In this document: positions 1 through 64,000 of the stretch, in pieces
Position numbering within the stretch: position 1 is the stretch's first letter
Layout: each line of letters starts with the position of its first letter
Virus record (IMG/VR): IMGVR_UViG_3300042892_005961
Span: 124,001-188,000 of that record
Reading direction: 5' to 3' (one strand)
Length of the DNA: 64,000 bases
Made by a program: the position numbers and the translations under genes
Notes under the pieces: model-generated
What the model was told of the DNA's origin: nothing
Database searches by the model: none
Seen by the model: the letters and a program-made list of their open reading frames with translations, nothing else

Positions 1-264
1 TTTAAATTGTATTCCGTTTTTAAATTTTGTTTTACTAATGACACTAATCGCCGCAATTGTTTTTCTTAATAATTCAAATTGTTCTCTGTCCAATGTTGCT
101 GTTCCATTTTTTTCATAGTTCTTCTGTGCAATCTCAGTCATATGTTTGTAAAACAATTCTTCATCTGAATTACTTAAAAAAAATTCTTTTGCTTCTAAAT
201 TGGTTTCAAAGTAATTTTTAACCGATTGAAGATATATTAAAACTTCAGGCGATAATTTATCCAT
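1..264 (-). CDS. hypothetical protein, 5' part (runs off left edge)
   Basis: Hand translation from ATG at 264 (TAATG overlap with nusG stop): MDKLSPEVLIYLQSVKNYFETNLEAKEFF..., no stop before position 1. Confidence 0.6.
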   Translation of the reverse strand, partial: MDKLSPEVLIYLQSVKNYFETNLEAKEFFLSNSDEELFYKHMTEIAQKNYEKNGTATLDREQFELLRKTIAAISVISKTKFKNGIQFK

Positions 265-788
265 TAAGGTTTCTGTATTTGGTCCAAAGTTAACGAAACT
301 GCAGTATTTCTTCCAAATATTTTTATTTCTACGTCAACACGATCACCTTTTACTTCTTTAATAATACCACTAAATTCTTTGAATGGTCCTTCACATACTA
401 TAATAGATTCTCCTGTATCAAATTTTAATTTTTTACTTTCAATATGTTCTTCTAATGTATCATCTTTCAATATACGTCTAACGTCAGTATCTTTTAATAA
501 CATTGGCATCCTATCACCCATCATACCCATAATATTAGGTATTAAAGATATTACCTTCAAATCATCATTTTCTAATTGTTTAAGAGATTCAAAATAAAGA
601 TATCCACTATATAATACTTTTTCTCTAATAACTTTTTTATTTTTAACTACAACGAATTCTTTCTCAGTAGGACAAACAAATCTTACAATTTTATTTATTC
701 TACCTAAACCAATATCTTTATTGAATTGTTCAGTTAATGATCTTTCTTTACCGGGTAAAACTTTTACCACGTACCATGCTGTATTCAT
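264..788 (-). CDS. nusG: transcription termination/antitermination factor NusG
   Basis: NGN domain (WYVVKVLPGKE...PTEK...KVLYSGYLY) plus KOW domain (GESIIVCEGPFKEFSGIIKEV...VEIKIFGRNTAVSL). Confidence 0.9.
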   Translation of the reverse strand: MNTAWYVVKVLPGKERSLTEQFNKDIGLGRINKIVRFVCPTEKEFVVVKNKKVIREKVLYSGYLYFESLKQLENDDLKVISLIPNIMGMMGDRMPMLLKDTDVRRILKDDTLEEHIESKKLKFDTGESIIVCEGPFKEFSGIIKEVKGDRVDVEIKIFGRNTAVSLTLDQIQKP

Positions 789-793
789 GTCCT

Positions 794-1807
794 TTATTTT
801 ATATCCTTTAATTTATTCTTTAGTTCCGTTTCTAATTTTTTTAATCTTTTTTCTTCTTCTTTTCTTTCTTTTTCTACTTGTCTTGCCTTTTTTAAAATAT
901 CTCTTATTTTTCTTTCTTCTATCAATCTGTGTTTTTTCTCTTCTTTACCTTCAACTTGTGGAGCCTTATAATTCATAATCAATAATTCCGTTCCTTCATT
1001 TTGTGTTCCGTCTTTCTTAGCTGCAGCCGCTTTCTTAAAATTCTCGGTTCTCCATTCAAATTGATCTTTTGGAAACCATTCAACTAATTGAGGGAAATTG
1101 TAATATGATAAACTAAATTTACCTTCAATACTTTTCATACACTCCGCTAATCTAATATGATCGTTAACATCAAAATCGTGATTAGAATAATAGTTCTCAG
1201 TTTTCCAATATGGTGGATCCATATAGAAATATGTTGTCGGTGAATCATATTGTTTTACAACATCACAAAAATCTTTGTTCTCAACAAAACTAATACGATC
1301 AATGTGTTCTCTATATTTTGGGTTCTTTAACTTATCCATAAAAATTAAAACCTTACAACGATAGGCACCTTTATAATCTGTATATGAAGATGTTTCAGGT
1401 TTTGACCCTGAGAATACTTGTGTCAACACATACACATACTTACAAGTTATTTCTAAACTATTCTCTTCTGTTATAACTAATTCAGGATTAAATACTTCTT
1501 TCTGATATTGATTAAACATTTGTTCATATTCAGGTGGTGTGTCTTCAACTCCAACCGTTTGACATGGGTACGTTGATAACGCCTGATGTAAAACATCATA
1601 TTGTTTAGTCCACTTCATTAAGTTCGCATTAAGACGATTAAAGTCATTATAAACGACCGTTTTTAGATTTGGGAACTTGGTCAAATCCATATTAAAAAAT
1701 ACCCAAAACATACCACTAAAACCTTCTACGTATGTTTCAATATCTGTGGGTATATGTGGAACAATCCATTTACCTATTCGTGCCTTTCCTCCAATGTAAC
1801 TAATCAT
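794..1807 (-). CDS. dam: DNA adenine methyltransferase, Dam/D12 class, with charged C-terminal extension
   Basis: YIGGK start, YVEGFSGMFWV SAM motif, YNDFN, catalytic YMDPPY. Confidence 0.85.
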   Translation of the reverse strand: MISYIGGKARIGKWIVPHIPTDIETYVEGFSGMFWVFFNMDLTKFPNLKTVVYNDFNRLNANLMKWTKQYDVLHQALSTYPCQTVGVEDTPPEYEQMFNQYQKEVFNPELVITEENSLEITCKYVYVLTQVFSGSKPETSSYTDYKGAYRCKVLIFMDKLKNPKYREHIDRISFVENKDFCDVVKQYDSPTTYFYMDPPYWKTENYYSNHDFDVNDHIRLAECMKSIEGKFSLSYYNFPQLVEWFPKDQFEWRTENFKKAAAAKKDGTQNEGTELLIMNYKAPQVEGKEEKKHRLIEERKIRDILKKARQVEKERKEEEKRLKKLETELKNKLKDIK

Positions 1808-1879
1808 TAATCATTTATTTATATCAAAAAATATAACCAAAATATTTGATAAAGAGAAATTTAAAGTATATATTTTATT

Positions 1880-2020
1880 ATGGCTTGTAAAACATGTAAA
1901 GAAAAGGGTGATATCAAAGATGCTGGTAGTTTTGTACCTACAGGAGTTATCGTATTTGCGATAATTTGGACCTGTTTTGGTATCTATGGTGTTTATTCTT
2001 TAATTCATAAATTTCTATGA
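1880..2020 (+). CDS. small membrane protein with N-terminal CxxC (46 aa)
   Basis: Hand translation MACKTCKEKGDIKDAGSFVPTGVIVFAIIWTCFGIYGVYSLIHKFL*; ATGA overlap with next ORF. Confidence 0.55.
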   Translation: MACKTCKEKGDIKDAGSFVPTGVIVFAIIWTCFGIYGVYSLIHKFL

Positions 2021-2655
2021 AAAAGGGAAAATATTTTATAGTTCTTTTTTGTAATAAAAAAAGAGTCAAAGTATTATACCGTTGTATGAAAAGAACCACC
2101 GTATATGAATATTGGAGGGAATTTAAAACACAGCGTGTACCTCCATTTCTAAAAGTACAGGGTAGTAAACGCAAACAGGAGTTAGTATATGAGATTGCTT
2201 TAATCTTCCCAAATAACCGTTGGGCAACTGCAACATACGTTAAAGATAGTTTGGGTAGGAATACAAAAGCTAAGATTGAAGACGATAAATTTCGTATCAA
2301 AGAAATCTTACCATATTGGCAAGAAGAGTTAATCTATGATCTTCAAACAAAGAAAAGAATCAGATATCATGAGATGGTGGATAAAATTCTACCGATAACT
2401 GAAATTACTCAAATATTCACTTTAAATAAAAATCTATTTGTTCAGATTGAGGATGACGTTAAAATGTATGGAAATAAAAACCTTAATGACTCTGACAGAT
2501 TATTTGAATTACTAAAACAGGATCTACTTAAAAAGAAAAAGACGAACTTTATGTTCGTCAAAGACATTACAACCTATCAAAGAAAACAATTATATAAATT
2601 GTTAGAGTCTAAAGGATTCAATAGACGTGAATTATTTAGACATTACTCATATTAA
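2017..2655 (+). CDS. hypothetical protein
   Basis: 212-aa ORF, coupled to upstream small ORF, converges on the minus-strand operon. Confidence 0.7.
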   Translation: MKKGKYFIVLFCNKKRVKVLYRCMKRTTVYEYWREFKTQRVPPFLKVQGSKRKQELVYEIALIFPNNRWATATYVKDSLGRNTKAKIEDDKFRIKEILPYWQEELIYDLQTKKRIRYHEMVDKILPITEITQIFTLNKNLFVQIEDDVKMYGNKNLNDSDRLFELLKQDLLKKKKTNFMFVKDITTYQRKQLYKLLESKGFNRRELFRHYSY

Positions 2656-2869
2656 AGATAATATCTACTTCACCTATACTAATTGTAAATGTTTCTTCTG
2701 GTTTTTCAATTCTTCTTCCGTATTTTTTTTGTATAACATTAAACGCAATTAAAAATTCTTCCTCTTTTAAGTTTAATACAATAGTTTTTGATTCCGTATT
2801 TGTGTTTAACTTTTCTAATAAGTCACTTATAATGGCCAATTGATTTAATAACTCACCTTTTTTTTCCAT
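2636..2869 (-). CDS. hypothetical protein
   Basis: 77-aa ORF in tightly overlapping operon. Confidence 0.6.
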   Translation of the reverse strand: MEKKGELLNQLAIISDLLEKLNTNTESKTIVLNLKEEEFLIAFNVIQKKYGRRIEKPEETFTISIGEVDIIFNMSNV

Positions 2870-3050
2870 AACCTAATATCTTTAATAATTTATCTATTAT
2901 AGATACTTTCTTTTTTGGTTTAAACAACTCTTCCTTATTAATTTTTTTTATTTCATCAATCATCCTCGTCTTCTGTATCTCCACTTCCTTCTGATCCTTC
3001 TTCATTTCCTTGTCCAACCAATTCAATCCCTGTTGTAATTTCTTGTCCAT
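2853..3050 (-). CDS. hypothetical basic protein
   Basis: 65-aa ORF, helical K/E-rich. Confidence 0.6.
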   Translation of the reverse strand: MDKKLQQGLNWLDKEMKKDQKEVEIQKTRMIDEIKKINKEELFKPKKKVSIIDKLLKILGYGKKR

Positions 3051-3411
3051 AATTATCAGTTAGATTTATCTCTTTTAATTTATCTAAAGTTTCTGTTTTA
3101 AATAATTCTTGTAATTCTTTTACTTTTTGGTGGAATAACTTTTGTTTTTCTTCTTCCTCCTTATTATATCTAAATATTTCATCCGCACACGCAAATACAA
3201 CGTCGTAACCTTCTTGAGTTGCTTGTGAGATAAACGATACTAAATTAAATTTATCGTTTTTATCCTGCACTTTTAAAGTAACAGTTCTATATGGTTTTAC
3301 TATATCTTCATACTTCCAAGATAAAGGTACTTTAATGTCTAAACTAACATTATTTTGTATCTCTCTTAAAGAATGAAAATGTGGTCTTAATGATTTTATT
3401 TCTTCAAACAC
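2956..3411 (-). CDS. hypothetical protein with acidic tail
   Basis: 151-aa ORF; last ~31 codons overlap the next gene. Confidence 0.65.
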   Translation of the reverse strand: MFEEIKSLRPHFHSLREIQNNVSLDIKVPLSWKYEDIVKPYRTVTLKVQDKNDKFNLVSFISQATQEGYDVVFACADEIFRYNKEEEEKQKLFHQKVKELQELFKTETLDKLKEINLTDNYGQEITTGIELVGQGNEEGSEGSGDTEDEDD

Positions 3412-3415
3412 GGTA

Positions 3416-3598
3416 TTAAGTTAAAATGTAGGTTATTATATATGAAGATGCAACTAATAGGACTATTTGTTCCACATTAGATAATTTCATCGGTTCAGGA
3501 TTTTCTTGAAATAATTTTACAATAAATTCAAGTAAAAATTTTGTAAGATATAATATACCTAATACAAAAAAGAAAAGTTTAATTTGTTGCATCATCAT
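3416..3598 (-). CDS. small membrane protein, two hydrophobic segments
   Basis: LFFFVLGILYLTKFLLEF and IVLLVASSYIITYIL. Confidence 0.55.
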   Translation of the reverse strand: MMMQQIKLFFFVLGILYLTKFLLEFIVKLFQENPEPMKLSNVEQIVLLVASSYIITYILT

Positions 3599-3770
3599 GT
3601 TGTTTCATTTCATCAAGGATCTCTTTTCTGTAGACTCCAATTAATTGTTTTATTTCTTGGGCGTATTTTCTTGCTCTAATAGAAGCACTTCTGTTACCCT
3701 TTCCATAAACCTTCTCCGTGTCAACTTTCATCTTCATGAAAAGTTCGTCAATTTTTTTTAAGGTTTCCAT
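3579..3770 (-). CDS. histone H1-like (Hc1 family) nucleoid protein
   Basis: KGNRSASIRARKYAQEIKQL matches the GNKAAGxRARKxxxEL motif of Hc1/Bacteroidota histone H1-like proteins. Confidence 0.7.
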   Translation of the reverse strand: METLKKIDELFMKMKVDTEKVYGKGNRSASIRARKYAQEIKQLIGVYRKEILDEMKQHDDATN

Positions 3771-3809
3771 ATTTTATTACGATTTTAATATCAATATATG
3801 GAAAAAAAT

Positions 3810-4265
3810 TCACTTTTTCAAGTTTTGTTCTAACAATTTGTATAATTCCGTTAACATATCCAGTTCAGATCTGGTTTTTCGGTGAACAAAGTCAAAAAGT
3901 ACATAAAAATATTCTGGTATTCTTATTGTATTTTCTAAATTCTTAGGGTAATAATAAGCCTCTAAATAGAAATTCCACATATATTCATATGCGTTACCCC
4001 TTTCTTTAAAATAAATTTTTTCTTTACTAAAACTATCCACCGCTTTATCCCAACACCATGTAAAATGGTTCATTTGATCATCGGTTGTTTTAACCGCATC
4101 GGGACCTAAATAAGTTTCTTCAATTAAATTATATAGTGAAATGAGAAAATCATAGAAAAGTTCAGTCTTTTCTCTACTAATATTGTATGCTCTATACCAT
4201 ACATCAATTTGTTGTTTGTAATTTTCCGAGCCAATAAACTCTAAATAATTCTCTTTATTTTCCAT
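3810..4265 (-). CDS. hypothetical protein
   Basis: ORF track 157 aa; ATG start at 4265 preferred because a TATATTTG box lies just upstream. Confidence 0.7.
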   Translation of the reverse strand: MENKENYLEFIGSENYKQQIDVWYRAYNISREKTELFYDFLISLYNLIEETYLGPDAVKTTDDQMNHFTWCWDKAVDSFSKEKIYFKERGNAYEYMWNFYLEAYYYPKNLENTIRIPEYFYVLFDFVHRKTRSELDMLTELYKLLEQNLKK

Positions 4266-4280
4266 AACTTCATTATAATA

Positions 4281-4288
4281 CAAATATA
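4281..4288 (-). promoter_or_regulatory. Bacteroidota-type -7 promoter box TATATTTG (TAnnTTTG)
   Basis: Exact match 15 nt upstream of ATG 4265. Confidence 0.5.
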
Positions 4289-4315
4289 AAGATTAATGAA
4301 AAGATTTAAAAGGTA

Positions 4316-5647
4316 TTATTGAGTTTTTTCGTTGTATTTAAACATTTTCTTCATCTTCTCAACTTCTTCGTTGATTGATTTAGATTTAACCGGAACGGCT
4401 TGTTTGTTATATAACTCTCTATTGTCCTTATCCTTTTGTCTGTCTTTAACTTGTTTTTCAATTCCTTTCGCCGTTTCGGGTGTTGGAATTACATTGCCAT
4501 CTTTATCTTTAGGTTCTTCTCCAAGTTTAGCACCATTAGATGGTTTAACATTTGTCTTTTCTGTTGTCGGTGCATTACCAGTTGTTGAATGTCCTTCGAT
4601 TGATTTCTTTAATCTATCTTTAAATTGTTGAGATGGTTCAATATCATAATCTAAATTTTCTAATCCTGCAAAGTTTTTCTTAATTTCATCTTCTTGTTCC
4701 GGTGTGTTCTTTCTTGCAACTTTTTCACCTTTACCAATTGCCTTAGGAAATTCAGGATTATCGTTACCGTCAAACTTCATTGTTGCTGCGATTTTCTTTT
4801 CAACTGCGGCAATATTAGCCTTGTTTTCTTTACCACTTTCAGTGTGTGATTTTTTAGCGGCATCTAAACCAGGTATTGATTCACTAACCATTTTAGCGAT
4901 CATTTTAGTTAATTCAGTTTCAGTTAAACGTATTGTCTTCTTTTTTGATTCATACATACCTCCACCACACTCACACATTTCTTTACCACATTTTTCACAA
5001 CTTTTCTTTTCTTCACCCATTTCATCAGGTGTTTCTTCACTATTATCTACATAACTATGTTTTCTTCTTCGACCTCTTAACATTTCTTCAAAATCATCCC
5101 CACCTTCTTCCTCTTCTTCCATATAACCACCACCACATTCATCACATTCTTCTTCATTGGATGGATTTTTTATCTTTCCACTTCCACCACACTCTTCACA
5201 ACCGTTACCTTTACAAACTGGACACCAACGATCTTTTTCTTCTTTTACGTCATATTCCTTATCTCCAACTTTAAATTCTTTTTCACCTTTTAATTTAGCG
5301 GCAGCTAACGCACCACTAAATGCGTTTCCTTCCTCTGGTTGCATTTCTGTATTTTCCATATCGTTTGTTTCTTCTAATTGATCATTCATTTCATCTAATT
5401 TATCTAACATATCGTCGTGTGATTCATAAACACCTTTTTCGATAATAAGTTCTTTACCTGGATGCATTTCTTTAAATTTATCCATATCATTTTCAGCCTC
5501 TTCTTGACTACTATATGTACCTAAAGGAATACCTTCACATTTGATGTGGTATACTTCTTTATTACCTTCAGCTTCTTCCATTATAGTTTTTCTAACTTCG
5601 TCAGTAACTATACTTTCTATTAGTTGTTTGATTTCACTTACTTTCAT
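4316..5647 (-). CDS. acidic putative internal head/scaffold-like protein with Cys-rich zinc-finger-like motifs
   Basis: E/D-rich; CPVCKGNGCEECGGSG and CEKCGKEMCEC; LTETELTKMIAKMVSES-type helices; TATTTATA box upstream. Confidence 0.5.
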   Translation of the reverse strand: MKVSEIKQLIESIVTDEVRKTIMEEAEGNKEVYHIKCEGIPLGTYSSQEEAENDMDKFKEMHPGKELIIEKGVYESHDDMLDKLDEMNDQLEETNDMENTEMQPEEGNAFSGALAAAKLKGEKEFKVGDKEYDVKEEKDRWCPVCKGNGCEECGGSGKIKNPSNEEECDECGGGYMEEEEEGGDDFEEMLRGRRRKHSYVDNSEETPDEMGEEKKSCEKCGKEMCECGGGMYESKKKTIRLTETELTKMIAKMVSESIPGLDAAKKSHTESGKENKANIAAVEKKIAATMKFDGNDNPEFPKAIGKGEKVARKNTPEQEDEIKKNFAGLENLDYDIEPSQQFKDRLKKSIEGHSTTGNAPTTEKTNVKPSNGAKLGEEPKDKDGNVIPTPETAKGIEKQVKDRQKDKDNRELYNKQAVPVKSKSINEEVEKMKKMFKYNEKTQ

Positions 5648-5649
5648 AT

Positions 5650-6498
5650 CTATATAAATATATCTTTAATCTCATTTAATACGATATTTTCCACTTGTTT
5701 ACGTGGTAAACCGTATGTTTTTGAGATTTCGTTTATTATTTGTTGTATTTCTTTGTCTTCATTAACGTATTCAATTGCTCCTGTATTACCTTGATTACAA
5801 TATGGGAACTTCTTACATTTCTCTTTTACCTTAACAAAAACACTATCGGGTCCACCCCATTTAGGGAAATTCTTATCCTTAACCGCCCTACCTTTGTAGA
5901 TACTATTAGGTCCGTCAATCTTCAATGGGTCTTTACGACCACCAGAGGTTGATTTACCGAACGCAGGGACATCAAATGCACCTGAAGAACTTGAATCTGT
6001 TACTTCCCCTAATTCTTGTTCGTTTGGTTCAAAATTAGGTATTTTAGATATTTTTCTTTTAATCACATCTCCGTCTCCTCCAAACGCCGATCCTTCAAAA
6101 GAACCTGACGAATCTGCACCTGTTTCTTTAACCTCTTCCGCTTTCTTTTTTGTCATATCCACAACCCACAATTTGGGGTTGATACCTTTACCAATTAAAC
6201 CAGCAAGTCTTGTATTACCACCTAAAAGGTCATAATCGTTCTCACCAAATTTAACTACCATTGGTATTTCAACTTCACCCTCTTTAAAATGCTTTTCAAA
6301 TCTTTTTTTCTTTTCATCCTCAAGTGTATCATAATCTAAATCCACATTATTCAATACTTCTTTAATTGAATTAAAATTAGAAATTTCAAAATCTTTAGAT
6401 GCTTTCTCTAACCACTTGTCCTTACCCATCTTTTCAAATTCACGGTAACGAAGAGCCTCACTCCACTCATGTTCAAAGTTTGGTTTAGAATACTTCAT
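5650..6498 (-). CDS. putative head-associated protein with ParB/Srx-like N-terminal domain
   Basis: IPMVVKFGENDYDLLGGNTRLAGL resembles the ParB-like core; duplicated ETGADSSGSF / EVTDSSSSGAF motif. Confidence 0.45.
   Translation of the reverse strand: MKYSKPNFEHEWSEALRYREFEKMGKDKWLEKASKDFEISNFNSIKEVLNNVDLDYDTLEDEKKKRFEKHFKEGEVEIPMVVKFGENDYDLLGGNTRLAGLIGKGINPKLWVVDMTKKKAEEVKETGADSSGSFEGSAFGGDGDVIKRKISKIPNFEPNEQELGEVTDSSSSGAFDVPAFGKSTSGGRKDPLKIDGPNSIYKGRAVKDKNFPKWGGPDSVFVKVKEKCKKFPYCNQGNTGAIEYVNEDKEIQQIINEISKTYGLPRKQVENIVLNEIKDIFI
5653..5660 (-). promoter_or_regulatory. candidate late promoter TATTTATA
   Basis: 5 nt upstream of ATG 5647; recurrent motif. Confidence 0.5.
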
Positions 6499-6737
6499 TA
6501 TTTAACAGATTTTAAAGCAGTTTCCCAAAATGATTTTCTCTGCCATAGGGTCTTGAATAATTCAACTACTACTTTGGTTGATAAATCAATTATTTTATCG
6601 TCTATCTTTTTTGTTCCTAACTCGTCTTGGATCATCTTCACGACAATCTTATGGGCCTGTGTTGTGTCCATAAAAGATTTAATCTCTTTCTTTGTAATAT
6701 TCTCAATTTCTCTCTTGTCTTGATCTGTTAGTGCCAT
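6498..6737 (-). CDS. hypothetical protein
   Basis: 79-aa ORF, TAATG-coupled to the downstream gene. Confidence 0.65.
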   Translation of the reverse strand: MALTDQDKREIENITKKEIKSFMDTTQAHKIVVKMIQDELGTKKIDDKIIDLSTKVVVELFKTLWQRKSFWETALKSVK

Positions 6738-6740
6738 TTA

Positions 6741-7259
6741 TTAGTTAGTTTTTCTCTCTTGTATTAATGGGTTCATTGCGGTTTCAAATGTTTCTTGAAA
6801 CTTAGCTAATTTTTCTAATTCATTTGCAACATCTTGTTCCAATTTTAACATGTCGGCATTGATATATGCTCCTGACTCTTTACCCGCAATAAAAACAAAA
6901 CTAATGTCTTGGTCTGTTAATGAACCATCCAATCTAACTTGATCGGGAGCAATTGTGATACCAGGAGTAAAGTCGGCAATTTGTGAAACTTGTTGTTTAA
7001 AATTATCGATTAACTGAGATATGGCTGTTTTTTCACTATCTTGTAATGTTAAATCTGCCTCATCTGAAGAATTCATTTTAATTTCAACATCATTTACTAC
7101 CATGACGTCATTCTTAAGATTTTCTTCGGATTTATCCACCTCAGGTGATTGGAATCCAACCGCCTCGTTTAATGTTCTATTTGATGCCTTTGATTCTGTT
7201 ATAGTCCTAATGGTCTTTAACATACCTTTCATTACATCGTAATCATTTTTAGTTTTCAT
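6741..7259 (-). CDS. hypothetical (possibly head-associated) protein
   Basis: ORF track 180 aa; ATG at 7259 (MKTKND) preferred. Confidence 0.65.
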   Translation of the reverse strand: MKTKNDYDVMKGMLKTIRTITESKASNRTLNEAVGFQSPEVDKSEENLKNDVMVVNDVEIKMNSSDEADLTLQDSEKTAISQLIDNFKQQVSQIADFTPGITIAPDQVRLDGSLTDQDISFVFIAGKESGAYINADMLKLEQDVANELEKLAKFQETFETAMNPLIQERKTN

Positions 7260-7851
7260 TTGCATTGTTAAAAAAAACCCCAAAGTTAAAGGAAGGGTTT
7301 ATATCTGTATAAATACTTGAAAAATTGGATTTACATACTATCCCTGTGAAATTTGAAGCATTTTCCAAGTATCCGTGGGATGGTACCACTTGTTTAGTTA
7401 TTTTATGTTTATCACACAACTCATTACAAAGTTCAGAAAGGGATTTTAATTGGGTTTCGGAGTATACGTCCCAAAAATAATAGTTCCTCCAATTACGGAT
7501 ATGTGGTTCACCTCTGTATGGGTCTCCAATCCAATTATAAAGGACACCAGTGATGGTATCTTTGTTCAACCATCCTAAGTTCTCGACGGCTATTTTGATC
7601 TGTTTTTTGTCTATCTGAGGGTCATTAAATGTATTGGAACTATGGTCGGTATCAAACAGTTGATAAACTACACCTAATTTAGATATAACATAATGAGGGA
7701 CATCTTTATATTTCCCATTTAGACGATATTTCATTTTACTTAAAAAATCATCTAATCTTCTTTGGGTGTCGTATAGGAATATTTGTGTCTTCTTAGACTT
7801 TCTACGAGTAATATTTAAATTATCTAAAATTTCTACGTCTTGAACTAACAT
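7249..7851 (-). CDS. Amidase_2 (N-acetylmuramoyl-L-alanine amidase) fold protein with degenerate active site
   Basis: QIFLYDT, PHYVISKLGVVYQLFD, YSETQLKSLSELC, GIVCKSN..TDINP follow the amidase scaffold, but the His/Glu positions are substituted. Confidence 0.7.
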   Translation of the reverse strand: MLVQDVEILDNLNITRRKSKKTQIFLYDTQRRLDDFLSKMKYRLNGKYKDVPHYVISKLGVVYQLFDTDHSSNTFNDPQIDKKQIKIAVENLGWLNKDTITGVLYNWIGDPYRGEPHIRNWRNYYFWDVYSETQLKSLSELCNELCDKHKITKQVVPSHGYLENASNFTGIVCKSNFSSIYTDINPSFNFGVFFNNANEN

Positions 7852-8110
7852 TTCTCGATATAACTTTTTCTCCTTGTGGTAGTGTGTTTATTTCTTCTTC
7901 GGACGTTGGTATGATTGTTTTATTATTTTCCAAATCATATATTACTTGATTTGGGTTGGTATCGTCAGATTCCCAATATAAAGTCTCCTCTTTAGAATCT
8001 ATTAATTCTAACGTTTGGATTTGCTCTTGGGGGAGTGTATTTTCTATTGTTAACGAAACCAAGTCCACCTTCAATTCCTCCAATGTCGGAGTTAGGGACT
8101 CTTCTAATTT
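7820..8110 (-). CDS. -1 frame extension of the upstream membrane protein (or separate TTG-start ORF 7820..8083)
   Basis: Frame is open from the A10 run: KLEESLTPTLEELKVD...RRRNFR*. Confidence 0.55.
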   Translation of the reverse strand, partial: KLEESLTPTLEELKVDLVSLTIENTLPQEQIQTLELIDSKEETLYWESDDTNPNQVIYDLENNKTIIPTSEEEINTLPQGEKVISRNVSSRRRNFR

Positions 8111-9252
8111 TTTTTTTCATCATCTTGTTCGGATGATGTGGTTTCTTTGTTTTCGTAATGTAATCCTTCGTTCCCGTTCTGACCTATAATATCCATTCGT
8201 TCATTGTCCTCATCTATTTTTAACTCCACGACTTCCTCAGGTGTTGCAAATGGTTCAGGAACAAAACCATCAAATTCTTGTTCAGGAACTTCTAAATCCT
8301 CTTGAACTAAAATCTCAAACTCAAGTATTTCATTATCTTGTAAAATATTCTCCGTTTCGGGTTCTATAGTGGAAAAATTTCTTTGAACTTCTTCTTCAGT
8401 GGGTTCTTCTTGTAAAATATTCTCAATTTCTTCTTCCGTAAAGAAAGGTTCTTCGTCTTCTAAACCATCCATTAATGTTTCATCCCAATCAGATACTTCA
8501 TCATCCAAATCTTCTTTAATCATTGGGTTATCAAATGGTTCATCATATAAACCCATCTCTTCGTCGTTCTTCATTATCTCTGCCAATAATTCTCCTCTTC
8601 TTTTATATTCTTCCTCCGCTTTTTTTAATTCTTCATTTGGTGGAGGTGGATTTAATAAAACCTCTTCCAATTTTTTTAAATCATCTTCACTTAAATTTAA
8701 TCTTACAGACTCATCAATAAAGTTTTTTAAATCTTCGGGATTAGATTCCGATTCTTTAATTGGTGGTGTTTCATTTTCTTTTAATCTATCTTCTTCCGTA
8801 AATTTAACTAACATATGAAGAAAGGATAATGAAATGATTGGTAACATACCTCCAGCAAAAAACGCTAAGAATCTTTTATTACCTACTAAGTCAGTTGAAT
8901 CTACTCCCATTAATTCTGTTAATGGTAACACTAAATCAACCCAATCCCTAAACGACTGTCCATTGATATCTATATATGTATACGCAAAAAATACATTACC
9001 TATAAACTGTATTAATGTTACAACGGCAAATGGGAAATAAACTTTCTTACCCATGTTCGCCGAAATGGCGGCTAATGCCGATAATGCTGCAATCTCAATT
9101 CCAATTGATAAATAAACGGCCCAACTTACTGGATTGGATATACCATACCATTTTGTTACGTGTGAAATAGAAACAATTGCAACAGTAATGATTGGAATCA
9201 AAAATGCCGCAATAATTAATGTTTTAAAATTTTGGTTTAACCAATGTTTCAT
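8104..9252 (-). CDS. membrane protein (about 4 TM segments) with long acidic tail
   Basis: Hydrophobic N-terminal ~150 aa, then E/D-rich region; ends DDEKKN* on a slippery A10. Confidence 0.75.
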   Translation of the reverse strand: MKHWLNQNFKTLIIAAFLIPIITVAIVSISHVTKWYGISNPVSWAVYLSIGIEIAALSALAAISANMGKKVYFPFAVVTLIQFIGNVFFAYTYIDINGQSFRDWVDLVLPLTELMGVDSTDLVGNKRFLAFFAGGMLPIISLSFLHMLVKFTEEDRLKENETPPIKESESNPEDLKNFIDESVRLNLSEDDLKKLEEVLLNPPPPNEELKKAEEEYKRRGELLAEIMKNDEEMGLYDEPFDNPMIKEDLDDEVSDWDETLMDGLEDEEPFFTEEEIENILQEEPTEEEVQRNFSTIEPETENILQDNEILEFEILVQEDLEVPEQEFDGFVPEPFATPEEVVELKIDEDNERMDIIGQNGNEGLHYENKETTSSEQDDEKKN

Positions 9253-9542
9253 TTAGATTCTTGTTCTTTTTTTAAGTTTTCTTTAACAATAAAATGTAGT
9301 TCCATTAACTGTGGCCCTCTATCTTTTTGTGTGATCCAATTATCATAAAAACCGTGAATTGCTATTTTTTCGTTTTTATGTGTTGTTTTAAGACTATCAA
9401 TCGTAGATACGTTTTGTTTTTGAATTTTTTCTAATTTAGTCACCCTACTTGAATTGCTACAAGACTTAAAAAAGAAGATGACTGTTAAAAAAATCAGTAC
9501 CTGTAATTTATATGTTTTTATTAATTCGATTAACTTTTTCAT
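9249..9542 (-). CDS. putative lipoprotein / membrane-anchored coiled-coil protein
   Basis: Basic N-terminus, hydrophobic LQVLIFLTVIFFF, then KSC lipobox-like Cys. Confidence 0.5.
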   Translation of the reverse strand: MKKLIELIKTYKLQVLIFLTVIFFFKSCSNSSRVTKLEKIQKQNVSTIDSLKTTHKNEKIAIHGFYDNWITQKDRGPQLMELHFIVKENLKKEQESK

Positions 9543-9554
9543 AATATTATATTT

Positions 9555-10364
9555 TTATAAATAGTTTAATAGACCAAAACTCTCGTTTCTAAGCTTTTTA
9601 ATGGCCTTATCACGTAATTGTCTGATACGTTCTTTTGTACAACCGTATTCCTCTCCCAAGTCCTCTAAGTTTGATTCAACACCTGTTAGACCATAATATC
9701 TCTCAATAATAACTCTTTCTCTTTCATCTAAGACACTTAACATTGCAGAAACTTTTTTCTTTATTTCTTCAGGTGAGTTCATGATAGCGTCAGGTCTTTC
9801 CGCTTCTTTGTTTGGAATAATATCTATTAGTTGGTCACCGTCCTCATTAATCTCTCTATATAGACCAACACAGTATGGTAGACCACTTGACACCGGTTCT
9901 TCACTATTATTAATAAAGAAATTATCTTCTTGACTTAATTCTTCTTTTTTAGATTTCTGTGACTCTTGAACTAAATTTGATGGAAGACGTATTGTTCTTG
10001 CGTTTTCATTTAATGATGCCATTATTGATTGTCTAACCCACCACACTGCATATGAAATAAATTTTAATCCACTTGTGGGATCAAATCTTTCCGCTGCCTT
10101 CATTAAACCAATATTACCTTCAGATATTATGTCCATAATATCCATCCCTTGATTTTGAAACATTTTCGCAACCGATATAACAAATCTTAAATTACCTACA
10201 ACCAATTCATCGTATAAAAATTTCTTTTCATGTTTAGTTATGGTCTTATCGTTAAGTCTTTCAAAAATCACCTCTTGTCTTTCGTGTGATATAACAGGTA
10301 TTCTACGAATGTCCTTTATATACTGTTGTATTTCCTCGGTGTTGTTTAAGATGGATTTTTTCAT
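9555..10364 (-). CDS. rpoD: RNA polymerase sigma-70 family factor (primary-sigma-like, no region 1.1)
   Basis: Region 2 NLRFVISVAK...EGNIGLMKAAERFD...KFISYAVWWVRQSI; region 4 LEDLGEEYGCTKERIRQLRDKAIKKLR. Confidence 0.9.
   Translation of the reverse strand: MKKSILNNTEEIQQYIKDIRRIPVISHERQEVIFERLNDKTITKHEKKFLYDELVVGNLRFVISVAKMFQNQGMDIMDIISEGNIGLMKAAERFDPTSGLKFISYAVWWVRQSIMASLNENARTIRLPSNLVQESQKSKKEELSQEDNFFINNSEEPVSSGLPYCVGLYREINEDGDQLIDIIPNKEAERPDAIMNSPEEIKKKVSAMLSVLDERERVIIERYYGLTGVESNLEDLGEEYGCTKERIRQLRDKAIKKLRNESFGLLNYL
9556..9563 (-). promoter_or_regulatory. candidate late promoter TATTTATA
   Basis: Overlaps the sigma-factor stop codon, 13 nt upstream of ATG 9542. Confidence 0.45.
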
Positions 10365-10409
10365 GTGGTTGGTGTTTAATTGTGTATATATAAAAATAAG
10401 TAAAAAATA

Positions 10410-10865
10410 TTACTTTTCAAAATTGTCTAAGAACTTTTTTTCCTCTTCAGTTAGACTTTCAATCCCATATAGGTCAATTTTATCTAATACGTCGTCTAAT
10501 TCTAATCTTTCTCGTTGTACCTCAGTATGTTTTTCGTATTCAACTTTAATCATTAATGGATCAGAAGTTGCTGGTTTAAAAATAAAATCATTAATTGTTT
10601 CGGGTAAAAATACACTAACTACAGAAGTTTTCTCAATTAAAAAATAAAATTTAACACTATCGTTTTTTGATAACAAATGTATTTCATCGGATAATACCCC
10701 GTGGTCTTCATTAGAATCAAACATAACAATTATGTTTTGGTTATTTTCAATAACATATCTAACAGTCCAAATAAATGGTGATTTTCCTAATATTTCTAAA
10801 CAAAAAAATTCTATATCTTGGTGGTCATCAAAAACACCATATATGAATAACAAATATGATCTCAT
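10410..10865 (-). CDS. hypothetical protein with C-terminal DUF6576-like motif
   Basis: LDDVLDKIDLYGIESLTEEEKKFL. Confidence 0.6.
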   Translation of the reverse strand: MRSYLLFIYGVFDDHQDIEFFCLEILGKSPFIWTVRYVIENNQNIIVMFDSNEDHGVLSDEIHLLSKNDSVKFYFLIEKTSVVSVFLPETINDFIFKPATSDPLMIKVEYEKHTEVQRERLELDDVLDKIDLYGIESLTEEEKKFLDNFEK

Positions 10866-10871
10866 AGTAGT

Positions 10872-11519
10872 TTATTTCTTACGATTTACGTTCCAATAAA
10901 CACCCCCACCAATAAACGGCACTAAAGTTCCATTAGTACCATCAGGACCTATTCTATTAGATACTCCAATACCAATTTTGTATAGATGTTTTGCGTCTTT
11001 ATCTTTTATAATAAATCCAACACCTATAAGATTGATAACATTTGGTTTATCTAATTTGGCATCAATACCAATATAATAAAGATTCTTTCTCGCATCACCT
11101 AAGAACATCGTATCTCTAACTACTTTTTGTTTAATGTCACTTTTAAATGAACGACCCAATACTCTACCATTTGATATTGTATCAAATACAGTTACAGTTC
11201 CAACGTTGTTTGGTAATTTAAGAATATCTTTCTTAAACATTTTCATTCCGATTGAATTTAAAATAGAATTAGTGTCGATCGGGTTACTTACCGTAAAAGT
11301 ATCATGAACCGCATATGGAATTTGTACTTCCACCGGTACTTCTACCTCAACAGGAACTTCAATACCAACTGTATCATGAACGGGAACTTCATATCCCACC
11401 GTATCATGTATAGTAATCGTTCTATGTGGCATAATACCTTTTGGGTTCACGAATTCCACAATAGCCACACCAATCAATAATAAAATTATTATATTTCTAA
11501 TGTCTAAGATGTGTTTCAT
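10872..11519 (-). CDS. N-terminally anchored membrane protein
   Basis: TM IIILLLIGVAIVEF; VPVEVEVPV stretch; beta-strand-like C-terminus. Confidence 0.6.
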   Translation of the reverse strand: MKHILDIRNIIILLLIGVAIVEFVNPKGIMPHRTITIHDTVGYEVPVHDTVGIEVPVEVEVPVEVQIPYAVHDTFTVSNPIDTNSILNSIGMKMFKKDILKLPNNVGTVTVFDTISNGRVLGRSFKSDIKQKVVRDTMFLGDARKNLYYIGIDAKLDKPNVINLIGVGFIIKDKDAKHLYKIGIGVSNRIGPDGTNGTLVPFIGGGVYWNVNRKK

Positions 11520-11521
11520 GT

Positions 11522-11947
11522 TTATTTAAGAAGATATAAAGATGTCATCATTATTCCAATAAAAGATCCGACCTTATAAAAAAACGTTTTAGTTCTTTGT
11601 CCTTTTAATTCTTTTAATAGACTTTCGGATTTTTGTCTTTCTAATCCAAATTGTTCATCTTTCATATTAATAATTAACCCTAAATTGGTTATTTTTTGAT
11701 CCTTCAAAGTGTCTTTTTCTTTAAAAAAATTAATTTGTTGATCTTTTAAACCAATAGTTTTATTTAATTCTACAATTTCTAATTTTGCTCCGTCATAACG
11801 AACTAAGTCTTGGAAAACTAATCTAGCAACTTTTGTTGATAGAGTAACTTTAGTGGTATCTAATACTATAACATTAGTTGTATCTGTTTGCGAATAACTG
11901 CTCAAGCTCAATATTACCAATAGTGGTAATAGAATTAACTTTTTCAT
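11522..11947 (-). CDS. secreted/membrane coiled-coil protein (spanin-like candidate)
   Basis: Signal peptide MKKLILLPLLVILSLSSYS, coiled coil, hydrophobic C-terminus. Confidence 0.5.
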   Translation of the reverse strand: MKKLILLPLLVILSLSSYSQTDTTNVIVLDTTKVTLSTKVARLVFQDLVRYDGAKLEIVELNKTIGLKDQQINFFKEKDTLKDQKITNLGLIINMKDEQFGLERQKSESLLKELKGQRTKTFFYKVGSFIGIMMTSLYLLK

Positions 11948-12209
11948 CTGTGTTGTTTTTAATAATAGTTATGTTTTTTGTAACGTTGTTAATCTCTTTA
12001 TCTACACTAACAATGTGATTATCAACTTTTTCAATTTGATCGTCTATTTTATCGTTTGCAATGTAAACAGAATCAATATCCTTTTGTATGGACTCAATTT
12101 TAGAATTATACCCCGCAACATCAGTTTTTATACCTTGATTTTGAAATATGGTATAAGCAGCTAAACAAGCAATCAAAACTAATAGGATGTTTGTTTTATT
12201 AATCTTCAT
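11874..12209 (-). CDS. N-terminal TM plus coiled-coil protein (i-spanin-like candidate)
   Basis: ILLVLIACLAAYTIF then heptad-rich region; 74-bp overlap with the next gene. Confidence 0.5.
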   Translation of the reverse strand: MKINKTNILLVLIACLAAYTIFQNQGIKTDVAGYNSKIESIQKDIDSVYIANDKIDDQIEKVDNHIVSVDKEINNVTKNITIIKNNTDEKVNSITTIGNIELEQLFANRYN

Positions 12210-12223
12210 ATTATACGTTTTAT

Positions 12224-12231
12224 TATAAATA
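12224..12231 (-). promoter_or_regulatory. candidate late promoter TATTTATA
   Basis: 14 nt upstream of ATG 12209, directly after the clpP terminator. Confidence 0.5.
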
Positions 12232-12236
12232 TGAAG

Positions 12237-12258
12237 AAAGGGGGTTTTATCCCCCTTT
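12237..12258 (-). terminator. intrinsic terminator after clpP
   Basis: aaaggggg-ttttat-cccccttt 8-bp stem. Confidence 0.65.
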
Positions 12259-12262
12259 AACT

Positions 12263-12940
12263 TTATTTCTTCTTTTTACCCACGATTTCGTCGATGATAC
12301 CATAGGATAGTGCGTCTTCAGCATTTAACCACAAATCACGAGTCGCATCGTTTTTAACTTGTTCAGCTGGTTTTCCACAATACCCACCCAATAATTCAAA
12401 TAGGATATTATTAACTTTTCTCCACTCAACCATACTGATTTCAGCGTCTTGGATGTTTCCAACCGCTCCACCTGAAGATTGGTGTAACATTGTTTGGGAG
12501 AACCTCAACGAACCTCTTTTACCTTTGGTACCTGCACCTAATAGGACTGAACCCATTGAAGCTGCCATACCTGTATTGATGGTTCTAATGTCTGATTTGA
12601 TATAATCCATTACATCTACCATAGAAAGACCTGACTTAACTGATCCACCAGGACTGTCGATGTGCATTGTAATATCGTTACTGTCGATACTGTCTAAGAA
12701 CATTAACTGAGCCTGAACAATGGTGGACATATGATCGTCTACACCACCCGCAACCCAAATGATACGTTCCATCATCAAACGTGAGAACACGTCCATAACG
12801 GTCACATTTAAGCTTCGTTCCTCTAAGATGTAAGGAGTTAAACTGTTTTCTACTTTTTGATTGTAATAGTCCAATTTCAACGAACTAATACCCTTGTCTT
12901 TTGCATAAAGACCAAACTGTTGGTAATCTTTTGGTGTCAT
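12263..12940 (-). CDS. clpP: ATP-dependent Clp protease proteolytic subunit
   Basis: LTPYILEER..MDVFSRLMMERII, SPGGSV, AASMG (Ser), MLHQ (His), RDLWL (Asp). Confidence 0.95.
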   Translation of the reverse strand: MTPKDYQQFGLYAKDKGISSLKLDYYNQKVENSLTPYILEERSLNVTVMDVFSRLMMERIIWVAGGVDDHMSTIVQAQLMFLDSIDSNDITMHIDSPGGSVKSGLSMVDVMDYIKSDIRTINTGMAASMGSVLLGAGTKGKRGSLRFSQTMLHQSSGGAVGNIQDAEISMVEWRKVNNILFELLGGYCGKPAEQVKNDATRDLWLNAEDALSYGIIDEIVGKKKK

Positions 12941-12957
12941 AAATTTAGTTTATAGGA

Positions 12958-12965
12958 CAAATATA
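12958..12965 (-). promoter_or_regulatory. Bacteroidota-type -7 promoter box TATATTTG
   Basis: Exact TAnnTTTG match 17 nt upstream of the clpP ATG. Confidence 0.5.
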
Positions 12966-12981
12966 ATTAAGATATTCGAAA

Positions 12982-15318
12982 CTAAGAAATTTTTGTTGTA
13001 ATAAAATCCACAGACGAAACATTCTCCTCTTTTTTAATCATAATGATGTTATCCGACCAATTACGTATTAAAGAATTATGTGATATAACAAGTATATGGT
13101 CAAAATAATTTTTAATCTTTTTAAAGAACTCACCTACCATTTCAAGGTTCTCATCTGCAATCTTACCGAACACTTCGTCCATTACAACTATATTGGGCTT
13201 GGGTAAAGATGATATCTTAGTTAATACACTACGAAGTGCTAATGAGGATATGGTTCTTTCATAACCAGATCCCGCATTAAGAGGTTTAACAATTCGTGTC
13301 TCTGTATCTATCATAATAAATTCAACCTCGTTCTTATCGTTTATATTCATCTCTAAAATGAAATGACAACTATCCACCAACAAACGATATAATTCTTGAT
13401 TGATTAATGGAATCATATTTTTAAGAATAATTTTGGATATACCATTCTTACCATATACCGTTAAGTATATTTTAAACACGGCAGATAATTCTTCCTCAGC
13501 TGTAATCTTTTTAATTAATTCTTCATTAATACCAATCTTCTCATTCATGTTAGTAATGTTATTGGTATGTTTTTCTATATTCGTATTCGTTTGTCTAATG
13601 TCTCCGTTAGCGGTTTCTATTTTAGTTTTAAGTGCAATAACTTCAGCATCAATCTTTTGGTTCTCTTCAAGTTTCTTTTTATTACTTTCGTAATTGTCTA
13701 ATCTTTTTTGTTTACTATCAATTTCCAATTGTTTTTGTTCTACTTCTAATTCATATCTTTCTTTACGAAGTTTATTTCTTTCGTAATTTTCAAATTCAGT
13801 TTTTAATTTATCAAACCCTTCAGATTGTTCCTTTAATAAATCAAACTGTATTTGATTTAATTCCATTTCTTTAATGATGTCTTCAATTTCTTTTTTAATC
13901 TTTTCAATTTCATCCGTATGATCTACTTCATCTAACGCACGATTACAAGTAGGACAAACTGTTCCTTCTTCAAATTGTTTAATTAGTTTTTCTCTTTGGG
14001 TCTTTTCATGTTTGGATACAACATCAATTCCTTGTAGGTTTGCCATTTCACCTCTTAACTCTTTGTGTTGGTCTTCATCGTAGAATTGTGATGGTTCGAT
14101 TACATTAACTCCATTGGCGTTTGTTTGACTTACATTTTTTTGAGTTAATAAAAAAGTAACTTCTCTTTGTAATAAAACTGGATTGGTATTGATAAGTTCC
14201 TTATCTACGTCGTTGTTTCTTTTTAAAAATACTTCGTCTCTTTTCTTTTCTAACTTTGTTAATTCTTTTTCAAATTTACCTAACTCTTTTGTTAATTTAA
14301 CAATCTCACTTTCAGAGTTAGTTATACTTTCTTTGTATGTTTCATTATCGGATTCTAAACTAACTTTGTTATATGTGTTAGATACTAATTTCTTAGACCA
14401 ATCATTATACATCTCTTTAGCAATTTCTTCTTTTGCTTTAAGACTTTCTAATCCCATGAACTTTGTTAATATCTGTCCACGAGCTGTTGGTTTAGACTCA
14501 ATAAGTTCTTCTAAGTTATAACCAGTTGTTAATATAGTTGATAAGAAGTCTTCTTGTGTTCCAATTGCAGACGATATAAATGCTTCCGTCTCTCTTCTTT
14601 GTTCGCCGGATAAATTTACAATAGATCCGTCTTCAGCTTTCTTAAAAAATTCTAAGTCATTCTTAACCGTGTATTCACCTGACTTACTCATCTTACGAGA
14701 TGTCTTTCTCTCAATTACATAATCATCTCCATCAATTGTAATCTCACCACGAACACTCACATCATTCTTATCGGTAAATCTATTAAAGATTTCTCCGTTA
14801 GTTTTAGTTTTAGTTGTTGTGTTGAAGAATAGAAACATCAATAGATCTACAGATGATGTAGACTTACCACCGAAATTCTTTGGTGTGGATTCGATTACCG
14901 TAATACCGTCCAACCCAGTAAAATCAATAACGTTATTATCTCCGAATGATAGAAAATTAGAAAACTCCACTTTCCTAATATACCATTTATTATATCTAAC
15001 TTTGTTTTCATTTAATTTGTCTATTTGGGAATTTACTTTATTATCTAATCTTTCCATTAACTCCTCCTTAATGATTATTTCATTGTCGGAAAGAAAATCC
15101 TTCATCAATTTCTTTTGGTATTGATGATCTAAGATGTTATCAGATGCTTCTAAAGACTCTAAACGTGTTTGATTAACATTAGTTAAAGTCTTAGTAATTA
15201 CCTGAACGGTCTTCGCATTATACTTTTTCTCAAAATAAGATTTCACCCTTCTGATTTTCTCAGGAGTGAAATTCTCAGGTACATCTTCCCAAGTTACTTT
15301 TATAAAAGGATTACTCAT
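12982..15318 (-). CDS. sbcC: Rad50/SbcC (T4 gp46-like) ATPase with ~110-aa N-terminal extension
   Basis: IRKVEFSNFLSFG, Walker A NFGGKST, zinc hook CPTC, GSGYE signature, Walker B VVMDEVFG, ISH. Confidence 0.9.
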   Translation of the reverse strand: MSNPFIKVTWEDVPENFTPEKIRRVKSYFEKKYNAKTVQVITKTLTNVNQTRLESLEASDNILDHQYQKKLMKDFLSDNEIIIKEELMERLDNKVNSQIDKLNENKVRYNKWYIRKVEFSNFLSFGDNNVIDFTGLDGITVIESTPKNFGGKSTSSVDLLMFLFFNTTTKTKTNGEIFNRFTDKNDVSVRGEITIDGDDYVIERKTSRKMSKSGEYTVKNDLEFFKKAEDGSIVNLSGEQRRETEAFISSAIGTQEDFLSTILTTGYNLEELIESKPTARGQILTKFMGLESLKAKEEIAKEMYNDWSKKLVSNTYNKVSLESDNETYKESITNSESEIVKLTKELGKFEKELTKLEKKRDEVFLKRNNDVDKELINTNPVLLQREVTFLLTQKNVSQTNANGVNVIEPSQFYDEDQHKELRGEMANLQGIDVVSKHEKTQREKLIKQFEEGTVCPTCNRALDEVDHTDEIEKIKKEIEDIIKEMELNQIQFDLLKEQSEGFDKLKTEFENYERNKLRKERYELEVEQKQLEIDSKQKRLDNYESNKKKLEENQKIDAEVIALKTKIETANGDIRQTNTNIEKHTNNITNMNEKIGINEELIKKITAEEELSAVFKIYLTVYGKNGISKIILKNMIPLINQELYRLLVDSCHFILEMNINDKNEVEFIMIDTETRIVKPLNAGSGYERTISSLALRSVLTKISSLPKPNIVVMDEVFGKIADENLEMVGEFFKKIKNYFDHILVISHNSLIRNWSDNIIMIKKEENVSSVDFITTKIS

Positions 15319-16423
15319 TAGTTTTTATTTCATCAATGAAACCATTATTAATTAATACACCTTGTATTAAATCTGATCTTAAATTAAACGCTCCGTTTGT
15401 TGATTTAAAAGATACTTTAGACCAATCGGTATTAGTAAGTAAATTAAAAATATTTTCTTTATCTTTTAATATGACAATACCATATCCGGTTTTTTTAGGT
15501 AATGATAAAAAATTATCATGTATCCTCATATTATCCTGACCAAAACAAGTCAATGGAAGATATATGTCACATTTATCTAACATATTTTTATTTCTCGTCG
15601 TTGCAATCGTTCCTCCATTAGACAACGAATATAATTTTATATAATCATTACATGTTCTATTATCCTTTCCAATTTTAAAATTTTTAGACCATATTTGAAA
15701 TATGACATTAACCTTAACTTCTTTTCCATCAGGAAAATAAAAATGAGGATTAATGTTTGAACTGTATATTAAATTCAACCCTTCTACTCTTGATTTAGTC
15801 GATCCTTTACCGTCACTATCAAATAGTTGTGGCAATATAAAACCAACAAAATCTGCGTAGTTTGAATGATTTAAAAATCTTAAAGCCAAATTTGATCTTA
15901 AACCAAAAGGTGGATTACCTAAAACCAAATATTTCTTATCCGTATCGGGTGACCATTTCAAATAATCTTTAATAACAATATTTTCTAAATTACTTTCAAT
16001 GTCAATACCAATTCTTCTATCTTCAGGAAATAAATTATAAAAACTACCGTCCCCAACGGATGGTTCTACATATGTGTATTCTAATTCATCTACATCATGT
16101 TCTTTTAAAACCGTTTGGAAAAGATCAAAACATAATTTGGCAGTTTCTTTTGATGTAAAGAATTGATCTTTTTCTTTTGGAGTTAATGTTGATAGATCAA
16201 CAGGTATACCCAACATTTCCGATAAATCAAATTTATAATAATTGGGTACATTATCAAGATCAATCCATCTTTTTATTGTACCGTTATTAACATTGATATA
16301 TTTTGATATATGTTTTATACCCTCAATCCCTAAACTAATTTTTTCTTTTTTTGTTTGTTCTTTAGTAAAAGTAATGTTAGAGTATTTTTCAATACATTTA
16401 AATAAAATATCTAAATTATCCAT
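15311..16423 (-). CDS. N6-adenine DNA methyltransferase (gamma-type motif order) with N-terminal HTH-like region
   Basis: YVEPSVGDGSF then LGNPPFG; N-terminal ISKYINVNNGTIKRW helix-turn-helix-like. Confidence 0.85.
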   Translation of the reverse strand: MDNLDILFKCIEKYSNITFTKEQTKKEKISLGIEGIKHISKYINVNNGTIKRWIDLDNVPNYYKFDLSEMLGIPVDLSTLTPKEKDQFFTSKETAKLCFDLFQTVLKEHDVDELEYTYVEPSVGDGSFYNLFPEDRRIGIDIESNLENIVIKDYLKWSPDTDKKYLVLGNPPFGLRSNLALRFLNHSNYADFVGFILPQLFDSDGKGSTKSRVEGLNLIYSSNINPHFYFPDGKEVKVNVIFQIWSKNFKIGKDNRTCNDYIKLYSLSNGGTIATTRNKNMLDKCDIYLPLTCFGQDNMRIHDNFLSLPKKTGYGIVILKDKENIFNLLTNTDWSKVSFKSTNGAFNLRSDLIQGVLINNGFIDEIKTNE

Positions 16424-17111
16424 TAATAATTAAATGTTTTTCTAAAAATCTTTTTATTTGTTCATCTGTAGAATTATATATTTCTATTGTGTTTCCAAAT
16501 CGAACTCCTTTATATAATGAACTAAGACTTAATGTTAATTTACCAACATCAGTTCTTTTTCTTATACATAATTTAACATTAAAAACTTCGTGTGTTTCAA
16601 TTGGATATAATTCTGAAGGATTAATAGATGTCATAAATATTTCATTTGGGGTGATAGACATTAATATATACTTATCACATACGTTTTCTTTAAACGTCTC
16701 ATATTGAAATGTATTATTGTTTGTTCCAACTGTTGCAGTTTTAATTTCAGTCCTAACCGTTGTATTAGATTGTAATGGGTATATTTTCATATCGTAAATA
16801 CCATCACCTTTATTTGTGTTTCTATCTCCATCGTATTCAACAGTAAACGTTTTGGGGTAATTTTTAACGATTGATTCAACCATTAATTCCCCTACTTTTC
16901 CTACTGCATCTGAATTACCTAAACTTTTTATTTTTTCGTTTTTAGACCCTACCCATTTATTGCTGGTTTTAATTTTTTCAATTGATTCTAATAAAACATT
17001 ACTACAACTATTATTTTTCGATGGTGTGTCTTGTTCAATTATTTTTATTTGTTTTTCAATTTTTTGATTGTAAATCATTATATCCTCATCAGTTATTGTA
17101 ATATTTGCCAT
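16416..17111 (-). CDS. putative PD-(D/E)XK restriction endonuclease
   Basis: GKVGELMV helix, GIYDMKI, RTEIKTAT; 8-bp overlap with the MTase. Confidence 0.55.
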   Translation of the reverse strand: MANITITDEDIMIYNQKIEKQIKIIEQDTPSKNNSCSNVLLESIEKIKTSNKWVGSKNEKIKSLGNSDAVGKVGELMVESIVKNYPKTFTVEYDGDRNTNKGDGIYDMKIYPLQSNTTVRTEIKTATVGTNNNTFQYETFKENVCDKYILMSITPNEIFMTSINPSELYPIETHEVFNVKLCIRKRTDVGKLTLSLSSLYKGVRFGNTIEIYNSTDEQIKRFLEKHLIING

Positions 17112-17118
17112 TTTATTT

Positions 17119-17433
17119 TTATTTTATTCTATTTTCTTCAAAAAACTCAATTATTGAATTTAGGCACCACACCGCTCCCGATGTAAAAACAGCATCAGCA
17201 AAAAGATTCCAAAATAAATTTGTTTGGAAATAGTGATTACATAAACCACCTAACGCAAGTGACATTACCCAACCTAAGTGAAAACCCAAACATAGGGGAC
17301 ATGTCATAAGTTTATAAAAGAAAGAAGATTTAGTTTTTACCCATTCTCTCAAGTCTTCAAAGATTGTCGACCAAGAAATTATACACATACATCCGTAAGC
17401 GGCAAGGACCCAAAATAACATTATCATAATCAT
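17119..17433 (-). CDS. DUF1360-like membrane protein
   Basis: Hydrophobic, with IFEDLREW and LMTCPLCLGFH. Confidence 0.65.
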   Translation of the reverse strand: MIMIMLFWVLAAYGCMCIISWSTIFEDLREWVKTKSSFFYKLMTCPLCLGFHLGWVMSLALGGLCNHYFQTNLFWNLFADAVFTSGAVWCLNSIIEFFEENRIK

Positions 17434-17458
17434 TAAATTTTTTATTATTATAAATTAA

Positions 17459-17494
17459 AATAACCCCCATATTAATTAAAATACAGGGGTTATT
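17459..17494 (-). terminator. possible terminator hairpin
   Basis: aataacccc...ggggttatt inverted repeat with long AT loop. Confidence 0.4.
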
Positions 17495-17499
17495 CTATA

Positions 17500-18051
17500 T
17501 TAAAAGTTTGTATCTAAAATGTACACACCATCAATTAGGTTGTACACTTCAACATCTTCTCTTTTAAATGATCTCCATTCTTCAGGTTCACCTGTGGTAA
17601 TCCATTTGGTTTGGAAATTTGCAACATGACATTTAGCGGGATTTGCAAATGTTTCAGGTCTAATTAAAATAACCTGAGAAAAATCCACATTAGTTCTAAT
17701 GTAAATATTTTTATCCCATCCTTGATTTTTTTCGGGATTCCAATATTTGGACTTCCTCCACCAAGGGATGTTTACGGTTTTAAAACCTAAACCGCTTTTG
17801 TTATTAAGACCCTTGTTTTCATCTGAGAAAAAATCACCAGTCCAATTTTTGGAATGTTCGATTTCTATTCCCCAAATAGGGTCTTCTTTGTACAATAAAT
17901 CAATACCGTACTTATTTGGATTTGCAATCATTTCAAGTTCTAATGTTTCCATTGAGAATTTAATTATTGCATTTCTTGATGAGGAATCATCGAAACCTCC
18001 CGTGTTGTAGACTCTTGGTCTACCTGTAGCCATTGTTGACATAAGATTCAT
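17500..18051 (-). CDS. hypothetical protein, possible PD-(D/E)XK-fold nuclease
   Basis: NPNKYGIDLL...GIEIEHSKNW. Confidence 0.45.
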   Translation of the reverse strand: MNLMSTMATGRPRVYNTGGFDDSSSRNAIIKFSMETLELEMIANPNKYGIDLLYKEDPIWGIEIEHSKNWTGDFFSDENKGLNNKSGLGFKTVNIPWWRKSKYWNPEKNQGWDKNIYIRTNVDFSQVILIRPETFANPAKCHVANFQTKWITTGEPEEWRSFKREDVEVYNLIDGVYILDTNF

Positions 18052-18138
18052 TTTTTTATATCATTTATTTATCATTTCTGATTATAATAAAGTATAAATA
18101 AATTATCTCGTAAAAAAAAGTAAGTTGCCGGAAATGTT

Positions 18139-18672
18139 TTATTCATCATACAGTGATCCTAAGTCACTATTTTTAAGGTATCTACCTTTACCTAAACCAC
18201 TTAAAGATTTGGTTATTTTATCTAAATCAGATTTTAATTTTTCATTCTCCTTCATCAACTTTTCTATCTCTTCGTTGTTGGTTATCTCTTTAATAACTTC
18301 CACAATTTTTTCAACAGGAACCTCTTTAATGACTTCCTTTGTAACGGTCTTAGTCTTACCCTTCTTTTCAACTACAACCTCTTTAATGACCTCTATTGGT
18401 ACCTCTATTCTTACTTCCTTAATTACCTCTTTAATAACTTCAATAGGTACCTCTACAATTTTTTCAACTTCAACAATCACTTCCTTTATTACCTCTTTTG
18501 TGACTTCGACTATTTCTTTAGTTCTATTACCATTTGGTGTCTCACCATACTTTAACAAAGAAAACCCTCTATTGAAGGTTTCTTGTGCTAACTTATCTAC
18601 ATTATCTATTTTATTTAATTCACAATATTGAATAAACTCATTATCCAAGATTAACGTGCTCTTCGGTTTCAT
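18139..18672 (-). CDS. V/I/K/E repeat protein (EKIVEVP / VIKEV repeats)
   Basis: Central ~80 aa of KEVIKEV/EKIVEVP repeats, C-terminal coiled coil. Confidence 0.75.
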   Translation of the reverse strand: MKPKSTLILDNEFIQYCELNKIDNVDKLAQETFNRGFSLLKYGETPNGNRTKEIVEVTKEVIKEVIVEVEKIVEVPIEVIKEVIKEVRIEVPIEVIKEVVVEKKGKTKTVTKEVIKEVPVEKIVEVIKEITNNEEIEKLMKENEKLKSDLDKITKSLSGLGKGRYLKNSDLGSLYDE

Positions 18673-19465
18673 TTTCTATGTCTTTGATATCGTTTATTCT
18701 AAAGTGTAGGAACGGTTGTGCATTTTCTAAATCGTGAAATTCATATTCATTAGATTCTACATCGTATACTCCATACCCATGATGTTTAACTGTCTCTCCA
18801 AAATTTTGTTGTATAAGACTACCAACCATTATTGCATGACCTCCATTTGGTAATGTGAACTGTTGTCTCTTGTGAATATCACCACATAACAATAAATCTA
18901 AATCAACAAAGTTTAATTGATCATACGCATCTTCAAACTCATAACCTAAGTCTGTCGATAACCCCATAATCGGTCCATGGAACAGTCCAACCGTTAATAA
19001 ACCTTCTTGTTTTGTAAATTCAGGTCTTACGTTGTGTTGATATAATGAATAAACAACCCATTGAACGCTACCATCGGTATCAACATAATCACCACTATCT
19101 TTTAGGTATGTGATGTGTTGATTGTCTAATAATTGAACGACTGGTGTTATACTATCCATACGTTGTGTATTATTCTCCAAGAAGTCGTGATTACCTGGTA
19201 TTATTACAACCTTACCAAAACGAGTTAACTCTTTTAAAAACCAACTCGTTAATAGTAATTGTTCATTTGAAATATTAATTTTTTGATGTGCGATATCACC
19301 CGCAACAACAATTCTAATTTCGTTATGTGATATATTTTCATCTGCCCATTCTAAAAATTTTACACTTAATTCATTTAATAATATTTCGAATTGTTCTCTA
19401 TACAAATCATGCATTTGAATTGTACGAATATGTAAATCAGCAATATGAATTATCTTTTTGACCAT
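18641..19465 (-). CDS. sbcD: Mre11/SbcD (gp47-like) metallophosphoesterase nuclease domain
   Basis: HIADLHI, VAGDI, IPGNHD, FHG, CGDIH. Confidence 0.9.
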   Translation of the reverse strand: MVKKIIHIADLHIRTIQMHDLYREQFEILLNELSVKFLEWADENISHNEIRIVVAGDIAHQKINISNEQLLLTSWFLKELTRFGKVVIIPGNHDFLENNTQRMDSITPVVQLLDNQHITYLKDSGDYVDTDGSVQWVVYSLYQHNVRPEFTKQEGLLTVGLFHGPIMGLSTDLGYEFEDAYDQLNFVDLDLLLCGDIHKRQQFTLPNGGHAIMVGSLIQQNFGETVKHHGYGVYDVESNEYEFHDLENAQPFLHFRINDIKDIENETEEHVNLG

Positions 19466-20319
19466 CTTGAAATATATTTTGATAAATCCATTTGTAGGAT
19501 TGCGTTGTTAATTTGATGTGGAACTTTATATTCAACAAATGTTGCGTCGTCTTTTAATAATACAACTACATTACCTAATAATTTAGTATCGTTATATTTT
19601 GTTCCTTCCAACATCTTACGCAACAATCGACCATATAATGGTAATTGTAAATAATAATGACCTAAAGCATTATCATGATAATTGTTAAATGGTGGATATA
19701 ATCTACCCGTGTAATGATGAACTTCAAAGTTCTTTGGTTGGTTTGTTTTCCAATCTGTAATAACAAATCCAAATCCATCCTTCTCTTTGTTTTGCATCAA
19801 CCATACTTTATCTGGTTGTCCTGTATATTGTTCTGTTGGGTCTCCTAATACGATTTCAGTATCTAACAACACGCCACCACGTTCTAACATTAAATCAAGA
19901 AATTGTTTTCCTGCAATAATCATGTTATCACTCTTACGTTGTTGTTCTTCATTAATTTCAAATATTGGTTGTCTAACTTCTTTGTAGTTATCGAAACGAC
20001 CAATTAATTCAGATTCTAATTCAAAGTGAACACGACTACCCATATTAGTTGATAGGTCACCGGCTTGTTTCCATTCGGCAAGTAATTGTGCTTGACCTTC
20101 AGGATCTCCTTTAGACATCTTAAGTGCCATACCATCAGCATCAAATGGTTTATGAAATTTCTTTACAATTTTTGATACTGATGGAAAGTTCTTTTTAATT
20201 TCACCATCAACATCTTTCATATAGTAGATATGTTCTTCTTCTATAAATGTTAATTCTAATTCTTGTCTTCTTTTTTCTAATAAGTCATTTATCTCTAATG
20301 AGATGTCTTTTAAATTCAT
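19450..20319 (-). CDS. PD-(D/E)XK exonuclease (lambda-exo/Cas4-like superfamily)
   Basis: PSVS, GSRVHFELE, GQPDKV, ITDWKT, YYLQLPLY. Confidence 0.8.
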   Translation of the reverse strand: MNLKDISLEINDLLEKRRQELELTFIEEEHIYYMKDVDGEIKKNFPSVSKIVKKFHKPFDADGMALKMSKGDPEGQAQLLAEWKQAGDLSTNMGSRVHFELESELIGRFDNYKEVRQPIFEINEEQQRKSDNMIIAGKQFLDLMLERGGVLLDTEIVLGDPTEQYTGQPDKVWLMQNKEKDGFGFVITDWKTNQPKNFEVHHYTGRLYPPFNNYHDNALGHYYLQLPLYGRLLRKMLEGTKYNDTKLLGNVVVLLKDDATFVEYKVPHQINNAILQMDLSKYISRWSKR

Positions 20320-20320
20320 T

Positions 20321-21262
20321 CTAATCTATTTGTTTCATTTTATATTCACTTAAGTTCCCTTGTAAATCGGCAATATCTTTATCCCCTTCTAATTTAATAC
20401 TCCACACTTTCCCCATTAGTTTTCCACAATTCAATCTATGGTATAATCTTTCTTGATCATTATACGCATCGGGATCTAGTACTATAACTATTTTTTTTGC
20501 ATTATTGTAGAGTTTCATAAATAAATGTTCACTAATAAACTTTCCTAACATTGGAATTGCATTAGGAATAAAAATACTATCGAAAGCACCTTCCACAATG
20601 TATATTGGTTCGTCCCAATTAATTAAATGTTCATTGAAAATAATTGTTTCCTTTTGTGCTTCAGGATTCATGTATTTTCTTTTTGTCTTCTGTAAATAAG
20701 AACGAGCAATAAAATAGTTTAATCTTTTATTTTCATCATAAGATGGAATGATAATCCTACTTTCATATGGGCCACTATAACAAAATCCAATATTGTATAT
20801 TTGCAACATCAAATCTGTTATGTGTCTATTCTTAATGTAGTTGTAAGCCTGCTTGTATTGTGGGGTCATCTTAAGTCCCATACTAGCATCTTTGAATGGA
20901 ACAAATTCTTTTGGTAATTTTACAGGTTTATATGTTCTTGCGGCAATTTCCTCATCATCTTCAGGTTTTAATAAAAGATATTTCTTTAATTGTTTTGGAT
21001 TACCAAACTTCTTAATTAACTTATAGATTGATCCGTGTGTACTATGTGTCTCAGCACATACCCAACATTTATAAACACCGTATTTGTAATTGATTTCAAG
21101 GTTTCCTTTACCGTCTCCTTTATCTAAACCTTTAATTTCGTGTGAACACACAGGGCAGTCAAAGGATACCTGATATCTATAATCATTATGATTCTTATAG
21201 TCACCAAATATATCTTCTAAAATATCAAATACGGCAGAATAGTCTACTTCTTGGGTGTTCAT
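20321..21262 (-). CDS. dnaG: DNA primase (zinc finger plus TOPRIM)
   Basis: CPVC...CWVC zinc finger, IVEGAFD, LDPDA; start placed at MNTQEV (21262). Confidence 0.85.
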   Translation of the reverse strand: MNTQEVDYSAVFDILEDIFGDYKNHNDYRYQVSFDCPVCSHEIKGLDKGDGKGNLEINYKYGVYKCWVCAETHSTHGSIYKLIKKFGNPKQLKKYLLLKPEDDEEIAARTYKPVKLPKEFVPFKDASMGLKMTPQYKQAYNYIKNRHITDLMLQIYNIGFCYSGPYESRIIIPSYDENKRLNYFIARSYLQKTKRKYMNPEAQKETIIFNEHLINWDEPIYIVEGAFDSIFIPNAIPMLGKFISEHLFMKLYNNAKKIVIVLDPDAYNDQERLYHRLNCGKLMGKVWSIKLEGDKDIADLQGNLSEYKMKQID

Positions 21263-21289
21263 GATTATAATATAATAAAAAAGTATGAT

Positions 21290-21325
21290 AAAAAAAAATG
21301 GGAGCCGGACACCACGCCGACTCCC
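21290..21325 (-). terminator. intrinsic terminator
   Basis: 9-bp GC stem (one G-U pair, so minus-strand specific) followed by A and U9. Confidence 0.75.
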
Positions 21326-21360
21326 TCCAACCAAACTTGTATTTCTACAAGTCCCGTCCT
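21290..21360 (-). ncRNA. candidate small structured RNA (GAAA-tetraloop hairpin plus terminator hairpin)
   Basis: GC-rich island; ACUUGUA-GAAA-UACAAGU stem, GGGAGUCGG/CCGGCUCCC stem followed by a U-run; TATTTATA immediately upstream. Confidence 0.45.
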
Positions 21361-21362
21361 AA

Positions 21363-21370
21363 TATAAATA
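21363..21370 (-). promoter_or_regulatory. candidate late promoter TATTTATA
   Basis: Not followed by a plausible start codon; precedes the structured RNA. Confidence 0.45.
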
Positions 21371-21414
21371 TATCTTTTACAGCTCGTAAAGTAAAACTTT
21401 AGTTGCCGAATATT

Positions 21415-22023
21415 TTAAGATGTTTGTTTGTTCATGTTAACATAACCAATAACGCAACATGCAGCATCAGCCATGTCATAATTTTCTTTTTTAAGATTAC
21501 CCGTTTTACCGTATAACCAATTGATATCGGGACATACATTATTAACGTGTTCCCAAATAACGTGTTTCTTATCAATATCTCTTGGGTATCCACCAAATAA
21601 AACATTACGTCCTTTATCATTTGGACCAACCAAATCAGGGAATGCAAATTTTCTTGAGTTATACGTTGAAATGAATGTTGGTAATACTCCTAATACATCG
21701 TAACAGTTCTTAAGTATCAATGTGTTATAACGTAATAATGTTCCTATAGTATAAATGTTATTTGACTGCAACAATGGTTCTTCAATAATAACACGAAGAA
21801 TTCCCATGTCTTTATAACTTTCCAAATGTTTTTTAAATGCGTCGGCCTTTTTAATTAATTCCTCAATCTTATCTTCTGGTTGTGGTTTAATTTTTGGTGA
21901 AAAATGTGTTAGTTCTAATAATTTAGAACCCGTCATATCAAATAAAGCAAATCCGATCGTCTTTGTGGAAATATCAAGACCGAGAATCTTTGGTTTGTTT
22001 TTGAAATTAATATCTATACTCAT
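21415..22023 (-). CDS. ruvC: RuvC-like Holliday junction resolvase
   Basis: ILGLDISTKTIGFA, VIIEE, DMADA. Confidence 0.8.
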   Translation of the reverse strand: MSIDINFKNKPKILGLDISTKTIGFALFDMTGSKLLELTHFSPKIKPQPEDKIEELIKKADAFKKHLESYKDMGILRVIIEEPLLQSNNIYTIGTLLRYNTLILKNCYDVLGVLPTFISTYNSRKFAFPDLVGPNDKGRNVLFGGYPRDIDKKHVIWEHVNNVCPDINWLYGKTGNLKKENYDMADAACCVIGYVNMNKQTS

Positions 22024-22062
22024 AGAGTAAAAATTAAATCAAAATAGTTGAATAGTAAAGTG

Positions 22063-24186
22063 TTAGAAGTCTAATTTTATTGCAAAAACCTGTGTTCCTG
22101 TTCTTTTAATTGGTGTAGATGTTTTAGCAATCACTAACGGTTCTTTTAATGAATCTAATAATGCGACTTCGGTAATATATTTATCGGTTGTAATTTCAGT
22201 TTGTGTTGTTCCCGTAAACCTTGTTGGGTTTTGTGATGTTAAGAATTGCGTAGATGGTAAGTTTATTAACATATTCATTTCTTCAATATCGGTTGCCCTA
22301 ACTAATCTAACACTACCAGGGAATGGTTGTTCGTCACCAAATTGTGGTTGTGTTGTTGATCCTGTTGTGTTCCACAAATAATCAGTTGTTACACCTGACA
22401 TATGGTCTTCTAAATCAAATGACGTTCCACCAGTGTAATCACTTTTTGTAATTGTAAACGTATAGTTAACCAAATTTATTGGGTCAATATATCCACTAGT
22501 ATATCCTGATATCTTTGATGTTATATCAATTTTTATCCATCCGTTTGGTGTTGGTGTTGTCCCTGTTTGTACTAATGCATAAAATTTGTCAGCAATAAAA
22601 CCATCTTTAATACCGCTTGGGGTAGTGTACATATTTGGAAATGCTCCTGTATTAAATTTAAATGTTAATTGTGAAGGGGTTCCGTTCCCTGTTATTTTAT
22701 TAAAATAATTGCATGGTAATGCATTTAATGTAGATCCACTAGTACTTGTATCTCCAAACATATATGTAAACCAAACAGTATCTCCTGTGGTTGGTAGTAA
22801 GGAATTAATCGCTGTTCCGTCACTTGGTACCGATCCCAATTTAGGTGACGGTAACGTATACCGTCTATTAGATCTATAATCTAACATTGCAACCAACTCT
22901 TGATCGTCGAATACAACTATTTTGTTATTAATAAAAACTTTACCTACTTTATTAGTTTGTTCATCTAACAAATATCTAAATTTTAATTCAAATCTAGAAC
23001 CTGTTGTTCCTGAAAATGGTTTAATGTAATAATCAACAGTATCCATTGTAAATTTTGCACCAAACGTATCGGTTGTATTTCTATGATAATGAATAAATGG
23101 GATATAAATTTCAAAATATTCTGTATCGCTAATTTCATCTCCGTCTTCATTTGTTACTATACTAATATCACAAGCATTTACACCCGATGGTGTACAATGA
23201 CTAATATAATCATCATATTTAAAAAATCTTTCAGGATCATTTGTAACATCTCCAAGTTCAGAATAATGTATAATTGCAATACACCTTTGTTCTGACGGTA
23301 AAACTTCAACTAATTCATCGAATGAATTTTTAAATGTAGTTCCTGTTATAGTTGTTCCTACAAAATTTGTAAATGTTTGTCCTGATTTTGTATATCCTAA
23401 TAATTGTTTTGTTGAAACATATTGATTACTATTATAACCACTTAAACTTTCATCTAAATCATTTGTTGGGTAATCTGCCCCGATTGGTTTGTCCGACCAT
23501 ACTGTATTTAATCTCCATGAATTAAGTTGTTGTGTATAATCAATTGGGTTAAATATGTCAGTTGTTGGTGATTCGTCGAAATATTCATTTAATACTACTT
23601 GTACATTACCTGTTAGTCCTGTTAAATTAGGGAGTTTACGATCTAGTGTTAATGTATTATCTGTTTTTGATACTACCTTATAGATCATACTATTTGTTTG
23701 TCCCGTAATTGTTGTACTTGAAAAACCATCTAAAACTACTGTTATAAAATCATTTGGTTTAAAATTCGTACCATCCACCACAACGAGACTTGTTGTTCCA
23801 CTTAGTTTACTATATGTTAATGGTTGTGGTGTTGTTTTTACTGTTGGTGCGGTTGAATACATAGATACAAATCCAGCACTACCCATTTCATTTCTTAAAG
23901 TTGTAGTTGAACTATTACTAATTGGTGTTCCGTATGTTGTTGAAGTTAAGACATCGCTACCTAAAGAATATGGATATTTTACCCCTGATTCGTTATCAAA
24001 TGGGGAAAATACTTTTTGTTGTCCTGTTGTTCCTGTTAAACCACTAAAAATTGTATTATAATCATATTCAGAATCTCCAATTTGAAAGAATTCAATATTG
24101 AAACTACCTTTGGCAATTGCCTTTCTACCCTCATTTGTTATTCGGGCTGTTAAATATTCTGCGTGATTACTGTTTAAAAAACTCAT
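22063..24186 (-). CDS. tail fibre/baseplate attachment protein (tail-collar-like termini)
   Basis: N-terminal ARITNEGRKAIAKG..FFQIGDSE and C-terminal ITEVALLD...IAKTSTPIKR bracket a large T/G/S-rich insert. Confidence 0.6.
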   Translation of the reverse strand: MSFLNSNHAEYLTARITNEGRKAIAKGSFNIEFFQIGDSEYDYNTIFSGLTGTTGQQKVFSPFDNESGVKYPYSLGSDVLTSTTYGTPISNSSTTTLRNEMGSAGFVSMYSTAPTVKTTPQPLTYSKLSGTTSLVVVDGTNFKPNDFITVVLDGFSSTTITGQTNSMIYKVVSKTDNTLTLDRKLPNLTGLTGNVQVVLNEYFDESPTTDIFNPIDYTQQLNSWRLNTVWSDKPIGADYPTNDLDESLSGYNSNQYVSTKQLLGYTKSGQTFTNFVGTTITGTTFKNSFDELVEVLPSEQRCIAIIHYSELGDVTNDPERFFKYDDYISHCTPSGVNACDISIVTNEDGDEISDTEYFEIYIPFIHYHRNTTDTFGAKFTMDTVDYYIKPFSGTTGSRFELKFRYLLDEQTNKVGKVFINNKIVVFDDQELVAMLDYRSNRRYTLPSPKLGSVPSDGTAINSLLPTTGDTVWFTYMFGDTSTSGSTLNALPCNYFNKITGNGTPSQLTFKFNTGAFPNMYTTPSGIKDGFIADKFYALVQTGTTPTPNGWIKIDITSKISGYTSGYIDPINLVNYTFTITKSDYTGGTSFDLEDHMSGVTTDYLWNTTGSTTQPQFGDEQPFPGSVRLVRATDIEEMNMLINLPSTQFLTSQNPTRFTGTTQTEITTDKYITEVALLDSLKEPLVIAKTSTPIKRTGTQVFAIKLDF

Positions 24187-24190
24187 ATGT

Positions 24191-24198
24191 TATAAATA
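24191..24198 (-). promoter_or_regulatory. candidate late promoter TATTTATA
   Basis: 4 nt upstream of ATG 24186. Confidence 0.5.
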
Positions 24199-24211
24199 TC
24201 TTTATTTTATT

Positions 24212-25522
24212 TTAATCACAAGGACAAGTTACGTTTGTAAATGATGAGAAGTATATTGCTGATGGATAGTTTGTTGCCATATAAGCACTATCTTTATTCG
24301 TGTCTATTCTTGAACAACATTCACTATTTATCGTCACAAAACTTAAATTACCCGCACTATAATCTACATAATATATTGCTGTTAAATCACATCTCTCATA
24401 CACATCATATGTTTGCGGTGTAGGAGTTGGTGGTAAAGGGGTTGAAGTTGGTGGTGCTCCTGAACAAGCTGTACAAGCTGTTTGTGCTGTTCCTGTTTGT
24501 GCCGAACCATCTCTCATAAATTCTCTTTCATCAGTACCATCAGAAACCCAAAATGTAGTGTTATTAGTCATATCACCATACACGCTACCATACATTGTGG
24601 AAGATAAACCTTTTACTTTTGTTAAATTACATAAAGACGTACCTACAACCGTAATATTAACATTACTATATTCACCACCAGTACATGCTGTTGGTCCGTT
24701 AACTAAACTAACATAACCACTAAACGTAGTTTCAAATGGAGTTGGTTGTGGTGTTGCAGTTGCCGGTAAAGGAGTTGGTGTTGTAGGACAACTACAAGGC
24801 GTTGATCCATAAGATATATCCGTAATACTTGCACCAACTGCGAATAATGAACCATTTTGAATACAATCATTTATTACTTGTGGTCCAATACCAAATGTTA
24901 AATCAATTGTCTCACCGCAACAATCAATATATCTAATATCACCTCCCGTATCAACCTCAAATTGTACAGATGTTACACAATTAGGTGTTGGGGTTGGGGT
25001 TACAGTTGCCGGTAATGGGGTTACAGTTGCCGGTAATGGTGTTACAGTTGCTGGTAATGGGGTTACTGTTGCCGGTAATGGGGTTACAGTTGCTGGTAAT
25101 GGGGTTACTGTTGGTGTATTTGTGGGAGTTGCCGTTGGTACAACTGTTGGTGTGGGAGTTGGTGTGGGAGTTGGTGTGGGAGTTGGTGTAGTCGGCATTC
25201 TTATAGTTAAATTATTATAATCAACACATTCCACACATATAACAGAGTCATCATCTTTTCCATTAAAATTTGATGGTATCACTCTAATTGTTTTTATTCC
25301 CTCGGGAACAACTACATATGTACCATTTAAACTTGATCTTGGAATATTGGAATATCCAACTAAAGGAAAATATTTTGACGAGTCAGATCCTGAAAGGGAT
25401 CCTGTACATAAGGATCCAGAATTGTTGGTACAATCCTCTAAACTTCCCGTACAGGCATACAAATCAACATTTAATATTGATACTCCTAAAGTAAATCCTG
25501 TTAATCGTATTGTATATGACAT
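24212..25522 (-). CDS. modular virion decoration/adhesin-like protein: N-domain, Pro/Thr stalks, three Cys-bounded modules
   Basis: PTPT and (TVTPLPA)5 linkers; two modules homologous to those in 33676..35808. Confidence 0.65.
   Translation of the reverse strand: MSYTIRLTGFTLGVSILNVDLYACTGSLEDCTNNSGSLCTGSLSGSDSSKYFPLVGYSNIPRSSLNGTYVVVPEGIKTIRVIPSNFNGKDDDSVICVECVDYNNLTIRMPTTPTPTPTPTPTPTPTVVPTATPTNTPTVTPLPATVTPLPATVTPLPATVTPLPATVTPLPATVTPTPTPNCVTSVQFEVDTGGDIRYIDCCGETIDLTFGIGPQVINDCIQNGSLFAVGASITDISYGSTPCSCPTTPTPLPATATPQPTPFETTFSGYVSLVNGPTACTGGEYSNVNITVVGTSLCNLTKVKGLSSTMYGSVYGDMTNNTTFWVSDGTDEREFMRDGSAQTGTAQTACTACSGAPPTSTPLPPTPTPQTYDVYERCDLTAIYYVDYSAGNLSFVTINSECCSRIDTNKDSAYMATNYPSAIYFSSFTNVTCPCD
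24486..24580. repeat. 95-bp perfect direct repeat, copy 1
   Basis: Identical to 34034..34128 by eye alignment. Confidence 0.85.
24997..25101. repeat. 21-bp tandem repeat x5 (TVTPLPA)
   Basis: gggttacagttgccggtaatg units with minor variants. Confidence 0.85.
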
Positions 25523-25527
25523 ATTTC

Positions 25528-25535
25528 TATAAATA
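25528..25535 (-). promoter_or_regulatory. candidate late promoter TATTTATA
   Basis: 5 nt upstream of ATG 25522. Confidence 0.5.
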
Positions 25536-25557
25536 GTATTATATAGAATTTAAACAA

Positions 25558-25583
25558 AAAACCCCTTAAAATAAAGGGGTTTT
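25558..25583 (-). terminator. intrinsic terminator
   Basis: aaaacccctt-aaaata-aaggggtttt 10-bp stem. Confidence 0.7.
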
Positions 25584-25605
25584 AATATTGTTTTGTTTTT
25601 AAATT

Positions 25606-26172
25606 TTATGTTGAGCAAACATTAATGTCCGTTACAAATCCACTTGCTGAAATTTGTCCTGTATATGTTGCAAATCCACTGTCGGTTCTATAATAAGCGT
25701 GATATTCATCCTCTCCACCATAACCACTTGTTAAACCAGCATCAGTAAAGAATTGTTCTACATTGGCTGCATTATTTGTTGCGGCAAATACTTCAGTTAA
25801 GAGACTTTGAGGTTCTCCACCACCACCAGTAATAGCAGCACAAGCCTGTCCAATATTCGATTGTGTAACTGATGGTCCTAATTGATATGAATATGATGTT
25901 ACTACAGGTGTTGGACTCGGAGTAGGTGTTGGGGTTGCTGCTGCCGGTGTCGCCAGCCACGGGGTTGTAGTTGTACAAGTACCTGTACTTGCAATTGTTC
26001 CCCCTGTTATAGCATCATTAATACCGGTAATTGTATGACCTGCTGTTAATTGGGCTTTTGTAATACCAGAGGCTAATTCTGATACAACGTTAGCATTTGT
26101 TGTTCCTGAAATATTAAACGGACCCGCTGCAGTTCCTGAGGATTCCGATTTTAATGTAAATGTTACTGTCAT
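25606..26172 (-). CDS. small modular virion decoration protein: N-domain, PT stalk, Cys-bounded tip
   Basis: Tip YQLGPS...NVEQFFTD...EYH...VC is homologous to the C-terminus of 26215..31266. Confidence 0.65.
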   Translation of the reverse strand: MTVTFTLKSESSGTAAGPFNISGTTNANVVSELASGITKAQLTAGHTITGINDAITGGTIASTGTCTTTTPWLATPAAATPTPTPSPTPVVTSYSYQLGPSVTQSNIGQACAAITGGGGEPQSLLTEVFAATNNAANVEQFFTDAGLTSGYGGEDEYHAYYRTDSGFATYTGQISASGFVTDINVCST

Positions 26173-26188
26173 ATTATTTGTTTCTTTT

Positions 26189-26196
26189 TATAAATA
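26189..26196 (-). promoter_or_regulatory. candidate late promoter TATTTATA
   Basis: 16 nt upstream of ATG 26172. Confidence 0.5.
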
Positions 26197-26214
26197 TCTG
26201 TTTATTTTGTTTTA

Positions 26215-29200
26215 TTAAGGTTGTTCAGCACAAACACTTTTGTCCGATACCTGACCAGTATATGAAATTCTTCCTGAATATGGTGATCCTCCACTATTTA
26301 AAGCGAATGAGTGATATTCATTTTCACCGGTATATACGTTTACTAAATTAGGATCTGTAAAGAATTGTTCTACATTAAATGGTTGATCTGCCGCCGCATA
26401 TGCTAGAATATAGAAATCCTGACCGTAATTTTGACAAGCCAAACTCGATGATGTATAAGATGGTCCTAATTGATAAGCATACGATGTTGCAGGTACAGGT
26501 GTGTCTGTAGGTACCGGTGTTGCCGTTGGTGGGAATGGTGTTGGTGTTGGTGATTCTGTTGGTACGTTTGTTGGTACTGCTGTTGGTACGTTTGTTGGTA
26601 CTGCTGTTGGTATTGCTGTTGGTACGTTTGTTGGTACGTTTGTTGGTACGTTTGTTGGTACGTTAGTTGGTACTGCTGTTGGTACGTTAGTTGGTACTGG
26701 TGTTGGTGTTGGTCCACAATATGTACAATCACTTGATATGTTACAAGTATTACCACATTCAACATCAGTTAATAAACCTGAATTAATAATTGGAGCTGTT
26801 CCACCTTGTAGACAATGCTGTCTACTTGTACCAGGTAATAAATTAATTGATTGTTCAGTTCCATTACAATTTGTTATTGTATAGTTTCCTGTTGTTCCAC
26901 CTTCATTATAAATTGTCCAACATATACAAGGTAATGGTGTCGAAGTTGGTATTGCTGTTGGTACGTTTGTAGGTACTGCTGTTGGTACGTTTGTTGGTAC
27001 TGCTGTTGGTATTGCTGTTGGTACGTTTGTTGGTACGTTTGTTGGTACGTTAGTTGGTATGTTAGTTGGTATGTTAGTTGGTATATTGGTTGGTTCTGGT
27101 GTATTAGTTGGGACCGCCGTTGGTACGTTAGTTGGTATGTTGGTTGGTATGTTGGTTGGTATATTGGTTGGTACTGCTGTCGGTACTGCTGTTGGTACGT
27201 TAGTTGGTAATGGTGTTGGTGTGCTGTAGATAACATCAACATCAACATTAAAGTTACAATCTGGCGTTGGAGTTGGAGTTGGTGTTGTAGTGTTAGTAGG
27301 TGTTGGGGTTGGTGTATTTGTCGCTGGTAATGGCGTAGGAGTTGGTGTATTTGTTGCGGATTCCGGTAATGGTGTTGGAGTATTTGTATTTGTTGGTGTA
27401 GGAGTTGGTGTACTATAGATAACATCAACATCAACATTAAAGTTACAATCTGGTGTTGGAGTTGCGGTATTTGTTGGTGTTGGAGTTGGGGTATTTGTTG
27501 GTGTTGGAGTTGGGGTATTAGTTGCTAATTCTGGTGTATTTGTATTTGTTGGTGTTGGGGTTGGTGTTGGTGTACCATATATAATGTCCACATTTATTTC
27601 AAAATCACAATTTGGTGTAGAAGTTGGTGTACTAGTTGGTGTTGGAGTATTTGTATTTGTTGGTGTAGGAGTTGGTGTACTATATACAACTAAAACATCA
27701 ACATTAAAGTTACAATCTGGTGTTGGTGTAGGTGTTGCAGTGTTAGTAGGTGTTGGAGTTGGGGTACTATAAAATATTTCTACGTCAACAGCAAACTCAC
27801 AATTTGGTGTGGCTGTTGGGGTTGGTGTTGGGGTTGGTGTACTAGTAACAACTAAAACATCAACTAAGAAATTACAATTTGGTGTAGGTGATGGAGTAGG
27901 TGTTGGTGTACTAGTAACAACTAAAACATCAACATTAAAATTACAATCTGGTGTTGGGGTTGGTGTTGGGGTTGGTGTACTAGTAACAACTAAAACATCA
28001 ACATTAAAATTACAATCTGGTGTTGGGGTTGGTGTTGGTGTATTTGTTGCAGGTGATGCCGTTACTGTTGGTGTTGGGGTGGAAGGTAATGGTGTTGCAG
28101 TTGCTGGTAATGGTGTAGCTGTTGGTGTGGCTGTTGGTGTTGGTGTGTTTGTTGGAGTTGGTGTTGGTCCTGGCTCATATATCGCTAATCCTCCACTAAA
28201 TCTACAATCTTTCACATCATTTTGACCAATTGATACATATCCATAATCTAAATAATTATTTACTGTACAATCATTTGGACCGTATTTGTAAGATGTGAAT
28301 TTAATTTTTTCACGTCCTTCATTATCTATGAAAAATTCATATGATATTATTTTTTGTTTTGTTGTTCCTGTAATCGATGAATTACCAATTTCGGTTCCGT
28401 ATTGTGTGTTTTTACCTTCTCCATCTATAGTTGATCCAGAATAGGTGTTAATATATGTAATTGTATTTTGTATCGCCCTTTTCCACAGTATTTTTAATTG
28501 TTGGTCTATTTCACTATAAACCGAAAGGTTATTAGTTGTACCTCCACTATATAATTTAACACTAATACCATTAGTTGTAACGGTATTATCGTTATTAAAT
28601 GTTAATGTTGTTCCAGTTAATGAAGTTGCTCCACTGATTAAAACATATGTACATCCTGTAACATTTGTTGTTGTGTTTAATGCAGAAGCATTTTCAGGGT
28701 CAGTCATACCTGAATAAACTATACCGTCAATTTCAAATATTGGATAAAGTTTAACATAACCATCGTGTTTTGTTTCCCCATCTTCATCAATTTCAATAGA
28801 AAAACCAAGATCATCGTCAGCCTGTTGTATTAAATAATCAAAATAACTTGTAAATCCTGTTGGTATTTCTAAATCAAAATTAATGTGGTCTTCCGTTTCT
28901 GTAGGTTGACATCCATATCTATATTGATATTTTGATCTACCAAAAATATTATTTGAAATTAAATTACCTCCCGTCCATAAAGTTGTTGCAGGAATAATTT
29001 GATCGATAACACTTGTCCAATAAGGACTCATTTTTTCAATAAACAAATTAATGTCAGGAAATGTGTATGCTTTGTTAGGTGAAAAATCTCTAGTAATATA
29101 ATCTTGATAGATGTCCTCTAATGTAATATAATTCTTCTTATATTTTATTAAATTAGAATTTTTAATTTGTTGATGTATCATTAAATCGACATACTCAGCG

Positions 29201-31266
29201 AATGTTACTCCTGTTTGTGGTGTTAAACTATTTGTACCGAATGTTGTACCTGTTGGACCAAAGTCTCTAGATTTACGATATATGTCATAATCAACCGCTT
29301 GTGCTGATGATAAATAAACTTCAATATTTTTTCTATTTAATAATAAACCAGAATTATCATTAAGATTTTCTGTTTGATTATTATCAATAATATTTTTTAA
29401 TTTATATCCTGAGTCTAATCCTGGCAATTTTCTATAAACGTCAAAATAATCTTCACCATAGGTATATGCACTATTTTTAGTAACAATATTTTTAGTTCTT
29501 CCTGTTACCGTTGAATTATCGATATCAATCACTAATGGTGATTTATGATCTGTAGTATTATCATACCAACCAGATCCTTTTTGGAAAAAATATTCTGTTG
29601 ATCCCGTAATTCCTTTAGGTAATAACGTATCTCCATTAACGGGATAATTTTCAGAATTAAATGTTGTTGTACCTGTAGTTATACCAGTATAATATCTATA
29701 TGGAAGATATGTTACACCATTAATAGTTCCACCTGTTGGTAAGAATATTCCTGTTTTGTAAGTTTTAGTTCCCGATATAACATCATAAATGTCACCTTTT
29801 AAATCAAATGATTTAGGTAAAGATATTACCTTGTAAACATATTGATTAATTTTAATCATTGGTTCAGGAGCACCTAAAAATCTTAAAAAAAATTCTAAAG
29901 ATTGTCTTGTACCTTTTGATTTATAAATGTAAGCCAAGTTAACTAACAACCTTCGATAAAATTCATATTCGGCGTCTATTAAAGACGTTCCCGATACTAA
30001 TCCAGAATATTGTTGTGATGTCTTAGTGTATAATAATTCATCTAAACCTTTCTCATCAATTAAGTTAATTGTATCTAACCCTAAAGTATTTGCCAAGTTT
30101 TTTAACAATACATCGGGTACGTTATTAATACCGTCATAACTTACATTTCTCATGTAAGCAATATTATCAATATATTTTTTTACACTATCAAAACTTTGTC
30201 CATATAATTGAAATAATGATTCGGCCTTTTTATCGGGACTATCAAATTCAAACAATTGAGGTGATGTTAAAAACCTAACAAATAAGTTAGACTTATAATC
30301 ATCAATTTCATCTGCTATATTACTTAAATTTGTTAAATAACTATCATATTCTAAACCTGTAATTTTAATGTTCCAATCTTCCTTATCGGATAACGGCCAA
30401 CTATAATTTACTGAAATTAATTCGGTTTTTGTTTCGTCAAAACTATCTCTTGGTACCTTAAAACTTGAAGTATATTTTGGAAAAGTGTCTCTGTTTAATA
30501 AACTTTCCTCTAAATCATCTAAACCTTTAAAGAACTCTTCAACAACACCATCATTTGGTTTAATTAATATATTTTCAGAAAACCCCGTTAAGTTATCAAA
30601 TGGTTTACCACTTACCTTTAATGAAATTATATTATCACTATTAGGTTCAATATATGAAATTACATCATATGTTTTTCCACTTATTGAAATTAAATAGTTT
30701 TTAAAAGAAGTATAAAAATCTCTGTTTTTATTAATTGAAGGTAATATGGTATTACTTTTCGGTGTAACCATAACAATCGAAAATGGATTGTATAGTTTAC
30801 TGTACTCAACTTTAAATTGAGTGGTGTTACTTATATTATCATATGTAATATTATTAGCGGTAAAATTCGTTACTTTAATTAAACTATTAGAATCAATTAA
30901 AATAGCCGCAGGAAAATTATTAATTATATTAGTTGTCGCAACACCTAGTCTACTTTTTAATGATCCAAATAAAGATTTAGCAGCATCATTTTTAGAACCT
31001 TTAAATTTTATTTCTTTATTTTTACTTGTAGTACCACTCGTAGTTGTACTTGAAGTTTGTCCTTTTAAATCATCTAATGTTAAAAAATTAGAAAACGGAT
31101 TTGTTTTAAAATTCTTTGTATCTCTTTGTATTACCTCACTATCTAACGCAAAGTTCGTATTAGTCAATTGACCGGTACCCGTGGTAATTTGATTACCGAC
31201 TAGATTGTCACTGAATGTATCGGCACCACTCGCAGCTTGACTTGGAATTTTACGTAATTTTGCCAT
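26215..31266 (-). CDS. large baseplate wedge-like protein (P2 gpI/T4 gp7-like core) with ~600-aa Pro/Thr-rich C-terminal stalk and tip modules
   Basis: [14 protein letters not shown]...[18 protein letters not shown] motif; repeats and tip from about aa 1035. Confidence 0.65.
26558..26700. repeat. 12-bp tandem repeat block ([12 protein letters not shown])
   Basis: gttggtacgttt-type units. Confidence 0.85.
26945..27210. repeat. 12-bp tandem repeat block (PTNV/PTNI/PTAV)
   Basis: gttggtacgttt / gttggtatgtta units. Confidence 0.85.
27222..28017. repeat. eight dispersed CxFxVxVxxx(Y/T)(S/G) units separated by PT linkers
   Basis: [17 protein letters not shown] and variants in the translation. 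Confidence 0.85.
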
Positions 31267-32177
31267 TAGATATTAGTGATTGTATCAAAGTTTAAATTTT
31301 CATCAATATCATTACGGTTTTCTCTAACCTCATATAGAGTTTCGTTAAAGTTGTCTTTAATTTCAAATAAGTTATATTGTTTATAGATGTTATTATCTTT
31401 ATCGTAAATTGTGTAAATACCTGGAGTAACCGCCTTAGTTTGATTACCGTAAAGAGCATTTGCAAGTGTTGACGCATCATGTTCAACCATATCAATTTCG
31501 ATAGTTGTTGGGTTCATATATGTATTTGATAAAATAACCATTTGACCTGGACTACCAATAAATGGAACGGTATTTGGTTTGTTTGACGGTGCAGACGATG
31601 GTGTAATTGTTAAAAACATAAAGTTTGTTGCACCTTCACTATATTGATATCTTACTGACTTTTGTGTTGAACTATTTAGATTCGCCGTAACAGGAGTACA
31701 ATAAAAAGAAGACGTAACAATTTTATAGAAATTTGGTGTTTTTTGTTTGTTATTAGAATTTATATATTCAATCCTATAACCAACTAAACCTTGTGGTGTA
31801 AATTTATTTCTATCTTCAGACTTAACATTTGATAAATCCAAGATTAGTCCTCTTACTGATGGTAATGATGCTAAAACACCACAATCCATAATTGTTGTTC
31901 TAATTTGTTTTGGTCTGATATGAAGTGTGTATATTCCTAAATCAGGAAAATCTGTTGCATTTAATTTAAGATTATATAAACCTCCTAAGATTTCCACACC
32001 ACTTTCTCCACCGGTATTTCCATTATGTAAAATAGGTGTTAATACCTGATTTGGGGTTAATTTCTTTAATACTGTTGGAGTTGTTGAGATCCGATTGGGT
32101 GCATAATGATAAAGTATTTCTACATCATCGGGTGATACATCCGCCGGTCTAACTATTCCATATGATCCTACTGCCAT
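31266..32177 (-). CDS. putative baseplate/virion structural protein
   Basis: 303-aa ORF in the baseplate block, TAATG-coupled to the large wedge-like gene. Confidence 0.6.
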
Positions 32178-32187
32178 ATTCTTTTAT

Positions 32188-32195
32188 TATAAATA
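32188..32195 (-). promoter_or_regulatory. candidate late promoter TATTTATA
   Basis: 10 nt upstream of ATG 32177. Confidence 0.5.
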
Positions 32196-32201
32196 TAAAT
32201 C

Positions 32202-33674
32202 TTATTGTTTTTTAACTTTAAAAAATCCATTTCCATAAACATCTAACTCACTCATGTTGTCAATTTCACCCAATCTTAGATTAACCTCCATGACACCTTG
32301 ACGTCCTCTTTCCACAAAAATGTCAGAATATACTGTTGGGTCATCGATAAAACCTAAGAAATGTTCGTTTCTTGTTAACATATGATTTATAACATACTCG
32401 GTAGCAAATTCTGTTGTATTACCACTTGTTGTTAAATATGGTACAGTATTTATTGTGTTTCCCGATATTTCATATGTATAACCACTAGTTGGTCCAAACC
32501 TATAATTTGGAACACTTCCCGTTATTTGTGTAAATCCATCTTCTCTATCCATATAATATAAATCATCTACCGTATATCCTGTATACTTTGTTCCATCAGA
32601 TAATGATCCTGAATCAACACCATAAGGTGTGGTTTCACCATATCTCTTAAATTCACCAATTCTGCTTTGACCTATTGCCATAAATTTAAATGTCTTTGTG
32701 GGTGTTGCAGTATATCCTGTGTTAGAATATTCATAATCATTTAAATAATTTAAAGATCCTGTTATTTGTGTATATGGTATTGTAAACCCGCTAAATGTCC
32801 CTAATACATTAACATTATCAGTAATAGAACCTGTATTAAAAATGGTTATGTTTTTAGTTATTTTTTGATTTGACCATGGAGAGTTTAAAAAAATTGATAT
32901 ATCAAAACTACTTATATTTGATCCCGAATATGTTTCTTTATATGAACCTGTATATGACGATGTATATGGTGTATAATTAAATGACGCGGTTGGAAAATTT
33001 GAATATAAAACTCCTCCATTTGAATCTAATGAACCTGTAATTGATAGTGATCCTGTTATATTTTGTTTAACTCCCCAATCTATTGTAAAATCTTGATCAA
33101 CAATTTTTCTTAATTTATCAGGATTTACAGTACTATAAATCGTAACATGTGATCCTGATATTCTATATGTAAAATTAACTAATTGTTCTACTTGTTCCAT
33201 ATTTCCATCGAATGAAACCATAACACCCATTTCATCCACATCCGATTCTAAATAAATTGGTATCTCATATTCATAACCCGTAAATCCCGTGTATAAATTC
33301 CAATTATCTCCATCCCATTTATAATATTTCCCCTTTGTATTGTTAATTGCAACTTGTTCAACCTCTTTCCAATATACACTACCAGATGGTATGTTATTTA
33401 AATTACTACCTGTTAATGATTGATACGTTTTACCACTATAAAATAAAACAACGCTTCCTGTGTATGTAATATCAGGATACCATTTTATGTCACGTACCAA
33501 ATGTAAACTACCTGTCTCATTTGAAGACGGTACCATACCATCTATTGGGACTGACGCACTATACCAAGATTTCCAATCGTTTATTTCTGTATCAAACCAA
33601 AAAGTACCAGTTTCTGAATGTAAATTAACATCAGGTATCTGTCTTTTTAATATTGTATATTCGTTTTTTTTCAT
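32202..33674 (-). CDS. virion structural protein with a CBM5/12-like module
   Basis: WYPDITYTGSVVLFYSGKTYQSLTGSNLNNIPSGSVYW; T/G/S/Y-rich. Confidence 0.55.
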   Translation of the reverse strand: MKKNEYTILKRQIPDVNLHSETGTFWFDTEINDWKSWYSASVPIDGMVPSSNETGSLHLVRDIKWYPDITYTGSVVLFYSGKTYQSLTGSNLNNIPSGSVYWKEVEQVAINNTKGKYYKWDGDNWNLYTGFTGYEYEIPIYLESDVDEMGVMVSFDGNMEQVEQLVNFTYRISGSHVTIYSTVNPDKLRKIVDQDFTIDWGVKQNITGSLSITGSLDSNGGVLYSNFPTASFNYTPYTSSYTGSYKETYSGSNISSFDISIFLNSPWSNQKITKNITIFNTGSITDNVNVLGTFSGFTIPYTQITGSLNYLNDYEYSNTGYTATPTKTFKFMAIGQSRIGEFKRYGETTPYGVDSGSLSDGTKYTGYTVDDLYYMDREDGFTQITGSVPNYRFGPTSGYTYEISGNTINTVPYLTTSGNTTEFATEYVINHMLTRNEHFLGFIDDPTVYSDIFVERGRQGVMEVNLRLGEIDNMSELDVYGNGFFKVKKQ

Positions 33675-33675
33675 T

Positions 33676-35808
33676 TTAGCACTGTTCTGATGATAATCCT
33701 GTTATTTGTCCTGTACTATTATTAATATCCCACGTTTCTCCATTAATTTGAACATATTCGTATCCTATCAAAGCATTAGGGAATGTATCAACATATACAA
33801 AGCATCCTGTTGTAAAATCAAATGGTCCACAATCAGAATAGAATGTTCTATTATTTGATGCGTCATTACAAACTCCACTAAATGTATTTCCTCTACCACA
33901 ACCTGTATATGTTGTTAAAGGTATTGTAGTTGCTGTTGGAGTAGGCGTTGGTGTTGAACCGCCAGGAGTTGCTGTTGGCGTTGCGGTTGGAGTTGCAGTT
34001 GGCACACCTGAACAAGAGGTACATGCTGTTTGAGCTGTTCCTGTTTGTGCCGAACCATCTCTCATAAATTCTCTTTCATCAGTACCATCAGAAACCCAAA
34101 ATGTAGTGTTATTAGTCATATCACCATATACGTTACCATATATTGAAGAAGATAAACCTAATACTTTAGTTAGGTTACATAATGAAGTACCTTGAACTGT
34201 AACAGTCACCGCCTCATATTCACCACCACTACAAGCTGATGGACCATTAACTAAACTCACATAACCACTAAATGTAGTTTGGAATGGTGTTGGAGTTGGT
34301 GGTAAAGGAGTTGGTGTTGCAGTTGGTGGTAAAGGAGTTGGTGTCGCCGTTGGTGGTAAAGGAGTTGATGTTGGTGTTGGTGTTGCGGTTGATGGAAGAC
34401 ATGACGTTTCACCATAAAACACAGATGAAATTGACGCGATTACTCCTGATAATGAATTATTTTGAATACAATCATTAATTACTTGTGGTCCAATACCAAA
34501 TGTCTCCGTAACTTCACTACCCTCACAATTAAAATATCTAACAGTTCCACCAAAATCAACTTCAAAACTTACTGACGTTACACAAGGACTTTCTGTAGGT
34601 GTTGGGGTTATTGTAGGAATTACCGTAGCCACTGGTGTAGGTGTTGAAGTTGGGAAAGGTGTTGACGTTGGTCTAGGTGTCGCCGTAACTCCACCAATAG
34701 GTGTCGGAGTTGGGGTTGATACCGGTAATAATACTCCTCCTCCTTTTTCGTAGAATGTTATACTATCAGTCGTTGTATAACCTGTACCTATTCTATCTAA
34801 TTTTGTTGTCCCCGTATATCTATATATTTGATATGTTCTTTCATAGTGATCAAAATCAATTTGATAATACATATCTTTTTCTTCCGTTATATTATAACTT
34901 GTTGTTTGACCTGAATTTATAAAATCTAATATCTCACCTCTATCCGCATTGAAAAATTTTGCTGTCATGAAAAACGTATTCATTCCGTGATAAAATGGTG
35001 ATTTATTATCATTTGGGTTTTTTATAATTTCATATGTTAAATTTGGATATTGAAATGTTTGTCCCGTCCAACCAATTAATGTGGTACCTGTAGTACCTGT
35101 AGTTATTGGTATGTTTACTTGTGTTATATCGTTATTTTCATTTGTAAATAAAATAGTTTGTTCCGTTGTTGCGGTAAAACTATACATATCTAATGTTGTA
35201 GTTCCACTTAAATTAGTATCTGTTAAAACACTCTCATTATCAAACCAAAACAAATACATATTTTCTTTGTTTCGATAATTTGAACCTGTAAAAACAGGTA
35301 CAAATATATTATACCCATAGTTACTACCTGTATGAAAATATTTTTCACCTAAGGGTAATGCTAAATTTTTAGAATTTATTAATCTTCTATTTTGTCTTGT
35401 CGGTGGCTCACATGTTAAAACATAATTTGTTATACTACCGGGTGTTTTATAAAACTCTAATCTAAAGAAACTTTCAGTTGATTGTTTTGTCATCAATTGA
35501 TTTTCTTGTGTTGATATACCAACAGGATTATAATCTAAAACATAATTTGGTGTGTCTCCACTTGTTGCAAAATAAAATTGAAACCATATGTCAGTTTGTG
35601 TAAAATTAGGTGGGTAAGTGTTTCCCGTTACAATATATGGTTTATGAATGTATCTAACTGTTTCATAATTTTTAGATGGATTAATAATATCTTTTAAAAC
35701 TTCATCTTCAAAATCGGCAAGATTATCCTGCCAACCCAAATCGGTTCTAAAACTTTGTTCACTATTAACTACAATATTTAAATTGTTACTATTTTTTAAA
35801 ATTTCCAT
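33676..35808 (-). CDS. virion structural protein with C-terminal PT stalks and three Cys-bounded modules
   Basis: Two modules shared with 24212..25522; terminal module ends in C. Confidence 0.65.
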   Translation of the reverse strand: MEILKNSNNLNIVVNSEQSFRTDLGWQDNLADFEDEVLKDIINPSKNYETVRYIHKPYIVTGNTYPPNFTQTDIWFQFYFATSGDTPNYVLDYNPVGISTQENQLMTKQSTESFFRLEFYKTPGSITNYVLTCEPPTRQNRRLINSKNLALPLGEKYFHTGSNYGYNIFVPVFTGSNYRNKENMYLFWFDNESVLTDTNLSGTTTLDMYSFTATTEQTILFTNENNDITQVNIPITTGTTGTTLIGWTGQTFQYPNLTYEIIKNPNDNKSPFYHGMNTFFMTAKFFNADRGEILDFINSGQTTSYNITEEKDMYYQIDFDHYERTYQIYRYTGTTKLDRIGTGYTTTDSITFYEKGGGVLLPVSTPTPTPIGGVTATPRPTSTPFPTSTPTPVATVIPTITPTPTESPCVTSVSFEVDFGGTVRYFNCEGSEVTETFGIGPQVINDCIQNNSLSGVIASISSVFYGETSCLPSTATPTPTSTPLPPTATPTPLPPTATPTPLPPTPTPFQTTFSGYVSLVNGPSACSGGEYEAVTVTVQGTSLCNLTKVLGLSSSIYGNVYGDMTNNTTFWVSDGTDEREFMRDGSAQTGTAQTACTSCSGVPTATPTATPTATPGGSTPTPTPTATTIPLTTYTGCGRGNTFSGVCNDASNNRTFYSDCGPFDFTTGCFVYVDTFPNALIGYEYVQINGETWDINNSTGQITGLSSEQC
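34034..34128. repeat. 95-bp perfect direct repeat, copy 2
   Basis: Identical to 24486..24580. Confidence 0.85.
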
Positions 35809-37976
35809 TAACAGTTAGTTTTATTTTTATAATTATTAAATCCACCAAATAGATCATTTTTATTTTTATATGATTTTTCATTTCTTAAATAAAAATTAAT
35901 ATCATTTACAACATAGTGTGTATTATTCATATATGGAAATCTTGTTCCATTACCATCTTGATCCACAAATCCATGATCATATAAATCTCTCCATTTCCAT
36001 AATTTATCATCATTATCGTAAATTGCATTTTCGGGTAAATTGATTAAATCGTTTGTTTTTGAACTTTCGATATATGGAGATAGTTCTCTTAATTTAACTC
36101 TGTAGTGTGGTTGGTAATAATACCCGACTGTATTTGATGGTGTTGCTCCTTGATAAAAACTATCTTGATCTTGTGAGTGATAAAATAATCTATTACTTCC
36201 ACCTACTGTTGTTCCAGAAAAAATTGTTTTGTGTGAAAATTTATGAAACGCCTCACTAATAATTCTTTCTTTTAATTCTTTTCTATTGTATTCAACGAAG
36301 GCACCTGTAAGACCTGTGGTTCCTACCGGTATAGTTGTTCCGCCAGTAAATGTTACACCCGTATAATTGTAGGTACTACCTAATATTGTATTTGTTTTAC
36401 CACTGAACGTTTGTGTTAATCCTGTCATTACCTTTTCAACCGATGTTGTTCCACTAAATTGATTATCCAACCAATTATCATGAAAATTAAATTTAAATCC
36501 TACTTTTGGTGGGTAATCAAATAATCCGTTACCGTTTTTAAAAATTATACTTACATAAACTTCTGTTGGTGTGTAACCCAAATTATTGGTTATTCCGGTT
36601 AATGAGAATGTTTCTTTAAAATCAAATAATACAGATTCTTGTCGATTTCTTTCTACTAATATATCATTTTCTTGTAATGGATTTTCGAATAATATTTTTC
36701 TTTCGTCTTCAAAAATTGATGATTCAAAACCAACTTTATCCATAATATATTGTTGATCTCCTGTTAATGTTTTATGTTTATGAACATAATATTGTGACGT
36801 TGTTCCTGAAATATTTTTAATATCTAAACATCTTTTACCTAACACAACTGAGCTTAATATTGTTCCCGACGAAAATTCATTTTTTAATATGTTGATTACA
36901 TAATTTTCTGAATTATAAGTTTGATTACCAACACTATCGATATAGTAAATTCTATATTTTTCGGTGTCGGAAGTAATTGGTATTGTATAATATTGTCTAT
37001 TAGATGTTTGTTGCCAGAAACTTGTTGATCCCGTAATCGGTGGTATATTATTTAAATTAGAATTTACTAAAGATTTATAAGTTGCTCCCGAATAAAAAAC
37101 TAAATTATTAACATCATAAGTTTCAGTTGAATTCCAATTAGTAACTAATTTCCAATTTGTATTTCCTGTTAGTGGTGGTATGTTATTTACATTACTATTT
37201 ATTTTTGATGTATATATTTTATCAGAATAATGTATAATATTATCTTTACTATAGGTAACTCCTGAAACCCAATTATGAGAAGTATATGTACCTCCCGATA
37301 GAATAATATATTCCCCTTGTGATATTCCGTGTTCAACTGGTGATGTTAATATATAATAATTTGGATCTGTTGTACTGTCTACTCTAAATGGTATTCCGTT
37401 ACCAGCAACAAAGTTAAAATTAGTTTCATCTGATAAAGTATAGTTCATAGTGAATCCACTATCTTGTCCGTTCACATAACTTAAATATAAATTCCAATTT
37501 TTATAAGGAGCGTCGATTGATGTTGTGATGGTATGACCGGTGTATCTTCCAAATGGTGTTCCGTCAAATAAATCAATTTTTGGTATTACATTTGTTGTTC
37601 CTAATGTAGATCCATATGAAGGGGTTGTCCTTTCTCGTAAAACATCATTTCTTAAAAATGCAAATTCATTATATGGTACAAATCCTAAATCATTTCCCGT
37701 TCCGTCACCACATAAATAAAGGTTTCTTAATAGTGGAATATAATCAGTAAAACCATTATACATGTTTCTAAAAACCATTTTTAATTTACCATATATTTTA
37801 TAATTAAAACTTTGGTTTCTTTCATCATCAAATAATTCGGTTAGATTTAACATTATATTTCTATCACCTTCTCTCATCAATGTCTCATCATTATCTAATT
37901 TAACATTAAGATTAAGATCCTGTTCATCTGCCTTAAAATATCTTTTACTCGGTAATAAAATTTGTTTCTTTTTCAT
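35808..37976 (-). CDS. virion structural protein with two tandem CBM5/12-like modules
   Basis: WVSGVTYSKDNIIHYSDKIY..SNVNNIPP..W and WNSTETYDVNNLVFYSGATY..SNLNNIPP..W. Confidence 0.55.
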   Translation of the reverse strand: MKKKQILLPSKRYFKADEQDLNLNVKLDNDETLMREGDRNIMLNLTELFDDERNQSFNYKIYGKLKMVFRNMYNGFTDYIPLLRNLYLCGDGTGNDLGFVPYNEFAFLRNDVLRERTTPSYGSTLGTTNVIPKIDLFDGTPFGRYTGHTITTSIDAPYKNWNLYLSYVNGQDSGFTMNYTLSDETNFNFVAGNGIPFRVDSTTDPNYYILTSPVEHGISQGEYIILSGGTYTSHNWVSGVTYSKDNIIHYSDKIYTSKINSNVNNIPPLTGNTNWKLVTNWNSTETYDVNNLVFYSGATYKSLVNSNLNNIPPITGSTSFWQQTSNRQYYTIPITSDTEKYRIYYIDSVGNQTYNSENYVINILKNEFSSGTILSSVVLGKRCLDIKNISGTTSQYYVHKHKTLTGDQQYIMDKVGFESSIFEDERKILFENPLQENDILVERNRQESVLFDFKETFSLTGITNNLGYTPTEVYVSIIFKNGNGLFDYPPKVGFKFNFHDNWLDNQFSGTTSVEKVMTGLTQTFSGKTNTILGSTYNYTGVTFTGGTTIPVGTTGLTGAFVEYNRKELKERIISEAFHKFSHKTIFSGTTVGGSNRLFYHSQDQDSFYQGATPSNTVGYYYQPHYRVKLRELSPYIESSKTNDLINLPENAIYDNDDKLWKWRDLYDHGFVDQDGNGTRFPYMNNTHYVVNDINFYLRNEKSYKNKNDLFGGFNNYKNKTNC

Positions 37977-37989
37977 TTTTTAGTTTTTA

Positions 37990-40900
37990 TTAAGGAACTT
38001 GGTTTTCACATTCAAGTAAATTAAATGCCCCTTTAGGACCAAATAAATCTACAAACTTATCCATTCCCGTTTTACCCGCCATTAGTCCAAAATAAAAATG
38101 AAATGGTGTCGAAAGGATTTGTCTATTTCCACTGTAATAATCAATTGTTGGTCTTATGATATAATCAATTGAACTACTCCAAAATTGTGAGTGCCAACCA
38201 TTTGTTATTGTAATACCTTGGTATGTTGAGTTACCCGATACTGGACCAACTCTTGTATATAATGTTCCTCCTGTTGGTGCCTTAGTATATTGTCCCGACC
38301 CACCAGATAATAATTGATTTGTAAATCCTGTTACGTGTAAATAAGTAAAACCAGGATATTCTAAACCATAGTCCTCACTACTATCAAAAGGATTTTCATC
38401 AAGATCAACAATATCAAAATCAATTTGATCTGTACCATCTCCATTTATTGTTAAACCACTAAAAGTATAAGTCATTGGTAATAACAAATATTTGTCTGAC
38501 GAATCATTTGGTGCTCCATTAATATTATAAGCATATGTCATTCCTTGTAAAGGTTGTAATTCAACGGAACCATAATCCCAAGATTGACTATCTTTATATT
38601 CATTATATGGGCCAAATCCTTCACCTCCCTTATCCCACAAATAAAACGGTACTTTTTGTGAAGATCCATAAGTATCAGAATCCCAACCCAATCTTCCTGG
38701 TTCATTTAAACACGCTCTAATTCTTTCACCATCTTCTTTTAGATCGAAAGTAACCGGTAATGGTCCATATTGAGAGTTTACGGTTTTAAAAACTTCAGGA
38801 TAAATCTCAGGATCTAACTTATTGAATTGATATGCAAGATATTTTGAATTTTCTAAATCAAATCCTTCTATACCGGCTTCATTATTAATAGATAATAATT
38901 GTAGAATATCTCCATCTAAAATTTGTCTTAGACCTATTTTATTTTGAAATCCTTTGTTGGTAAAAAACATATCTAAATTTCCGAGAGCTCCTCCGACATC
39001 CATTCTATAATTAATTGCTAATCCAAGTAAATCTCCAATGTCTTGATATGAGGTAGGTCCAATACTTCTTGATACAGAACAATTTGGATCTAATCTTTTA
39101 TCAATACATATTTCTTTAATAAATTCATCTCTTGGTCCTAAATCTACAAATGTCGTAGGGTGATTTAATTCATTAGGTATAAAATTACCATTTTTAAATT
39201 TAGCTGACCTATAATAAAATTTATTAATTCCGTTACCTACGAATCTTACCAATGTCCTACAATATCTTATTAATTTTTCATTATTACTACTTATAGCTCT
39301 AGTAACTCCTTTAGCTTTAAATTGTAAAAAATATAGTGATCCAGATAACCAATTATCAATAAAACCATAATTAACGACACCACCACAAAACATTTTACCC
39401 ACTCGTTTTCTTCTATAGTATTCTCTCAATATACCTGTTAATCTTGCTGGAGTTTGAGTACCTGGAACAATATAAAAAACTCCGTTTGCGAATTCACTTC
39501 TTGCACTTGGGGTTGCGTATCCTCCATTATAATTATAACTTTCACAAGCAAAATCTTGAACACCTGTTACGAATGGATTACCTGAATTATATGGATAATA
39601 TGATTCTGGCACATTTATTGCTCCCCCATAAATTGCGGTGGAGATTAATATATTACCTGCACTTAATTCTGTTTTTAATTGTGCATTAGTTTGAACATAT
39701 TTTCTTCCTATATTTTCTGGTAAAAGTGTAGCATTATAACCGCAACCTTTAAATTCACTCGTATTACTAGTATTCGTAACAAAATACCCTGTCACCAAAT
39801 TATCATCATATAATGTATCATAATAACCACAACTACTATTTCCACTATAAGATATGCCAGAACCATTTCCACCTCCAATAGTGGAACTTTCATCTGAACA
39901 TTCGACGCATTCAGGATAATTAATTAAACTTAATTTTGTTTGATTATTAATAACAAATTCTGTAAGTCTTGATCTTAGAGGTCTATTCCTTTTTGCCGCA
40001 ACAGAAATTAACGCTTCGACTATAAATCCTAAAATAAAAACTGTAAAATTTAAAAATTGTAATGTTAAAAATTTAATAACAAAATCCAATACTAATAAAA
40101 AATCGGCAATTAATAATGGAAATGTATAATTCTTTATACCAAAATTTGATGGTGGTGTTAGTTTATCTCCACAATCTTCTTCTTCACTTGGAATTGTGTC
40201 ATTTATATTAGCGAAACCGACTTGTCCAATTAAATTTGTGCCGTTATATCTCTGTTGAAATGACGATACTGTATAGACTTTATTATATGTAAATCTATAA
40301 AAATAATCTTGTGGATAATACTCACCTCCATCATTATTTAAAATTAATGGTAAAGCCTCAGATGGATAATCACTTAGACTTGTTGAAAACGCATATGATT
40401 TATCATTTGGAACATCATAAGAAAATCCACCTAACGTTTCGGTTAATTGATACTCTCTTATGTTTGGTAACAAATAATCAGCATTAAATCTAACTCTCGT
40501 TAAATCATTATCATTCATGTTAATTCTAAATCTATAACATCCTGATGTTGGAATACCTCTATTAATATCATTAGTTATTTCATTCTCACCAAATTCATTT
40601 GTAATTACATAATCCATGTTCATAACAACCGGTAATACAAATCCACCGTCATCGGGTATATCCTCATTTATATTAACAACTTCTAAACGTGGGTAATTGT
40701 TATCATCTTTTTGAGGTGTGAATCTAATAGCTTCAATCTTACCTGACTTAGCAACTAAATCACATTTTCTTCCCATTTTTCTTCTTGGGGTACAAGCTTT
40801 ATTAATTGCATTTTTACTACTGTCAGTAAAAATACCACCAATTACATATGCTTTAGGTTGAATATTAACTCCGTTTTCTGTTAAGTCAAAATCTGTTCTT

Positions 40901-41607
40901 GTAATACCAATCTCACATAAAGATTCATTTCCCCAAAAAGGATAAACTTGGATGATTTTATTTATACTAACAATTTGTGGTAAAGAGTCTAAATCTTCAG
41001 ATTCTTTAAATGAGAATTTGTTTTTAAATCCATCGACATTTATTCCTTGTCTAATAAAATCATACGGTCTTAAAGAGAAACAACCGACATCAGATAAGTC
41101 AGCATCCATATGTATTGTTTGTGCACCAATAGGTACACCCCAAATCATAAAATCACCCGCACTATTTGTTTTAACTGTGTATTTGTAATATTTCTCATAT
41201 ACCTCTAAAACTTCTTCTCTCTCTAAAATATTAGTTTGATCGGGAAACGTCCCCGTTTTTGCATGTCCACTATGTTGTTGTCTTGATGGTAATAAGTTAT
41301 AACGATAATTATTTTCGTCTCTGTCAGTAACTTCCTTATATGGGTAAAGAGTAGAAATTACAGGATCCTCTTCATCTTCTATTGTTAATGGTACAAATAT
41401 TGATACTCTTACATTACCGAGTCCAAAACCATTGTTTGCAGTAACTCTACCACAGACAACTCCGTAATCAGAGCACATCGAAGTGTAAATCTCTTTTTGA
41501 CTAAATTTTAAAGATAAAATCTCTAAAACGTCAAAATCTTGTTTTAACTCAACTGTGATTTTTTGGTCAACCCCAATATTGGTTGAAATTCTATGCTTTT
41601 GTATCAT
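37990..41607 (-). CDS. large baseplate-associated protein with N-terminal prealbumin/carboxypeptidase-regulatory-like domain
   Basis: VVCGRVTANNGFGLGNVRVSIF...TNSAGDFMIWGVP; follows the gp6-like gene. Confidence 0.5.
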   Translation of the reverse strand: MIQKHRISTNIGVDQKITVELKQDFDVLEILSLKFSQKEIYTSMCSDYGVVCGRVTANNGFGLGNVRVSIFVPLTIEDEEDPVISTLYPYKEVTDRDENNYRYNLLPSRQQHSGHAKTGTFPDQTNILEREEVLEVYEKYYKYTVKTNSAGDFMIWGVPIGAQTIHMDADLSDVGCFSLRPYDFIRQGINVDGFKNKFSFKESEDLDSLPQIVSINKIIQVYPFWGNESLCEIGITRTDFDLTENGVNIQPKAYVIGGIFTDSSKNAINKACTPRRKMGRKCDLVAKSGKIEAIRFTPQKDDNNYPRLEVVNINEDIPDDGGFVLPVVMNMDYVITNEFGENEITNDINRGIPTSGCYRFRINMNDNDLTRVRFNADYLLPNIREYQLTETLGGFSYDVPNDKSYAFSTSLSDYPSEALPLILNNDGGEYYPQDYFYRFTYNKVYTVSSFQQRYNGTNLIGQVGFANINDTIPSEEEDCGDKLTPPSNFGIKNYTFPLLIADFLLVLDFVIKFLTLQFLNFTVFILGFIVEALISVAAKRNRPLRSRLTEFVINNQTKLSLINYPECVECSDESSTIGGGNGSGISYSGNSSCGYYDTLYDDNLVTGYFVTNTSNTSEFKGCGYNATLLPENIGRKYVQTNAQLKTELSAGNILISTAIYGGAINVPESYYPYNSGNPFVTGVQDFACESYNYNGGYATPSARSEFANGVFYIVPGTQTPARLTGILREYYRRKRVGKMFCGGVVNYGFIDNWLSGSLYFLQFKAKGVTRAISSNNEKLIRYCRTLVRFVGNGINKFYYRSAKFKNGNFIPNELNHPTTFVDLGPRDEFIKEICIDKRLDPNCSVSRSIGPTSYQDIGDLLGLAINYRMDVGGALGNLDMFFTNKGFQNKIGLRQILDGDILQLLSINNEAGIEGFDLENSKYLAYQFNKLDPEIYPEVFKTVNSQYGPLPVTFDLKEDGERIRACLNEPGRLGWDSDTYGSSQKVPFYLWDKGGEGFGPYNEYKDSQSWDYGSVELQPLQGMTYAYNINGAPNDSSDKYLLLPMTYTFSGLTINGDGTDQIDFDIVDLDENPFDSSEDYGLEYPGFTYLHVTGFTNQLLSGGSGQYTKAPTGGTLYTRVGPVSGNSTYQGITITNGWHSQFWSSSIDYIIRPTIDYYSGNRQILSTPFHFYFGLMAGKTGMDKFVDLFGPKGAFNLLECENQVP

Positions 41608-41662
41608 TCTTATAATAAATAGAAACTATGTGATTTTCTATATATTATAACGAAAAAACATT

Positions 41663-43492
41663 TTAAAATGTAGCCGTTCCTAATGTTTTAACCCTAACTT
41701 TAATATCTTTATTTGGGAATCTAATTTGGAAGATTTGATTTGACTTCATAAAGATCATATTATCGGATTGATTTATCAATCTAGTGTTTTGATCTGTTGT
41801 TTGTGATGGCTCCGCAGATGAATACTCACCTCCTATTTTACTGTAAACTCTTGTCTCAATTACATTTATCACACCTGATACGCTACCTACGATTTTGTTT
41901 AAAGCACCGATAAACAAAGGATCACCCATTTTACGTTTTTCTATTGCAAAATGTTCAATTGTATCCTGAATTACCGTTTGTATGATATCCGTCTGATTTG
42001 CGTTTTTATCTATGTTTAAATCAATTTCTAACCCCATATCGATGACTTCACCACTTACAATATCCAAATAGTCATTAATCATTTTATATTCCGTAAGATA
42101 GGTTAAAATGTTCGATTTTAGTGTATAAGAAACAGTATCAGTTAAATTACCTTGGTCGTCATATGATAATAATTTAATTCTAATCTTATTATCTTCCTCC
42201 ATAACATTAACCTTAGCTGGTGCTCCGTATGTTGATGGCATCGTTTCAATTAATGATTTATAATCATTTAATGTAACCGCCCTATTTTGTGCTGCAAAGT
42301 TATATGAAACCATATTACGAATTTCTTCGATTGTTGGTTGGTCCGCACCACCTACTGCAGGTGTTATGTTATTAACTCTAAGTGATTGTACCACACCAGT
42401 ATTCTTTGCTGGCACAGGTCCTGAAACTATAAATTCAACATCATCTACGTTTGTAATTACATTCACCCCTAAGTTACTATCTTTACCACCACCCACACGA
42501 TATTGTACAAATAATGTTGTATTAATTTTTGGTGTAGTTCCTAATGATAGATTATTTAAATAACTCGCCAAATTAACTTTCAATTGTCCTGTCATATAGT
42601 TGTCCAAATTGTCTAATGGATTAACTGTACCCGAACCAAATGTTAATGAAAAATAACCTTCAGGTGTATATTCTGTTATGAATTTATTATTAACAGGTAA
42701 AAACGTTCCTGCGGTAAAATTATTTGTATCCGATACAGACGTTGGGTCTGGCACAAATACTTTATCTTGAATTAATGATTTAACCTCATACCATTTGTTT
42801 GAGGTATTAGAAAATTCATTTGATGTTGGATTACTTGTAAAAGTTGTACCGTCCTTATGAATAACAGATGTTACTCCTAATACGTTTTGTTCGGGTAAGT
42901 ATAATTTTAAGAAAGGTTTTTGATCCGCTTGGTTTATAACTCTTCTATAAATTTTTGTTATACCATTTACAACAGGTTCTCTTTTTGTAATTGTATAAGA
43001 TATTAATCTATTATTTACATCAAAATTTGGTATCTTTAATCTATTAGGTTCTCCTTTTTTATTAAATGGAACAGAAAAATCAATATCATCAATTGTTTCA
43101 AAAACTTGACCTCCTCCTGAAACTTGAGCACCACTCTTTAATATACCCAAATATCTAACATCTTCTTTATCTCCTCTAACATCCACAGTAATTGAAAAAT
43201 CACATAATGCAACTGATGGTCTAACTCCTGGTAATCTAATACCATATGTTTTTGCAATATGATATAATGATTGTCTTTGTTGTGCAAAATCCAACATAGT
43301 TTCCTGCCAAACTCTATCAATGTGAAAGTGTAAGTTATCCGCAACCGCGGCATTAATATCTAATAACACCGAATAAATCGATGCGTCGTTAAAATTTTTA
43401 ACTAAATCAGGATAGTAATTTTTAGTTAATGTTACTAATTCATTTCTTAATCCCTGAAAATCTCTTGTTGCGTATGATATCTGTTTACTCAT
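41663..43492 (-). CDS. baseplate wedge subunit, T4 gp6 / baseplate J-like
   Basis: YATRDFQGLRNEL, YRVGGGKDSN, GGAD..TIEEIR...AQNRAVTLNDY. Confidence 0.85.
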   Translation of the reverse strand: MSKQISYATRDFQGLRNELVTLTKNYYPDLVKNFNDASIYSVLLDINAAVADNLHFHIDRVWQETMLDFAQQRQSLYHIAKTYGIRLPGVRPSVALCDFSITVDVRGDKEDVRYLGILKSGAQVSGGGQVFETIDDIDFSVPFNKKGEPNRLKIPNFDVNNRLISYTITKREPVVNGITKIYRRVINQADQKPFLKLYLPEQNVLGVTSVIHKDGTTFTSNPTSNEFSNTSNKWYEVKSLIQDKVFVPDPTSVSDTNNFTAGTFLPVNNKFITEYTPEGYFSLTFGSGTVNPLDNLDNYMTGQLKVNLASYLNNLSLGTTPKINTTLFVQYRVGGGKDSNLGVNVITNVDDVEFIVSGPVPAKNTGVVQSLRVNNITPAVGGADQPTIEEIRNMVSYNFAAQNRAVTLNDYKSLIETMPSTYGAPAKVNVMEEDNKIRIKLLSYDDQGNLTDTVSYTLKSNILTYLTEYKMINDYLDIVSGEVIDMGLEIDLNIDKNANQTDIIQTVIQDTIEHFAIEKRKMGDPLFIGALNKIVGSVSGVINVIETRVYSKIGGEYSSAEPSQTTDQNTRLINQSDNMIFMKSNQIFQIRFPNKDIKVRVKTLGTATF

Positions 43493-43493
43493 C

Positions 43494-43946
43494 TTATATG
43501 TTTAAAATTATAAAGTCGGAAGTTGAAAATGACCCGTTATTAACTGTATATTCTATTTTAACTACCGCCGTATATGGTTTTGTCGATTCATCAGAAACCC
43601 TAAATAATCTTTCATCTTCATCTTGTGCAATACTTCTTTGTCGATTTGGATCATCTTCGGCGGATGTTATAGATATATTTGTAATATCTAAGTTTGGTAT
43701 GAATTTTTTAACTCCTTCTCTGATTTCTTCTTCAATTAAATTATATGTAATTGCGTCATTTTGATCAAAAATATATTGATATATTCTTGTTCCAAAATCA
43801 GGTAAGTAATATCTACTACCTTTTCTTGTTAAAATAAGGTGTATAAGATTGGCTCTAATCTCCTTTTCAGGGATTTCAGTCATATTAAGATAATCTCCTT
43901 TAGGACTATCTCTAAATGGATAATCAATACCGTACGTTACTGCCAT
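43494..43946 (-). CDS. baseplate wedge subunit, T4 gp25 / GPW-like
   Basis: NLIHLILTRKGSRYYLPDFGT..YIFD; ATG start 43946. Confidence 0.85.
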   Translation of the reverse strand: MAVTYGIDYPFRDSPKGDYLNMTEIPEKEIRANLIHLILTRKGSRYYLPDFGTRIYQYIFDQNDAITYNLIEEEIREGVKKFIPNLDITNISITSAEDDPNRQRSIAQDEDERLFRVSDESTKPYTAVVKIEYTVNNGSFSTSDFIILNI

Positions 43947-43976
43947 ATTCAATAAATATAGATAAACCTAAAATGG

Positions 43977-44150
43977 TTATGTATCCTCTTTTATTTTTGA
44001 GTTCCCTTTTATAATATGTGGGGGGTCATAAGGACAATTTGCGCATCCATTGGAACAACAATGTCCTCTCTTCTGTAAAAAAAGAGAAGTCAGAACCATA
44101 AGCCCCGACTTCTCATCTATGTAATAATCTACTCCTTCCTCTAATTTCAT
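43977..44150 (-). CDS. small Cys-rich protein, DUF5522-like (57 aa)
   Basis: Hand translation MKLEEGVDYYIDEKSGLMVLTSLFLQKRGHCCSNGCANCPY...; TAATG overlap with the RNR stop. Confidence 0.75.
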   Translation of the reverse strand: MKLEEGVDYYIDEKSGLMVLTSLFLQKRGHCCSNGCANCPYDPPHIIKGNSKIKEDT

Positions 44151-46411
44151 TAGATACTTGTCACATCACATTGTGCTCCACTACAAGATTGTGCCGCATA
44201 ATCGGAAATACTCTTGTATTGTGGTTTATCTAAAATTTCACCGAAGTTTACTTCTTTGAATTGACGAGTAATAGTCTCCCACTTATAGAATAAATGAACG
44301 TCTTTTAAACAATAAACCATCTTCTTCAAATCACCTTTAAAGTAATTCTTCGCAAATTTCTTCGCTCTTGAGATCCAATATTTCTTTAATAAGACTTGTT
44401 CTCTTGTTCCTGTAATTTGTATTGAATCGTCTAATAAAGTATCTGTTGCTAACCATAAGTTTTGATTAAAATAATGTAAACCATCAATAATCAAACCAGA
44501 TGCTAATACCGAACCTTTACCATATACCTCAACTAATTCGTCAAGATTTAATACTGACGTAAATGGCGCTTGATTGAAATCTTTATCTCCGTAGTCTGAC
44601 ATGAAACTAACCGCAGTAAATAAATCTCTTTGTTCCCAAATATAATCAACAATTGCATCTTTATCGTCAATAATAACTGTACAAGATGTATTATGATTTA
44701 CCGGCATATAAGCACATAACTCAGGATTAGTTCCAGCATTTACCCAATGTTGTTGAACCAACTTAATTAACTCAAGGTGTTTAATACCTTTCATATCTTT
44801 TTTGAATAAACCAACTTTTGGATTTTCAACAGGAACGAATACAACATAATCTGATTTAGTTGAAGACCATACACTTTCTTCTAATAAGAAAGCCATATTT
44901 TCTTCTAACCATTTTGCAGTGTTACTTTCTTTATTTAACTGCATGATACGGAAATACTTTTCAGAGTGTTCAGGGTGAATACCTGATGCAGTTCCTAATA
45001 CAACTGACGCATTACCTGAAGGTTTTACACAAGTAGTTCTTGCCGCTTGGTTAATTCCAATTACCGCTGCCAATTCTTTATTAGCATCTTTTACGGCTTG
45101 TGCTCCTTCTTCTAATAATTCAGCATTAAATAATTTAGGATTATTCATCCAACCTGTAATACTAACACCTAACAAAGCTTCTCTTTCAAAGATTGCTTTA
45201 CTTGTTTCACCTAAATAAGGAAAATTAGTATAACCCGCTTGTAATGTTCCTAAGAAAGAAGCATCTTTACATGCCTTTAAAAACTTTTCTTTTGTTGTTG
45301 CCTTCTCAGCATTGATCTCGGTTAAATTACAACCTTGAATACCGAACTTAGATTTGTTGTCTTTAACATATTGTTCAACTTCATCATATTTGATTTTACC
45401 AAAATCAATTGTATCTAATACAGGGATTTTCATAATCTCAAAACATGGATTAAACATATCAAACCAACTGTTCGCAAAAACAAAACCAATATCATTTGCT
45501 CCGTCATTTAATTGTACCAAGTAATTGAATTGTTCTTTAACAACTTCACTTCTCAATAAAATAACTGAGTTATTACTACGACCTCTTTGTGGGTTTTCTA
45601 TTCTCCAATTACCTGTCTTAGCGTGGATCATCTCATCATCATTAGGATCAACGATCATATTCAACGCTGAACGTCTAACACCACCCGACAATACTGCATC
45701 CGCTGAGTGACAAATAATATCAAACGCTAAGATAGGACGAATTTTTTCTCCTTCATTAGTTAACCACTTTTCAATTAACGATTCTATTTTTTCTAAAGAT
45801 TGTTTTAAACCATCAGGACCAGGTGCTTTAAAACCACCGCTGATGAATGAACCTTTCTCACGAATTAAAGAATAATCTAATTTAACTTCATAACCTGCAT
45901 ATTCAGGGAATGGTTGTTCGTCAACAAAGTAAGATGATAACAATACACCCAATGCGTTTGCCCAACCTTCAATTGAATCTTCAATATAAAAAGTTTTAGT
46001 CCCTAAAGTTCTTTTTTGAATTCTACTTAAATTATTTACAAAAGGAGTTAATAATCCTCCACCGAATCCACAACCAGATAATGCCAAGTAAAAAATCTCT
46101 TGGAATACTCTATTACGTGCAATGTGTCCTGATGTACAGTTAAACATTCTCGTGTTATGTTTCATAATTTGTTCGTGTCTGTATTGTAAGTTTCTTTGTG
46201 AAGCTAATACAGCTTGATCTTTCATACTCTCAACGGCAGATTGTAAATATGGTTCAATTGCCTCAGCATAATCCACATATTTTTTTCTGTGTCCGTCAAT
46301 TATGTTCTCACACGCGTCTTCCCACGTTTCATATCTTTTTTCATCTTCCTTCCATTTGAAATAGTCTGAGTGTAACTTTAAGTCACTCAGAAATTTTTTA
46401 CCTTTCTGCAT
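44150..46411 (-). CDS. nrdJ: class II (adenosylcobalamin-dependent) ribonucleotide reductase, monomeric type
   Basis: FNCT, GGVRRSA, NPCFE, GCNL, TCVKPSGNAS, C-terminal CSGAQC. Confidence 0.85.
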   Translation of the reverse strand: MQKGKKFLSDLKLHSDYFKWKEDEKRYETWEDACENIIDGHRKKYVDYAEAIEPYLQSAVESMKDQAVLASQRNLQYRHEQIMKHNTRMFNCTSGHIARNRVFQEIFYLALSGCGFGGGLLTPFVNNLSRIQKRTLGTKTFYIEDSIEGWANALGVLLSSYFVDEQPFPEYAGYEVKLDYSLIREKGSFISGGFKAPGPDGLKQSLEKIESLIEKWLTNEGEKIRPILAFDIICHSADAVLSGGVRRSALNMIVDPNDDEMIHAKTGNWRIENPQRGRSNNSVILLRSEVVKEQFNYLVQLNDGANDIGFVFANSWFDMFNPCFEIMKIPVLDTIDFGKIKYDEVEQYVKDNKSKFGIQGCNLTEINAEKATTKEKFLKACKDASFLGTLQAGYTNFPYLGETSKAIFEREALLGVSITGWMNNPKLFNAELLEEGAQAVKDANKELAAVIGINQAARTTCVKPSGNASVVLGTASGIHPEHSEKYFRIMQLNKESNTAKWLEENMAFLLEESVWSSTKSDYVVFVPVENPKVGLFKKDMKGIKHLELIKLVQQHWVNAGTNPELCAYMPVNHNTSCTVIIDDKDAIVDYIWEQRDLFTAVSFMSDYGDKDFNQAPFTSVLNLDELVEVYGKGSVLASGLIIDGLHYFNQNLWLATDTLLDDSIQITGTREQVLLKKYWISRAKKFAKNYFKGDLKKMVYCLKDVHLFYKWETITRQFKEVNFGEILDKPQYKSISDYAAQSCSGAQCDVTSI

Positions 46412-46444
46412 TTGTTCTTTTTTCTTTTATGTTTGTTTTATTAA

Positions 46445-47821
46445 TTACTTTCCAGCCACTTGTTGTCTCCTTTTAAATGCTTCCGCCGCTCTATTAGCAT
46501 TTATCTGAACTTTTTGTTCTTCGTGTCCCAATAATGTATTTTGAGACTCTGTATCAATAAGAAGAAACTCGTTATTGAATTTACAGTTTTGGAATACAAC
46601 ACCATCTCGACCAATACGAGATTTTAATAATGTAAGAGTTGCTAAGTTATGATCTTTTTGTTCTAATGTTTTACCAATAGATAATATAACGTGTGCAATT
46701 TGTGCTTTCTTAATTGACCCACCCATTTGATCTCCAGTTACTACTTCACTTGAAATTGATTCACGGTTACCTTGTGTTGCCGTCCATATTGCCATTTCAA
46801 ATTCTCCTGTCATTGATTCTAAACTTCTCATAATAGAACCTTCACCTTTCCATTCTTCACCATTAGCTGATTTATCAGTTGAAATACAATCTACATAATC
46901 TATTACTAATAAATCAACTTTTTTAGTTCCATCAGAATTCATCTTTCTGATTTTATTTTTAATCTCAGAAACTGTAACATTATCACTTGCTAATTTTAAT
47001 AATTTTAAACTACCTTTAGATTTAGCTTGAGCTTCCTCTACTTTAGCTTTAACTTCTTCTTTAAATTCAGGTTGACTATCAGGTGCAATCTCAGTCCAAA
47101 TCGTATAGTGTTTTCTTTTAATATTACCCGGATTATCTTCAAAGAAAATCTGAACGACATTATAACCTAAGTTATATGCGGTGTTAGCGAACTTAGTAAG
47201 TAAGGTAGTTTTACCAGTACCTGTGGGAGCTAATACAACCCCCAATTCTCCGATCCCTAACCCACCTTTAAGTAAGTTGTCAATTCCCACAATACCTGTC
47301 GGTAATGGGTGTCTAAAGTCCTTTTCTAACGCTCCATCAATATCATGGAATACATCCGTCGCTTCATCATTTGAAATACCAACTTGTAATGCCTTTTGGA
47401 TAATTTCCTCAATCTTATTGTAAGCCTCGAACTCACCACTTTCAATAATACTCTGTACACTTTTTAACTCTCTTTTCAAGTTTTGTTGTTTACAAAAATT
47501 AAGTGCGGTATCTTTAACATACTCAATTTGAGAATCATTATTTTTAATTGCTTCTAATGTATCTACGTGAATTTTAGAGGAATCTTTGTTACCACCTTCA
47601 GCCATGATTTTCTGTGCCAATGTATTGTAATCAGGAATTTTATTGTAATTCTTATACAACTCCTTTGTATTTTCCATAATAAATCTAAATGAGTTATTAT
47701 CAAAAAATTTACTATCTAATACATCAATAATTGTTTCTCCATACTTCTTATCTTCAATGATCGCTTTAATAAGGGATTGTTGAAACGAAAACCCCAAATA
47801 CCCAAAATTCCTTTCTTCCAT
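46445..47821 (-). CDS. dnaB: replicative DNA helicase (DnaB/gp41-like)
   Basis: GELGVVLAPTGTGKTT, VIDYVD, WTATQGNR, LKSRIG. Confidence 0.9.
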   Translation of the reverse strand: MEERNFGYLGFSFQQSLIKAIIEDKKYGETIIDVLDSKFFDNNSFRFIMENTKELYKNYNKIPDYNTLAQKIMAEGGNKDSSKIHVDTLEAIKNNDSQIEYVKDTALNFCKQQNLKRELKSVQSIIESGEFEAYNKIEEIIQKALQVGISNDEATDVFHDIDGALEKDFRHPLPTGIVGIDNLLKGGLGIGELGVVLAPTGTGKTTLLTKFANTAYNLGYNVVQIFFEDNPGNIKRKHYTIWTEIAPDSQPEFKEEVKAKVEEAQAKSKGSLKLLKLASDNVTVSEIKNKIRKMNSDGTKKVDLLVIDYVDCISTDKSANGEEWKGEGSIMRSLESMTGEFEMAIWTATQGNRESISSEVVTGDQMGGSIKKAQIAHVILSIGKTLEQKDHNLATLTLLKSRIGRDGVVFQNCKFNNEFLLIDTESQNTLLGHEEQKVQINANRAAEAFKRRQQVAGK

Positions 47822-47846
47822 AGTGTTTATTATATATTGTTTTTTC

Positions 47847-48305
47847 TTATAATTCGTATCCTAAATAACTTGTCTCCAATTCTTCTGAAGACAAAATGTC
47901 TGTCAAATCTGACAAAATTCTCTTCAATCTTGGACGAATGTCCACCGTGTATCTTGCCTTTGGATGATAAAGATATGCGGGGAATAGTCTTTGAATAAAT
48001 ACATCCTCGCCCAACTTAATTTCCATTAAAAAATGTTCTTTTTCTGGAATTGCCGACTCATCCACAACCTCCGAATGAAGGATATAGTTTTGATTCTCAC
48101 ATAGATAGTTAGAACTTTTTATTTTCAAATCTTCCATAAAATCCTCACAAATATTTTTTATATAATAGTGAAGATCCATTGAACGTCTAGCCTGATCAAC
48201 ATGATCTCTAACGTTAAAAAATCTTTGACATACGATATGTCCTTCTAATGACAACAAGAACTCAAATTTGGTTATGTTGTCTTGGTTTTGGTAATCTCTA
48301 CTCAT
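47847..48305 (-). CDS. hypothetical protein
   Basis: 152-aa ORF between the exonuclease and helicase genes. Confidence 0.7.
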   Translation of the reverse strand: MSRDYQNQDNITKFEFLLSLEGHIVCQRFFNVRDHVDQARRSMDLHYYIKNICEDFMEDLKIKSSNYLCENQNYILHSEVVDESAIPEKEHFLMEIKLGEDVFIQRLFPAYLYHPKARYTVDIRPRLKRILSDLTDILSSEELETSYLGYEL

Positions 48306-49332
48306 AGGGTCTTACTTTAATTGTTTTTGTTTTATTATTATTTATGTTTTTTTCTTTTCTTGTTAATCTAAGAAAAGGGTTTATAAAATTTATCCAAGCG
48401 TCTTCCGCTTTTGGTAAGATGTTGAAGATTCCGTCTTCTTGCATCATCTTCATTGCATTTTTATATGATCTACCTTCTTGGTCTAACGGTTCATTTATTA
48501 ATAGATCTATGGTTTCTTTTGCGTCGTCCGTTAAAAACGGTTCATCCAAACTTACTATCCTATTGTTTACGTCGAAGAATTCCTCACCGAGTACACCGTG
48601 TTTTGTAACACCTGTCAATAAATTAGCAATTAACTTATTATGTTTGTCTTGTTCAAATAATTGGTTACATCTATCTCTAACCTGATCAACTGTAATTGGT
48701 TGATTTCTTAGTTCAGGAACCAAAGACAATAATCTTTTGAGTCCCATTCCTCTTATTCCTGCAATGTTGTCTGATGAGTCTCCACAAATCATTTTAACTA
48801 AACGAACATTTTCGATGAGAATTTCTTCGTGTTCGTAAACGATTATATCATTAGGTGAATATAATTTCCTATGTGATGGATTGTAAACTTGTGTGTTTTG
48901 TGAAACGAGTTGAGTTAAGTCCCCGTCTGATGAATAAATAATTTTCCTTTCGTTGGGTGAATTTTGAGTATAGTAAGCGATGTTGTCATCAGTCTCACAA
49001 TACTCAAATTCCCCTTGTCTTACATAAACCTCTTCAAGATATTGTTTGATTCTATCTCTCTGATATAAGTAAGATTGTAAATCTTCTTCTGTTCTAACTC
49101 TTTGTCTTCTGTTTTCCTTGTAATGAGAATATATTTTTCTTCTACATTGAGATCCTTCTAATCCGTCCCAAAAGACAACAATCTTATCTAATTGGTATTG
49201 TTCAAAAGATCTTCTTAAAGTGTTTAGAAAGTGGTAGATACCACCGATGTGCGTTCCTTTATAAAACACGTTCTTTGCACCGTAATAACCAATAGTTAAT
49301 AGATTGTCTCCATCAACAAGTAAAACCGACAT
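48298..49332 (-). CDS. 5'-3' exonuclease / flap endonuclease (T4 RNase H, PolA N-terminal-like)
   Basis: LLVDGDNL, ETDDNIA, SSDGDLTQL, GDSSDNIAGIRGMGLK. Confidence 0.9.
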   Translation of the reverse strand: MSVLLVDGDNLLTIGYYGAKNVFYKGTHIGGIYHFLNTLRRSFEQYQLDKIVVFWDGLEGSQCRRKIYSHYKENRRQRVRTEEDLQSYLYQRDRIKQYLEEVYVRQGEFEYCETDDNIAYYTQNSPNERKIIYSSDGDLTQLVSQNTQVYNPSHRKLYSPNDIIVYEHEEILIENVRLVKMICGDSSDNIAGIRGMGLKRLLSLVPELRNQPITVDQVRDRCNQLFEQDKHNKLIANLLTGVTKHGVLGEEFFDVNNRIVSLDEPFLTDDAKETIDLLINEPLDQEGRSYKNAMKMMQEDGIFNILPKAEDAWINFINPFLRLTRKEKNINNNKTKTIKVRPYE

Positions 49333-49341
49333 TTGTTAAAT

Positions 49342-50322
49342 TTAAAGATCACTTTCTTCTGTTACAACTTCTACGTCTGCGATGTCTGTAACATTAACAC
49401 CTAACATCTTACTGATGTAATCACCACTTTCTTTTTTATACTCCTCGATAGATTTCTTCTCTTCAGTGTCTTCTCTACCTGGCATAAATCCGTGTGATGT
49501 AACCAAGATACGTCCATCCTCATATCCTAAACCATTGATGTGGTTTTTCATAATTGAGATTTTCGTTCTTGTTGCAATTTTTACTTTTCTCTTATCTTTT
49601 GTGATTGAGATTTTTGTTGTTCCCGCTCCTTTTTGATTACCAAATAAGAATACGATACTTGAGTTTAACCAAATTGCTTCTCCACCTTTTGCTTTAATCT
49701 TTGGTTGTCCGAAAGGATTATCAGGTAATTCTACCCAAGGTTGGTTAACAATGATTAATGTGTTTGTATAAGGTTTATCTGTTCTTCTTGACCCTGAAAT
49801 ACGTTGGTTGATACCCATTCCAATTTTATCGGCTAATACCGATGCGTTGTGTTGTTTACCACCTTTACCATCGTAAGTCATCTTACATGGAACCGAACCT
49901 ACCGAATCCCATAAGATTAATAAATCGTGAGGTAAATCTCCTTTCTCTTGTGCGTCTAATAGTTCGTTGATATATTCTGTAATTTGTTCGATATATTCAA
50001 AATCACTATTGAAAAGATAGTCTCCATCTTTATTAAACCCCATTAACTCCGCATGATCCCAACTCCATTTTTGTTCGGTAATAACAAACACAGGAACGAC
50101 TCCTTTCTTTTGTGCATCAACCGCAGCTTTTACAAGTGCTGTTGTTTTACCCGTATCACTATGTCCTAACAACATATTGATGTGTCCCATTGCAGGACCT
50201 GGAATACCACAAGCGTCTAAGAAAGCATCTCCCAAATCAAAGAAACGATCTGGTTTATATTCTGCCTCTTTCGAGAACTTCTTTTTAATTGCTGAAAAAT
50301 CAGTCTTTTTTATACCTGCCAT
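49342..50322 (-). CDS. recA: RecA/UvsX-like recombinase
   Basis: GHSDTGKTT, ITEQK, WDSVG, NQPW, GGEA. Confidence 0.85.
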   Translation of the reverse strand: MAGIKKTDFSAIKKKFSKEAEYKPDRFFDLGDAFLDACGIPGPAMGHINMLLGHSDTGKTTALVKAAVDAQKKGVVPVFVITEQKWSWDHAELMGFNKDGDYLFNSDFEYIEQITEYINELLDAQEKGDLPHDLLILWDSVGSVPCKMTYDGKGGKQHNASVLADKIGMGINQRISGSRRTDKPYTNTLIIVNQPWVELPDNPFGQPKIKAKGGEAIWLNSSIVFLFGNQKGAGTTKISITKDKRKVKIATRTKISIMKNHINGLGYEDGRILVTSHGFMPGREDTEEKKSIEEYKKESGDYISKMLGVNVTDIADVEVVTEESDL

Positions 50323-50376
50323 AATATTGTTTTAAAAATGGGGTTTCTGACGTTATCTCCACCCCTCCGTTAATAA

Positions 50377-51219
50377 TTAGAACGGTAAGTCACCGTCTAC
50401 TTCTGCGTCATCTTGTGGATCAACAACAGGAGTTGAAGACTTCGGTGCTCCGATAGTTTCTTCTGTTGTTAAATTAGAAACCCATTTGCTACTTGCGGTA
50501 TCCCAACGTGGAACTTCACCTCTCGCAACCATTTCCAAATAATCTTCACCTTTTTTAGAGTAAACATCTGACCAAGTTAACTCATCATCTAACCACGTTT
50601 TTGCAACGTCTGCGTCAGTATGTAATGGACTTGGATCGTCGTTTAATACTGAATTGATAACTGTGTATTCTTTACCTGTTCCCGCTTTTGTTAAAGCCAA
50701 AGACAAGATCAAATCACGACCATTTTCAGGATTGGTAACATCTCCTTTATTACGGAAGATTGGGAAGATTTTGTCAATAACACCATCACCTTTGTGATTA
50801 TGTTTAAATCTCCAAAATTTAACTCCATCAGCTTCATGATCACGATCGATCACTTTAACGATATAAAACTTACGAGAACGGTAGTTACGTGCTAATTCTT
50901 TGTCAGAATCTACACCACTCATCATCAATCCTTCGTAAACCTCATTTAATGGAGAACGTTTTCCTTCTTGTGCTGGGTCATATAATTTAACCCATTTTCC
51001 GTCCACTTGAACTTCGTGGAACTTTACCTCTACGAATGGTGAAGAACCATCTTTTGTAGGTAAAATACGGATACGTCTTTCTTCACCTTTAGAACCTTTT
51101 TGTAATACGGTTGTGAAATAACGTTTTAATCTATCCTCTGAGGATATCTTGTTGTTGTTGCCACCTGTGGCGTTTTTGTTTTTCTCGTACTGTGCAAGTA
51201 CTGCATCAAATGTACTCAT
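50377..51219 (-). CDS. single-stranded DNA-binding protein (T4 gp32-like)
   Basis: IRILP...PF...FH, FYIVKVIDRD, GRDLIL, acidic tail DGDLPF. Confidence 0.8.
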   Translation of the reverse strand: MSTFDAVLAQYEKNKNATGGNNNKISSEDRLKRYFTTVLQKGSKGEERRIRILPTKDGSSPFVEVKFHEVQVDGKWVKLYDPAQEGKRSPLNEVYEGLMMSGVDSDKELARNYRSRKFYIVKVIDRDHEADGVKFWRFKHNHKGDGVIDKIFPIFRNKGDVTNPENGRDLILSLALTKAGTGKEYTVINSVLNDDPSPLHTDADVAKTWLDDELTWSDVYSKKGEDYLEMVARGEVPRWDTASSKWVSNLTTEETIGAPKSSTPVVDPQDDAEVDGDLPF

Positions 51220-51270
51220 AGAATTAAAATTTAAATTATAAAATCATTTATGTTATAATATACATAAAAA

Positions 51271-51294
51271 AACCCAGACTATAAAATCTGGGTT
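51271..51294 (-). terminator. intrinsic terminator ending the right structural block
   Basis: aacccaga-ctataaaa-tctgggtt stem followed by a U-run on the minus strand. Confidence 0.7.
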
Positions 51295-51319
51295 GAATTA
51301 TTTTTAAAGTATTTTTTTG

Positions 51320-51547
51320 TTACCAACTAATCACATAATCGTTATTGGTACCCATGAAATTGTTCTTAGTCTGAATTTTATAACCATAATTTCTTAATGT
51401 GGTTACTATTGCGTCATTCACGTATCTTGGGTCTAAAGTAATTTGATATTGTCCTTGAGCTGTTGCTCCTGATATTAAACCATCGATATATGTTAATGAA
51501 CCTGTTGCTGTATTTGAAGCTGTTCTTGCTGCTGATCCTGATTGCAT
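51320..51547 (-). CDS. hypothetical (possibly virion) protein
   Basis: 75-aa ORF at the end of the late block. Confidence 0.65.
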   Translation of the reverse strand: MQSGSAARTASNTATGSLTYIDGLISGATAQGQYQITLDPRYVNDAIVTTLRNYGYKIQTKNNFMGTNNDYVISW

Positions 51548-51568
51548 CTTAAATATTTTTTTTTATTT

Positions 51569-51940
51569 TTATTCTAATGTTAATAGATATGTTATTTTAT
51601 TTAATAGTCCTAAAATCTCATCACGGATATTCAATAAATCCGTATCTGTTGAATCAAACTCACTACTCCATTGGATTAACGCCTCTTTAGATGTTTGTAA
51701 CATGTTCTTTAAATCCAATTCAGATAAATTTACAACGTTTAATGTTTTATCTTCATTTTCTAATTTAAATCTACCGTACTTACCCATCGCGGCCTCAGCA
51801 AACGTGTCTGTCAAATCAACTAATCCTTCATATAACTTGTCAAAGGCTTTATGTCTTGCGTAACCTTTGGTTTGCCAATGGTTAATCTTAACTTGAGCCT
51901 GAAGTTCCATTAAGAACTTTATTTTAGAAGCTATATTCAT
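51569..51940 (-). CDS. Dps/ferritin-like four-helix protein (DUF5856-like)
   Basis: HWQTKGYARHKAFDKLYEGL..LTDTFAE. Confidence 0.65.
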   Translation of the reverse strand: MNIASKIKFLMELQAQVKINHWQTKGYARHKAFDKLYEGLVDLTDTFAEAAMGKYGRFKLENEDKTLNVVNLSELDLKNMLQTSKEALIQWSSEFDSTDTDLLNIRDEILGLLNKITYLLTLE

Positions 51941-52601
51941 CTTTTTGTTCTTCGTTTGGGTTAAATGATGATCTTAATGCGTCAGGAGCGTAGTTTTCAA
52001 CATCATCCTTAGTTAATACATATTCGTTTTTACCACTAGCTCTCATTTCACCTTGTTTGTGTGCGAAGAACTCTTGTGGTTTTTCATTGAATGGGTATGA
52101 ATCTAAAGATCTCATTTCCAATTTTTCAATTTCAGTTTTAGGTTTGTTAGCCTCAACTGTTGCTCCTAATTGGTCAATCTTAGCCATAACTTGATCCATT
52201 TGAGCCAATTTACTTTCTAAGTCATTCAATTTGGTGAATACGTCGTCCATTTTATTTATAACCGCAGAATTGTCTTGTTTATTATTTTCAAGGTCGTTTT
52301 TGATATTCTTAGTCATATTAACTAAATCTGTAATATCCATTTCTTCAGTATCACCACCCATACCTGCTTCATCCATTGGAGGGGTTCCCATATCATCTGC
52401 TGGTGGAGGTGGTACATCACCACCCATGTCACCTGCTGGAGGTGGAGGAGGTACATCACCTGCTGGTGGAGGTGGTACATCACCTAATGGATCTTCTGCT
52501 GGTGCTGGTGGTGGAGCGTCTTGCTCCATGATCATTTTCTTACTATACTTGTTGATAGCATTAAAACGTTTTACTTCTTCTAATAATTTTTTCTCTAACA
52601 T
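51924..52601 (-). CDS. Pro-rich, coiled-coil scaffold-like protein
   Basis: LLEEVKRF N-helix, three GDVPPPP(P)A repeats, coiled coil. Confidence 0.55.
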   Translation of the reverse strand: MLEKKLLEEVKRFNAINKYSKKMIMEQDAPPPAPAEDPLGDVPPPPAGDVPPPPPAGDMGGDVPPPPADDMGTPPMDEAGMGGDTEEMDITDLVNMTKNIKNDLENNKQDNSAVINKMDDVFTKLNDLESKLAQMDQVMAKIDQLGATVEANKPKTEIEKLEMRSLDSYPFNEKPQEFFAHKQGEMRASGKNEYVLTKDDVENYAPDALRSSFNPNEEQKDEYSF

Positions 52602-52604
52602 GGC

Positions 52605-52808
52605 TTAATCTTGTAATAATTGTCTACCGTCATTGGTAATATATCTTTTATTTATTCTTTCAACGATACCGTCTTTTTCTCTGATTGTATAACATTCTCC
52701 TGTTACTAAATCACATTCTTCTCTTTCCATACCATCATTAGATACGTTTTTAACCTTTTTAGGGTTTAAAAACTGATCCATGGTATTATTTAATCTATTA
52801 TTTTCCAT
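52605..52808 (-). CDS. hypothetical protein
   Basis: Start placed at MENNRL (52808); ECDLVTGEC motif. Confidence 0.65.
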   Translation of the reverse strand: MENNRLNNTMDQFLNPKKVKNVSNDGMEREECDLVTGECYTIREKDGIVERINKRYITNDGRQLLQD

Positions 52809-52825
52809 AATATTTGTTTTATTAC

Positions 52826-52833
52826 TATAAATA
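52826..52833 (-). promoter_or_regulatory. candidate late promoter TATTTATA
   Basis: 17 nt upstream of ATG 52808. Confidence 0.5.
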
Positions 52834-52851
52834 TCCCAAGTTTTATTAATA

Positions 52852-55800
52852 TTACACTTTCTCCAATTTAAAATAAACAATATCACCATCTTGTAAATCT
52901 AAATCTTTCATCAATTTAGGTGATAGAGCAATTCCATATTCTTTTTCATCCCTAATATTGTCAATTGGACCTCTAGCTATTGGTTTAGTTTTATCTGAAC
53001 TATCTTGATGATTTACTGTTATATTTTTATTTTTATTTGGATTTAGGAAAAGTGTTTTATAATCTGTTAATGTTTCATTAACATCCATTTTATCTAAAAT
53101 AAATCTGGTTGAATAGAAATAATTTTTATCACTAAATTGTCTAATATTACCCCAAGTAAACGCTGGATCTTGTTTAAAATTAGATTTAGTTATTAAAGAC
53201 ATACTATCTGTATCGTTCATTGAATAATTTGATTCTCCCATTCTAACCACCTGTGCTCTTAACCATTTATCTCCTTTATATTCAACTTGAACAATATATC
53301 TAAATTCATTAAATCCATTATATGGTATTCCATTTACGGTTACTCCCACATCGTCTAAAGTAACCTTTTCTCCCGGTACTTTCTTTTTATCAGGACCCAT
53401 ATCATATGTGTATTGACTACCATCGGCAGTGACAATAGATGCACTTGTTTCCGTAACTTTATCTGAACCATTAACCCTATTGATTGCCTTTTGTTGTAGT
53501 TTATCAAATAATGTTCTATAACTTGACATAAATGAATCTGTCAAATCTGGTAATGCCGTGTATGGCATTCTTGATCCTTTAAATTTGGTTACAATATTAT
53601 TATTTCTAATTTCATGACCAACTTCAGTTATCCAATATGTTCCTTTAAACATAGGGATATTTTTTAAATAGAAAAACATCGTAGGTTGTATCATAACATT
53701 ACCCATACAAGTTATTTCACATGTGTATGCCGCTTGTCTATAATACTCATATAAACCAATATCAACATTATGTGATGATGAACCTGATTCACTTCTAGCT
53801 AAGTTTTCTAATACATAAAATGACTCTGTAGTATTTTTAATTGATGCCTGATCTAAACTAATACCTTTAAAAATACTTTGATTTTGATCTCCAAAACTTA
53901 CTTCAAATGCAACTACTTTATTTGTTTTAGATAAATCTCCTGTTTGAAATACTTTAGGTAAAGTAATCATAACTGGATTGTTATTGGTATTACCAATATT
54001 AAAACTATCGTCAGTAAATCTATATTTTTTATTATCTGACATATCAGGTCTTGTCGAATTTTTACCTACATATTGTACAATAATTTTAGGTGATGATTCT
54101 TGATAATCAACTTCTAAGAATGTTCCAAATATATTTTGTGCTATTTTTTTGGATGGTGTTAATTTAGGTGTGTTTGAAAAATTTGTTCCATAGAAATTAA
54201 TATAAGCTGGTAATGCCCTTAAATCAAAACCCGTATCTTGTAATAATATTGATATTGAACTGAATAAATTTTGTTTAATGTTTTCGGGTTCTCCTAAATT
54301 AAGTAATCGTGCTATGTCTATATAATATTCATTACCTATGTCTTTATTGGCCTTATCTAAAAATAAAAACTCTTCTAAAAGTGACCTTTGACCTATAGAA
54401 TTTCCTGCAATCCATTTATCGTTCATAGATTTAAAGAAATTATATAACTCAACCTTTAATGGTTTATTATTATAACCATCAAAAAAATCTATTTTACTTT
54501 TAGATTCTTCAATATTAAAAGATGAAAATTGAGGTATCAAAGTACTAAAGAATAATGACATTCTATTATTTAGACCTGTATTATTTTCACTATTAAAAAT
54601 AATATTTTTATATAGATATTGTTGGAATGTATATTTGTCTCGTGTTCCTCCATTTTTTATATATCCCGCATAAATGTATATTAACGATCTAAACATCAAC
54701 ACATTTGATTCACTTAGTTTAATATTATTATCATCGAAGAAATCTAAATATTCATTATTATTACCAGTATCCGTTAGATTTAAATATGGTCCAACATATA
54801 ATTGAATATATTTTGTATCTCCCGATTGTGCGGTCAAATCGTAAGTATCGTATTTAAATTTATCTGTTTTATTAATATCAATAAAACCATTAATTACATG
54901 TGGGTCTAACTCTTTTGGGTTTCCGATTGTTATGTTTATTAAATCATTATTTGATAATAATGAAGTTGTAATTGTTTTTAATTTTTCAGACTGTTTAATT
55001 TTTAAATTCTGAATTTGGGTATCGATATTATCAGAATCACCATTTTTATCATATGAAAGGTTTACAATGTCTCTTAATACTTCTTGGAACTTACCGTATT
55101 TTGTTAAACTAAATGATTTATCGGAATAATTTAAATTAACTTTTTCAGACGCAAAGTTTAAAAAGTGAGTTTCAAAATCTTCTAACATTTGTGGATTAAA
55201 CGTTGCAATTAAATCAAATACCTTTTTGTTGTTACTACTTAAATTATAAAAATTACCTATTGTTCTATTATACTCTTCTGGTGAAAAAAATGTCTCATTA
55301 CTATATTTGTTATTAATATACTCATCTTCCCAAATAATTCTAAAATTATTTTGTTCTTCTAACGCAAAAGAATTATCACTAAATGGTGTGTCATTATTTA
55401 CTAATGATTGTTTTTTACCGTGATGTAAGTTACCACCTGTGGACGGTAATAAAGTATACCCATTATTTCCATTATTAACATATTGTGTCCAATAATTAAT
55501 TTTGTTGGTTCCTCTACTATCGTATTTTTTTAATTTTAATTTTCCATTTGTAATTGCGGTTGTATAATTTTCAGTGGCACCACTTAGATATATGAAGAAA
55601 CTATCGTTGTTTACTACATTATAAAAAACATTATCATAATAAGGATGTATACCTACATCAGTATAACCACTAGTGTCACCAGTATATTTAACAGATTGAG
55701 TTTCCCCTGAATTAGTAAAAAATGTTAAGTTATTTTGATTATCAAAAAATTGTCTTCCGTTTATATTTGTTGTGGTTCCACCTGATAAAAATCCTTCTTT

Positions 55801-58662
55801 TAGAACAACATTTGAACTGTTTTTTTGAACGTCTAATATATCTTTACCTTCTAATATATATTTTTTGTATCTGTGATAAATTGATCCCCATTTCAACATT
55901 AAAAAATAAGGAACATATTGTGACGTGCTAATTTCTCTAAATAATGATGAAACCATTATAATTGATCCTTCATAATTTACATTATCATCTAAATCAACAA
56001 AAGGTAATGAATTTAAAAATAAATAAGCTGAAGCGGTATATCTACCGTTTGGTCCGTTGACATCTGTATCCATAAAATCCGCAAACAATTGTTTATGGAA
56101 ATATGGGGTGTTTAATATGTTAGTTTTATTATTATCAACATTAATTGGCATTGAAAATAAATTACTTGTATAACCCGATTTTACCCAAAATTTAGAGTCT
56201 TTTTTACCTGATATTAATCCTTGTGTTGTATCGATTTCTAAAAACCCTTGATATGTAAAATTATCTACTCCAAATTTATCAACAGAGGTCCCATTAAGAT
56301 TTAAATAACTTAAATATTTCGTTGAACTGAATGGATATATGTTTGTCCTATAATCATCAACTCTATAATTTAATAAATTATTTTTTAATTTTGGGTATAC
56401 TTCAACGTCATTAAATGTACGGATCGGAAAATATTGTTTAATGGAATATGATTGTGAATAAAATGATTTTAAATAATCTGTTGTTGGTAAACTATCTAAA
56501 TAATAATTATAACTCTCAAATGGTGCAATTTTCTGTAATTGTAATAAAAGATCAGTTTGACTTTTGATACTATCTTTTAATAATTTTCTTAGATTATTAT
56601 CTCCTTTTACCGATTCTAATATATTTTGAAATTCAATATTCGCCAATTCTTTAATTGTATCTTTATTAAATGTATCGACTAAATTATATGTTAATGCCCT
56701 TTCATAAATTTCATATACAAATGATGATGGTGTTTTATTTACATAAGGTAATATATTAGTAACTGAATTAGCCGTATTGATTTTCTTTATTTTATTAACA
56801 TCAGTATCAGTTTCAAATTGTGTTTTATTTTTATCAACTCCACTCTCTTTATTTGTTAATGAATCCACTTTATTTGTTGATATTCCAATATATGTTTCAA
56901 TAAACTCAACTTCAGGCCATCTAACCGGATTATCCGAACCTAATCTAACATGAAAATCGGGGTCTCCAGGATAAATAATTGTATTTTCTTTACCTAAAAT
57001 AGTTGATTTTAATTCCGGCCACGGATATATCGACTCTCCTTTTGATTCTTTAGAAAATTCACCTACTACTTTTTTTCTTGTGTCCGCCTGATCAATTGCT
57101 CTTCTGTGTACGTCTTTCATTAAACGTATTAGAACTTCAGCATTGGCCAATATAACTGCAAAAATATTTCTAATTGTGGGTTCAAATCCAAAACCGTTCT
57201 TTTTATTACGAACAATTTCGTTCATTTTTTTCTCCACATCATTTTCCAATCTATTTCTTTGTTGTTCAAAACTTCTTCTAACGTCTCGAATATCATCGAC
57301 TAATTTCTCAATTGCAACCGCAACAAATTTTTGGTCATCGGTTGTGGTATAACCACTTATTCCCTCTATTTTGTTAATACCTAAACTATTTTTTGAAAAA
57401 ACAGAAGTTGTATTATTAATTAAAGATGGTTGTTGTGGTTTACTTGATAAAAAATTAGTAAACATTTGATTTTCATTTATTTTTTTATCATATAATTTTA
57501 ATAAATTTTCTAATGTTCCATTACCATCACCTATTACTTGTGTTGTTTTCTTTTTGTCCTCGTTATTAACATAAAAATATTGAACTATTGTACCGTTCGG
57601 TTGCTTGGAGTTTAATGAATTTACAGGAGTGTTAATTAAATTACTTGATGCCCACGATCTAACTGACTTTTCATATTCATCTATAGTTTCACCAAATTCT
57701 TTTGTGGCAGCAAATAATCTCATGTCAACCACTTGATCAAATATTTGTTTTTCCAATAAAGAATCTAAATTAGATGCAATAGTTAAAATTTCTCTAACTG
57801 TTTTTACTGGAAAATCTTTTGGTATAAGTCCTTTTAATTTATATTCATTATAAACTGTCTTTAATATTTCGTACCCTCTTGAAGATTTTTTTAATTCTTC
57901 TTTTTCTAATCCTAAAGTTTCATTAAAACGAGTTGTTCGTGTTGACTCATTAGGAAAAAGATATGGGGCATTTAATATTCCTTGTAATGGAATATCGGAC
58001 AACCACGCATATGTTGATCCAACGAATGTTGTACTAACTTCAAAATTACCACTAGATTCATTAAATTTACTTGTAAACTTAACTAAATGAAGTCTATATT
58101 TGATCGCTTTACCATAATAACCTTTTACCGTTAAATAAAATATTGGCCAAGGTATATGAAAGAATGCTTTATATGGTGAATTTTCAGGTGATTCAAATAA
58201 TGTTTTACCTCTTACATCAATAAAATTTATTCGAACTTGTGGTATCGCATTAAATCCTTTAATTTCTATTGAAATACTATCGATACCAAAGGACTGTCCA
58301 GTTTTATCTGATTGAAAAAATTCACCTGTTGGATTACCTTTATTATCTTTTTTTTCTTCTGTATTTAAAAATGAGTCAGTCCATGTTGTATCATAGTCTT
58401 GTCCGTCTCCATTTTTTAGAAAATTAAGGGTTCCACTTGCAATACTTGTTAATGTGTTAGTTTCATTATCTGATACTAAAATAGATCTTGGAACGATGTC
58501 CGCCTCTAAATTAACATACATGATTAACTTTTCCGCTTGTATGTTTCTTGGGTTTACATTTCCATCCGCGTCAACAGTTGAGTTTGGGTCAATATAAATT
58601 AAATTATTTTGATCAACTTTTACTTGTATATCTTCAGTATTTGTTACGTTATTTTTCACCAT
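52852..58662 (-). CDS. giant baseplate hub-like protein (gp27/gpD-like) with C-terminal DPBB-like domain
   Basis: TCEITCMGNVMIQP...GTYWITEVGHEI...TKFKGSR hub-type strands; C-terminal RGP...IALS..LMKDLDLQDGDIVYF. Confidence 0.6.
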   Translation of the reverse strand: MVKNNVTNTEDIQVKVDQNNLIYIDPNSTVDADGNVNPRNIQAEKLIMYVNLEADIVPRSILVSDNETNTLTSIASGTLNFLKNGDGQDYDTTWTDSFLNTEEKKDNKGNPTGEFFQSDKTGQSFGIDSISIEIKGFNAIPQVRINFIDVRGKTLFESPENSPYKAFFHIPWPIFYLTVKGYYGKAIKYRLHLVKFTSKFNESSGNFEVSTTFVGSTYAWLSDIPLQGILNAPYLFPNESTRTTRFNETLGLEKEELKKSSRGYEILKTVYNEYKLKGLIPKDFPVKTVREILTIASNLDSLLEKQIFDQVVDMRLFAATKEFGETIDEYEKSVRSWASSNLINTPVNSLNSKQPNGTIVQYFYVNNEDKKKTTQVIGDGNGTLENLLKLYDKKINENQMFTNFLSSKPQQPSLINNTTSVFSKNSLGINKIEGISGYTTTDDQKFVAVAIEKLVDDIRDVRRSFEQQRNRLENDVEKKMNEIVRNKKNGFGFEPTIRNIFAVILANAEVLIRLMKDVHRRAIDQADTRKKVVGEFSKESKGESIYPWPELKSTILGKENTIIYPGDPDFHVRLGSDNPVRWPEVEFIETYIGISTNKVDSLTNKESGVDKNKTQFETDTDVNKIKKINTANSVTNILPYVNKTPSSFVYEIYERALTYNLVDTFNKDTIKELANIEFQNILESVKGDNNLRKLLKDSIKSQTDLLLQLQKIAPFESYNYYLDSLPTTDYLKSFYSQSYSIKQYFPIRTFNDVEVYPKLKNNLLNYRVDDYRTNIYPFSSTKYLSYLNLNGTSVDKFGVDNFTYQGFLEIDTTQGLISGKKDSKFWVKSGYTSNLFSMPINVDNNKTNILNTPYFHKQLFADFMDTDVNGPNGRYTASAYLFLNSLPFVDLDDNVNYEGSIIMVSSLFREISTSQYVPYFLMLKWGSIYHRYKKYILEGKDILDVQKNSSNVVLKEGFLSGGTTTNINGRQFFDNQNNLTFFTNSGETQSVKYTGDTSGYTDVGIHPYYDNVFYNVVNNDSFFIYLSGATENYTTAITNGKLKLKKYDSRGTNKINYWTQYVNNGNNGYTLLPSTGGNLHHGKKQSLVNNDTPFSDNSFALEEQNNFRIIWEDEYINNKYSNETFFSPEEYNRTIGNFYNLSSNNKKVFDLIATFNPQMLEDFETHFLNFASEKVNLNYSDKSFSLTKYGKFQEVLRDIVNLSYDKNGDSDNIDTQIQNLKIKQSEKLKTITTSLLSNNDLINITIGNPKELDPHVINGFIDINKTDKFKYDTYDLTAQSGDTKYIQLYVGPYLNLTDTGNNNEYLDFFDDNNIKLSESNVLMFRSLIYIYAGYIKNGGTRDKYTFQQYLYKNIIFNSENNTGLNNRMSLFFSTLIPQFSSFNIEESKSKIDFFDGYNNKPLKVELYNFFKSMNDKWIAGNSIGQRSLLEEFLFLDKANKDIGNEYYIDIARLLNLGEPENIKQNLFSSISILLQDTGFDLRALPAYINFYGTNFSNTPKLTPSKKIAQNIFGTFLEVDYQESSPKIIVQYVGKNSTRPDMSDNKKYRFTDDSFNIGNTNNNPVMITLPKVFQTGDLSKTNKVVAFEVSFGDQNQSIFKGISLDQASIKNTTESFYVLENLARSESGSSSHNVDIGLYEYYRQAAYTCEITCMGNVMIQPTMFFYLKNIPMFKGTYWITEVGHEIRNNNIVTKFKGSRMPYTALPDLTDSFMSSYRTLFDKLQQKAINRVNGSDKVTETSASIVTADGSQYTYDMGPDKKKVPGEKVTLDDVGVTVNGIPYNGFNEFRYIVQVEYKGDKWLRAQVVRMGESNYSMNDTDSMSLITKSNFKQDPAFTWGNIRQFSDKNYFYSTRFILDKMDVNETLTDYKTLFLNPNKNKNITVNHQDSSDKTKPIARGPIDNIRDEKEYGIALSPKLMKDLDLQDGDIVYFKLEKV

Positions 58663-58975
58663 AATATAGATTATACAATTCTACACCTCTTTTATAATCT
58701 TGTAAAGAGCTAATTAATGGGTACGGTATTCTTATGAAGAAATTATCTGGTATATCAAATTCTAAACTTCCCGCCTGTGGATTTGCTAACATAATTAACC
58801 ATCCAAAAGTGGGTCCACCATAATATTCTTGTGACATTTTATCTAATCTGTCTTTACCTTTCTTAAATAAAATATATTTATCCGTTCCTTTAATTGGGAT
58901 TTCAATTCCCGGTACAATTCTAAATGTACCATCATCTATAAAAAACTGATACCTATCAAAATAATCCCTACTCAT
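58649..58975 (-). CDS. LysM-like baseplate protein (T4 gp53 / P2 gpX-like)
   Basis: DRLDKMSQEYYGGPTFGWLIMLANP...IRIP. Confidence 0.75.
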   Translation of the reverse strand: MSRDYFDRYQFFIDDGTFRIVPGIEIPIKGTDKYILFKKGKDRLDKMSQEYYGGPTFGWLIMLANPQAGSLEFDIPDNFFIRIPYPLISSLQDYKRGVELYNLYYGEK

Positions 58976-61900
58976 TTTCTATAATAGTTTAATTTATCTG
59001 TCACATTATTTGATGATCCGAATAACTTTTTAACTTCATCTATAATAGTTATTACAGTTTCTTCTGATTCTCCCATTGGTTCCAAATCAATCTTAATTTG
59101 TTTATCATTTTTACGAACAGGATCTTTACTAAATTTAATATTAATTTCCGATGGTTGGTATAGTGATTGATTTAATTTTTTAGTTATTCTGTCCAAAAGA
59201 TCATTATCCGTTGTAGATAAAGTAGTTCCTATTTTACTAACTATAGATGATTTATCATCGTAAAATAATACTCTTATAATGTCTTCAGCAATTTCAAATG
59301 TATATTGTATATTTAAAAAGTTAATTGAAGTATCTAATTTAGAATACATCTTTTCGGTATTCTTTTTTATATGTTCAATACAATCACTATAATTTGAATA
59401 GAAGCTTACTTTTCTTTGTTCGTCTGTTGTTCCGTCTAATTTATATATATTCTTTGTTACTTTTTCTTTTTCAATTTTAACATCTCTAGCGTATTTTGTA
59501 ATAAAATTAACATTATCAATAGATTTAATTAATTCATTTCTATTATTTTCAAAATCTGTAATATTTTTAAATGTTGATAAATCAATCATTTTTGATGGTA
59601 TTTGTTCTATCACATACGAGTGTAGAACATTAGCAACATCATCTTTTATATTTAATGGAATGGTGTCCTCAAGTTTCAATATCTTTAAAATATAATACTT
59701 ATCTGATAAGAAGTTAAGGTCATTTAAATAAGTTTTTAACGAATCGGCGGTGTGATTACATAGTGAAGGTAAACTAGAATTGTTAGGATATAATCCAAAT
59801 AAATTTAAAGTTGTTGCCGCTCCACCGGTTTCCACATCATAAACATTTATTTTACGATAATCTTTATTAAAAACTAAATTTGTTAAATGTTTACCATATT
59901 TTGTTAGAGTACTATTATAAAAACTTTCATATGAGACAAAATATTGACTTGTATTTTTATAAAGATTATCAATAACGGTCGTATAATCTAATGCCGATCC
60001 ATCTATCAAAGCACCAATATATTGTCCTTCAGATACGTTATTTTTACTAGGACTATCTTTTAGTAATGTTGGTGGAAATAATTTATCGTTTAAACCTTGT
60101 ATGAATTCTTTTGTAAATTCATTTGCATCCATACCTCCTATTTTTGTATTAGTAGATTCAGATCTTTCGTCGTACATTTCAGTATTTGCGTAGAAATTTG
60201 ACGATAACGCATTTTGTAATCTTTCAATAGGTCTTTCTAAACCTTGTCCACCTAAGAAATTCAATTGTATTGTTACAGTTGCAATCATAGGTTGTATTCC
60301 AATACCTTCAGAATTCAAATCCCATACGTTTTCTTCAAATTGAATATTAAGATCTCTAATAACAACTTTTGAATTATAGAAATCACCAACTCTTAACACA
60401 CAAACAGGTGGGGGTCCAAATGTTGTATTTCTCGCATTTATATCGGAATCATCAGATGATCCTTTTATTGGTATTGTGTTGCCTGGTCTTAAACATTGTT
60501 GTAAAAACGTCAATCGTGAGTTCAAACCTTCAGGAGTCATTGAGTGAAATCCAGGATGAAAATATCTTAATTTTTCTTTTAATGAACTATAAATCATTGG
60601 AGACGTTTCTTCTAATTTCTTAAAATAAAACTCTTCAGATAATGTTTTCATTATGATTCTTTTCATCAAATCAATAGGTGGTTTAGTTTTGTTAGTACTA
60701 ACATTACCCGTAGGTGACATTCTTATACTAGACACGTTTGAAGGTCCATCTACATTCGTTTTAGTATCGTAATCGATTGATACTGTAGATTGTCTACATC
60801 CATATGATAATGGTGAAAATCGGTTTAAATTTGGAGTTTCATACGTTACTCTACCACAGTCAACATTATCTACGTTTTTTTTCTTTCCGTAATTAATTGT
60901 TCTAAAAATTATAGACTTATCTAAACCATCAAAACCTAAATCTAAGTTTAAGGTATAATTAACTTCAATTGGAAACACTTCGAATCCTGGTGAAAACTCT
61001 TTCGATGTTACGTTTTTAAACTCCCACTTATCTTTTATAAATGGGTTTAATGTTTCTATAACATATTTAACAATAGAATGTGATCTCCTCATAGATAAGT
61101 TATAATCACTAACATCATCTCCTGTAGCTGAAGTTGTAGATCCAATTAAAACAACAATGTCACTATTTATATTTTTATTTTCTATATTTGTTTTTAATTT
61201 TTTAATTGCCGCTTTAAAACTATCAAAGTTTGTTTGTTGATTTTCAAAAACTTTTAATAAATCATCTTTAACATTTTGAATTGATTGTGTCGATTCTGGT
61301 CCGCTTATATTATCTTTTCCAAATACATTAACTAAATCTGTTTTTTTATTTTGACTAATAATAGTGATTAATGCGGTCTCTAATCGAGCCAATGCAGTTT
61401 GTTGATTTGTTGTTCCACTTAAACTTTGGGCAATATCATTATAATTCTGAATTGATTTAAAACTTGTTCCACTATCACTATCTGGATCTGAATTAGGGAA
61501 TATTAATTTTACCTTTAATGATTCATTTTTCTTATTAGCATCGTTTGTTGAACTTCCTTCAGGATTATTCCCCACTATAGTCGGAACAGCATCTTTTAAT
61601 CGATTAATGTCATTTGGATTTTTATTGGTGTTTAAATAATTCTGTATTGCAGTAATATCATCTTCATTTAAATTTGCGTATGTTCTTATTAAACTATAAA
61701 AATCAATATCTTTTGCTCCCGCAAAAAATGAATTAATATAATCATCCGCCTGTTCATCGTTTAAATTTTTAAAATGTTCTCTAACAAGTAAATTCATAAT
61801 ACTTGGGTGATCCACAACAATTTTAAAATTTAATGTTCCACTTCTTTCAGTATTTTGATATGTATAAATTGGTTCGGGTCTACCTAAAAACGTATTAGAT

Positions 61901-63738
61901 TCCCATTTAGCACTATTTTGTTCAGATACTTTTAAATCATATGGTGGAAACCACATTACTCTACCTCCGTTAGGTCCTCTTTCTGAGAAAGGTAAATCAT
62001 TTACTGTATAACCTGGTAATGTTGATGAACCCCATGCTAAATTTTCAATTGACAACATATACTTTTTAGCATAAAAATTTTTCTCTCCTCTAACAATATT
62101 TGTTGAACCTGGAAATTCAGGGTTAGTCGTTCCGTCCGACATAGGAGCCATATTCAAATTCCATGTATCTGACATAACACTTCCATCAAAACGTCTTATA
62201 CCTTTTCTTCTAAATGGTGTTTCTTTTCCCTTATAATATGGTTTATCTTCCGTTTCCTTATAAAATGGCATTGTATTACCATAATTAAAATATGGTCTAT
62301 CTTTAGTCCATACTCTTGCATATTCAACACCTATATCTCTACCTGAATTATCTATATATTTTACACCTGAACCTCTTGATATTAATGTGTCTCCATCTTT
62401 AAAATATCTACTTGTTTGATCAATAACGTGACCGATATGTGCTAAAGAATCTCCACCATTTTGTGGTTTTGAATCTAATATTTGTTGAGTAACTTCTAAA
62501 ATTGAATCTGGTCTAAATTTATATCTTGTAGATAAATCTTCATTAATATTTTGTAAATTTACACCTTTGGTTGTTCCATTTTTACTAGCCCATGTTAATT
62601 TACCACCTATTTTACCTCCCTGTGTAATATTTTTATTACTATGAAAAAGTTCAGCAGCAATTGTATCAAACATTAATGAAAGATAATAACTACTTCTTAT
62701 TGGTCTACCACTAAATAAATCGGTAGTGGCGTTTTTAACATTATTTGCTCTATCATCTCCAATATATGCAGCTCCGGCTGGTGCCTCAACACCTAATATA
62801 CTTTTAACACCTTGAGCAACCATACTCGGTATTCTACCTAATCCGGTTGACATTTGAGATCTTGCACCTGTTGTATAGTTAGGAGCATAAGCGTTGAAAC
62901 TTAATAAATCAAATAATCTATACTTTGTGGCATCTCCCATATTTTCAATTAATATGTCGGACGGTTTTCTTGTTGGTAAAGGTCTTCTTTGAATACCTAC
63001 AATTGAACCTAATACCCCCGTTAAATCTTGCCATACTTTAGTCCCCGTAGAAACGTCTGTAGGTCTTACATTAATGGGTGCTCTTGGGTTTGTTAAGTAA
63101 TCTCCAGGTATTGTACTAAACGGTAATTGTGTTCCCGCCACGGTACCTAAAAAATCAATTCCTTTACCTAATATACTTCTAGATGCGGTAATTTTTTCAT
63201 TACCCTCAATTAAAGGTTGTTTACCTCTAATAATGTTTATTAGTGTGTTAGTATTACCTAATAATGCTTCTCCTATTTTATTTTTAGCAACCGTTGCGGT
63301 ATATAAATTTTGATTAATTCTTGCTAAAACAGGACCATTACTATTGGTTCTAATATTATGTGCTGCAAACTTAAATAATTCGGATTCTGTATCATAACTT
63401 CTAGTGGCCATAATACTAATCAAATTTTCGTCCGTCTTTACAAAATATGGATATAAATTTAAATTTGCTCTTCTTGGTAAATCTGCTATTGTTTCTTTAA
63501 TGAAATATTCCGTTGGTTTAAAAATATTAGATTTTTGAGGAACCAAAAGATCATTCTTTCTATTGTCGTCGACTTGAGGAAGTAATAGATTTGGACTGTC
63601 TCCTAATGTTTGAATACTATAATCATCACTTTTAAAGGTTTTAGGAGACGGACTTCTTCCGTAAACAGGATCTAAGGTCCTATTTAACATTCTATCTCTA
63701 ATGTCCTTAGTAGCGTCAAAACTTAAGTATTTTGGCAT
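58972..63738 (-). CDS. giant tail tube-initiator-like protein (gp48/gp54-like) with inserted OmpA-like domain
   Basis: WESNTFLGRPEPIYTYQNTERSGTLNF and PPVCVLRVGDFYNSKVVI halves flank LIGSTTSATG..YNLSMRRSHSIVKYV. Confidence 0.55.
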   Translation of the reverse strand: MPKYLSFDATKDIRDRMLNRTLDPVYGRSPSPKTFKSDDYSIQTLGDSPNLLLPQVDDNRKNDLLVPQKSNIFKPTEYFIKETIADLPRRANLNLYPYFVKTDENLISIMATRSYDTESELFKFAAHNIRTNSNGPVLARINQNLYTATVAKNKIGEALLGNTNTLINIIRGKQPLIEGNEKITASRSILGKGIDFLGTVAGTQLPFSTIPGDYLTNPRAPINVRPTDVSTGTKVWQDLTGVLGSIVGIQRRPLPTRKPSDILIENMGDATKYRLFDLLSFNAYAPNYTTGARSQMSTGLGRIPSMVAQGVKSILGVEAPAGAAYIGDDRANNVKNATTDLFSGRPIRSSYYLSLMFDTIAAELFHSNKNITQGGKIGGKLTWASKNGTTKGVNLQNINEDLSTRYKFRPDSILEVTQQILDSKPQNGGDSLAHIGHVIDQTSRYFKDGDTLISRGSGVKYIDNSGRDIGVEYARVWTKDRPYFNYGNTMPFYKETEDKPYYKGKETPFRRKGIRRFDGSVMSDTWNLNMAPMSDGTTNPEFPGSTNIVRGEKNFYAKKYMLSIENLAWGSSTLPGYTVNDLPFSERGPNGGRVMWFPPYDLKVSEQNSAKWESNTFLGRPEPIYTYQNTERSGTLNFKIVVDHPSIMNLLVREHFKNLNDEQADDYINSFFAGAKDIDFYSLIRTYANLNEDDITAIQNYLNTNKNPNDINRLKDAVPTIVGNNPEGSSTNDANKKNESLKVKLIFPNSDPDSDSGTSFKSIQNYNDIAQSLSGTTNQQTALARLETALITIISQNKKTDLVNVFGKDNISGPESTQSIQNVKDDLLKVFENQQTNFDSFKAAIKKLKTNIENKNINSDIVVLIGSTTSATGDDVSDYNLSMRRSHSIVKYVIETLNPFIKDKWEFKNVTSKEFSPGFEVFPIEVNYTLNLDLGFDGLDKSIIFRTINYGKKKNVDNVDCGRVTYETPNLNRFSPLSYGCRQSTVSIDYDTKTNVDGPSNVSSIRMSPTGNVSTNKTKPPIDLMKRIIMKTLSEEFYFKKLEETSPMIYSSLKEKLRYFHPGFHSMTPEGLNSRLTFLQQCLRPGNTIPIKGSSDDSDINARNTTFGPPPVCVLRVGDFYNSKVVIRDLNIQFEENVWDLNSEGIGIQPMIATVTIQLNFLGGQGLERPIERLQNALSSNFYANTEMYDERSESTNTKIGGMDANEFTKEFIQGLNDKLFPPTLLKDSPSKNNVSEGQYIGALIDGSALDYTTVIDNLYKNTSQYFVSYESFYNSTLTKYGKHLTNLVFNKDYRKINVYDVETGGAATTLNLFGLYPNNSSLPSLCNHTADSLKTYLNDLNFLSDKYYILKILKLEDTIPLNIKDDVANVLHSYVIEQIPSKMIDLSTFKNITDFENNRNELIKSIDNVNFITKYARDVKIEKEKVTKNIYKLDGTTDEQRKVSFYSNYSDCIEHIKKNTEKMYSKLDTSINFLNIQYTFEIAEDIIRVLFYDDKSSIVSKIGTTLSTTDNDLLDRITKKLNQSLYQPSEINIKFSKDPVRKNDKQIKIDLEPMGESEETVITIIDEVKKLFGSSNNVTDKLNYYRK

Positions 63739-63752
63739 TATCTTCTTTTATC

Positions 63753-63760
63753 TATAAATA
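63753..63760 (-). promoter_or_regulatory. candidate late promoter TATTTATA
   Basis: 14 nt upstream of ATG 63738. Confidence 0.5.
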
Positions 63761-63778
63761 GATAATATATGATTTTAA

Positions 63779-64000
63779 TTATTTTTTATTGTGTAACATA
63801 ATATAAGGAGTTCCTTTAACATTAACCGCTGGTTCCATGTTAAATCCTTTATTTGTAACTTCTATTTGTGATTTTATAACAAATTCATTTGTTCTAGGAT
63901 TTGATCTTTCGTAATAATCTTTTTTCTCTTTATCATAAGCCTCAAGACGATTTCTTCCAGTTTCATCTCCTGTGAGATATTTTCTTAAATTCTCTGCTTG
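63779..64000 (-). CDS. 3' end of an upstream gene (partial; possibly tape-measure-like by position)
   Basis: Open frame QAENLRKYLTGDETG...YIMLHNKK* entering from the right edge. Confidence 0.5.
   Translation of the reverse strand, partial: QAENLRKYLTGDETGRNRLEAYDKEKKDYYERSNPRTNEFVIKSQIEVTNKGFNMEPAVNVKGTPYIMLHNKK

What the first reader, a model, noticed from the sequence alone, without database searches (positions are those of the whole stretch)
7820..8120. Candidate programmed -1 frameshift producing two isoforms of a 4-TM late membrane protein
Seen: the 382-aa ORF ends GAA AAA AAA AAT TAG (A10 at 8108-8117; A AAA AAA and A AAA AAT heptamers). The -1 frame is open for 96 more codons with the same acidic character (KLEESLTPTLEELK...RRRNFR) and overlaps the amidase start by 32 bp, filling what would otherwise be a ~250-bp gap. 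About 6 nt after the slippery site a nested hairpin can form (AGUCC/GGACU enclosing CUCCG-ACAU-UGGAG). Inference: recoding gives 382-aa and ~477-aa products. Known phage -1 frameshifts are mostly in tail chaperones or capsid proteins, not polytopic membrane proteins.
Basis: partly seen in the sequence, partly recalled or inferred. Interest (0 to 1): 0.7.

Follow-up and report, generated by a model that had tools for sequence, protein, structure and literature searches.

The report
Conserved hairpin-plus-A10 recoding site in phage
A membrane-protein gene beside the cell-wall amidase of a freshwater jumbo phage carries a run of ten A's preceded by an RNA hairpin, kept across dozens of diverged relatives, which most likely makes RNA polymerase add one A in some transcripts so that a 382-aa and a 477-aa protein come from one gene.

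Summary
The sequence facts are right. On the minus strand the 382-aa ORF ends GAA AAA AAA AAT TAG (A10, 8108-8117). The -1 frame then runs 96 codons and overlaps the amidase start by 32 nt.

Recoding is strongly supported by comparison. Of 57 distinct relatives, 43 have an A9-A11 run (34 A10, 8 A11, 1 A9), a nearby frame-0 stop and a -1-frame extension. The extension carries a conserved motif, shows dN/dS of 0.1-0.4, and often has no start codon. Five lineages are fused in frame yet still keep A10.

The proposed mechanism is only partly supported. Instead, a co-varying hairpin abuts the 5' edge of the run (z = -5.9). Native arms are more stable than arms swapped between lineages (p = 1e-6). 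An upstream hairpin next to a run of 9 or more A's is the layout known for programmed transcriptional slippage (IS1447, Roseiflexus IS630, Citrobacter tssM1), not for ribosomal -1 frameshifting.

DNA contigs show A10. One metatranscriptome contig shows A11, which is only suggestive.

Verdict: a real, conserved two-isoform recoding site, probably transcriptional, and a new member of a known kind. The protein's function is unknown; its membrane domain has a DUF2637-like fold.

The parts
8104..9252 (-). Frame-0 ORF, 382 aa: an N-terminal helical membrane domain followed by a long acidic, highly variable tail ending ...SSEQDDEKKN*
   Evidence: The family has 755 clusters at 50% identity.
8788..9252 (-). 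Conserved membrane domain (residues 1-155), with invariant polar residues H31, N40, W44, E53, T79, Q82, N86, W104. It has no Pfam family; its fold resembles DUF2637.
   Evidence: Alignments A1 and A2. AF2 model pLDDT 89. AFDB cluster hits to DUF2637, TM 0.5-0.63, E about 1e-2. No PDB match. No Pfam hit.
8118..8138 (-). Upstream RNA hairpin CAUCAUC-CGAACAA-GAUGAUG, whose 3' arm ends at the base before the A run. Proposed stimulator of RNA-polymerase slippage.
   Evidence: -6.7 kcal/mol, z = -5.87, 0 of 200 shuffles as stable. An abutting hairpin is present in most relatives with different stem sequences. The site ranks in the top 5% of control positions in 18 of 32 lineages. Arm-swap test: -6.0 vs -2.8 kcal/mol, p = 1e-6.
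8108..8117 (-). A10 slippery run (T10 on the + strand). Proposed site where one extra A is added to part of the transcripts.
   Evidence: A9-A11 at the homologous junction in all 48 members of the long clade. A10 in DNA contigs.
8104..8106 (-). Frame-0 stop codon TAG, one base after the run. It ends the short isoform.
   Evidence: In relatives the stop lies 0-12 nt after the run and may be TAG, TAA or TGA.
7820..8110 (-). -1-frame extension (96 codons plus stop) with no ATG. It is reached only after the shift and gives the 477-aa isoform, junction ...DDEKKKLEE...
   Evidence: dN/dS 0.11-0.44 in diverged pairs. First NTG codons are not conserved, and absent in some lineages. The A11 strain encodes exactly this fusion (P0033).
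7907..7981 (-). Conserved motif of the extension, LYWESDDTNPNQVIYDLENNKTIIP
   Evidence: Conserved in most frameshifted lineages and in in-frame homologues.
7249..7851 (-). N-acetylmuramoyl-L-alanine amidase (putative endolysin). Its start lies 32 nt inside the end of the extension.
   Evidence: Pfam Amidase_2 E 1.7e-7. PHROG endolysin, weak hit. The overlap is conserved in relatives.
8040..8100 (-). Base pairing is possible, but it is not supported as a functional element.
   Evidence: z = +0.13. Mean z = -0.17 over 32 lineages.

Best explanation
This is a conserved programmed recoding site, probably working at the level of transcription. The proposed steps are:
1. While transcribing the minus strand, RNA polymerase makes a 7-bp hairpin (8138-8118) and then enters the A10 run (8117-8108).
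2. Once 8-10 A's are made, the RNA:DNA hybrid is all rA:dT. The hairpin forming at its upstream edge sits where a terminator hairpin sits relative to its U tract.
3. The transcript can then slip back on the template, and a fraction of mRNAs receive one extra A (A11).

Unslipped mRNA (A10) is translated to the TAG at 8104 and gives the 382-aa protein: membrane domain plus acidic tail. A11 mRNA is translated by ordinary decoding into the 477-aa protein. This longer form adds the conserved LYWExDDxNPNQxIYDLENN module and a basic RNVxxxRRRNxR end, and its translation terminates 32 nt inside the amidase gene.

Shown: the run, the stop, the extension, the hairpin, and their conservation and co-variation.
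Inferred: that the polymerase rather than the ribosome shifts, what fraction shifts, and what the two isoforms do.

Ribosomal slipping on A_AAA_AAA may add to the yield. A plausible consequence, also inferred, is that only ribosomes on slipped transcripts reach the amidase start, so slippage could also set amidase translation.
For: Conservation of the run and the -1 arrangement
- All 48 members of the long clade keep a run of 9-11 A at the junction (34 A10, 8 A11 and 1 A9 frameshifted, plus 5 in-frame with A10). This holds although the flanking protein sequence is unalignable between lineages and the run sits in different codon phases (EKKN*, LKKKS*, LKKKVQES*).
- 7 A's would suffice for a ribosomal shift. 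A/T runs of 9 or more are the class reported to slip efficiently in vivo (PMC5009743).
- The genome otherwise avoids such runs.
- All frameshifted lineages need the same change, one added A.

In-frame lineages
- The five in-frame versions kept A10, and the shifted frames often close within 1-4 codons after it. This is the same design as Thermus dnaX (PMC5009743).
- In-frame and frameshifted states interleave on the tree; for example L048 is sister to L049 with support 100/98.

Upstream hairpin
- A hairpin abuts the run with a gap of 0 nt in 20 of 32 lineage representatives and 1-3 nt in 8.
- It is significant in the window (z = -5.87).
- It is rare at control positions of the same tails (median percentile 0.043).
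- Its arms co-vary between lineages (native -6.0 vs swapped -2.8 kcal/mol, Wilcoxon p = 1e-6).
- A stem-loop directly 5' of the slip motif is the described stimulator in Roseiflexus IS630 (PMC5009743, Fig. 18 text) and accompanies the A9 run of IS1447 (PMC6211511).

Against a ribosomal cassette
- There is no conserved downstream structure.
- The genome makes no use of Shine-Dalgarno sequences.

The extension is a translated part of the protein
- dN/dS is 0.11-0.44.
- It contains no ATG, and several lineages have no NTG codon at all before the conserved motif.
- It is homologous to the C-termini of the in-frame proteins.

Reads
- DNA contigs show A10.
- One metatranscriptome contig (run X25, 151 nt, depth 6) has an extra base in the run.
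Against: - There is no direct measurement of transcript heterogeneity. Only assembled contigs were available, not reads.
- The second RNA run (X1) and the run of unknown type (X3) show A10.
- The A11 RNA contig comes from a relative (9 mismatches in 151 nt). It could come from a strain with A11 in its DNA, such as the one encoding P0033, or from contaminating DNA or reverse-transcriptase slippage.
- A10 always contains an in-phase A_AAA_AAA heptamer, so ribosomal -1 shifting or sliding on poly(A) cannot be excluded and may contribute.
- In Roseiflexus IS630 the hairpin is described as favouring forward realignment (PMC5009743). Here the productive event is an insertion.
- About a quarter of lineages lack a convincing abutting hairpin (L072, L049, L071, L050).
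- The lineages are related, so the p-values are optimistic.
- The transcribing polymerase is unknown. A phage sigma factor and a NusG-like gene suggest host RNAP.
Confidence: 0.6

Rival explanations
1. Programmed ribosomal -1 frameshifting, or ribosome sliding on consecutive AAA codons, is the main route. All mRNAs carry A10, and a fraction of ribosomes slip back one base on A_AAA_AAA / A_AAA_AAT to give the same 477-aa product.
For: - An in-phase X_XXY_YYZ heptamer is present in every lineage, because any phase of A10 contains one.
- The shift direction is always -1.
- The frame-0 stop lies 0-12 nt after the run, which could pause ribosomes.
- Poly-A heptamers are known ribosomal shift sites (PMC3711429), and sliding on A runs has been reported (PMC5009743).
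Against: - No conserved or significant downstream stimulator: z = +0.13 in the window, mean -0.17 over 32 lineages.
- No Shine-Dalgarno use in this genome, so an SD-like upstream stimulator is unlikely.
- Selection keeps 10-11 A's, not 7.
- The conserved structure is upstream and abuts the run. It would lie melted inside the ribosome during decoding of the run (inference from ribosome footprint size).
- Retention of A10 in in-frame lineages fits either model.
Confidence: 0.22
2. DNA-level phase variation only. Replication slippage toggles the genomic run between A10 (short protein) and A11 (long protein), each phage genome makes one form, and there is no recoding.
For: - A natural A11 strain, 97% identical, encodes the fused 477-aa protein in two metagenome assemblies.
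- In-frame and out-of-frame states switched repeatedly on the tree.
- Homopolymers are slippery for DNA polymerases (PMC3711429).
Against: - Among close relatives the out-of-frame state outnumbers the in-frame state heavily: 1 fused protein among the 120 best hits, 10 of 10 JGI contigs with A10, and no A11 contig in DNA runs at depth 42-79.
- The extension nevertheless stays under purifying selection in these lineages.
- A co-varying RNA hairpin next to the run is not explained by this model.
- Caveat: contigs hide minority variants, so low-level DNA heterogeneity is not excluded.
Confidence: 0.08
3. Two separate genes. The extension is translated on its own from TTG 8083 or another non-ATG start, with no shift.
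For: - A TTG occurs at codon 10 of the extension in the window.
- The A-rich stretch upstream resembles the A-rich leaders that this genome uses in place of Shine-Dalgarno sequences.
Against: - The positions of the first ATG/GTG/TTG vary widely between lineages. Several have none before the conserved motif, or none at all (L044, L059, L061, L068, L072).
- The -1 frame is closed 3-28 codons upstream of the run.
- In-frame homologues show a single polypeptide.
- The run lies 25-34 nt before the TTG, outside the -10 to -14 zone of A enrichment.
Confidence: 0.03
4. Sequencing or assembly error, or a decaying gene. The true sequence is A11, or the gene is a pseudogene.
For: Homopolymers are error-prone, and one A11 version exists.
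Against: - A10 with the same stop appears in dozens of independent assemblies and samples and across lineages down to about 50% tail identity.
- A decaying gene would not keep the extension open, conserved and under purifying selection.
Confidence: 0.01

Closest known systems
IS1447-type IS3 elements (A9 run following a stem-loop; programmed transcriptional slippage; PMC6211511)
   Same: A homopolymeric A run of 9 or more lies directly after a predicted mRNA stem-loop. Transcripts with one base more or fewer give a fused long product alongside a short one.
   Different: - IS1447 is a transposase gene in a mobile element. Its productive event is loss of one A, and slippage was measured at about 16% each way.
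- Here the gene is a phage membrane-protein gene, the productive event is gain of one A, and nothing has been measured.
Roseiflexus IS630 stem-loop-mediated transcriptional slippage (Penno et al. 2015, as summarised in PMC5009743)
   Same: [quoted passage not shown]
   Different: - The IS630 motif is heteropolymeric (T5C5), and the hairpin is described as favouring forward realignment.
- Here the motif is A10 and backward realignment (an insertion) is needed.
- The original paper could not be read here.
Citrobacter rodentium tssM1 / Yersinia tssM (A11 before the stop; PMC4256274)
   Same: A poly-A tract just before a premature stop in the gene of an inner-membrane protein. Added A's give a full-length variant, and two length variants are made from one gene.
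   Different: - tssM1 is a bacterial T6SS gene, and its site is described as a rescue of an interrupted gene in a few species.
- No upstream hairpin is mentioned in its abstract.
- Here the site is conserved across a large phage family, with a co-varying hairpin.
Thermus thermophilus dnaX (run of 9; tau in frame, gamma by slippage; PMC5009743)
   Same: The in-frame lineages (L048, L058, L064, L065) look like dnaX: the long product is in frame, an A10 run is retained, and stops lie close by in the shifted frames.
   Different: - dnaX is a replication gene with a known 1:1 product ratio.
- Here both configurations, long in frame or long out of frame, occur within one family.
Shigella spa13/spa32 (transcriptional slippage; the extension overlaps the next gene's start; PMC5009743)
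   Same: The slippage-dependent C-terminal extension ends inside the start of the downstream gene, so slippage can influence that gene's expression.
   Different: - spa13 is a type III secretion gene.
- The coupling to the amidase proposed here is only inferred from the conserved overlap.
Phage -1 PRF cassettes (lambda G/GT tail chaperone, T7/T3 capsid 10A/10B; PMC5009743)
   Same: A phage gene gives a short and a C-terminally extended product in a set ratio by a shift to the -1 frame.
   Different: - Those are ribosomal events at heptamers in virion or assembly genes.
- Here the run is 10-11 nt, the conserved structure is upstream, and the gene encodes a polytopic membrane protein next to a lysis enzyme.

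Membership tests
Programmed transcriptional realignment at A/T runs (dnaX of Thermus, mxiE/spa13, tssM1) | Homopolymeric A or T run of about 9 or more at the frame junction | tested here: met
   A10 at 8108-8117. A9-A11 at the junction in all 48 long-clade versions.
Programmed transcriptional realignment at A/T runs (dnaX of Thermus, mxiE/spa13, tssM1) | The run is conserved at the nucleotide level, with no synonymous AAG/GAG interruptions, across diverged relatives | tested here: met
   No interruption in any lineage, although the genome-wide rate of uninterrupted EKK coding is only 19%. The peptide context differs between lineages while the run is kept.
Programmed transcriptional realignment at A/T runs (dnaX of Thermus, mxiE/spa13, tssM1) | The mRNA population is heterogeneous in run length while the DNA is homogeneous | tested here: inconclusive
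   DNA contigs show A10. One RNA contig shows A11 and one shows A10. Only contigs were available, from related strains, with no read counts.
Programmed transcriptional realignment at A/T runs (dnaX of Thermus, mxiE/spa13, tssM1) | Two protein products sharing the N-terminus are made | not testable with these tools
   Needs a Western blot or mass spectrometry.
Hairpin-stimulated slippage (Roseiflexus IS630, IS1447) | Nascent-RNA stem-loop immediately 5' of the slip motif | tested here: met
   Hairpin at 8118-8138 abuts the run, z = -5.87. Gap of 0-3 nt in 28 of 32 lineages. Control-position test and arm-swap test.
Hairpin-stimulated slippage (Roseiflexus IS630, IS1447) | Slippage efficiency depends on the hairpin | not testable with these tools
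   Needs mutagenesis. An indirect hint: the in-frame lineages have weak or no hairpin.
Bacterial/phage -1 programmed ribosomal frameshift cassette | In-phase X_XXY_YYZ heptamer | tested here: met
   A_AAA_AAA and A_AAA_AAT in frame 0.
Bacterial/phage -1 programmed ribosomal frameshift cassette | Conserved stimulatory structure 5-9 nt downstream, or an SD-like element upstream | tested here: not met
   Downstream z = +0.13 and mean -0.17 over 32 lineages. The genome makes no use of SD sequences.
Holins | Membership of a described holin family, or a small size with 1-4 TM segments and a short charged tail | tested here: not met
   No Pfam or PHROG holin hit. The protein is 382/477 aa with a tail of over 220 aa. 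The membrane domain is 86% identical across lineages, which is unusual for holins by general knowledge.
Holins | Gene adjacent to the endolysin gene | tested here: met
   It lies directly upstream of, and overlaps, the Amidase_2 gene in all lineages.
DUF2637 (PF10935) membrane proteins | Significant match to the Pfam model | tested here: not met
   No hit at E <= 0.1 for the window protein or any of 57 family members. There is only fold-level resemblance (TM 0.5-0.63, E about 1e-2) and a language-model lead (0.75).

The most novel reading that the evidence does not exclude
The hairpin-plus-A10 element may be a family-wide isoform 'rheostat' of freshwater jumbo phages that infect hosts with Bacteroidota-type translation. 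RNA-polymerase slippage would set the ratio of a truncated to a complete membrane protein. Because only ribosomes on slipped transcripts terminate inside the amidase start, it would also gate translation of the cell-wall amidase. That would make it a lysis-timing device built on transcript heterogeneity rather than on dual starts, as in lambda S105/S107. Repeated evolutionary toggling between A10 and A11 would then tune the default isoform.
Probability: 0.15. Interest if true: 0.8.

Novelty: new member of a known kind. Interest (0 to 1): 0.62.

Why it matters
Programmed transcriptional slippage is well documented in bacterial genes (dnaX, IS elements, secretion systems) and in RNA viruses. My literature searches found no conserved case in a dsDNA-phage membrane or lysis-region gene.

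This family offers several things:
- It is large and naturally replicated: hundreds of clusters, and dozens of independent stem sequences in front of the same run. That makes it a ready-made covariation series for testing how a nascent hairpin promotes slippage on a homopolymer.
- It contains both configurations, long form in frame and long form out of frame, within one family.
- It warns annotators that these genes are systematically mis-called as a truncated protein followed by a gap.
- If the link to amidase translation holds, it would be a new way for a phage to control lysis.

Tried and rejected
- **Phage GenBank collection.** No DNA match. There was only one weak protein match to the membrane domain and none to the extension.
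- **Family searches.** Pfam and PHROGs gave nothing for the extension or the membrane domain.
- **First structure model.** With 12 sequences it was too poor to use (pLDDT 62). It was redone with 57 sequences (pLDDT 89).
- **PDB fold search.** Nothing credible.
- **Raw reads.** None were available. Every run was held as Logan contigs, so indel frequencies in RNA against DNA could not be measured.
- **The RNA contig with A11.** It cannot be assigned to slippage, because an A11 DNA strain exists and shares nearby variants.
- **Metagenome pattern scan.** It returned only 10 contigs, all A10.
- **Penno et al. 2015.** The paper is not held, so its content is cited only through PMC5009743 and PMC6211511.
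- **Stop-codon reassignment.** Rejected. Frame 0 meets TAA four codons after the TAG, and relatives use TAA, TAG and TGA there.
- **Intrinsic terminator.** Rejected. The hairpin is followed by A's, not U's, on the gene strand, and on the other strand the T run precedes the hairpin.
- **Third frame (one A fewer).** It has no conserved length, 1-38 codons, so no third selected product is proposed.
- **RNA polymerase genes.** No RNAP domains were found in the large ORFs of the window.
- **Complex prediction.** None was run, because no binding claim is made.
Full report
**1. What is in the sequence**

The feature lies on the minus strand. ORF 8104..9252(-) encodes 382 aa and ends GAT GAT GAA AAA AAA AAT TAG, with ten A's at 8108-8117. 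One base back, the -1 frame reads KLEESLTPTLEELK...SRNVSSRRRNFR* for 96 codons (7820..8110). This extension contains no ATG. The -1 frame is closed by a stop three codons upstream of the run. Its end overlaps the ATG (7851) of a 200-aa Amidase_2 protein by 32 nt. Without the extension there would be a 252-nt gap in a genome that is 91% coding.

**2. The run is real and is not chance**

- The window is part of a 211-kb IMG/VR phage record with 31% GC.
- That genome holds only three A/T runs of 10 or more. One of the others is intergenic, and one lies in frame at the start of another ORF.
- Although 80% of Lys codons are AAA, Glu-Lys-Lys is written without interruption in only 6 of 31 cases. The genome therefore avoids such runs.
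- A10 with the same stop occurs in more than 30 independent viral contigs and in 10 of 10 JGI metagenome contigs.
- It also occurs in the contigs of two lake DNA runs, at depth 42 and 79, with no indel.
- Assembly error is excluded.

**3. Comparative anatomy**

The protein belongs to a very large family from freshwater-lake metagenomes. The family has thousands of hits, 755 clusters at 50% identity, and contigs up to 335 kb.

The first ~155 residues form a helical membrane domain that is 86% identical across lineages. The tail behind it is acidic and changes beyond recognition. Yet even relatives with unrelated tails end ...EKKN*...EKKK* or ...LKKKS*.

I collected 57 distinct gene versions, counting the window's own, from IMG/VR:

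| Class | Versions | Features |
|---|---|---|
| Frameshifted | 43 | Terminal run (34 A10, 8 A11, 1 A9), frame-0 stop 0-12 nt behind it, -1-frame extension of 35-151 codons |
| In frame | 5 | Single ORF of 406-527 aa, still with A10 at the same junction |
| Short | 9 | 232-265 aa, no run, no extension; a sister clade |

On a maximum-likelihood tree of the membrane domain, the 48 long versions form one clade (support 100/100). In-frame versions are scattered among frameshifted ones; for example L048 is sister to L049 with support 100/98.

Two further lineages fetched from other sources show the same layout (A10 and A11). Of 150 family representatives, 53 end at such a Lys run.

A strain 97% identical to the window carries A11. 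It encodes exactly the predicted 477-aa fusion, with junction DDEKKKLEE (P0033).

**4. The extension is a translated part of the protein**

- It carries a conserved module, LYWExDDxNPNQxIYDLENN..IIP, and a basic end, RNVxxxRRRNxR. Both also close the in-frame homologues.
- dN/dS in the -1 frame is 0.11-0.44 for the well-diverged pairs. The three pairs with values of 0.7 or more had five or fewer synonymous changes.
- The first ATG/GTG/TTG in the extension moves from codon 9 to codon 63 between lineages. It is missing altogether in several, so independent initiation cannot explain the extension.
- Stop-codon reassignment does not help either: frame 0 hits TAA four codons after the TAG, and relatives use all three stop codons there.

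**5. Which machine shifts?**

It is no more stable than shuffled sequence (z = +0.13, with 102 of 200 shuffles as good). Its outer stem is lost in a 94%-identical relative. Across 32 lineage representatives the 60 nt downstream have a mean z of -0.17.

The upstream 60 nt behave differently, with a mean z of -1.36. The reason is a hairpin whose 3' arm ends at the base before the run:

- In the window it is CAUCAUC-CGAACAA-GAUGAUG at 8138-8118, with -6.7 kcal/mol, z = -5.87 and 0 of 200 shuffles as stable.
- The gap between stem and run is 0 nt in 20 of 32 representatives, 1-3 nt in 8, and 5 nt or more in 4.
- The stems differ between lineages: CAUCAUU/AAUGAUG, CAUCUUC/GAAGAUG, CUUCGUCA/UGACGAAG, CUUCCCAC/GUGAGGAAG, CUUUAUCUG/CAGAUGAAG, and others.
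- Compared with every other position of the same acidic tail, the real site ranks in the top 5% in 18 of 32 lineages, with a median percentile of 0.043.
- When the 5' arm of one lineage is joined to the 3' arm of another, stability drops from -6.0 to -2.8 kcal/mol (Wilcoxon p = 1e-6). The lineages are related, so this p-value is optimistic.
- The in-frame lineages have weak or no such hairpin.

Four observations point to RNA-polymerase slippage rather than ribosomal frameshifting:

1. The run is kept at 10-11 A's, and in every codon phase, when 7 would do for a ribosome.
2. A co-varying hairpin abuts the run's 5' edge.
3. There is no downstream stimulator.
4. The genome makes no use of Shine-Dalgarno sequences: 6% of genes against a 4% background, with A-rich leaders of the Bacteroidota type instead.

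The literature supports this reading:

- A/T runs of 9 slip efficiently in vivo, and Thermus dnaX uses such a run (PMC5009743).
- The Roseiflexus IS630 transposase needs a nascent-RNA stem-loop next to the hybrid (PMC5009743, Fig. 18 text).
- Citrobacter tssM1 has A11 before its stop and makes two length variants of an inner-membrane protein, both of which are needed (PMC4256274).

By inference, a hairpin abutting the run would lie melted inside a ribosome that is decoding the run. For RNAP that has just made 8-10 A's, the same hairpin sits where a terminator hairpin sits.

All frameshifted lineages need one added A. This matches the reported predominance of insertions at Thermus dnaX (PMC5009743).

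One difference should be noted. In IS630 the hairpin is described as favouring forward realignment, which gives a deletion. Here an insertion is needed.

**6. RNA evidence**

Only Logan contigs were available, not raw reads.

- In metatranscriptome X25, a 151-nt contig (depth 6) across 8029-8178 has one extra base in the run, giving A11.
- In metatranscriptome X1 and in the run of unknown type X3, the contigs have A10.
- The X25 contig is from a related strain, and an A11 DNA strain exists.

This evidence is therefore suggestive only.

**7. In-frame lineages and evolutionary behaviour**

Where the long form is in frame, the retained A10 is often followed within 1-4 codons by stops in the shifted frames. 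Slippage there would make a truncated protein, which is the Thermus dnaX design. Stops are frequent in AT-rich off-frames, so this is consistent with the model but not decisive.

The repeated switching between A10 and A11, and between in-frame and out-of-frame states, with the run always kept, fits a device that yields both isoforms whichever one the DNA encodes. It does not fit a simple on/off phase switch. Among close relatives the out-of-frame state dominates heavily (1 fused protein among the 120 best hits), while the extension stays under selection.

**8. What the protein is**

- The membrane domain has no Pfam or PHROG family.
- With a 57-sequence alignment, AlphaFold gives a confident five-helix model (pLDDT 89).
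- The PDB holds nothing similar.
- The best AlphaFold DB clusters are mostly DUF2637 proteins, at modest scores (TM 0.5-0.63, E about 1e-2). This agrees with a weak language-model lead. It is a resemblance of fold, not membership.
- The gene always sits directly upstream of the amidase and overlaps it. A small one-TM gene and a sigma-70 factor gene lie upstream.
- The protein is not a member of any described holin family. Its size and the extreme conservation of its membrane domain are unlike typical holins. A role in lysis is suggested only by position, and 'late' expression is untested.
- The complete protein's reading frame ends inside the amidase start in all clades, including the short clade. 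Slippage could therefore also set amidase translation by coupling. The review describes this for Shigella spa13/spa32 (PMC5009743). Here it is inference.

**9. Verdict**

- The two-isoform recoding is strongly supported. I put about 0.85 on some form of recoding.
- The mechanism is more likely transcriptional slippage aided by an upstream hairpin (about 0.6) than ribosomal -1 frameshifting (about 0.2). The two may act together.
- It is a new member of a known kind of recoding. It is notable for its phage setting, for the size of the family, and for the natural covariation series at the hairpin.

Noticed in passing
window 8602-8727 (-), residues 176-217 of the 382-aa protein: The acidic tail contains a segment (KNFIDESVRLNLSEDDLKKLEEVLLNPPPPNEELKKAEEEYK) that matches the C-terminal half of Pfam TacA1/DUF1778 antitoxin above the gathering score (E 5e-5, 23.6 bits against a cutoff of 21). 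Many relatives carry the same precomputed hit. This may be a toxin-binding-like motif on a membrane anchor.
   Followed up: no
window 264-788 (-): The phage encodes a NusG-like transcription elongation factor (Pfam NusG 2.4e-9 plus KOW). Together with the sigma-70 factor at 9555-10364 (-), this suggests the phage re-programmes host RNA polymerase. That could bear on slippage efficiency.
   Followed up: no
G000:C1:64003-64012 (outside the window; minus strand): This is the only other coding A10 run in the 211-kb genome. It lies in frame at codons 7-9 of an ORF beginning MGYIEELKKKPIQIENF, and no upstream hairpin is predicted.
   Followed up: partly
whole genome G000 (start regions of 170 ORFs): There is no Shine-Dalgarno signal: 6% of genes against a 4% background. 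Instead A is enriched at -14 to -10 (up to 66%), which is the Bacteroidota-type initiation pattern. It hints at the host phylum.
   Followed up: partly
L048:3794-3803 and L058:3767-3776: Two in-frame relatives carry a second A10 run about 90-190 codons upstream of the junction run, followed closely by off-frame stops. These may be additional truncation sites.
   Followed up: partly
window 8040-8147 (-): In the window a long-range helix, GAAACC/GGUUUC, brackets the upstream hairpin, the run and the downstream region (108 nt, z = -3.2). By eye it is not kept in the 84-94% identical relatives L042 and L043.
   Followed up: partly
window 8788-9252 (-): The membrane domain has invariant polar residues inside its helices across 57 diverse members (H31, N40, W44, E53, T79, Q82, N86, W104). 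This suggests a specific binding or transport function, not a generic membrane anchor.
   Followed up: partly
window 4316-5647 (-): This 443-aa acidic protein has several CxxC clusters, for example CPVCKGNGCEECGGSGK and CDECGGG. It has no Pfam hit.
   Followed up: no

What the first reader, a model, noticed from the sequence alone, without database searches (positions are those of the whole stretch)
21290..21370. Candidate novel phage small RNA (~65-70 nt) between ruvC and primase
Seen (minus strand): AGGACGGGACUUGUA-GAAA-UACAAGUUU-GGUUGGA-GGGAGUCGG-CGUGGUGU-CCGGCUCCC-AUUUUUUUUU. This is a GNRA-capped 7-9 bp stem, a short purine-rich linker and a terminator, with G-U pairs that work only on this strand. 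It is strikingly GC-rich for this genome and has a TATTTATA box 2 nt upstream with no credible ORF. It contains several GGA motifs and a GGAGG. Inference: a late sRNA (antisense regulator, protein sponge or anti-defence RNA) or an attenuator for primase.
Basis: partly seen in the sequence, partly recalled or inferred. Interest (0 to 1): 0.65.

Follow-up and report, generated by a model that had tools for sequence, protein, structure and literature searches.

The report
Conserved small RNA gene in phages
Between the RuvC-like and primase genes of a clade of large uncultured aquatic phages lies a roughly 70-nt two-hairpin RNA element with its own promoter-like signal and a terminator; it matches no known RNA family, evolution has kept its shape and three short G/U-rich patches intact, and its function is still unknown.

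Summary
On the minus strand, 21360-21290 holds a GAAA-capped hairpin (P1), a short linker, and a GC-rich hairpin (P2) followed by U9.

It is not a chance fold. The same element sits at the same place (RuvC-like gene, element, primase) in about 110 viral contigs. Across 51 distinct variants, 96.9% of pair positions stay paired, and 14 of 14 pairs in the P1 apex and P2 show compensatory changes. The stem sequences have drifted to neutral-like identity (0.40). Three patches stay about 90% identical: 5' GACGGGA, UUUrGUUGG, and the P2 loop GUGGUG.

A promoter-like signal precedes it: TTTAC(T/A), a spacer of exactly 17 nt with variable sequence, then TATATT. The element is single-copy in the window. 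It matches nothing in Rfam, GenBank phages or sampled cellular genomes.

No alternative antiterminator helix is conserved.

Best reading: a new phage-encoded small RNA that also insulates the RuvC-like gene from primase. It probably acts in trans through its G/U-rich patches. The only candidate target is the C/A-rich leader of the phage sigma-factor gene, and that evidence is only suggestive. A factor-dependent attenuator of primase remains a live rival.

The parts
21390..21395 (-). -35-like hexamer TTTACT of the element's promoter-like signal
   Evidence: One search finds TTTACT-17-TATATT. In one search TTTAC(T/A)/TTTATA is kept in most of 51 variants at exactly 17 nt from TATATT, while the spacer sequence drifts (mean identity 0.40).
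21363..21372 (-). -10-like TATATT (21372-21367) overlapping the TATTTATA box (21370-21363)
   Evidence: The TATTTAT box class is enriched before gene starts: 9 of 23 minus-strand copies lie within 40 nt of an ATG, a zone that is about 3% of the sequence.
21290..21360 (-). Predicted small RNA, about 69-71 nt; the 5' end is inferred from promoter spacing at 21360-21358 and the 3' end lies in the U9 run
   Evidence: Covariance model R1 hit at 21288-21361, 88.1 bits, E 2.6e-21. It is the only hit in the window; the next best is 14.7 bits.
21329..21358 (-). P1 hairpin: an invariant G.U-rich basal helix (GAC/GUU, a G.G mismatch, GGAC/GUUU) and a variable apical stem with a GAAA loop
   Evidence: All 5 apical pairs show double changes. 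The apex is GAAA, UUAAAA or longer in relatives. The basal patches are 0.89-0.94 identical.
21326..21328 (-). Inter-hairpin linker (GGA here; GGU plus 0-3 nt in relatives), part of the invariant GUUGG(U) patch
21300..21325 (-). P2 hairpin, the intrinsic-terminator stem, with the invariant loop N-GUGGUG-U at 21316-21309
   Evidence: ranks it the top terminator-like site in 15-28 kb. In one search all 9 pairs show double changes and 98.9% are paired. Stem identity is 0.40 and loop identity 0.92.
21290..21298 (-). U9 tract of the terminator
   Evidence: Relatives keep T7-T9.
21263..21291 (-). Downstream start cassette for primase: TTATCA (21291-21286), an 11-nt spacer, TATATT (21274-21269), then 6 nt to the ATG at 21262
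   Evidence: The TATATT-like box lies 5-9 nt before the ATG in relatives. The cassette is duplicated in L091, once before the inserted aminotransferase gene and once before primase.
20321..21262 (-). DnaG-type DNA primase gene (downstream neighbour)
21415..22023 (-). RuvC-like resolvase gene (upstream neighbour), whose transcripts would end at P2
   Evidence: synteny.
10365..10375 (-). Candidate trans target (weak evidence): ACACCAACCAC immediately before the AUG of the phage sigma-70-family gene (9555-10364)

Best explanation
This is a real, clade-specific small RNA gene of about 70 nt. A promoter-like signal (TTTACT, 17 nt, TATATT/TATTTATA) would start transcription at the base of hairpin P1. 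The GC-rich hairpin P2 plus U9 would end it, and the same terminator would also stop transcripts coming from the RuvC-like gene before they reach the primase gene. Primase carries its own TATATT box 6 nt before its ATG. Selection keeps the two helices as shapes and keeps three G/U-rich patches as sequences: the wobble-rich base of P1, GUUGG(U), and the hexaloop GUGGUG. I infer that the RNA works in trans through these patches, most likely by pairing with C/A-rich regions of mRNA leaders and blocking translation initiation. The one candidate target found is the leader of the phage's own sigma-factor mRNA, which would give a feedback on the phage transcription programme. Shown here: the structure, covariation, strand, synteny, single copy, promoter-like architecture and lack of a known family. 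Inferred: that a discrete transcript exists, that it acts in trans, and what it targets.
For: Structure and selection: 96.9% of 1062 pair cells are paired, against 69% in shuffles and at most 55% when partners are slid. The covariation score is 0.696 against 0.18, and 14 of 14 pairs in the P1 apex and P2 have compensatory changes. Every one of 51 variants folds alone into two hairpins, and the sense strand is more stable in 51 of 51. Stem identity is 0.40, equal to the promoter spacer, while the patches are 0.89-0.94 identical. Distribution: 74 of 74 loci with primase at 61% identity or more carry the element, and 38 further contigs do too. It always lies after the RuvC-like gene. It is absent from the group with about 50% primase identity. 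Independent unit: hexamers are conserved with a fixed 17-nt spacer of variable sequence, and the box belongs to a class enriched before gene starts. In L091 an aminotransferase gene separates the element from primase. No conserved antiterminator helix exists. Target hint: hexamers complementary to the loop or linker occur in 11 of 28 distinct sigma-gene leaders against 2 of 207 other leaders. In 772 further gene starts, the only genuine clade gene start I recognised (by its N-terminal sequence) among 15 raw hits is the sigma gene again. Duplex energies give MWU p of 1e-9 to 1e-11. The gene is a sigma-70-family factor.
Against: There are no expression data, so neither the 5' end nor a discrete transcript has been shown. 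The promoter type is inferred only. The sigma leaders are C-rich (0.23 against 0.10), and after shuffling each leader the signal is modest: mean z -1.2, with 7 of 30 at or below 5%. About 60% of lineages lack the complementary word even though their RNA patches are unchanged, so sigma cannot be the sole conserved target. The lineages are not independent. In the window, no initiation region beats the 1% background tail. An invariant, wobble-rich helix base and an invariant loop about 10 bp away would suit recognition by a protein just as well.
Confidence: 0.42

Rival explanations
1. It is a cis-acting leader or attenuator. Transcription from the element's promoter normally stops at P2. A phage or host factor, either a protein or a modified RNA polymerase, recognises the invariant patches on the nascent RNA and allows read-through into primase and the downstream replication and repair genes. 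The short RNA would then be a by-product, like the short transcript made from lambda PR' to tR' before Q acts.
For: The order is promoter, structured leader, strong terminator, then the primase ATG 38 nt later. The position upstream of primase is fixed in about 110 contigs. Invariant sequence in a terminator loop and in the preceding helix base would fit a recognition site for an antitermination factor. The -35 region of the putative primase promoter falls in the T-run and matches the consensus poorly.
Against: No conserved alternative helix appears when the P2 3' arm or the P1 5' strand is blocked, so it is not an RNA-only switch. A TATATT-like box is conserved 5-9 nt before the primase ATG, as before other genes, which suggests primase has its own start signal. 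In L091 a 407-aa aminotransferase gene lies between the element and primase, and the start cassette is duplicated. No candidate factor has been identified.
Confidence: 0.25
2. It is a protein-binding or decoy RNA. The invariant wobble-rich helix base and the GUGGUG loop would be docking sites for a host or phage protein, for example sequestering a host RNA-binding protein or a defence sensor. Alternatively, the UGGUG in the loop could pair with tRNA 3' ends (CACCA).
For: The sequence invariance sits in a helix base carrying G.U pairs and a G.G mismatch, and in a loop about 10 bp away. The helices between them are free to change sequence and, for P1, length. That pattern is typical of protein recognition. 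No convincing conserved mRNA target was found.
Against: There are only two short motifs and a single copy per genome, unlike known multi-site sponges. No partner has been identified. The match to the tRNA 3' end is only 5 nt and comes from memory of tRNA ends, not from a test.
Confidence: 0.17
3. It is only a terminator or insulator. The conserved patches would reflect DNA-level signals instead, such as a regulator binding site, a replication-origin element or an origin primer transcript next to the primase gene.
For: P2 plus U9 is a textbook intrinsic terminator. In many phages and plasmids the origin lies near the replication genes (general knowledge). An AT-rich stretch follows the terminator.
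Against: P1 is not needed for termination, yet it is conserved with covariation. G.U pairs make the structure strand-specific in 51 of 51 variants, which points to RNA rather than duplex DNA. The spacing between the two G/U patches varies by several nt, which fits poorly with a rigid DNA-binding site. There are no iterons or repeats (single model hit). Cumulative GC skew shows no turning point at 21.3 kb.
Confidence: 0.1

Closest known systems
GcvB-type riboregulators of enterobacteria (G/U-rich seed pairing with C/A-rich leader elements); comparison from established knowledge
   Same: It has conserved single-stranded G/U-rich segments and ends in an intrinsic terminator with a U tail. The only candidate target region is a C/A-rich stretch directly upstream of a start codon.
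   Different: There is no homology, since no Rfam match reached even E 10. It is much shorter, about 70 nt. The G/U patches lie in a helix base, a linker and a terminator loop rather than in a long open region. The host is probably not an Hfq-using enterobacterium. The target evidence is weak.
sRNAs embedded in 3' UTRs that have their own promoter and share the upstream mRNA's terminator (for example DapZ, MicL); from established knowledge
   Same: The element lies 50-60 nt after the stop codon of the RuvC-like gene. It has its own promoter-like signal and uses the terminator that would also end transcripts of that gene.
   Different: The promoter is intergenic rather than inside the upstream coding sequence. 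It is phage-encoded. Expression and processing are untested.
Phage antitermination RNA sites: HK022 put (two hairpins just downstream of a promoter) and lambda nut boxB; also the short lambda PR'-tR' transcript
   Same: There are two hairpins of about 65-70 nt directly after a promoter, and a short terminated transcript upstream of a gene block.
   Different: From knowledge, put RNAs are not themselves followed by a U tract and act on downstream terminators. The boxB-type loop is not conserved here: the P1 apex varies between GAAA, UUAAAA and longer loops. No factor or read-through has been shown.
Plain intrinsic (Rho-independent) terminator
   Same: P2 plus U9 meets the definition and is conserved.
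   Different: An ordinary terminator has no reason to keep an invariant loop sequence, a second covarying hairpin, an invariant helix base, or a dedicated promoter 10 nt upstream.

Membership tests
Any Rfam 15 family (4227 models) | Score at or above the family's gathering threshold | tested here: not met
   no match in the whole window; at E up to 10 there are only junk matches of 11-16 bits against thresholds of 40-99.
Intrinsic terminator | GC-rich hairpin immediately followed by a U tract on the transcribed strand | tested here: met
   9-bp stem with 7 GC pairs followed by T9; the stem is kept by covariation and relatives have T7-T9.
Trans-acting base-pairing sRNA (generic kind) | Own promoter upstream of the RNA | tested here: met
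   In silico only. Conserved hexamers with a fixed 17-nt spacer of variable sequence, and the box class is enriched before gene starts.
Trans-acting base-pairing sRNA (generic kind) | Discrete stable transcript | not testable with these tools
Trans-acting base-pairing sRNA (generic kind) | Conserved accessible seed | tested here: met
   The loop GUGGUG and the GUUGG(U) patch are 0.89-0.92 identical, against 0.40 for stems and spacer. The loop is unpaired in the single-sequence folds that my script parsed correctly.
Trans-acting base-pairing sRNA (generic kind) | Conserved complementary site in a target mRNA | tested here: inconclusive
   Sigma-gene leader: 11 of 28 against 2 of 207. Absent in about 60% of lineages and modest after the composition control.
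GcvB family | Homology to the GcvB covariance model | tested here: not met
   The Rfam scan at E up to 10 gave no GcvB match.
Riboswitch / RNA-only transcription attenuator | Conserved alternative (antiterminator) helix that excludes the terminator | tested here: not met
   Constrained consensus folding finds no alternative helix. In 23 of 51 nascent RNAs the P2 5' arm stays fully unpaired.
Riboswitch / RNA-only transcription attenuator | Ligand-binding aptamer | not testable with these tools
   No riboswitch class matches in Rfam. Ligand binding would need experiments.
Lambda nut (boxB) site | Conserved hairpin loop recognised by the N protein | tested here: not met
   The P1 apex is not conserved: GAAA, UUAAAA or longer inserts.
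HK022 put RNA | Two-hairpin RNA that makes RNA polymerase resistant to termination in cis | not testable with these tools
   Only the two-hairpin layout after a promoter can be compared. Function would need transcription assays.
CsrB/RsmZ-type protein sponge | Multiple conserved GGA motifs in loops or single strands | tested here: not met
   GGA and GGAGG occur in this genome's linker and stem but are not conserved. The element is single-copy.
tRNA / tRNA-like gene | Cloverleaf detectable by ARAGORN | tested here: not met
   no tRNA or tmRNA in the window.

The most novel reading that the evidence does not exclude
The RNA is a phage-encoded riboregulator of the phage's own sigma factor. Its invariant G/U-rich loop and linker would pair with the C/A-rich leader of the sigma mRNA and so time the switch between transcription classes in a lineage of large phages that rely on host RNA polymerase. 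Alternatively, the same patches dock a host protein or tRNA 3' ends as a counter-defence decoy. Either would be a new RNA-based control layer in large phages that probably infect Bacteroidota.
Probability: 0.2. Interest if true: 0.75.

Novelty: new member of a known kind. Interest (0 to 1): 0.58.

Why it matters
Few phage-encoded small RNAs have comparative support this strong, and almost none are known from large uncultured aquatic phages or from phages of Bacteroidota. This element offers about 110 natural instances, a clean covariation-supported structure and three invariant patches that define where to mutate. It is therefore a ready-made candidate RNA family and a direct handle on how these phages, which carry a sigma factor, organise gene expression around their replication genes. 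If the sigma-leader link is real, it would be a simple RNA feedback on a phage transcription programme. If the element is a factor-dependent attenuator, it marks the recognition site of an unknown antitermination system.

Tried and rejected
- **Rfam:** the gathering and permissive scans gave nothing.
- **tRNA/tmRNA:** none found.
- **GenBank phages:** megablast of the locus and blastn of the element gave no relative, only AT-rich chance hits to the promoter part.
- **Cellular genomes:** the pattern scan returned 120 loci, and none is confirmed by the model.
- **Extra copies in the window:** none.
- **Riboswitch-type alternative folding:** none conserved.
- **Ad hoc pairing of GGUUGG with the P2 3' arm:** it works in some variants and fails in others on reading the alignment, so I rejected it.
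- **G-quadruplex as antiterminator:** rejected, because the loop has only one GG in this genome and in several relatives.
- **CsrA-like or Shine-Dalgarno-like reading of GGA/GGAGG:** not conserved.
- **Leader peptide or N-terminal extension of primase from the TTG at 21334:** rejected, because length changes break the frame.
- **ACACCAAC-type words at 25-28 kb as targets:** there are many, but they are Thr-Pro codon repeats in a 1683-aa protein. I treat the complementarity as incidental.
- **Pairing with the primase start (ACACC in codons 3-4):** not conserved in relatives.
- **Scan of translation-initiation regions in the window:** no site beyond the 1% background tail.
- **Literature:** searches found no description of this element. 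A paper on large aquatic 'moraphages' (PMC12619734) may concern related phages, but I could not link it to this clade.
- **Not used:** the metagenome-contig scan, because the viral collection already gave ample relatives.

Full report
**What is in the sequence.** The parts are:

- P1: a 3-bp outer helix GAC/GUU, a G.G mismatch, a 9-bp stem and a GAAA loop (21358-21329).
- A 3-nt linker (21328-21326).
- P2: a 9-bp GC-rich stem with an 8-nt loop (21325-21300).
- An A, then nine U (21298-21290).

The minus strand folds at -31.1 kcal/mol with z = -5.3. The plus strand reaches only -19.0. The segment is 47% GC in a genome of about 31% GC. P2 is the top terminator-like site between 15 and 28 kb.

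**Relatives.** No GenBank phage is close at the DNA level. The nearest cultured relative by primase protein is a Flavobacterium phage at 35% identity. IMG/VR holds a large clade of uncultured phages with primases 57-100% identical to this one, on contigs of up to 335 kb. One contig, IMGVR_UViG_3300042892_005961 (211 kb), is identical over the primase.

- All 74 loci with primase identity of 61% or more carry the element immediately upstream of the primase.
- A pattern scan plus the covariance model added 38 more contigs.
- In every case the RuvC-like gene lies upstream. Primase lies downstream in all full-length loci except L091.
- The six relatives at about 50% primase identity have a 38-nt spacer and no element.
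- The model finds one copy in the 64-kb window: 88 bits, with 14.7 bits for the next hit.
- None of 120 pattern-matched loci from cellular genomes is confirmed by the model.

**Evidence that it is a selected RNA structure.** On a structural alignment of 51 distinct variants:

- 96.9% of 1062 pair cells form standard pairs. Column shuffles give 69%, and sliding the partners gives at most 55%.
- The covariation score is 0.696 against 0.18.
- All 5 apical P1 pairs and all 9 P2 pairs show changes on both sides. This includes complete swaps of the G-rich and C-rich arms of P2.

Because that alignment was fitted to the model, I also folded each variant alone. All 51 give exactly two hairpins, and the sense strand is more stable than the antisense in 51 of 51 (mean -30.7 against -19.0).

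Mean pairwise identity is 0.40 in the P2 stem and 0.58 in the P1 apical stem. The promoter spacer, which serves as a neutral-like yardstick, is also 0.40. Three patches are far more conserved: 0.94 for 5' GACGGGA, 0.89 for UUUrGUUGG and 0.92 for the P2 loop N-GUGGUG-U. The base of P1 is nearly invariant and full of G.U pairs (GU in 43-48 of 51 variants at three positions). It therefore has no covariation support of its own, but it does fix the strand. The P1 apex can be GAAA, UUAAAA or a longer insert, so the apex is a spacer rather than a recognition site.

**Is it its own transcription unit?** Upstream, most variants have TTTAC(T/A) or TTTATA, then exactly 17 nt of variable sequence, then TATATT, then 10-13 nt to the C of ACGGG (for the window). 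That places the predicted start at the A or G just before GACGGG, which is the foot of P1.

The overlapping TATTTAT(A) box belongs to a recurring class. 9 of its 23 minus-strand copies in the window lie within 40 nt upstream of an ATG, a zone that is 3% of the sequence. They sit typically 5-7 nt from the ATG, which suggests many leaderless or near-leaderless mRNAs. From memory, the layout TTTR, about 14 nt, TAnnTTTR also resembles the Bacteroidota -33/-7 promoter type. That would fit the lack of Shine-Dalgarno sequences and the Flavobacterium affinity. I did not test this.

Downstream of the terminator, a conserved cassette follows: T-run, (A/G)TCA, 11 nt, TATATT, 5-9 nt, ATG. This suggests primase has its own start signal. 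In L091 a class-III aminotransferase gene sits between the element and primase. Both that gene and primase carry a copy of the cassette, while the element stays next to the RuvC-like gene. So the element is not strictly coupled to the primase start.

**Attenuator test.** If the P2 3' arm, or the P1 5' strand, is forbidden from pairing, consensus folding finds no alternative conserved helix. In nascent RNAs lacking the 3' arm, the P2 5' arm is fully unpaired in 23 of 51 variants and only weakly paired in the rest. An RNA-only switch of the riboswitch type is therefore unsupported. Antitermination by a protein that reads the invariant patches cannot be excluded, and it is my main rival explanation.

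**Search for a trans target.** The invariant patches are G/U-rich, so targets should be C/A-rich. Within the window no initiation region beats the 1% background tail. The best site is ACACCAACCAC, directly before the AUG of the gene at 9555-10364. It matches both patches. That gene is a sigma-70-family factor (Pfam regions 2 and 4, E 6e-16 and 1e-12).

- In relatives the exact site is not conserved.
- Hexamers complementary to the loop or linker occur in 11 of 28 distinct sigma leaders, against 2 of 207 other leaders.
- Among 772 further gene starts there were 15 raw hits. On inspection, the only one I recognised as a genuine clade gene start is the sigma gene again, by its N-terminal sequence.
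- Duplex energies differ strongly between sigma leaders and other leaders (MWU p of 1e-9 to 1e-11).
- The sigma leaders are unusually C-rich (0.23 against 0.10). Against shuffles of each leader the effect is modest: mean z -1.2, with 7 of 30 at or below 5%.
- The lineages are phylogenetically related, and about 60% lack any such word although their RNA patches are unchanged.

I rate this as a lead, not a finding.

**Other readings considered and rejected.**

- The many ACACCAAC words at 25-28 kb are Thr-Pro codon repeats in a 1683-aa protein.
- GGA and GGAGG are not conserved.
- A G-quadruplex would need two GG in the loop, which this genome lacks.
- The ORF extension from the TTG at 21334 is broken by length changes in relatives.
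- There is no Rfam family, no tRNA and no literature description.
- The linker variant AGUUGGUAG resembles the tRNA D-loop consensus from memory, but nothing else is tRNA-like.

**Verdict.** The element is a real, strongly selected structured RNA module: a promoter-like signal, two hairpins and a terminator. It is new at the family level and restricted, as far as sampled, to one clade of large aquatic phages. I put about 0.95 on that statement. On function, my estimates are:

| Reading | Estimate |
|---|---|
| Independently transcribed, trans-acting small RNA that also insulates the RuvC-like gene from primase (sigma leader as one specific target: about 0.2) | about 0.42 |
| Factor-dependent attenuator of the primase block | about 0.25 |
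| Protein- or tRNA-binding decoy | about 0.17 |
| Terminator plus DNA-level signal or origin transcript | about 0.1 |

Transcript mapping would separate these quickly.

Noticed in passing
window 26215-31266 (-), repeats mainly 26540-28170: A 1683-aa ORF. Its C-terminal third consists of Thr-Pro and [10 protein letters not shown] linker repeats that separate repeated modules of about 20 aa with the motif [11 protein letters not shown]. This explains the local GC and GC-skew anomaly at 26-28 kb. Its ACA-CCA codon repeats happen to be complementary to the RNA's invariant UGGUGU.
   Followed up: partly
window 9555-10364 (-): A phage-encoded sigma-70-family factor (Pfam Sigma70_r2 and r4). Its 5' leader is unusually C/A-rich, unlike the AT-rich or leaderless starts of most other genes. 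Relatives share a TTAT(T/C)TTTA-like box upstream.
   Followed up: partly
window, whole; e.g. 5660, 24198, 25535, 26196, 32195, 41621, 43958, 63760 (-): A TATTTAT(A) box recurs 5-17 nt upstream of ATGs, and no Shine-Dalgarno sequences are visible anywhere. This suggests a promoter class that gives leaderless or very short-leader mRNAs, and a Bacteroidota-like host.
   Followed up: partly
L091:12218-13441 (IMGVR_UViG_3300024581_003238): A class-III aminotransferase gene (Pfam E 3e-69) is inserted between the RNA element and the primase. The T-rich/TCA/TATATT/ATG start cassette is duplicated.
   Followed up: yes
window 21398-21414 (-): In most relatives the RuvC-like protein ends in ...KSGN-stop, encoded by AAATCCGGCAACTAA. 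In this genome the gene stops earlier (TAA at 21417-21415), and CGGCAACTAA survives as a non-coding relic just downstream.
   Followed up: no
window 25558-25583 and 17456-17497: Two further strong terminator-like hairpins. The first (AAAACCCCTT...AAGGGGTTTT) is symmetric and scores on both strands. Neither resembles the element.
   Followed up: no
window 22063-24186 (-) and 24212-25522 (-): Large ORFs of 707 aa and 436 aa upstream of the RuvC-like gene have no Pfam or PHROG match.
   Followed up: no

Follow-up and report, generated by a model that had tools for sequence, protein, structure and literature searches.

The window analysed here comprises 64,000 nucleotides (positions 124,001 to 188,000 of IMG/VR record IMGVR_UViG_3300042892_005961) of a 211-kb contig from a large uncultivated lake-water phage. 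Four open reading frames in the window, p436 (24212–25522, 436 aa), p188 (25606–26172, 188 aa), p1683 (26215–31266, 1683 aa) and p710 (33676–35808, 710 aa), end in Pro/Thr (PT) linkers carrying small modules, as had been proposed in an earlier sequence-only reading of this DNA. All features given below are on the minus strand. Modules A and B are common to p436 and p710 with their order kept (p436 aa 117–369 against p710 aa 362–622, 62% identity, E = 3e-101), and module C is common to p188 and p1683 (p188 aa 18–187 against p1683 aa 1525–1680, 37% identity, E = 5e-23); both correspondences had been noticed in the same reading. In this phage and more than 100 related contigs, proteins of the tail/baseplate region are built in this way, as a constant anchor followed by Pro/Thr strings with small Cys-rich modules.

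The conserved N-terminal domain of p436 (aa 1–109, 25196–25522; eight orthologues, with differing tips) is followed by a long PT linker (aa 110–181, 24980–25195) containing 5.7 copies of a 21-nt repeat and a 12-nt repeat. Module A (aa 182–245, 24788–24979), module B (aa 263–353, 24464–24736) and the terminal module F64 (aa 372–436, 24215–24409) come next. AF2 predicts a six-strand all-beta structure for A (pLDDT ~80) and a beta-rich structure with two short helices for B (pLDDT ~75–88); F64 was modelled with a pLDDT of ~80. The DNA of module B is 87% identical to that of B in p1055, a PT-linked protein encoded outside the window, and F64 recurs in metagenomic proteins, placed after B, A or D. 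The smaller p188 consists of a conserved N-terminal domain (aa 1–74, 25951–26172), a PT linker (aa 75–93, 25894–25950) and module C (aa 94–188, 25609–25893). Its N-terminal domain, for which an ESM model hints at a beta-sandwich with no confident match, was found in ten orthologues (50–92% identity) bearing six different tips. The description of p188 and p436 as insertable cassettes was not borne out: they are conserved syntenic genes, with conserved N-terminal domains and a position downstream of p1683 that is kept in relatives, and only their tips change.

The carrier core of p1683 (aa 1–1030, 28177–31266), which has no relative in the PDB, is shared by 16 orthologues with a mean column identity of 68%. 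It is followed by a stalk (26929–28176) in which a 12-aa Cys mini-module (D/N-C-N-F-N-V-D-V-x-V-V-T/Y-S) occurs eight times, alternating with PT linkers; the stalk DNA forms higher-order tandem repeats of 69, 87 and 162 nt. Distal to the stalk lie the Cys-rich module D (aa 1447–1517, 26716–26928; family F24, also present on p188 orthologues and p1055), a PT linker with 12-, 24- and 36-nt tandem repeats (aa 1518–1595, 26482–26715) and module C (aa 1596–1683, 26218–26481; family F10). This last linker and C share a 31-nt exact run and 83% nucleotide identity with p1055. At the amino-acid level C of p1683 is 90% identical to C of p1055 and ~45% identical to C of p188.

The carrier core of p710 (aa 1–359, 34732–35808) was found at over 100 IMG/VR loci (44–100% identity) and has no PDB, PHROG or NCBIfam relative. 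Its AF2 model has a pLDDT of 65 overall and of 80–90 over aa 200–359; comparison of aa 202–276 with baseplate wedge chains of the myophages XM1, Bas63, Mu and P1 gave Z scores of 3.0–4.4, below the noise level. PT linker 1 (aa 360–408, 34585–34731), delimited by segmentation and a tandem repeat, leads to module A (aa 409–470, 34399–34584), a member of family F8, which occurs on p710, p436 and p1683 carriers. PT linker 2 (aa 471–508, 34285–34398), with a 27-nt tandem repeat at 34285–34382, precedes module B (aa 509–599, 34012–34284), whose family, F6, has only 90 cluster representatives among 1.84 billion proteins. PT linker 3 (aa 600–631, 33916–34011), delimited by segmentation, is followed by the terminal module F37 (aa 632–710, 33679–33915), which also tips one p188 orthologue (L060) and another p710 orthologue (L117).

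The same architecture was found in four further ORFs outside the window (1055, 130, 1242 and 276/342 aa). One of these proteins is tipped by a lectin-fold Laminin_G_3 domain (PF13385, E = 1.6e-22) and also matches a PHROG annotated as virion structural protein; this tip is the only known binding fold found in the PT-linked format, and none was found among the modules of the window, nor any known binding family. No Pfam match was obtained for A, B, C, D, F37, F64 and the ten larger tip families of relatives, and no enzyme domain in any tip tested. The models of A, B and F64 gave no significant annotated match in PDB, AFDB, BFVD or Atlas, the best scores being below the noise levels of the tools, and module C has no annotated sequence relative and no structural neighbour in Atlas. 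Likewise, no sequence match in PHROG, Pfam, NCBIfam or PDB was obtained for the carriers p1205, p722, p710, p490, p303 and p1683, and no homology between the carrier cores and T4 gp7–gp12 or any solved baseplate protein could be detected. The Pfam PT repeat (PF04886) scored 20.8 bits in p1683 (E = 2.8e-4), under the gathering cut-off of 26.2, although the composition of the linkers is clearly Pro/Thr-rich. The modules had been described as Cys-bounded. This is correct in the window, where A has a Cys at either end, B has four near-invariant Cys, a C-terminal CxxC among them, and C has one Cys close to each end; it is not universal in relatives, in which 57% of 219 tip modules contain at least two Cys and 19% have Cys near both ends.

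Upstream of the PT-linked genes in the window lie adjacent genes on the same strand for a gp25-like baseplate wedge protein (43494–43952; PF04965, E = 7e-11, 42.2 bits against a cut-off of 27.2; phrog_261, 1.4e-16) and a gp6-like baseplate wedge protein (41663–43492; phrog_219, 2.7e-21; phrog_6, 1.2e-17). This pair, a gp25-like wedge with a gp6/J-like wedge beside it, corresponds to a baseplate block of the T4-type contractile tail. The gp6-like protein and the wedge protein annotated in Flavobacterium phage immuto are 27.6% identical, and in the nearest isolate tail fibre and spike genes come after gp6. On the same contig, the neighbours of p1055 include collagen-repeat tail-fibre genes and one gp37-tip-like gene. 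A promoter-like box, TATTTATA, precedes p188 (26189–26196, 16 nt upstream of the ATG) and p436 (25528–25535, 5 nt upstream of the ATG); the earlier proposal that each small gene has its own late box stands as to the presence of a box, but the coding-strand motif is TATTTATA and not the TATAAATA of T4. Of 217 genes, 29 have the box in the 60 nt that precede them (~1.9 expected), and genes of the gp25/gp6 block and of the tail-fibre cluster carry it in common with the PT-linked genes. The terminator placed between the two small genes was found as an intrinsic-terminator-like hairpin (25558–25583) with a 10-bp stem including four GC pairs, followed by a T-run. The window also encodes a UvsX-like recombinase. 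Assignment of the phage to the moraphages (PMC12619734) was not supported, PhoH (PF02562), lysyl-tRNA ligase (PF00152) and family-A DNA polymerase (PF00476), which are among the core genes of that lineage, all being missing from the contig, an absence that is provisional because the contig is incomplete; a family-B polymerase is encoded.

Fixed module content across relatives was looked for in IMG/VR, and the content was found to vary instead. The N-terminal carriers are conserved and syntenic and the tips differ, with 26 tip architectures in 42 p710 orthologues, 16 in 16 for p1683, six in nine for p188 and four in four for p436; the length of p710 orthologues ranges from 250 to 902 aa, and 73 database relatives add further combinations (e.g. 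A-A-A-F37, A-D-D, B-F37, B-F64 and A-C). The mini-module of the p1683 stalk varies between 0 and 10 copies among orthologues. Between near-identical genomes the gp6–gp7 region is 96.5% identical and the tips are replaced. Module number, kind and order differ among relatives, and carriers unrelated to one another bear the same modules, both within one genome and between genomes: for 23 of 67 module copies the nearest homologue is on another carrier type, with identities of up to 92%. The proposed mix-and-match character of the system agrees with this pattern, in which, as in modular recombining receptor-binding proteins (RBPs), a conserved anchor bears a variable distal part and the same module is found on different anchors with incongruent similarity. 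Exchange inside the reference genome is not very recent, since its paralogous copies are 73–87% identical in DNA.

We favour, as the moderately probable reading, a T4-type lake myovirus in which conserved carriers bear recombining, virion-displayed binding tips on PT tethers, so that adsorption varies without a diversity-generating retroelement (DGR). The window would derive from a lake-water assembly of a large T4-type myovirus, with two-part proteins encoded downstream of the gp25/gp6 wedge genes and in a separate tail-fibre cluster. The N-terminal carrier is presumably the portion built into the tail, and the C-terminal part would consist of flexible Pro/Thr linkers bearing 60–100-aa modules that are mostly Cys-rich and predicted to be beta-rich. 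Recombination in the repetitive DNA that encodes the linkers would exchange the tips; this DNA supplies exact inter-gene matches of 20–31 nt, and the linkers may tolerate in-frame changes of length. A location on the virion is suggested by synteny with the gp25/gp6-like and tail-fibre genes and by the shared promoter-like box; the modules would there be displayed at the ends of long flexible tethers, their Cys forming disulfides after lysis, in oxic water. By analogy, the ligands of the modules may be polysaccharides or proteins, on the host surface or elsewhere, and the tips probably vary what the virus sticks to; for A, B and F64, which have no annotated relative by sequence or by structure, the label 'adhesin' rests on such analogy. 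The expected outcome is combinatorial variation of adsorption specificity with no DGR involved. No reverse transcriptase (PF00078) was matched on the contig, in keeping with the earlier statement that a DGR is not used, although this absence is provisional because the contig is only ~63% complete.

Conserved sequence gives way to replaced sequence mostly within or next to linkers, or where the gene ends, as expected from the earlier proposal of exchange at the PT repeats. Among 46 homology ends in close pairs, 26 are in or at a linker, eight at the protein end and 12 elsewhere; over all pairs, 45–73% of the breakpoints are near linkers, against 16–28% of the protein length. In neither count are the pairs phylogenetically independent. 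For example, homology of 90.6% (nucleotide level) between the window and the relative L006 ends at 34295 (approximately aa 504, in the linker before B of p710) and restarts at the p710 stop codon (33678), and homology between the reference and L004 stops at 25964, five residues ahead of the p188 linker, and restarts at the stop codon. It is conceivable, but in our judgement doubtful, that this clustering reflects selection only, with recombination occurring anywhere and the survivors being products joined in unstructured PT segments. Such a process also predicts breakpoints in linkers; it would suit the 12 close-pair ends outside them and the length of the exact inter-gene linker matches, most of which are 8–18 nt, few being 23–31 nt and the maximum 31 nt, and the dominance of the codons ACA and CCA in the linkers is expected anyway at 31% GC. 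Against it, the PT-coding linker DNA is tandemly repetitive (48% GC, compared with 31% genome-wide), is 65–83% identical between genes over 120–520 nt and is far more self-similar than random coding DNA. In addition, shared blocks can span a whole linker and module (p1683 aa 1519–1684 and p1055 aa 884–1056), and the variable number of stalk repeats fits unequal homologous exchange.

That the repetitive PT-coding DNA evolved as recombination sockets for a clade-wide module pool is a tentative proposal that we consider unlikely to hold in full. If true, disulfide-stabilised binding modules of new fold families would form a pool common to a whole clade of large freshwater phages, and several different tail carriers would accept them in any order, with exchange both between paralogues of one genome and between phages in co-infection. 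Adsorption would then depend on a combinatorial, tethered, multi-ligand apparatus that serves as a recombination-based alternative to DGRs, in which the periodic Cys/beta-strand mini-module of p1683 would set the tether length and cross-link chains.

The same architecture and shuffling would be seen if the tips were accessory decoration rather than host-range determinants. They would be stabilising domains or weak adhesives of a general kind, comparable to the Ig-like domains of T4 Hoc and further phage structural proteins, which are dispensable for assembly and thought to be weakly adhesive (the idea of bacteriophage adherence to mucus). The tips would then hold virions on particles, mucus-like exopolymers and cell surfaces in general, specific receptor recognition being left to the collagen-repeat long fibres. 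We regard this as rather unlikely. It would account for the many p710 orthologues that are the core only (250–349 aa), so that the tips are dispensable for the p710 carrier, and for the presence in the genome of conventional fibres as a set apart, including a gp37-tip-like protein. The modules are also small and beta-structured and give weak alignments to PKD-like domains in strings, and several occur per protein on long floppy tethers. However, no Ig, PKD or fn3 domain is detectable in them by sequence, and the tip turnover between near-identical genomes resembles the arms-race diversification typical of specific receptor binding. As in the Ig-like decoration, the tips would be small beta-sandwich domains appended to the ends of structural proteins, but here these are in the tail region rather than on the capsid, on PT tethers and extensively reshuffled.

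The principle behind the favoured reading, modular exchange in RBPs, is known, and the present system would be a new variant of it. Known cases are T-even gp37/gp38 mosaics, Klebsiella-phage RBPs and the 'ongoing shuffling of protein fragments' (PMC10684548). These likewise combine a conserved N-terminal anchor with a replaceable C-terminal binding part, recombine among related and unrelated phages, and focus diversification on host-interaction proteins; whereas rigid trimeric fibre or spike segments are classically exchanged at conserved junction motifs, here small autonomous modules, several per protein and in variable order, sit on disordered Pro/Thr tethers and hop between non-homologous carriers. 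Carbohydrate-binding modules (CBMs) decorate the 'evolved' baseplate proteins Dit, Tal and BppA of siphophages of lactococci and streptococci (PMC4742702, PMC7533335, PMC7291167). There too, binding modules are grafted on conserved baseplate proteins and their content varies among close relatives, but the folds are recognised CBM/BppA folds in loops or rigid extensions, there are no PT tethers and the hosts are Gram-positive; the present module families are mostly orphans in a T4-type myovirus lineage, and their binding is putative. DGRs that vary Mtd-type tail-fibre tips, as in Bordetella phage BPP-1, share the presumed purpose, rapid variation of the distal binding surface of a tail protein, but a DGR performs targeted mutagenesis of a C-type-lectin fold, whereas whole modules are swapped here.

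It is very unlikely that the PT-linked proteins are non-virion products made in or exported from the infected cell, with surface-modifying, exclusion or polysaccharide-degrading functions. Their carriers have no homology to known structural proteins, and the most familiar PT linkers (PF04886) are those of secreted glycoside hydrolases; a CBM–PT linker–catalytic domain build is found in bacterial cellulases, xylanases and cellulosome components. In these enzymes, as here, flexible Pro/Thr-rich linkers join independently folding modules, a classic setting for domain shuffling. Yet they are secreted cell enzymes, whereas catalytic domains were not detected here and the modules, except for the Laminin_G_3 tip, are unrelated to catalogued CBM families. 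Inspection of the translations showed no signal-peptide-like N-terminus in p188 and p436, and the Cys position in p436 orthologues is incompatible with a lipobox. The tail gene context with its common box and the match of the Laminin_G_3-tipped member to a virion structural PHROG also argue against a non-virion role.

An origin of the variety in short-read assemblers joining genes or strains through repetitive PT-coding DNA is highly improbable: linker DNA (the p436 long linker) does reach 10–50 times the contig or flanking depth in lake metagenomes, and Logan contigs from lake metagenomes do end in linker DNA with heterogeneous continuations, but the exact inter-gene repeats are shorter than the usual final assembly k-mers, the reading frame and whole modules are intact in all variants with syntenic flanking genes, and at least eight p710 variants and two p1683 variants were each recovered full-length and identical from 2–5 independent metagenomes, from which it follows that the variety is not an assembly artefact.

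The four open reading frames with modules on Pro/Thr (PT) linkers that the sequence-only reading had described were all found as claimed, on the - strand, and are named here by their lengths in residues (p436, p188, p1683 and p710). The conserved N-terminal part is termed the carrier and the C-terminal module or modules on PT linkers the tip. The claimed sharing was recovered as well: p436 and p710 both carry modules A and B, arranged alike (62% identity over 280 columns, E 3e-101), and module C is common to p188 and p1683 (37% over 170 columns, E 5e-23). By segmentation, p436 consists of an N-domain followed by A, B and F64, p188 of an N-domain and C, p1683 of a 1030-aa core, a long stalk, D and C, and p710 of a 359-aa core followed by A, B and F37. 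Conserved Cys residues are located at both ends of A and near each end of C (one each); four are near-invariant in B. In the stalk of p1683, a 12-residue mini-module made up of a Cys and an amphipathic strand occurs eight times, with PT stretches in between; its copy number in p1683 orthologues varies from 0 to 10.

Four additional PT-linked proteins are encoded on the same contig. p1055 is built of modules on linkers only, D, B and C among them, and is located in a tail-fibre cluster outside the window (L158, G000:C1:101001-121000), between three collagen-triple-helix-repeat tail-fibre proteins (1163, 1116 and 1980 aa) and a protein of 203 aa that matches the C-terminal tip of the distal subunit of long tail fibres. 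p130, which is nearly all linker, lies in this cluster alongside p1055, and p1242 is of the beads-on-a-string type as well. After p1242, at the contig end, an ORF (L159:14017-15045(-), corresponding to G000:C1:210017-211045) encodes a PT linker and, behind it, a domain of the Laminin_G_3 type (concanavalin-A-like lectin; E 1.6e-22); the protein has a further match to a PHROG annotated as 'virion structural protein'. Its tip is the sole one with a recognised binding fold in this genome.

All ORFs of 157 related loci were extracted and cut at PT linkers, and the 641 resulting pieces were clustered. Across these loci conservation and synteny extend to the carriers but not to the tips. Fixed module content, named beforehand as the result that would refute the mix-and-match proposal, is clearly not observed. 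p710 orthologues are 250-902 aa in length, many being the core alone. Counting complete, distinct proteins, 26 tip architectures were distinguished among 42 for p710, 16 among 16 for p1683, six among nine for p188 and four among four for p436. In some relatives, PT-linked tips are also present on the orthologues of the neighbouring p490 and p1205. Module A was found on the carriers p710, p436 and p1683, B on these three and p1055, C and D on p188, p1683 and p1055, F37 on p710 and p188, F15, F32 and F34 on p710 and p436, and F33 on p1683 and p490. The nearest homologue sits on another carrier type for 23 of 67 module copies (up to 92% identity), often on another contig. The bead string of P0097, a metagenomic p1055 orthologue of 1076 aa with the same N-terminus, is different and has four B-like copies; the all-beads fibre-cluster protein p1055 is thus reshuffled too. 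p188 and p436 had been likened to insertable cassettes, a description that did not hold: their N-domains are conserved and their position after p1683 is kept in relatives. A better description is that of small adaptor proteins with variable tips.

A search of 5.8 billion proteins gave 73 relatives of the A-B-F64 region, all unnamed metagenomic proteins, with further combinations, for example A-A-A-F37, A-D-D, B-F37, B-F64 and A-C. With the module B profile, a search of 1.84 billion proteins yielded only 90 cluster representatives; 87 of these were examined by sequence, and 69 contain PT linkers. At least three profile matches (P0078, P0127 and P0151) are partial repeat matches with no true B. 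A cellular origin of module B was not supported: the sole named match, P0078 (Bacteroidota MAG), covers only profile positions 43-76 and is a tenfold 40-aa propeller-type repeat, P0127 and P0151 being likewise partial. A 1600-aa cellular protein on a Bacteroidota MAG contig (L160, gene 10001-14803), with T9SS-type (Por_Secre_tail) neighbours, contains ten 40-aa repeats resembling the FW-x-S-D-G...R...G segment of module B. This likeness was judged to be a partial and probably convergent match of the propeller-blade kind.

The points of exchange were located in close relatives. Locus L006 has 96.5% DNA identity to the reference in the gp6-gp7 region. Its p710 core and module A align with those of the window at 90.6%; homology is lost at window position 34295, inside the PT linker four residues before B, and regained at the stop codon, B and F37 having been exchanged for another module. 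In p188 of locus L004 homology is lost five residues before the linker and regained at the stop codon, and C is exchanged for D. In close pairs (carrier identity at least 80%, tips different), of 46 homology ends 26 are inside a linker or at most 10 residues away from one, eight coincide with the end of the protein and 12 lie at other sites. With all pairs included, the proportion of ends near linkers is 45-73%, and linkers make up 16-28% of protein length. These counts are descriptive only because the pairs are not independent. Between paralogues, a block with a whole linker and module is shared by p1683 (aa 1519-1684) and p1055 (aa 884-1056) at 83% nucleotide identity. Exact runs common to linkers extend to 31 nt between genes and to 81 nt within one gene.

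The breakpoint pattern fits recombination within linker DNA. An equally good fit is recombination at random sites, with selection then retaining junctions in unstructured segments, and this second route is therefore kept as a rival. In four lake runs the depth of linker DNA is 10-50 times that of its neighbours, and contigs break there with heterogeneous continuations. The architectures could be chimeric assemblies produced by repeats, but identical full-length variants were obtained from separate metagenomes (for example, those of 710, 601 and 639 aa from three each, that of 515 aa from five and a 1787-aa p1683 from four), exact repeats between genes reach only 31 nt, and the reading frame and entire modules are kept in every variant. 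We hold with high confidence that the shuffling of modules is real; that the linkers are evolved recombination sockets appears doubtful.

The linker coding DNA consists of tandem repeats with a period of 12-36 nt. Its codons are almost all ACA and CCA, and its GC content is 48% compared with 31% for the genome. Window positions 24001-28000 have 36-39% GC and a skew of +0.36, compared with 28-33% GC and negative skew elsewhere in the window, because ACA/CCA-rich linker DNA sits on the - strand. Linker composition accounts for this anomaly, which is no sign of foreign origin. Four ORFs of 99-187 aa overlap the p1683 PT repeats in alternative frames or antisense (26466-26765(-), 26501-26884(+), 26874-27437(-) and 27809-28225(+)). 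They translate as low complexity of the QQTYQQ or VGTGVG type and are almost certainly repeat by-products rather than genes.

The terminator expected between p188 and p436 is present as a good hairpin with a T-run. The late box ascribed to these two genes stood in part: a box is enriched directly upstream of starts, but its coding-strand sequence is TATTTATA, which is TATAAATA of T4 reverse-complemented. A T4 late promoter was rejected, as the total of TATAAATA is at chance (16 versus 18.6 expected) and the motif enriched by position is TATTTATA. The TATTTATA box occurs 3-46 nt upstream of 29 of the 217 start codons on the contig, with about 1.9 expected; in the window it is found, among others, at 5653, 24191, 25528, 26189, 32188 and 63753. 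Among the genes concerned are p436, p188, p303, p707 and two that encode PT proteins elsewhere on the contig, and many belong to the structural region. The box is probably a late-type promoter element of this lineage.

Carriers and tips were compared with Pfam, PHROGs, NCBIfam and the PDB as single sequences and as profiles, and only gp25, gp6 and a below-threshold PT repeat were found; by sequence, carriers and modules are orphans. Structures were predicted from alignments of natural homologues with high-identity fragments (A6) and of the p710 core only (A1). Two alignments with smeared columns were discarded (A3, full-length p710 plus module fragments; A5, A-linker-B plus divergent B fragments). 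In the AlphaFold2 model of A-B-F64 from p436 the modules are confident (pLDDT about 75-88) and the linkers disordered. A is modelled as six-strand all-beta, B as beta-rich with two short helices and F64 as beta with one helix. The orphan Cys-rich modules of about 60-100 aa appear to fold independently. Fold searches of the PDB (Foldseek and VIA-wide), AFDB clusters, BFVD and the ESM Atlas gave no annotated match above noise, and the fold is therefore neutral on an adhesin role. The best AFDB match of the A-B-F64 model was a domain-string alignment to a PKD-domain protein (E 4e-4, TM 0.2), and the best VIA matches were PilZ-type small barrels for B (Z 6.4) and jelly-roll-like domains for A (Z 3.8), all below noise; BFVD matches were to uncharacterised proteins of uncultured phages. 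No PilZ-like, PKD-like or jelly-roll identity is claimed. The p710 core model is confident at aa 200-359 only, and residues 202-276 gave repeated weak matches to myophage baseplate wedge chains (Z 3.0-4.4). In two neighbouring carriers the motif Y-S-x-x-x-Y-x-S-x-x-x-S-N-x-N-N-I-P...W was observed, with two copies in p722 (35808-37976(-), aa about 228-314) and one in p490 (32202-33674(-), aa about 75-105). It matches CBM_5_12 weakly (E 0.0012, under the Pfam cut-off) and may be a carbohydrate-binding-type repeat.

The PT-linked proteins would be displayed on the virion, as suggested by gene order, synteny with phage immuto, the position of p1055 inside the tail-fibre cluster and the TATTTATA box common to these genes. 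The genes form a one-strand block (gp25-gp6-p1205-p722-p710-p490-p303-p1683-p188-p436-p707), and at the equivalent position in immuto annotated tail-fibre and spike genes come next. The tips may bind ligands. This proposal draws on the lectin-fold tip of the same format, on tip turnover between near-identical genomes, on the lack of catalytic domains and signal peptides in the PT-linked proteins and tips searched, and on analogy with phages that have grafted binding modules (PMC4742702, PMC7533335, PMC10684548). Cys content is 2.5% in tips versus 1.1% in large pieces, a difference suggesting that disulfides stabilise the tips outside the cell. With virion display and binding included, the explanation as a whole is considered somewhat more likely than not.

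Modular exchange of receptor-binding parts is an accepted route of phage host change, in which rigid fibre or spike segments are usually swapped. Receptor-binding proteins are already well known to join a conserved anchor to variable distal modules and to recombine. In contrast to these classical exchanges, several autonomous orphan modules are here carried in variable order on long Pro/Thr tethers and move between non-homologous carriers, on an unusual scale within one environmental clade. No description of a PT-tethered multi-module format in phages was found in the literature searched. The system is unusually clean, with small autonomous modules, disordered tethers and up to 26 architectures on one carrier, and the clade is abundant enough to be tracked through lake time series (2020-2025). 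Tip turnover rate, homology-driven exchange and ligands per virion are therefore testable in nature. If defined glycans or surface proteins prove to be their ligands, the modules would constitute new binding scaffolds. The natural carrier-PT-tip format would also be a ready template for engineered phage-tail display in laboratory strains.

The window covers bases 124001-188000 of one 211 168 bp contig with a GC content of about 30%. It encodes T4-type wedge proteins (gp25-like and gp6-like baseplate proteins) and further T4-type functions (UvsX-like, gp32-like, gp46-type (SbcC-like), DnaB-type helicase and ribonucleotide reductase); a family-B DNA polymerase gene lies outside it on the contig, and no tRNAs were found in the window. 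By gp6 the closest deposited phages, at only about 27% identity, are Flavobacterium phage immuto, Microcystis phage Mel-JY01 and a 484 kb uncultured phage. The sequence was found repeatedly in lake-water metagenomes from 2020-2025 and related IMG/VR contigs reach 310-335 kb, which makes this a clade of large, uncultivated freshwater myoviruses. Hints of a Bacteroidota-type host from the ESM Atlas (SprB, Por_Secre_tail) were too weak for host assignment. The contig is unlikely to belong to the published 'moraphage' lineage, since it lacks three marker families; it is about 63% complete (CheckV value of the IMG/VR virus record); the moraphage paper probably concerns a different lineage and does not address the PT-tip format. 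IMG/VR classes the contig as 'provirus', despite the gene content of a lytic T4-type phage. Two further ORFs in the window are very large: one of 1936 aa (52852-58662(-)) has no Pfam or PHROG match, and one of 1588 aa (58972-63738(-)) has a TATTTATA box upstream.
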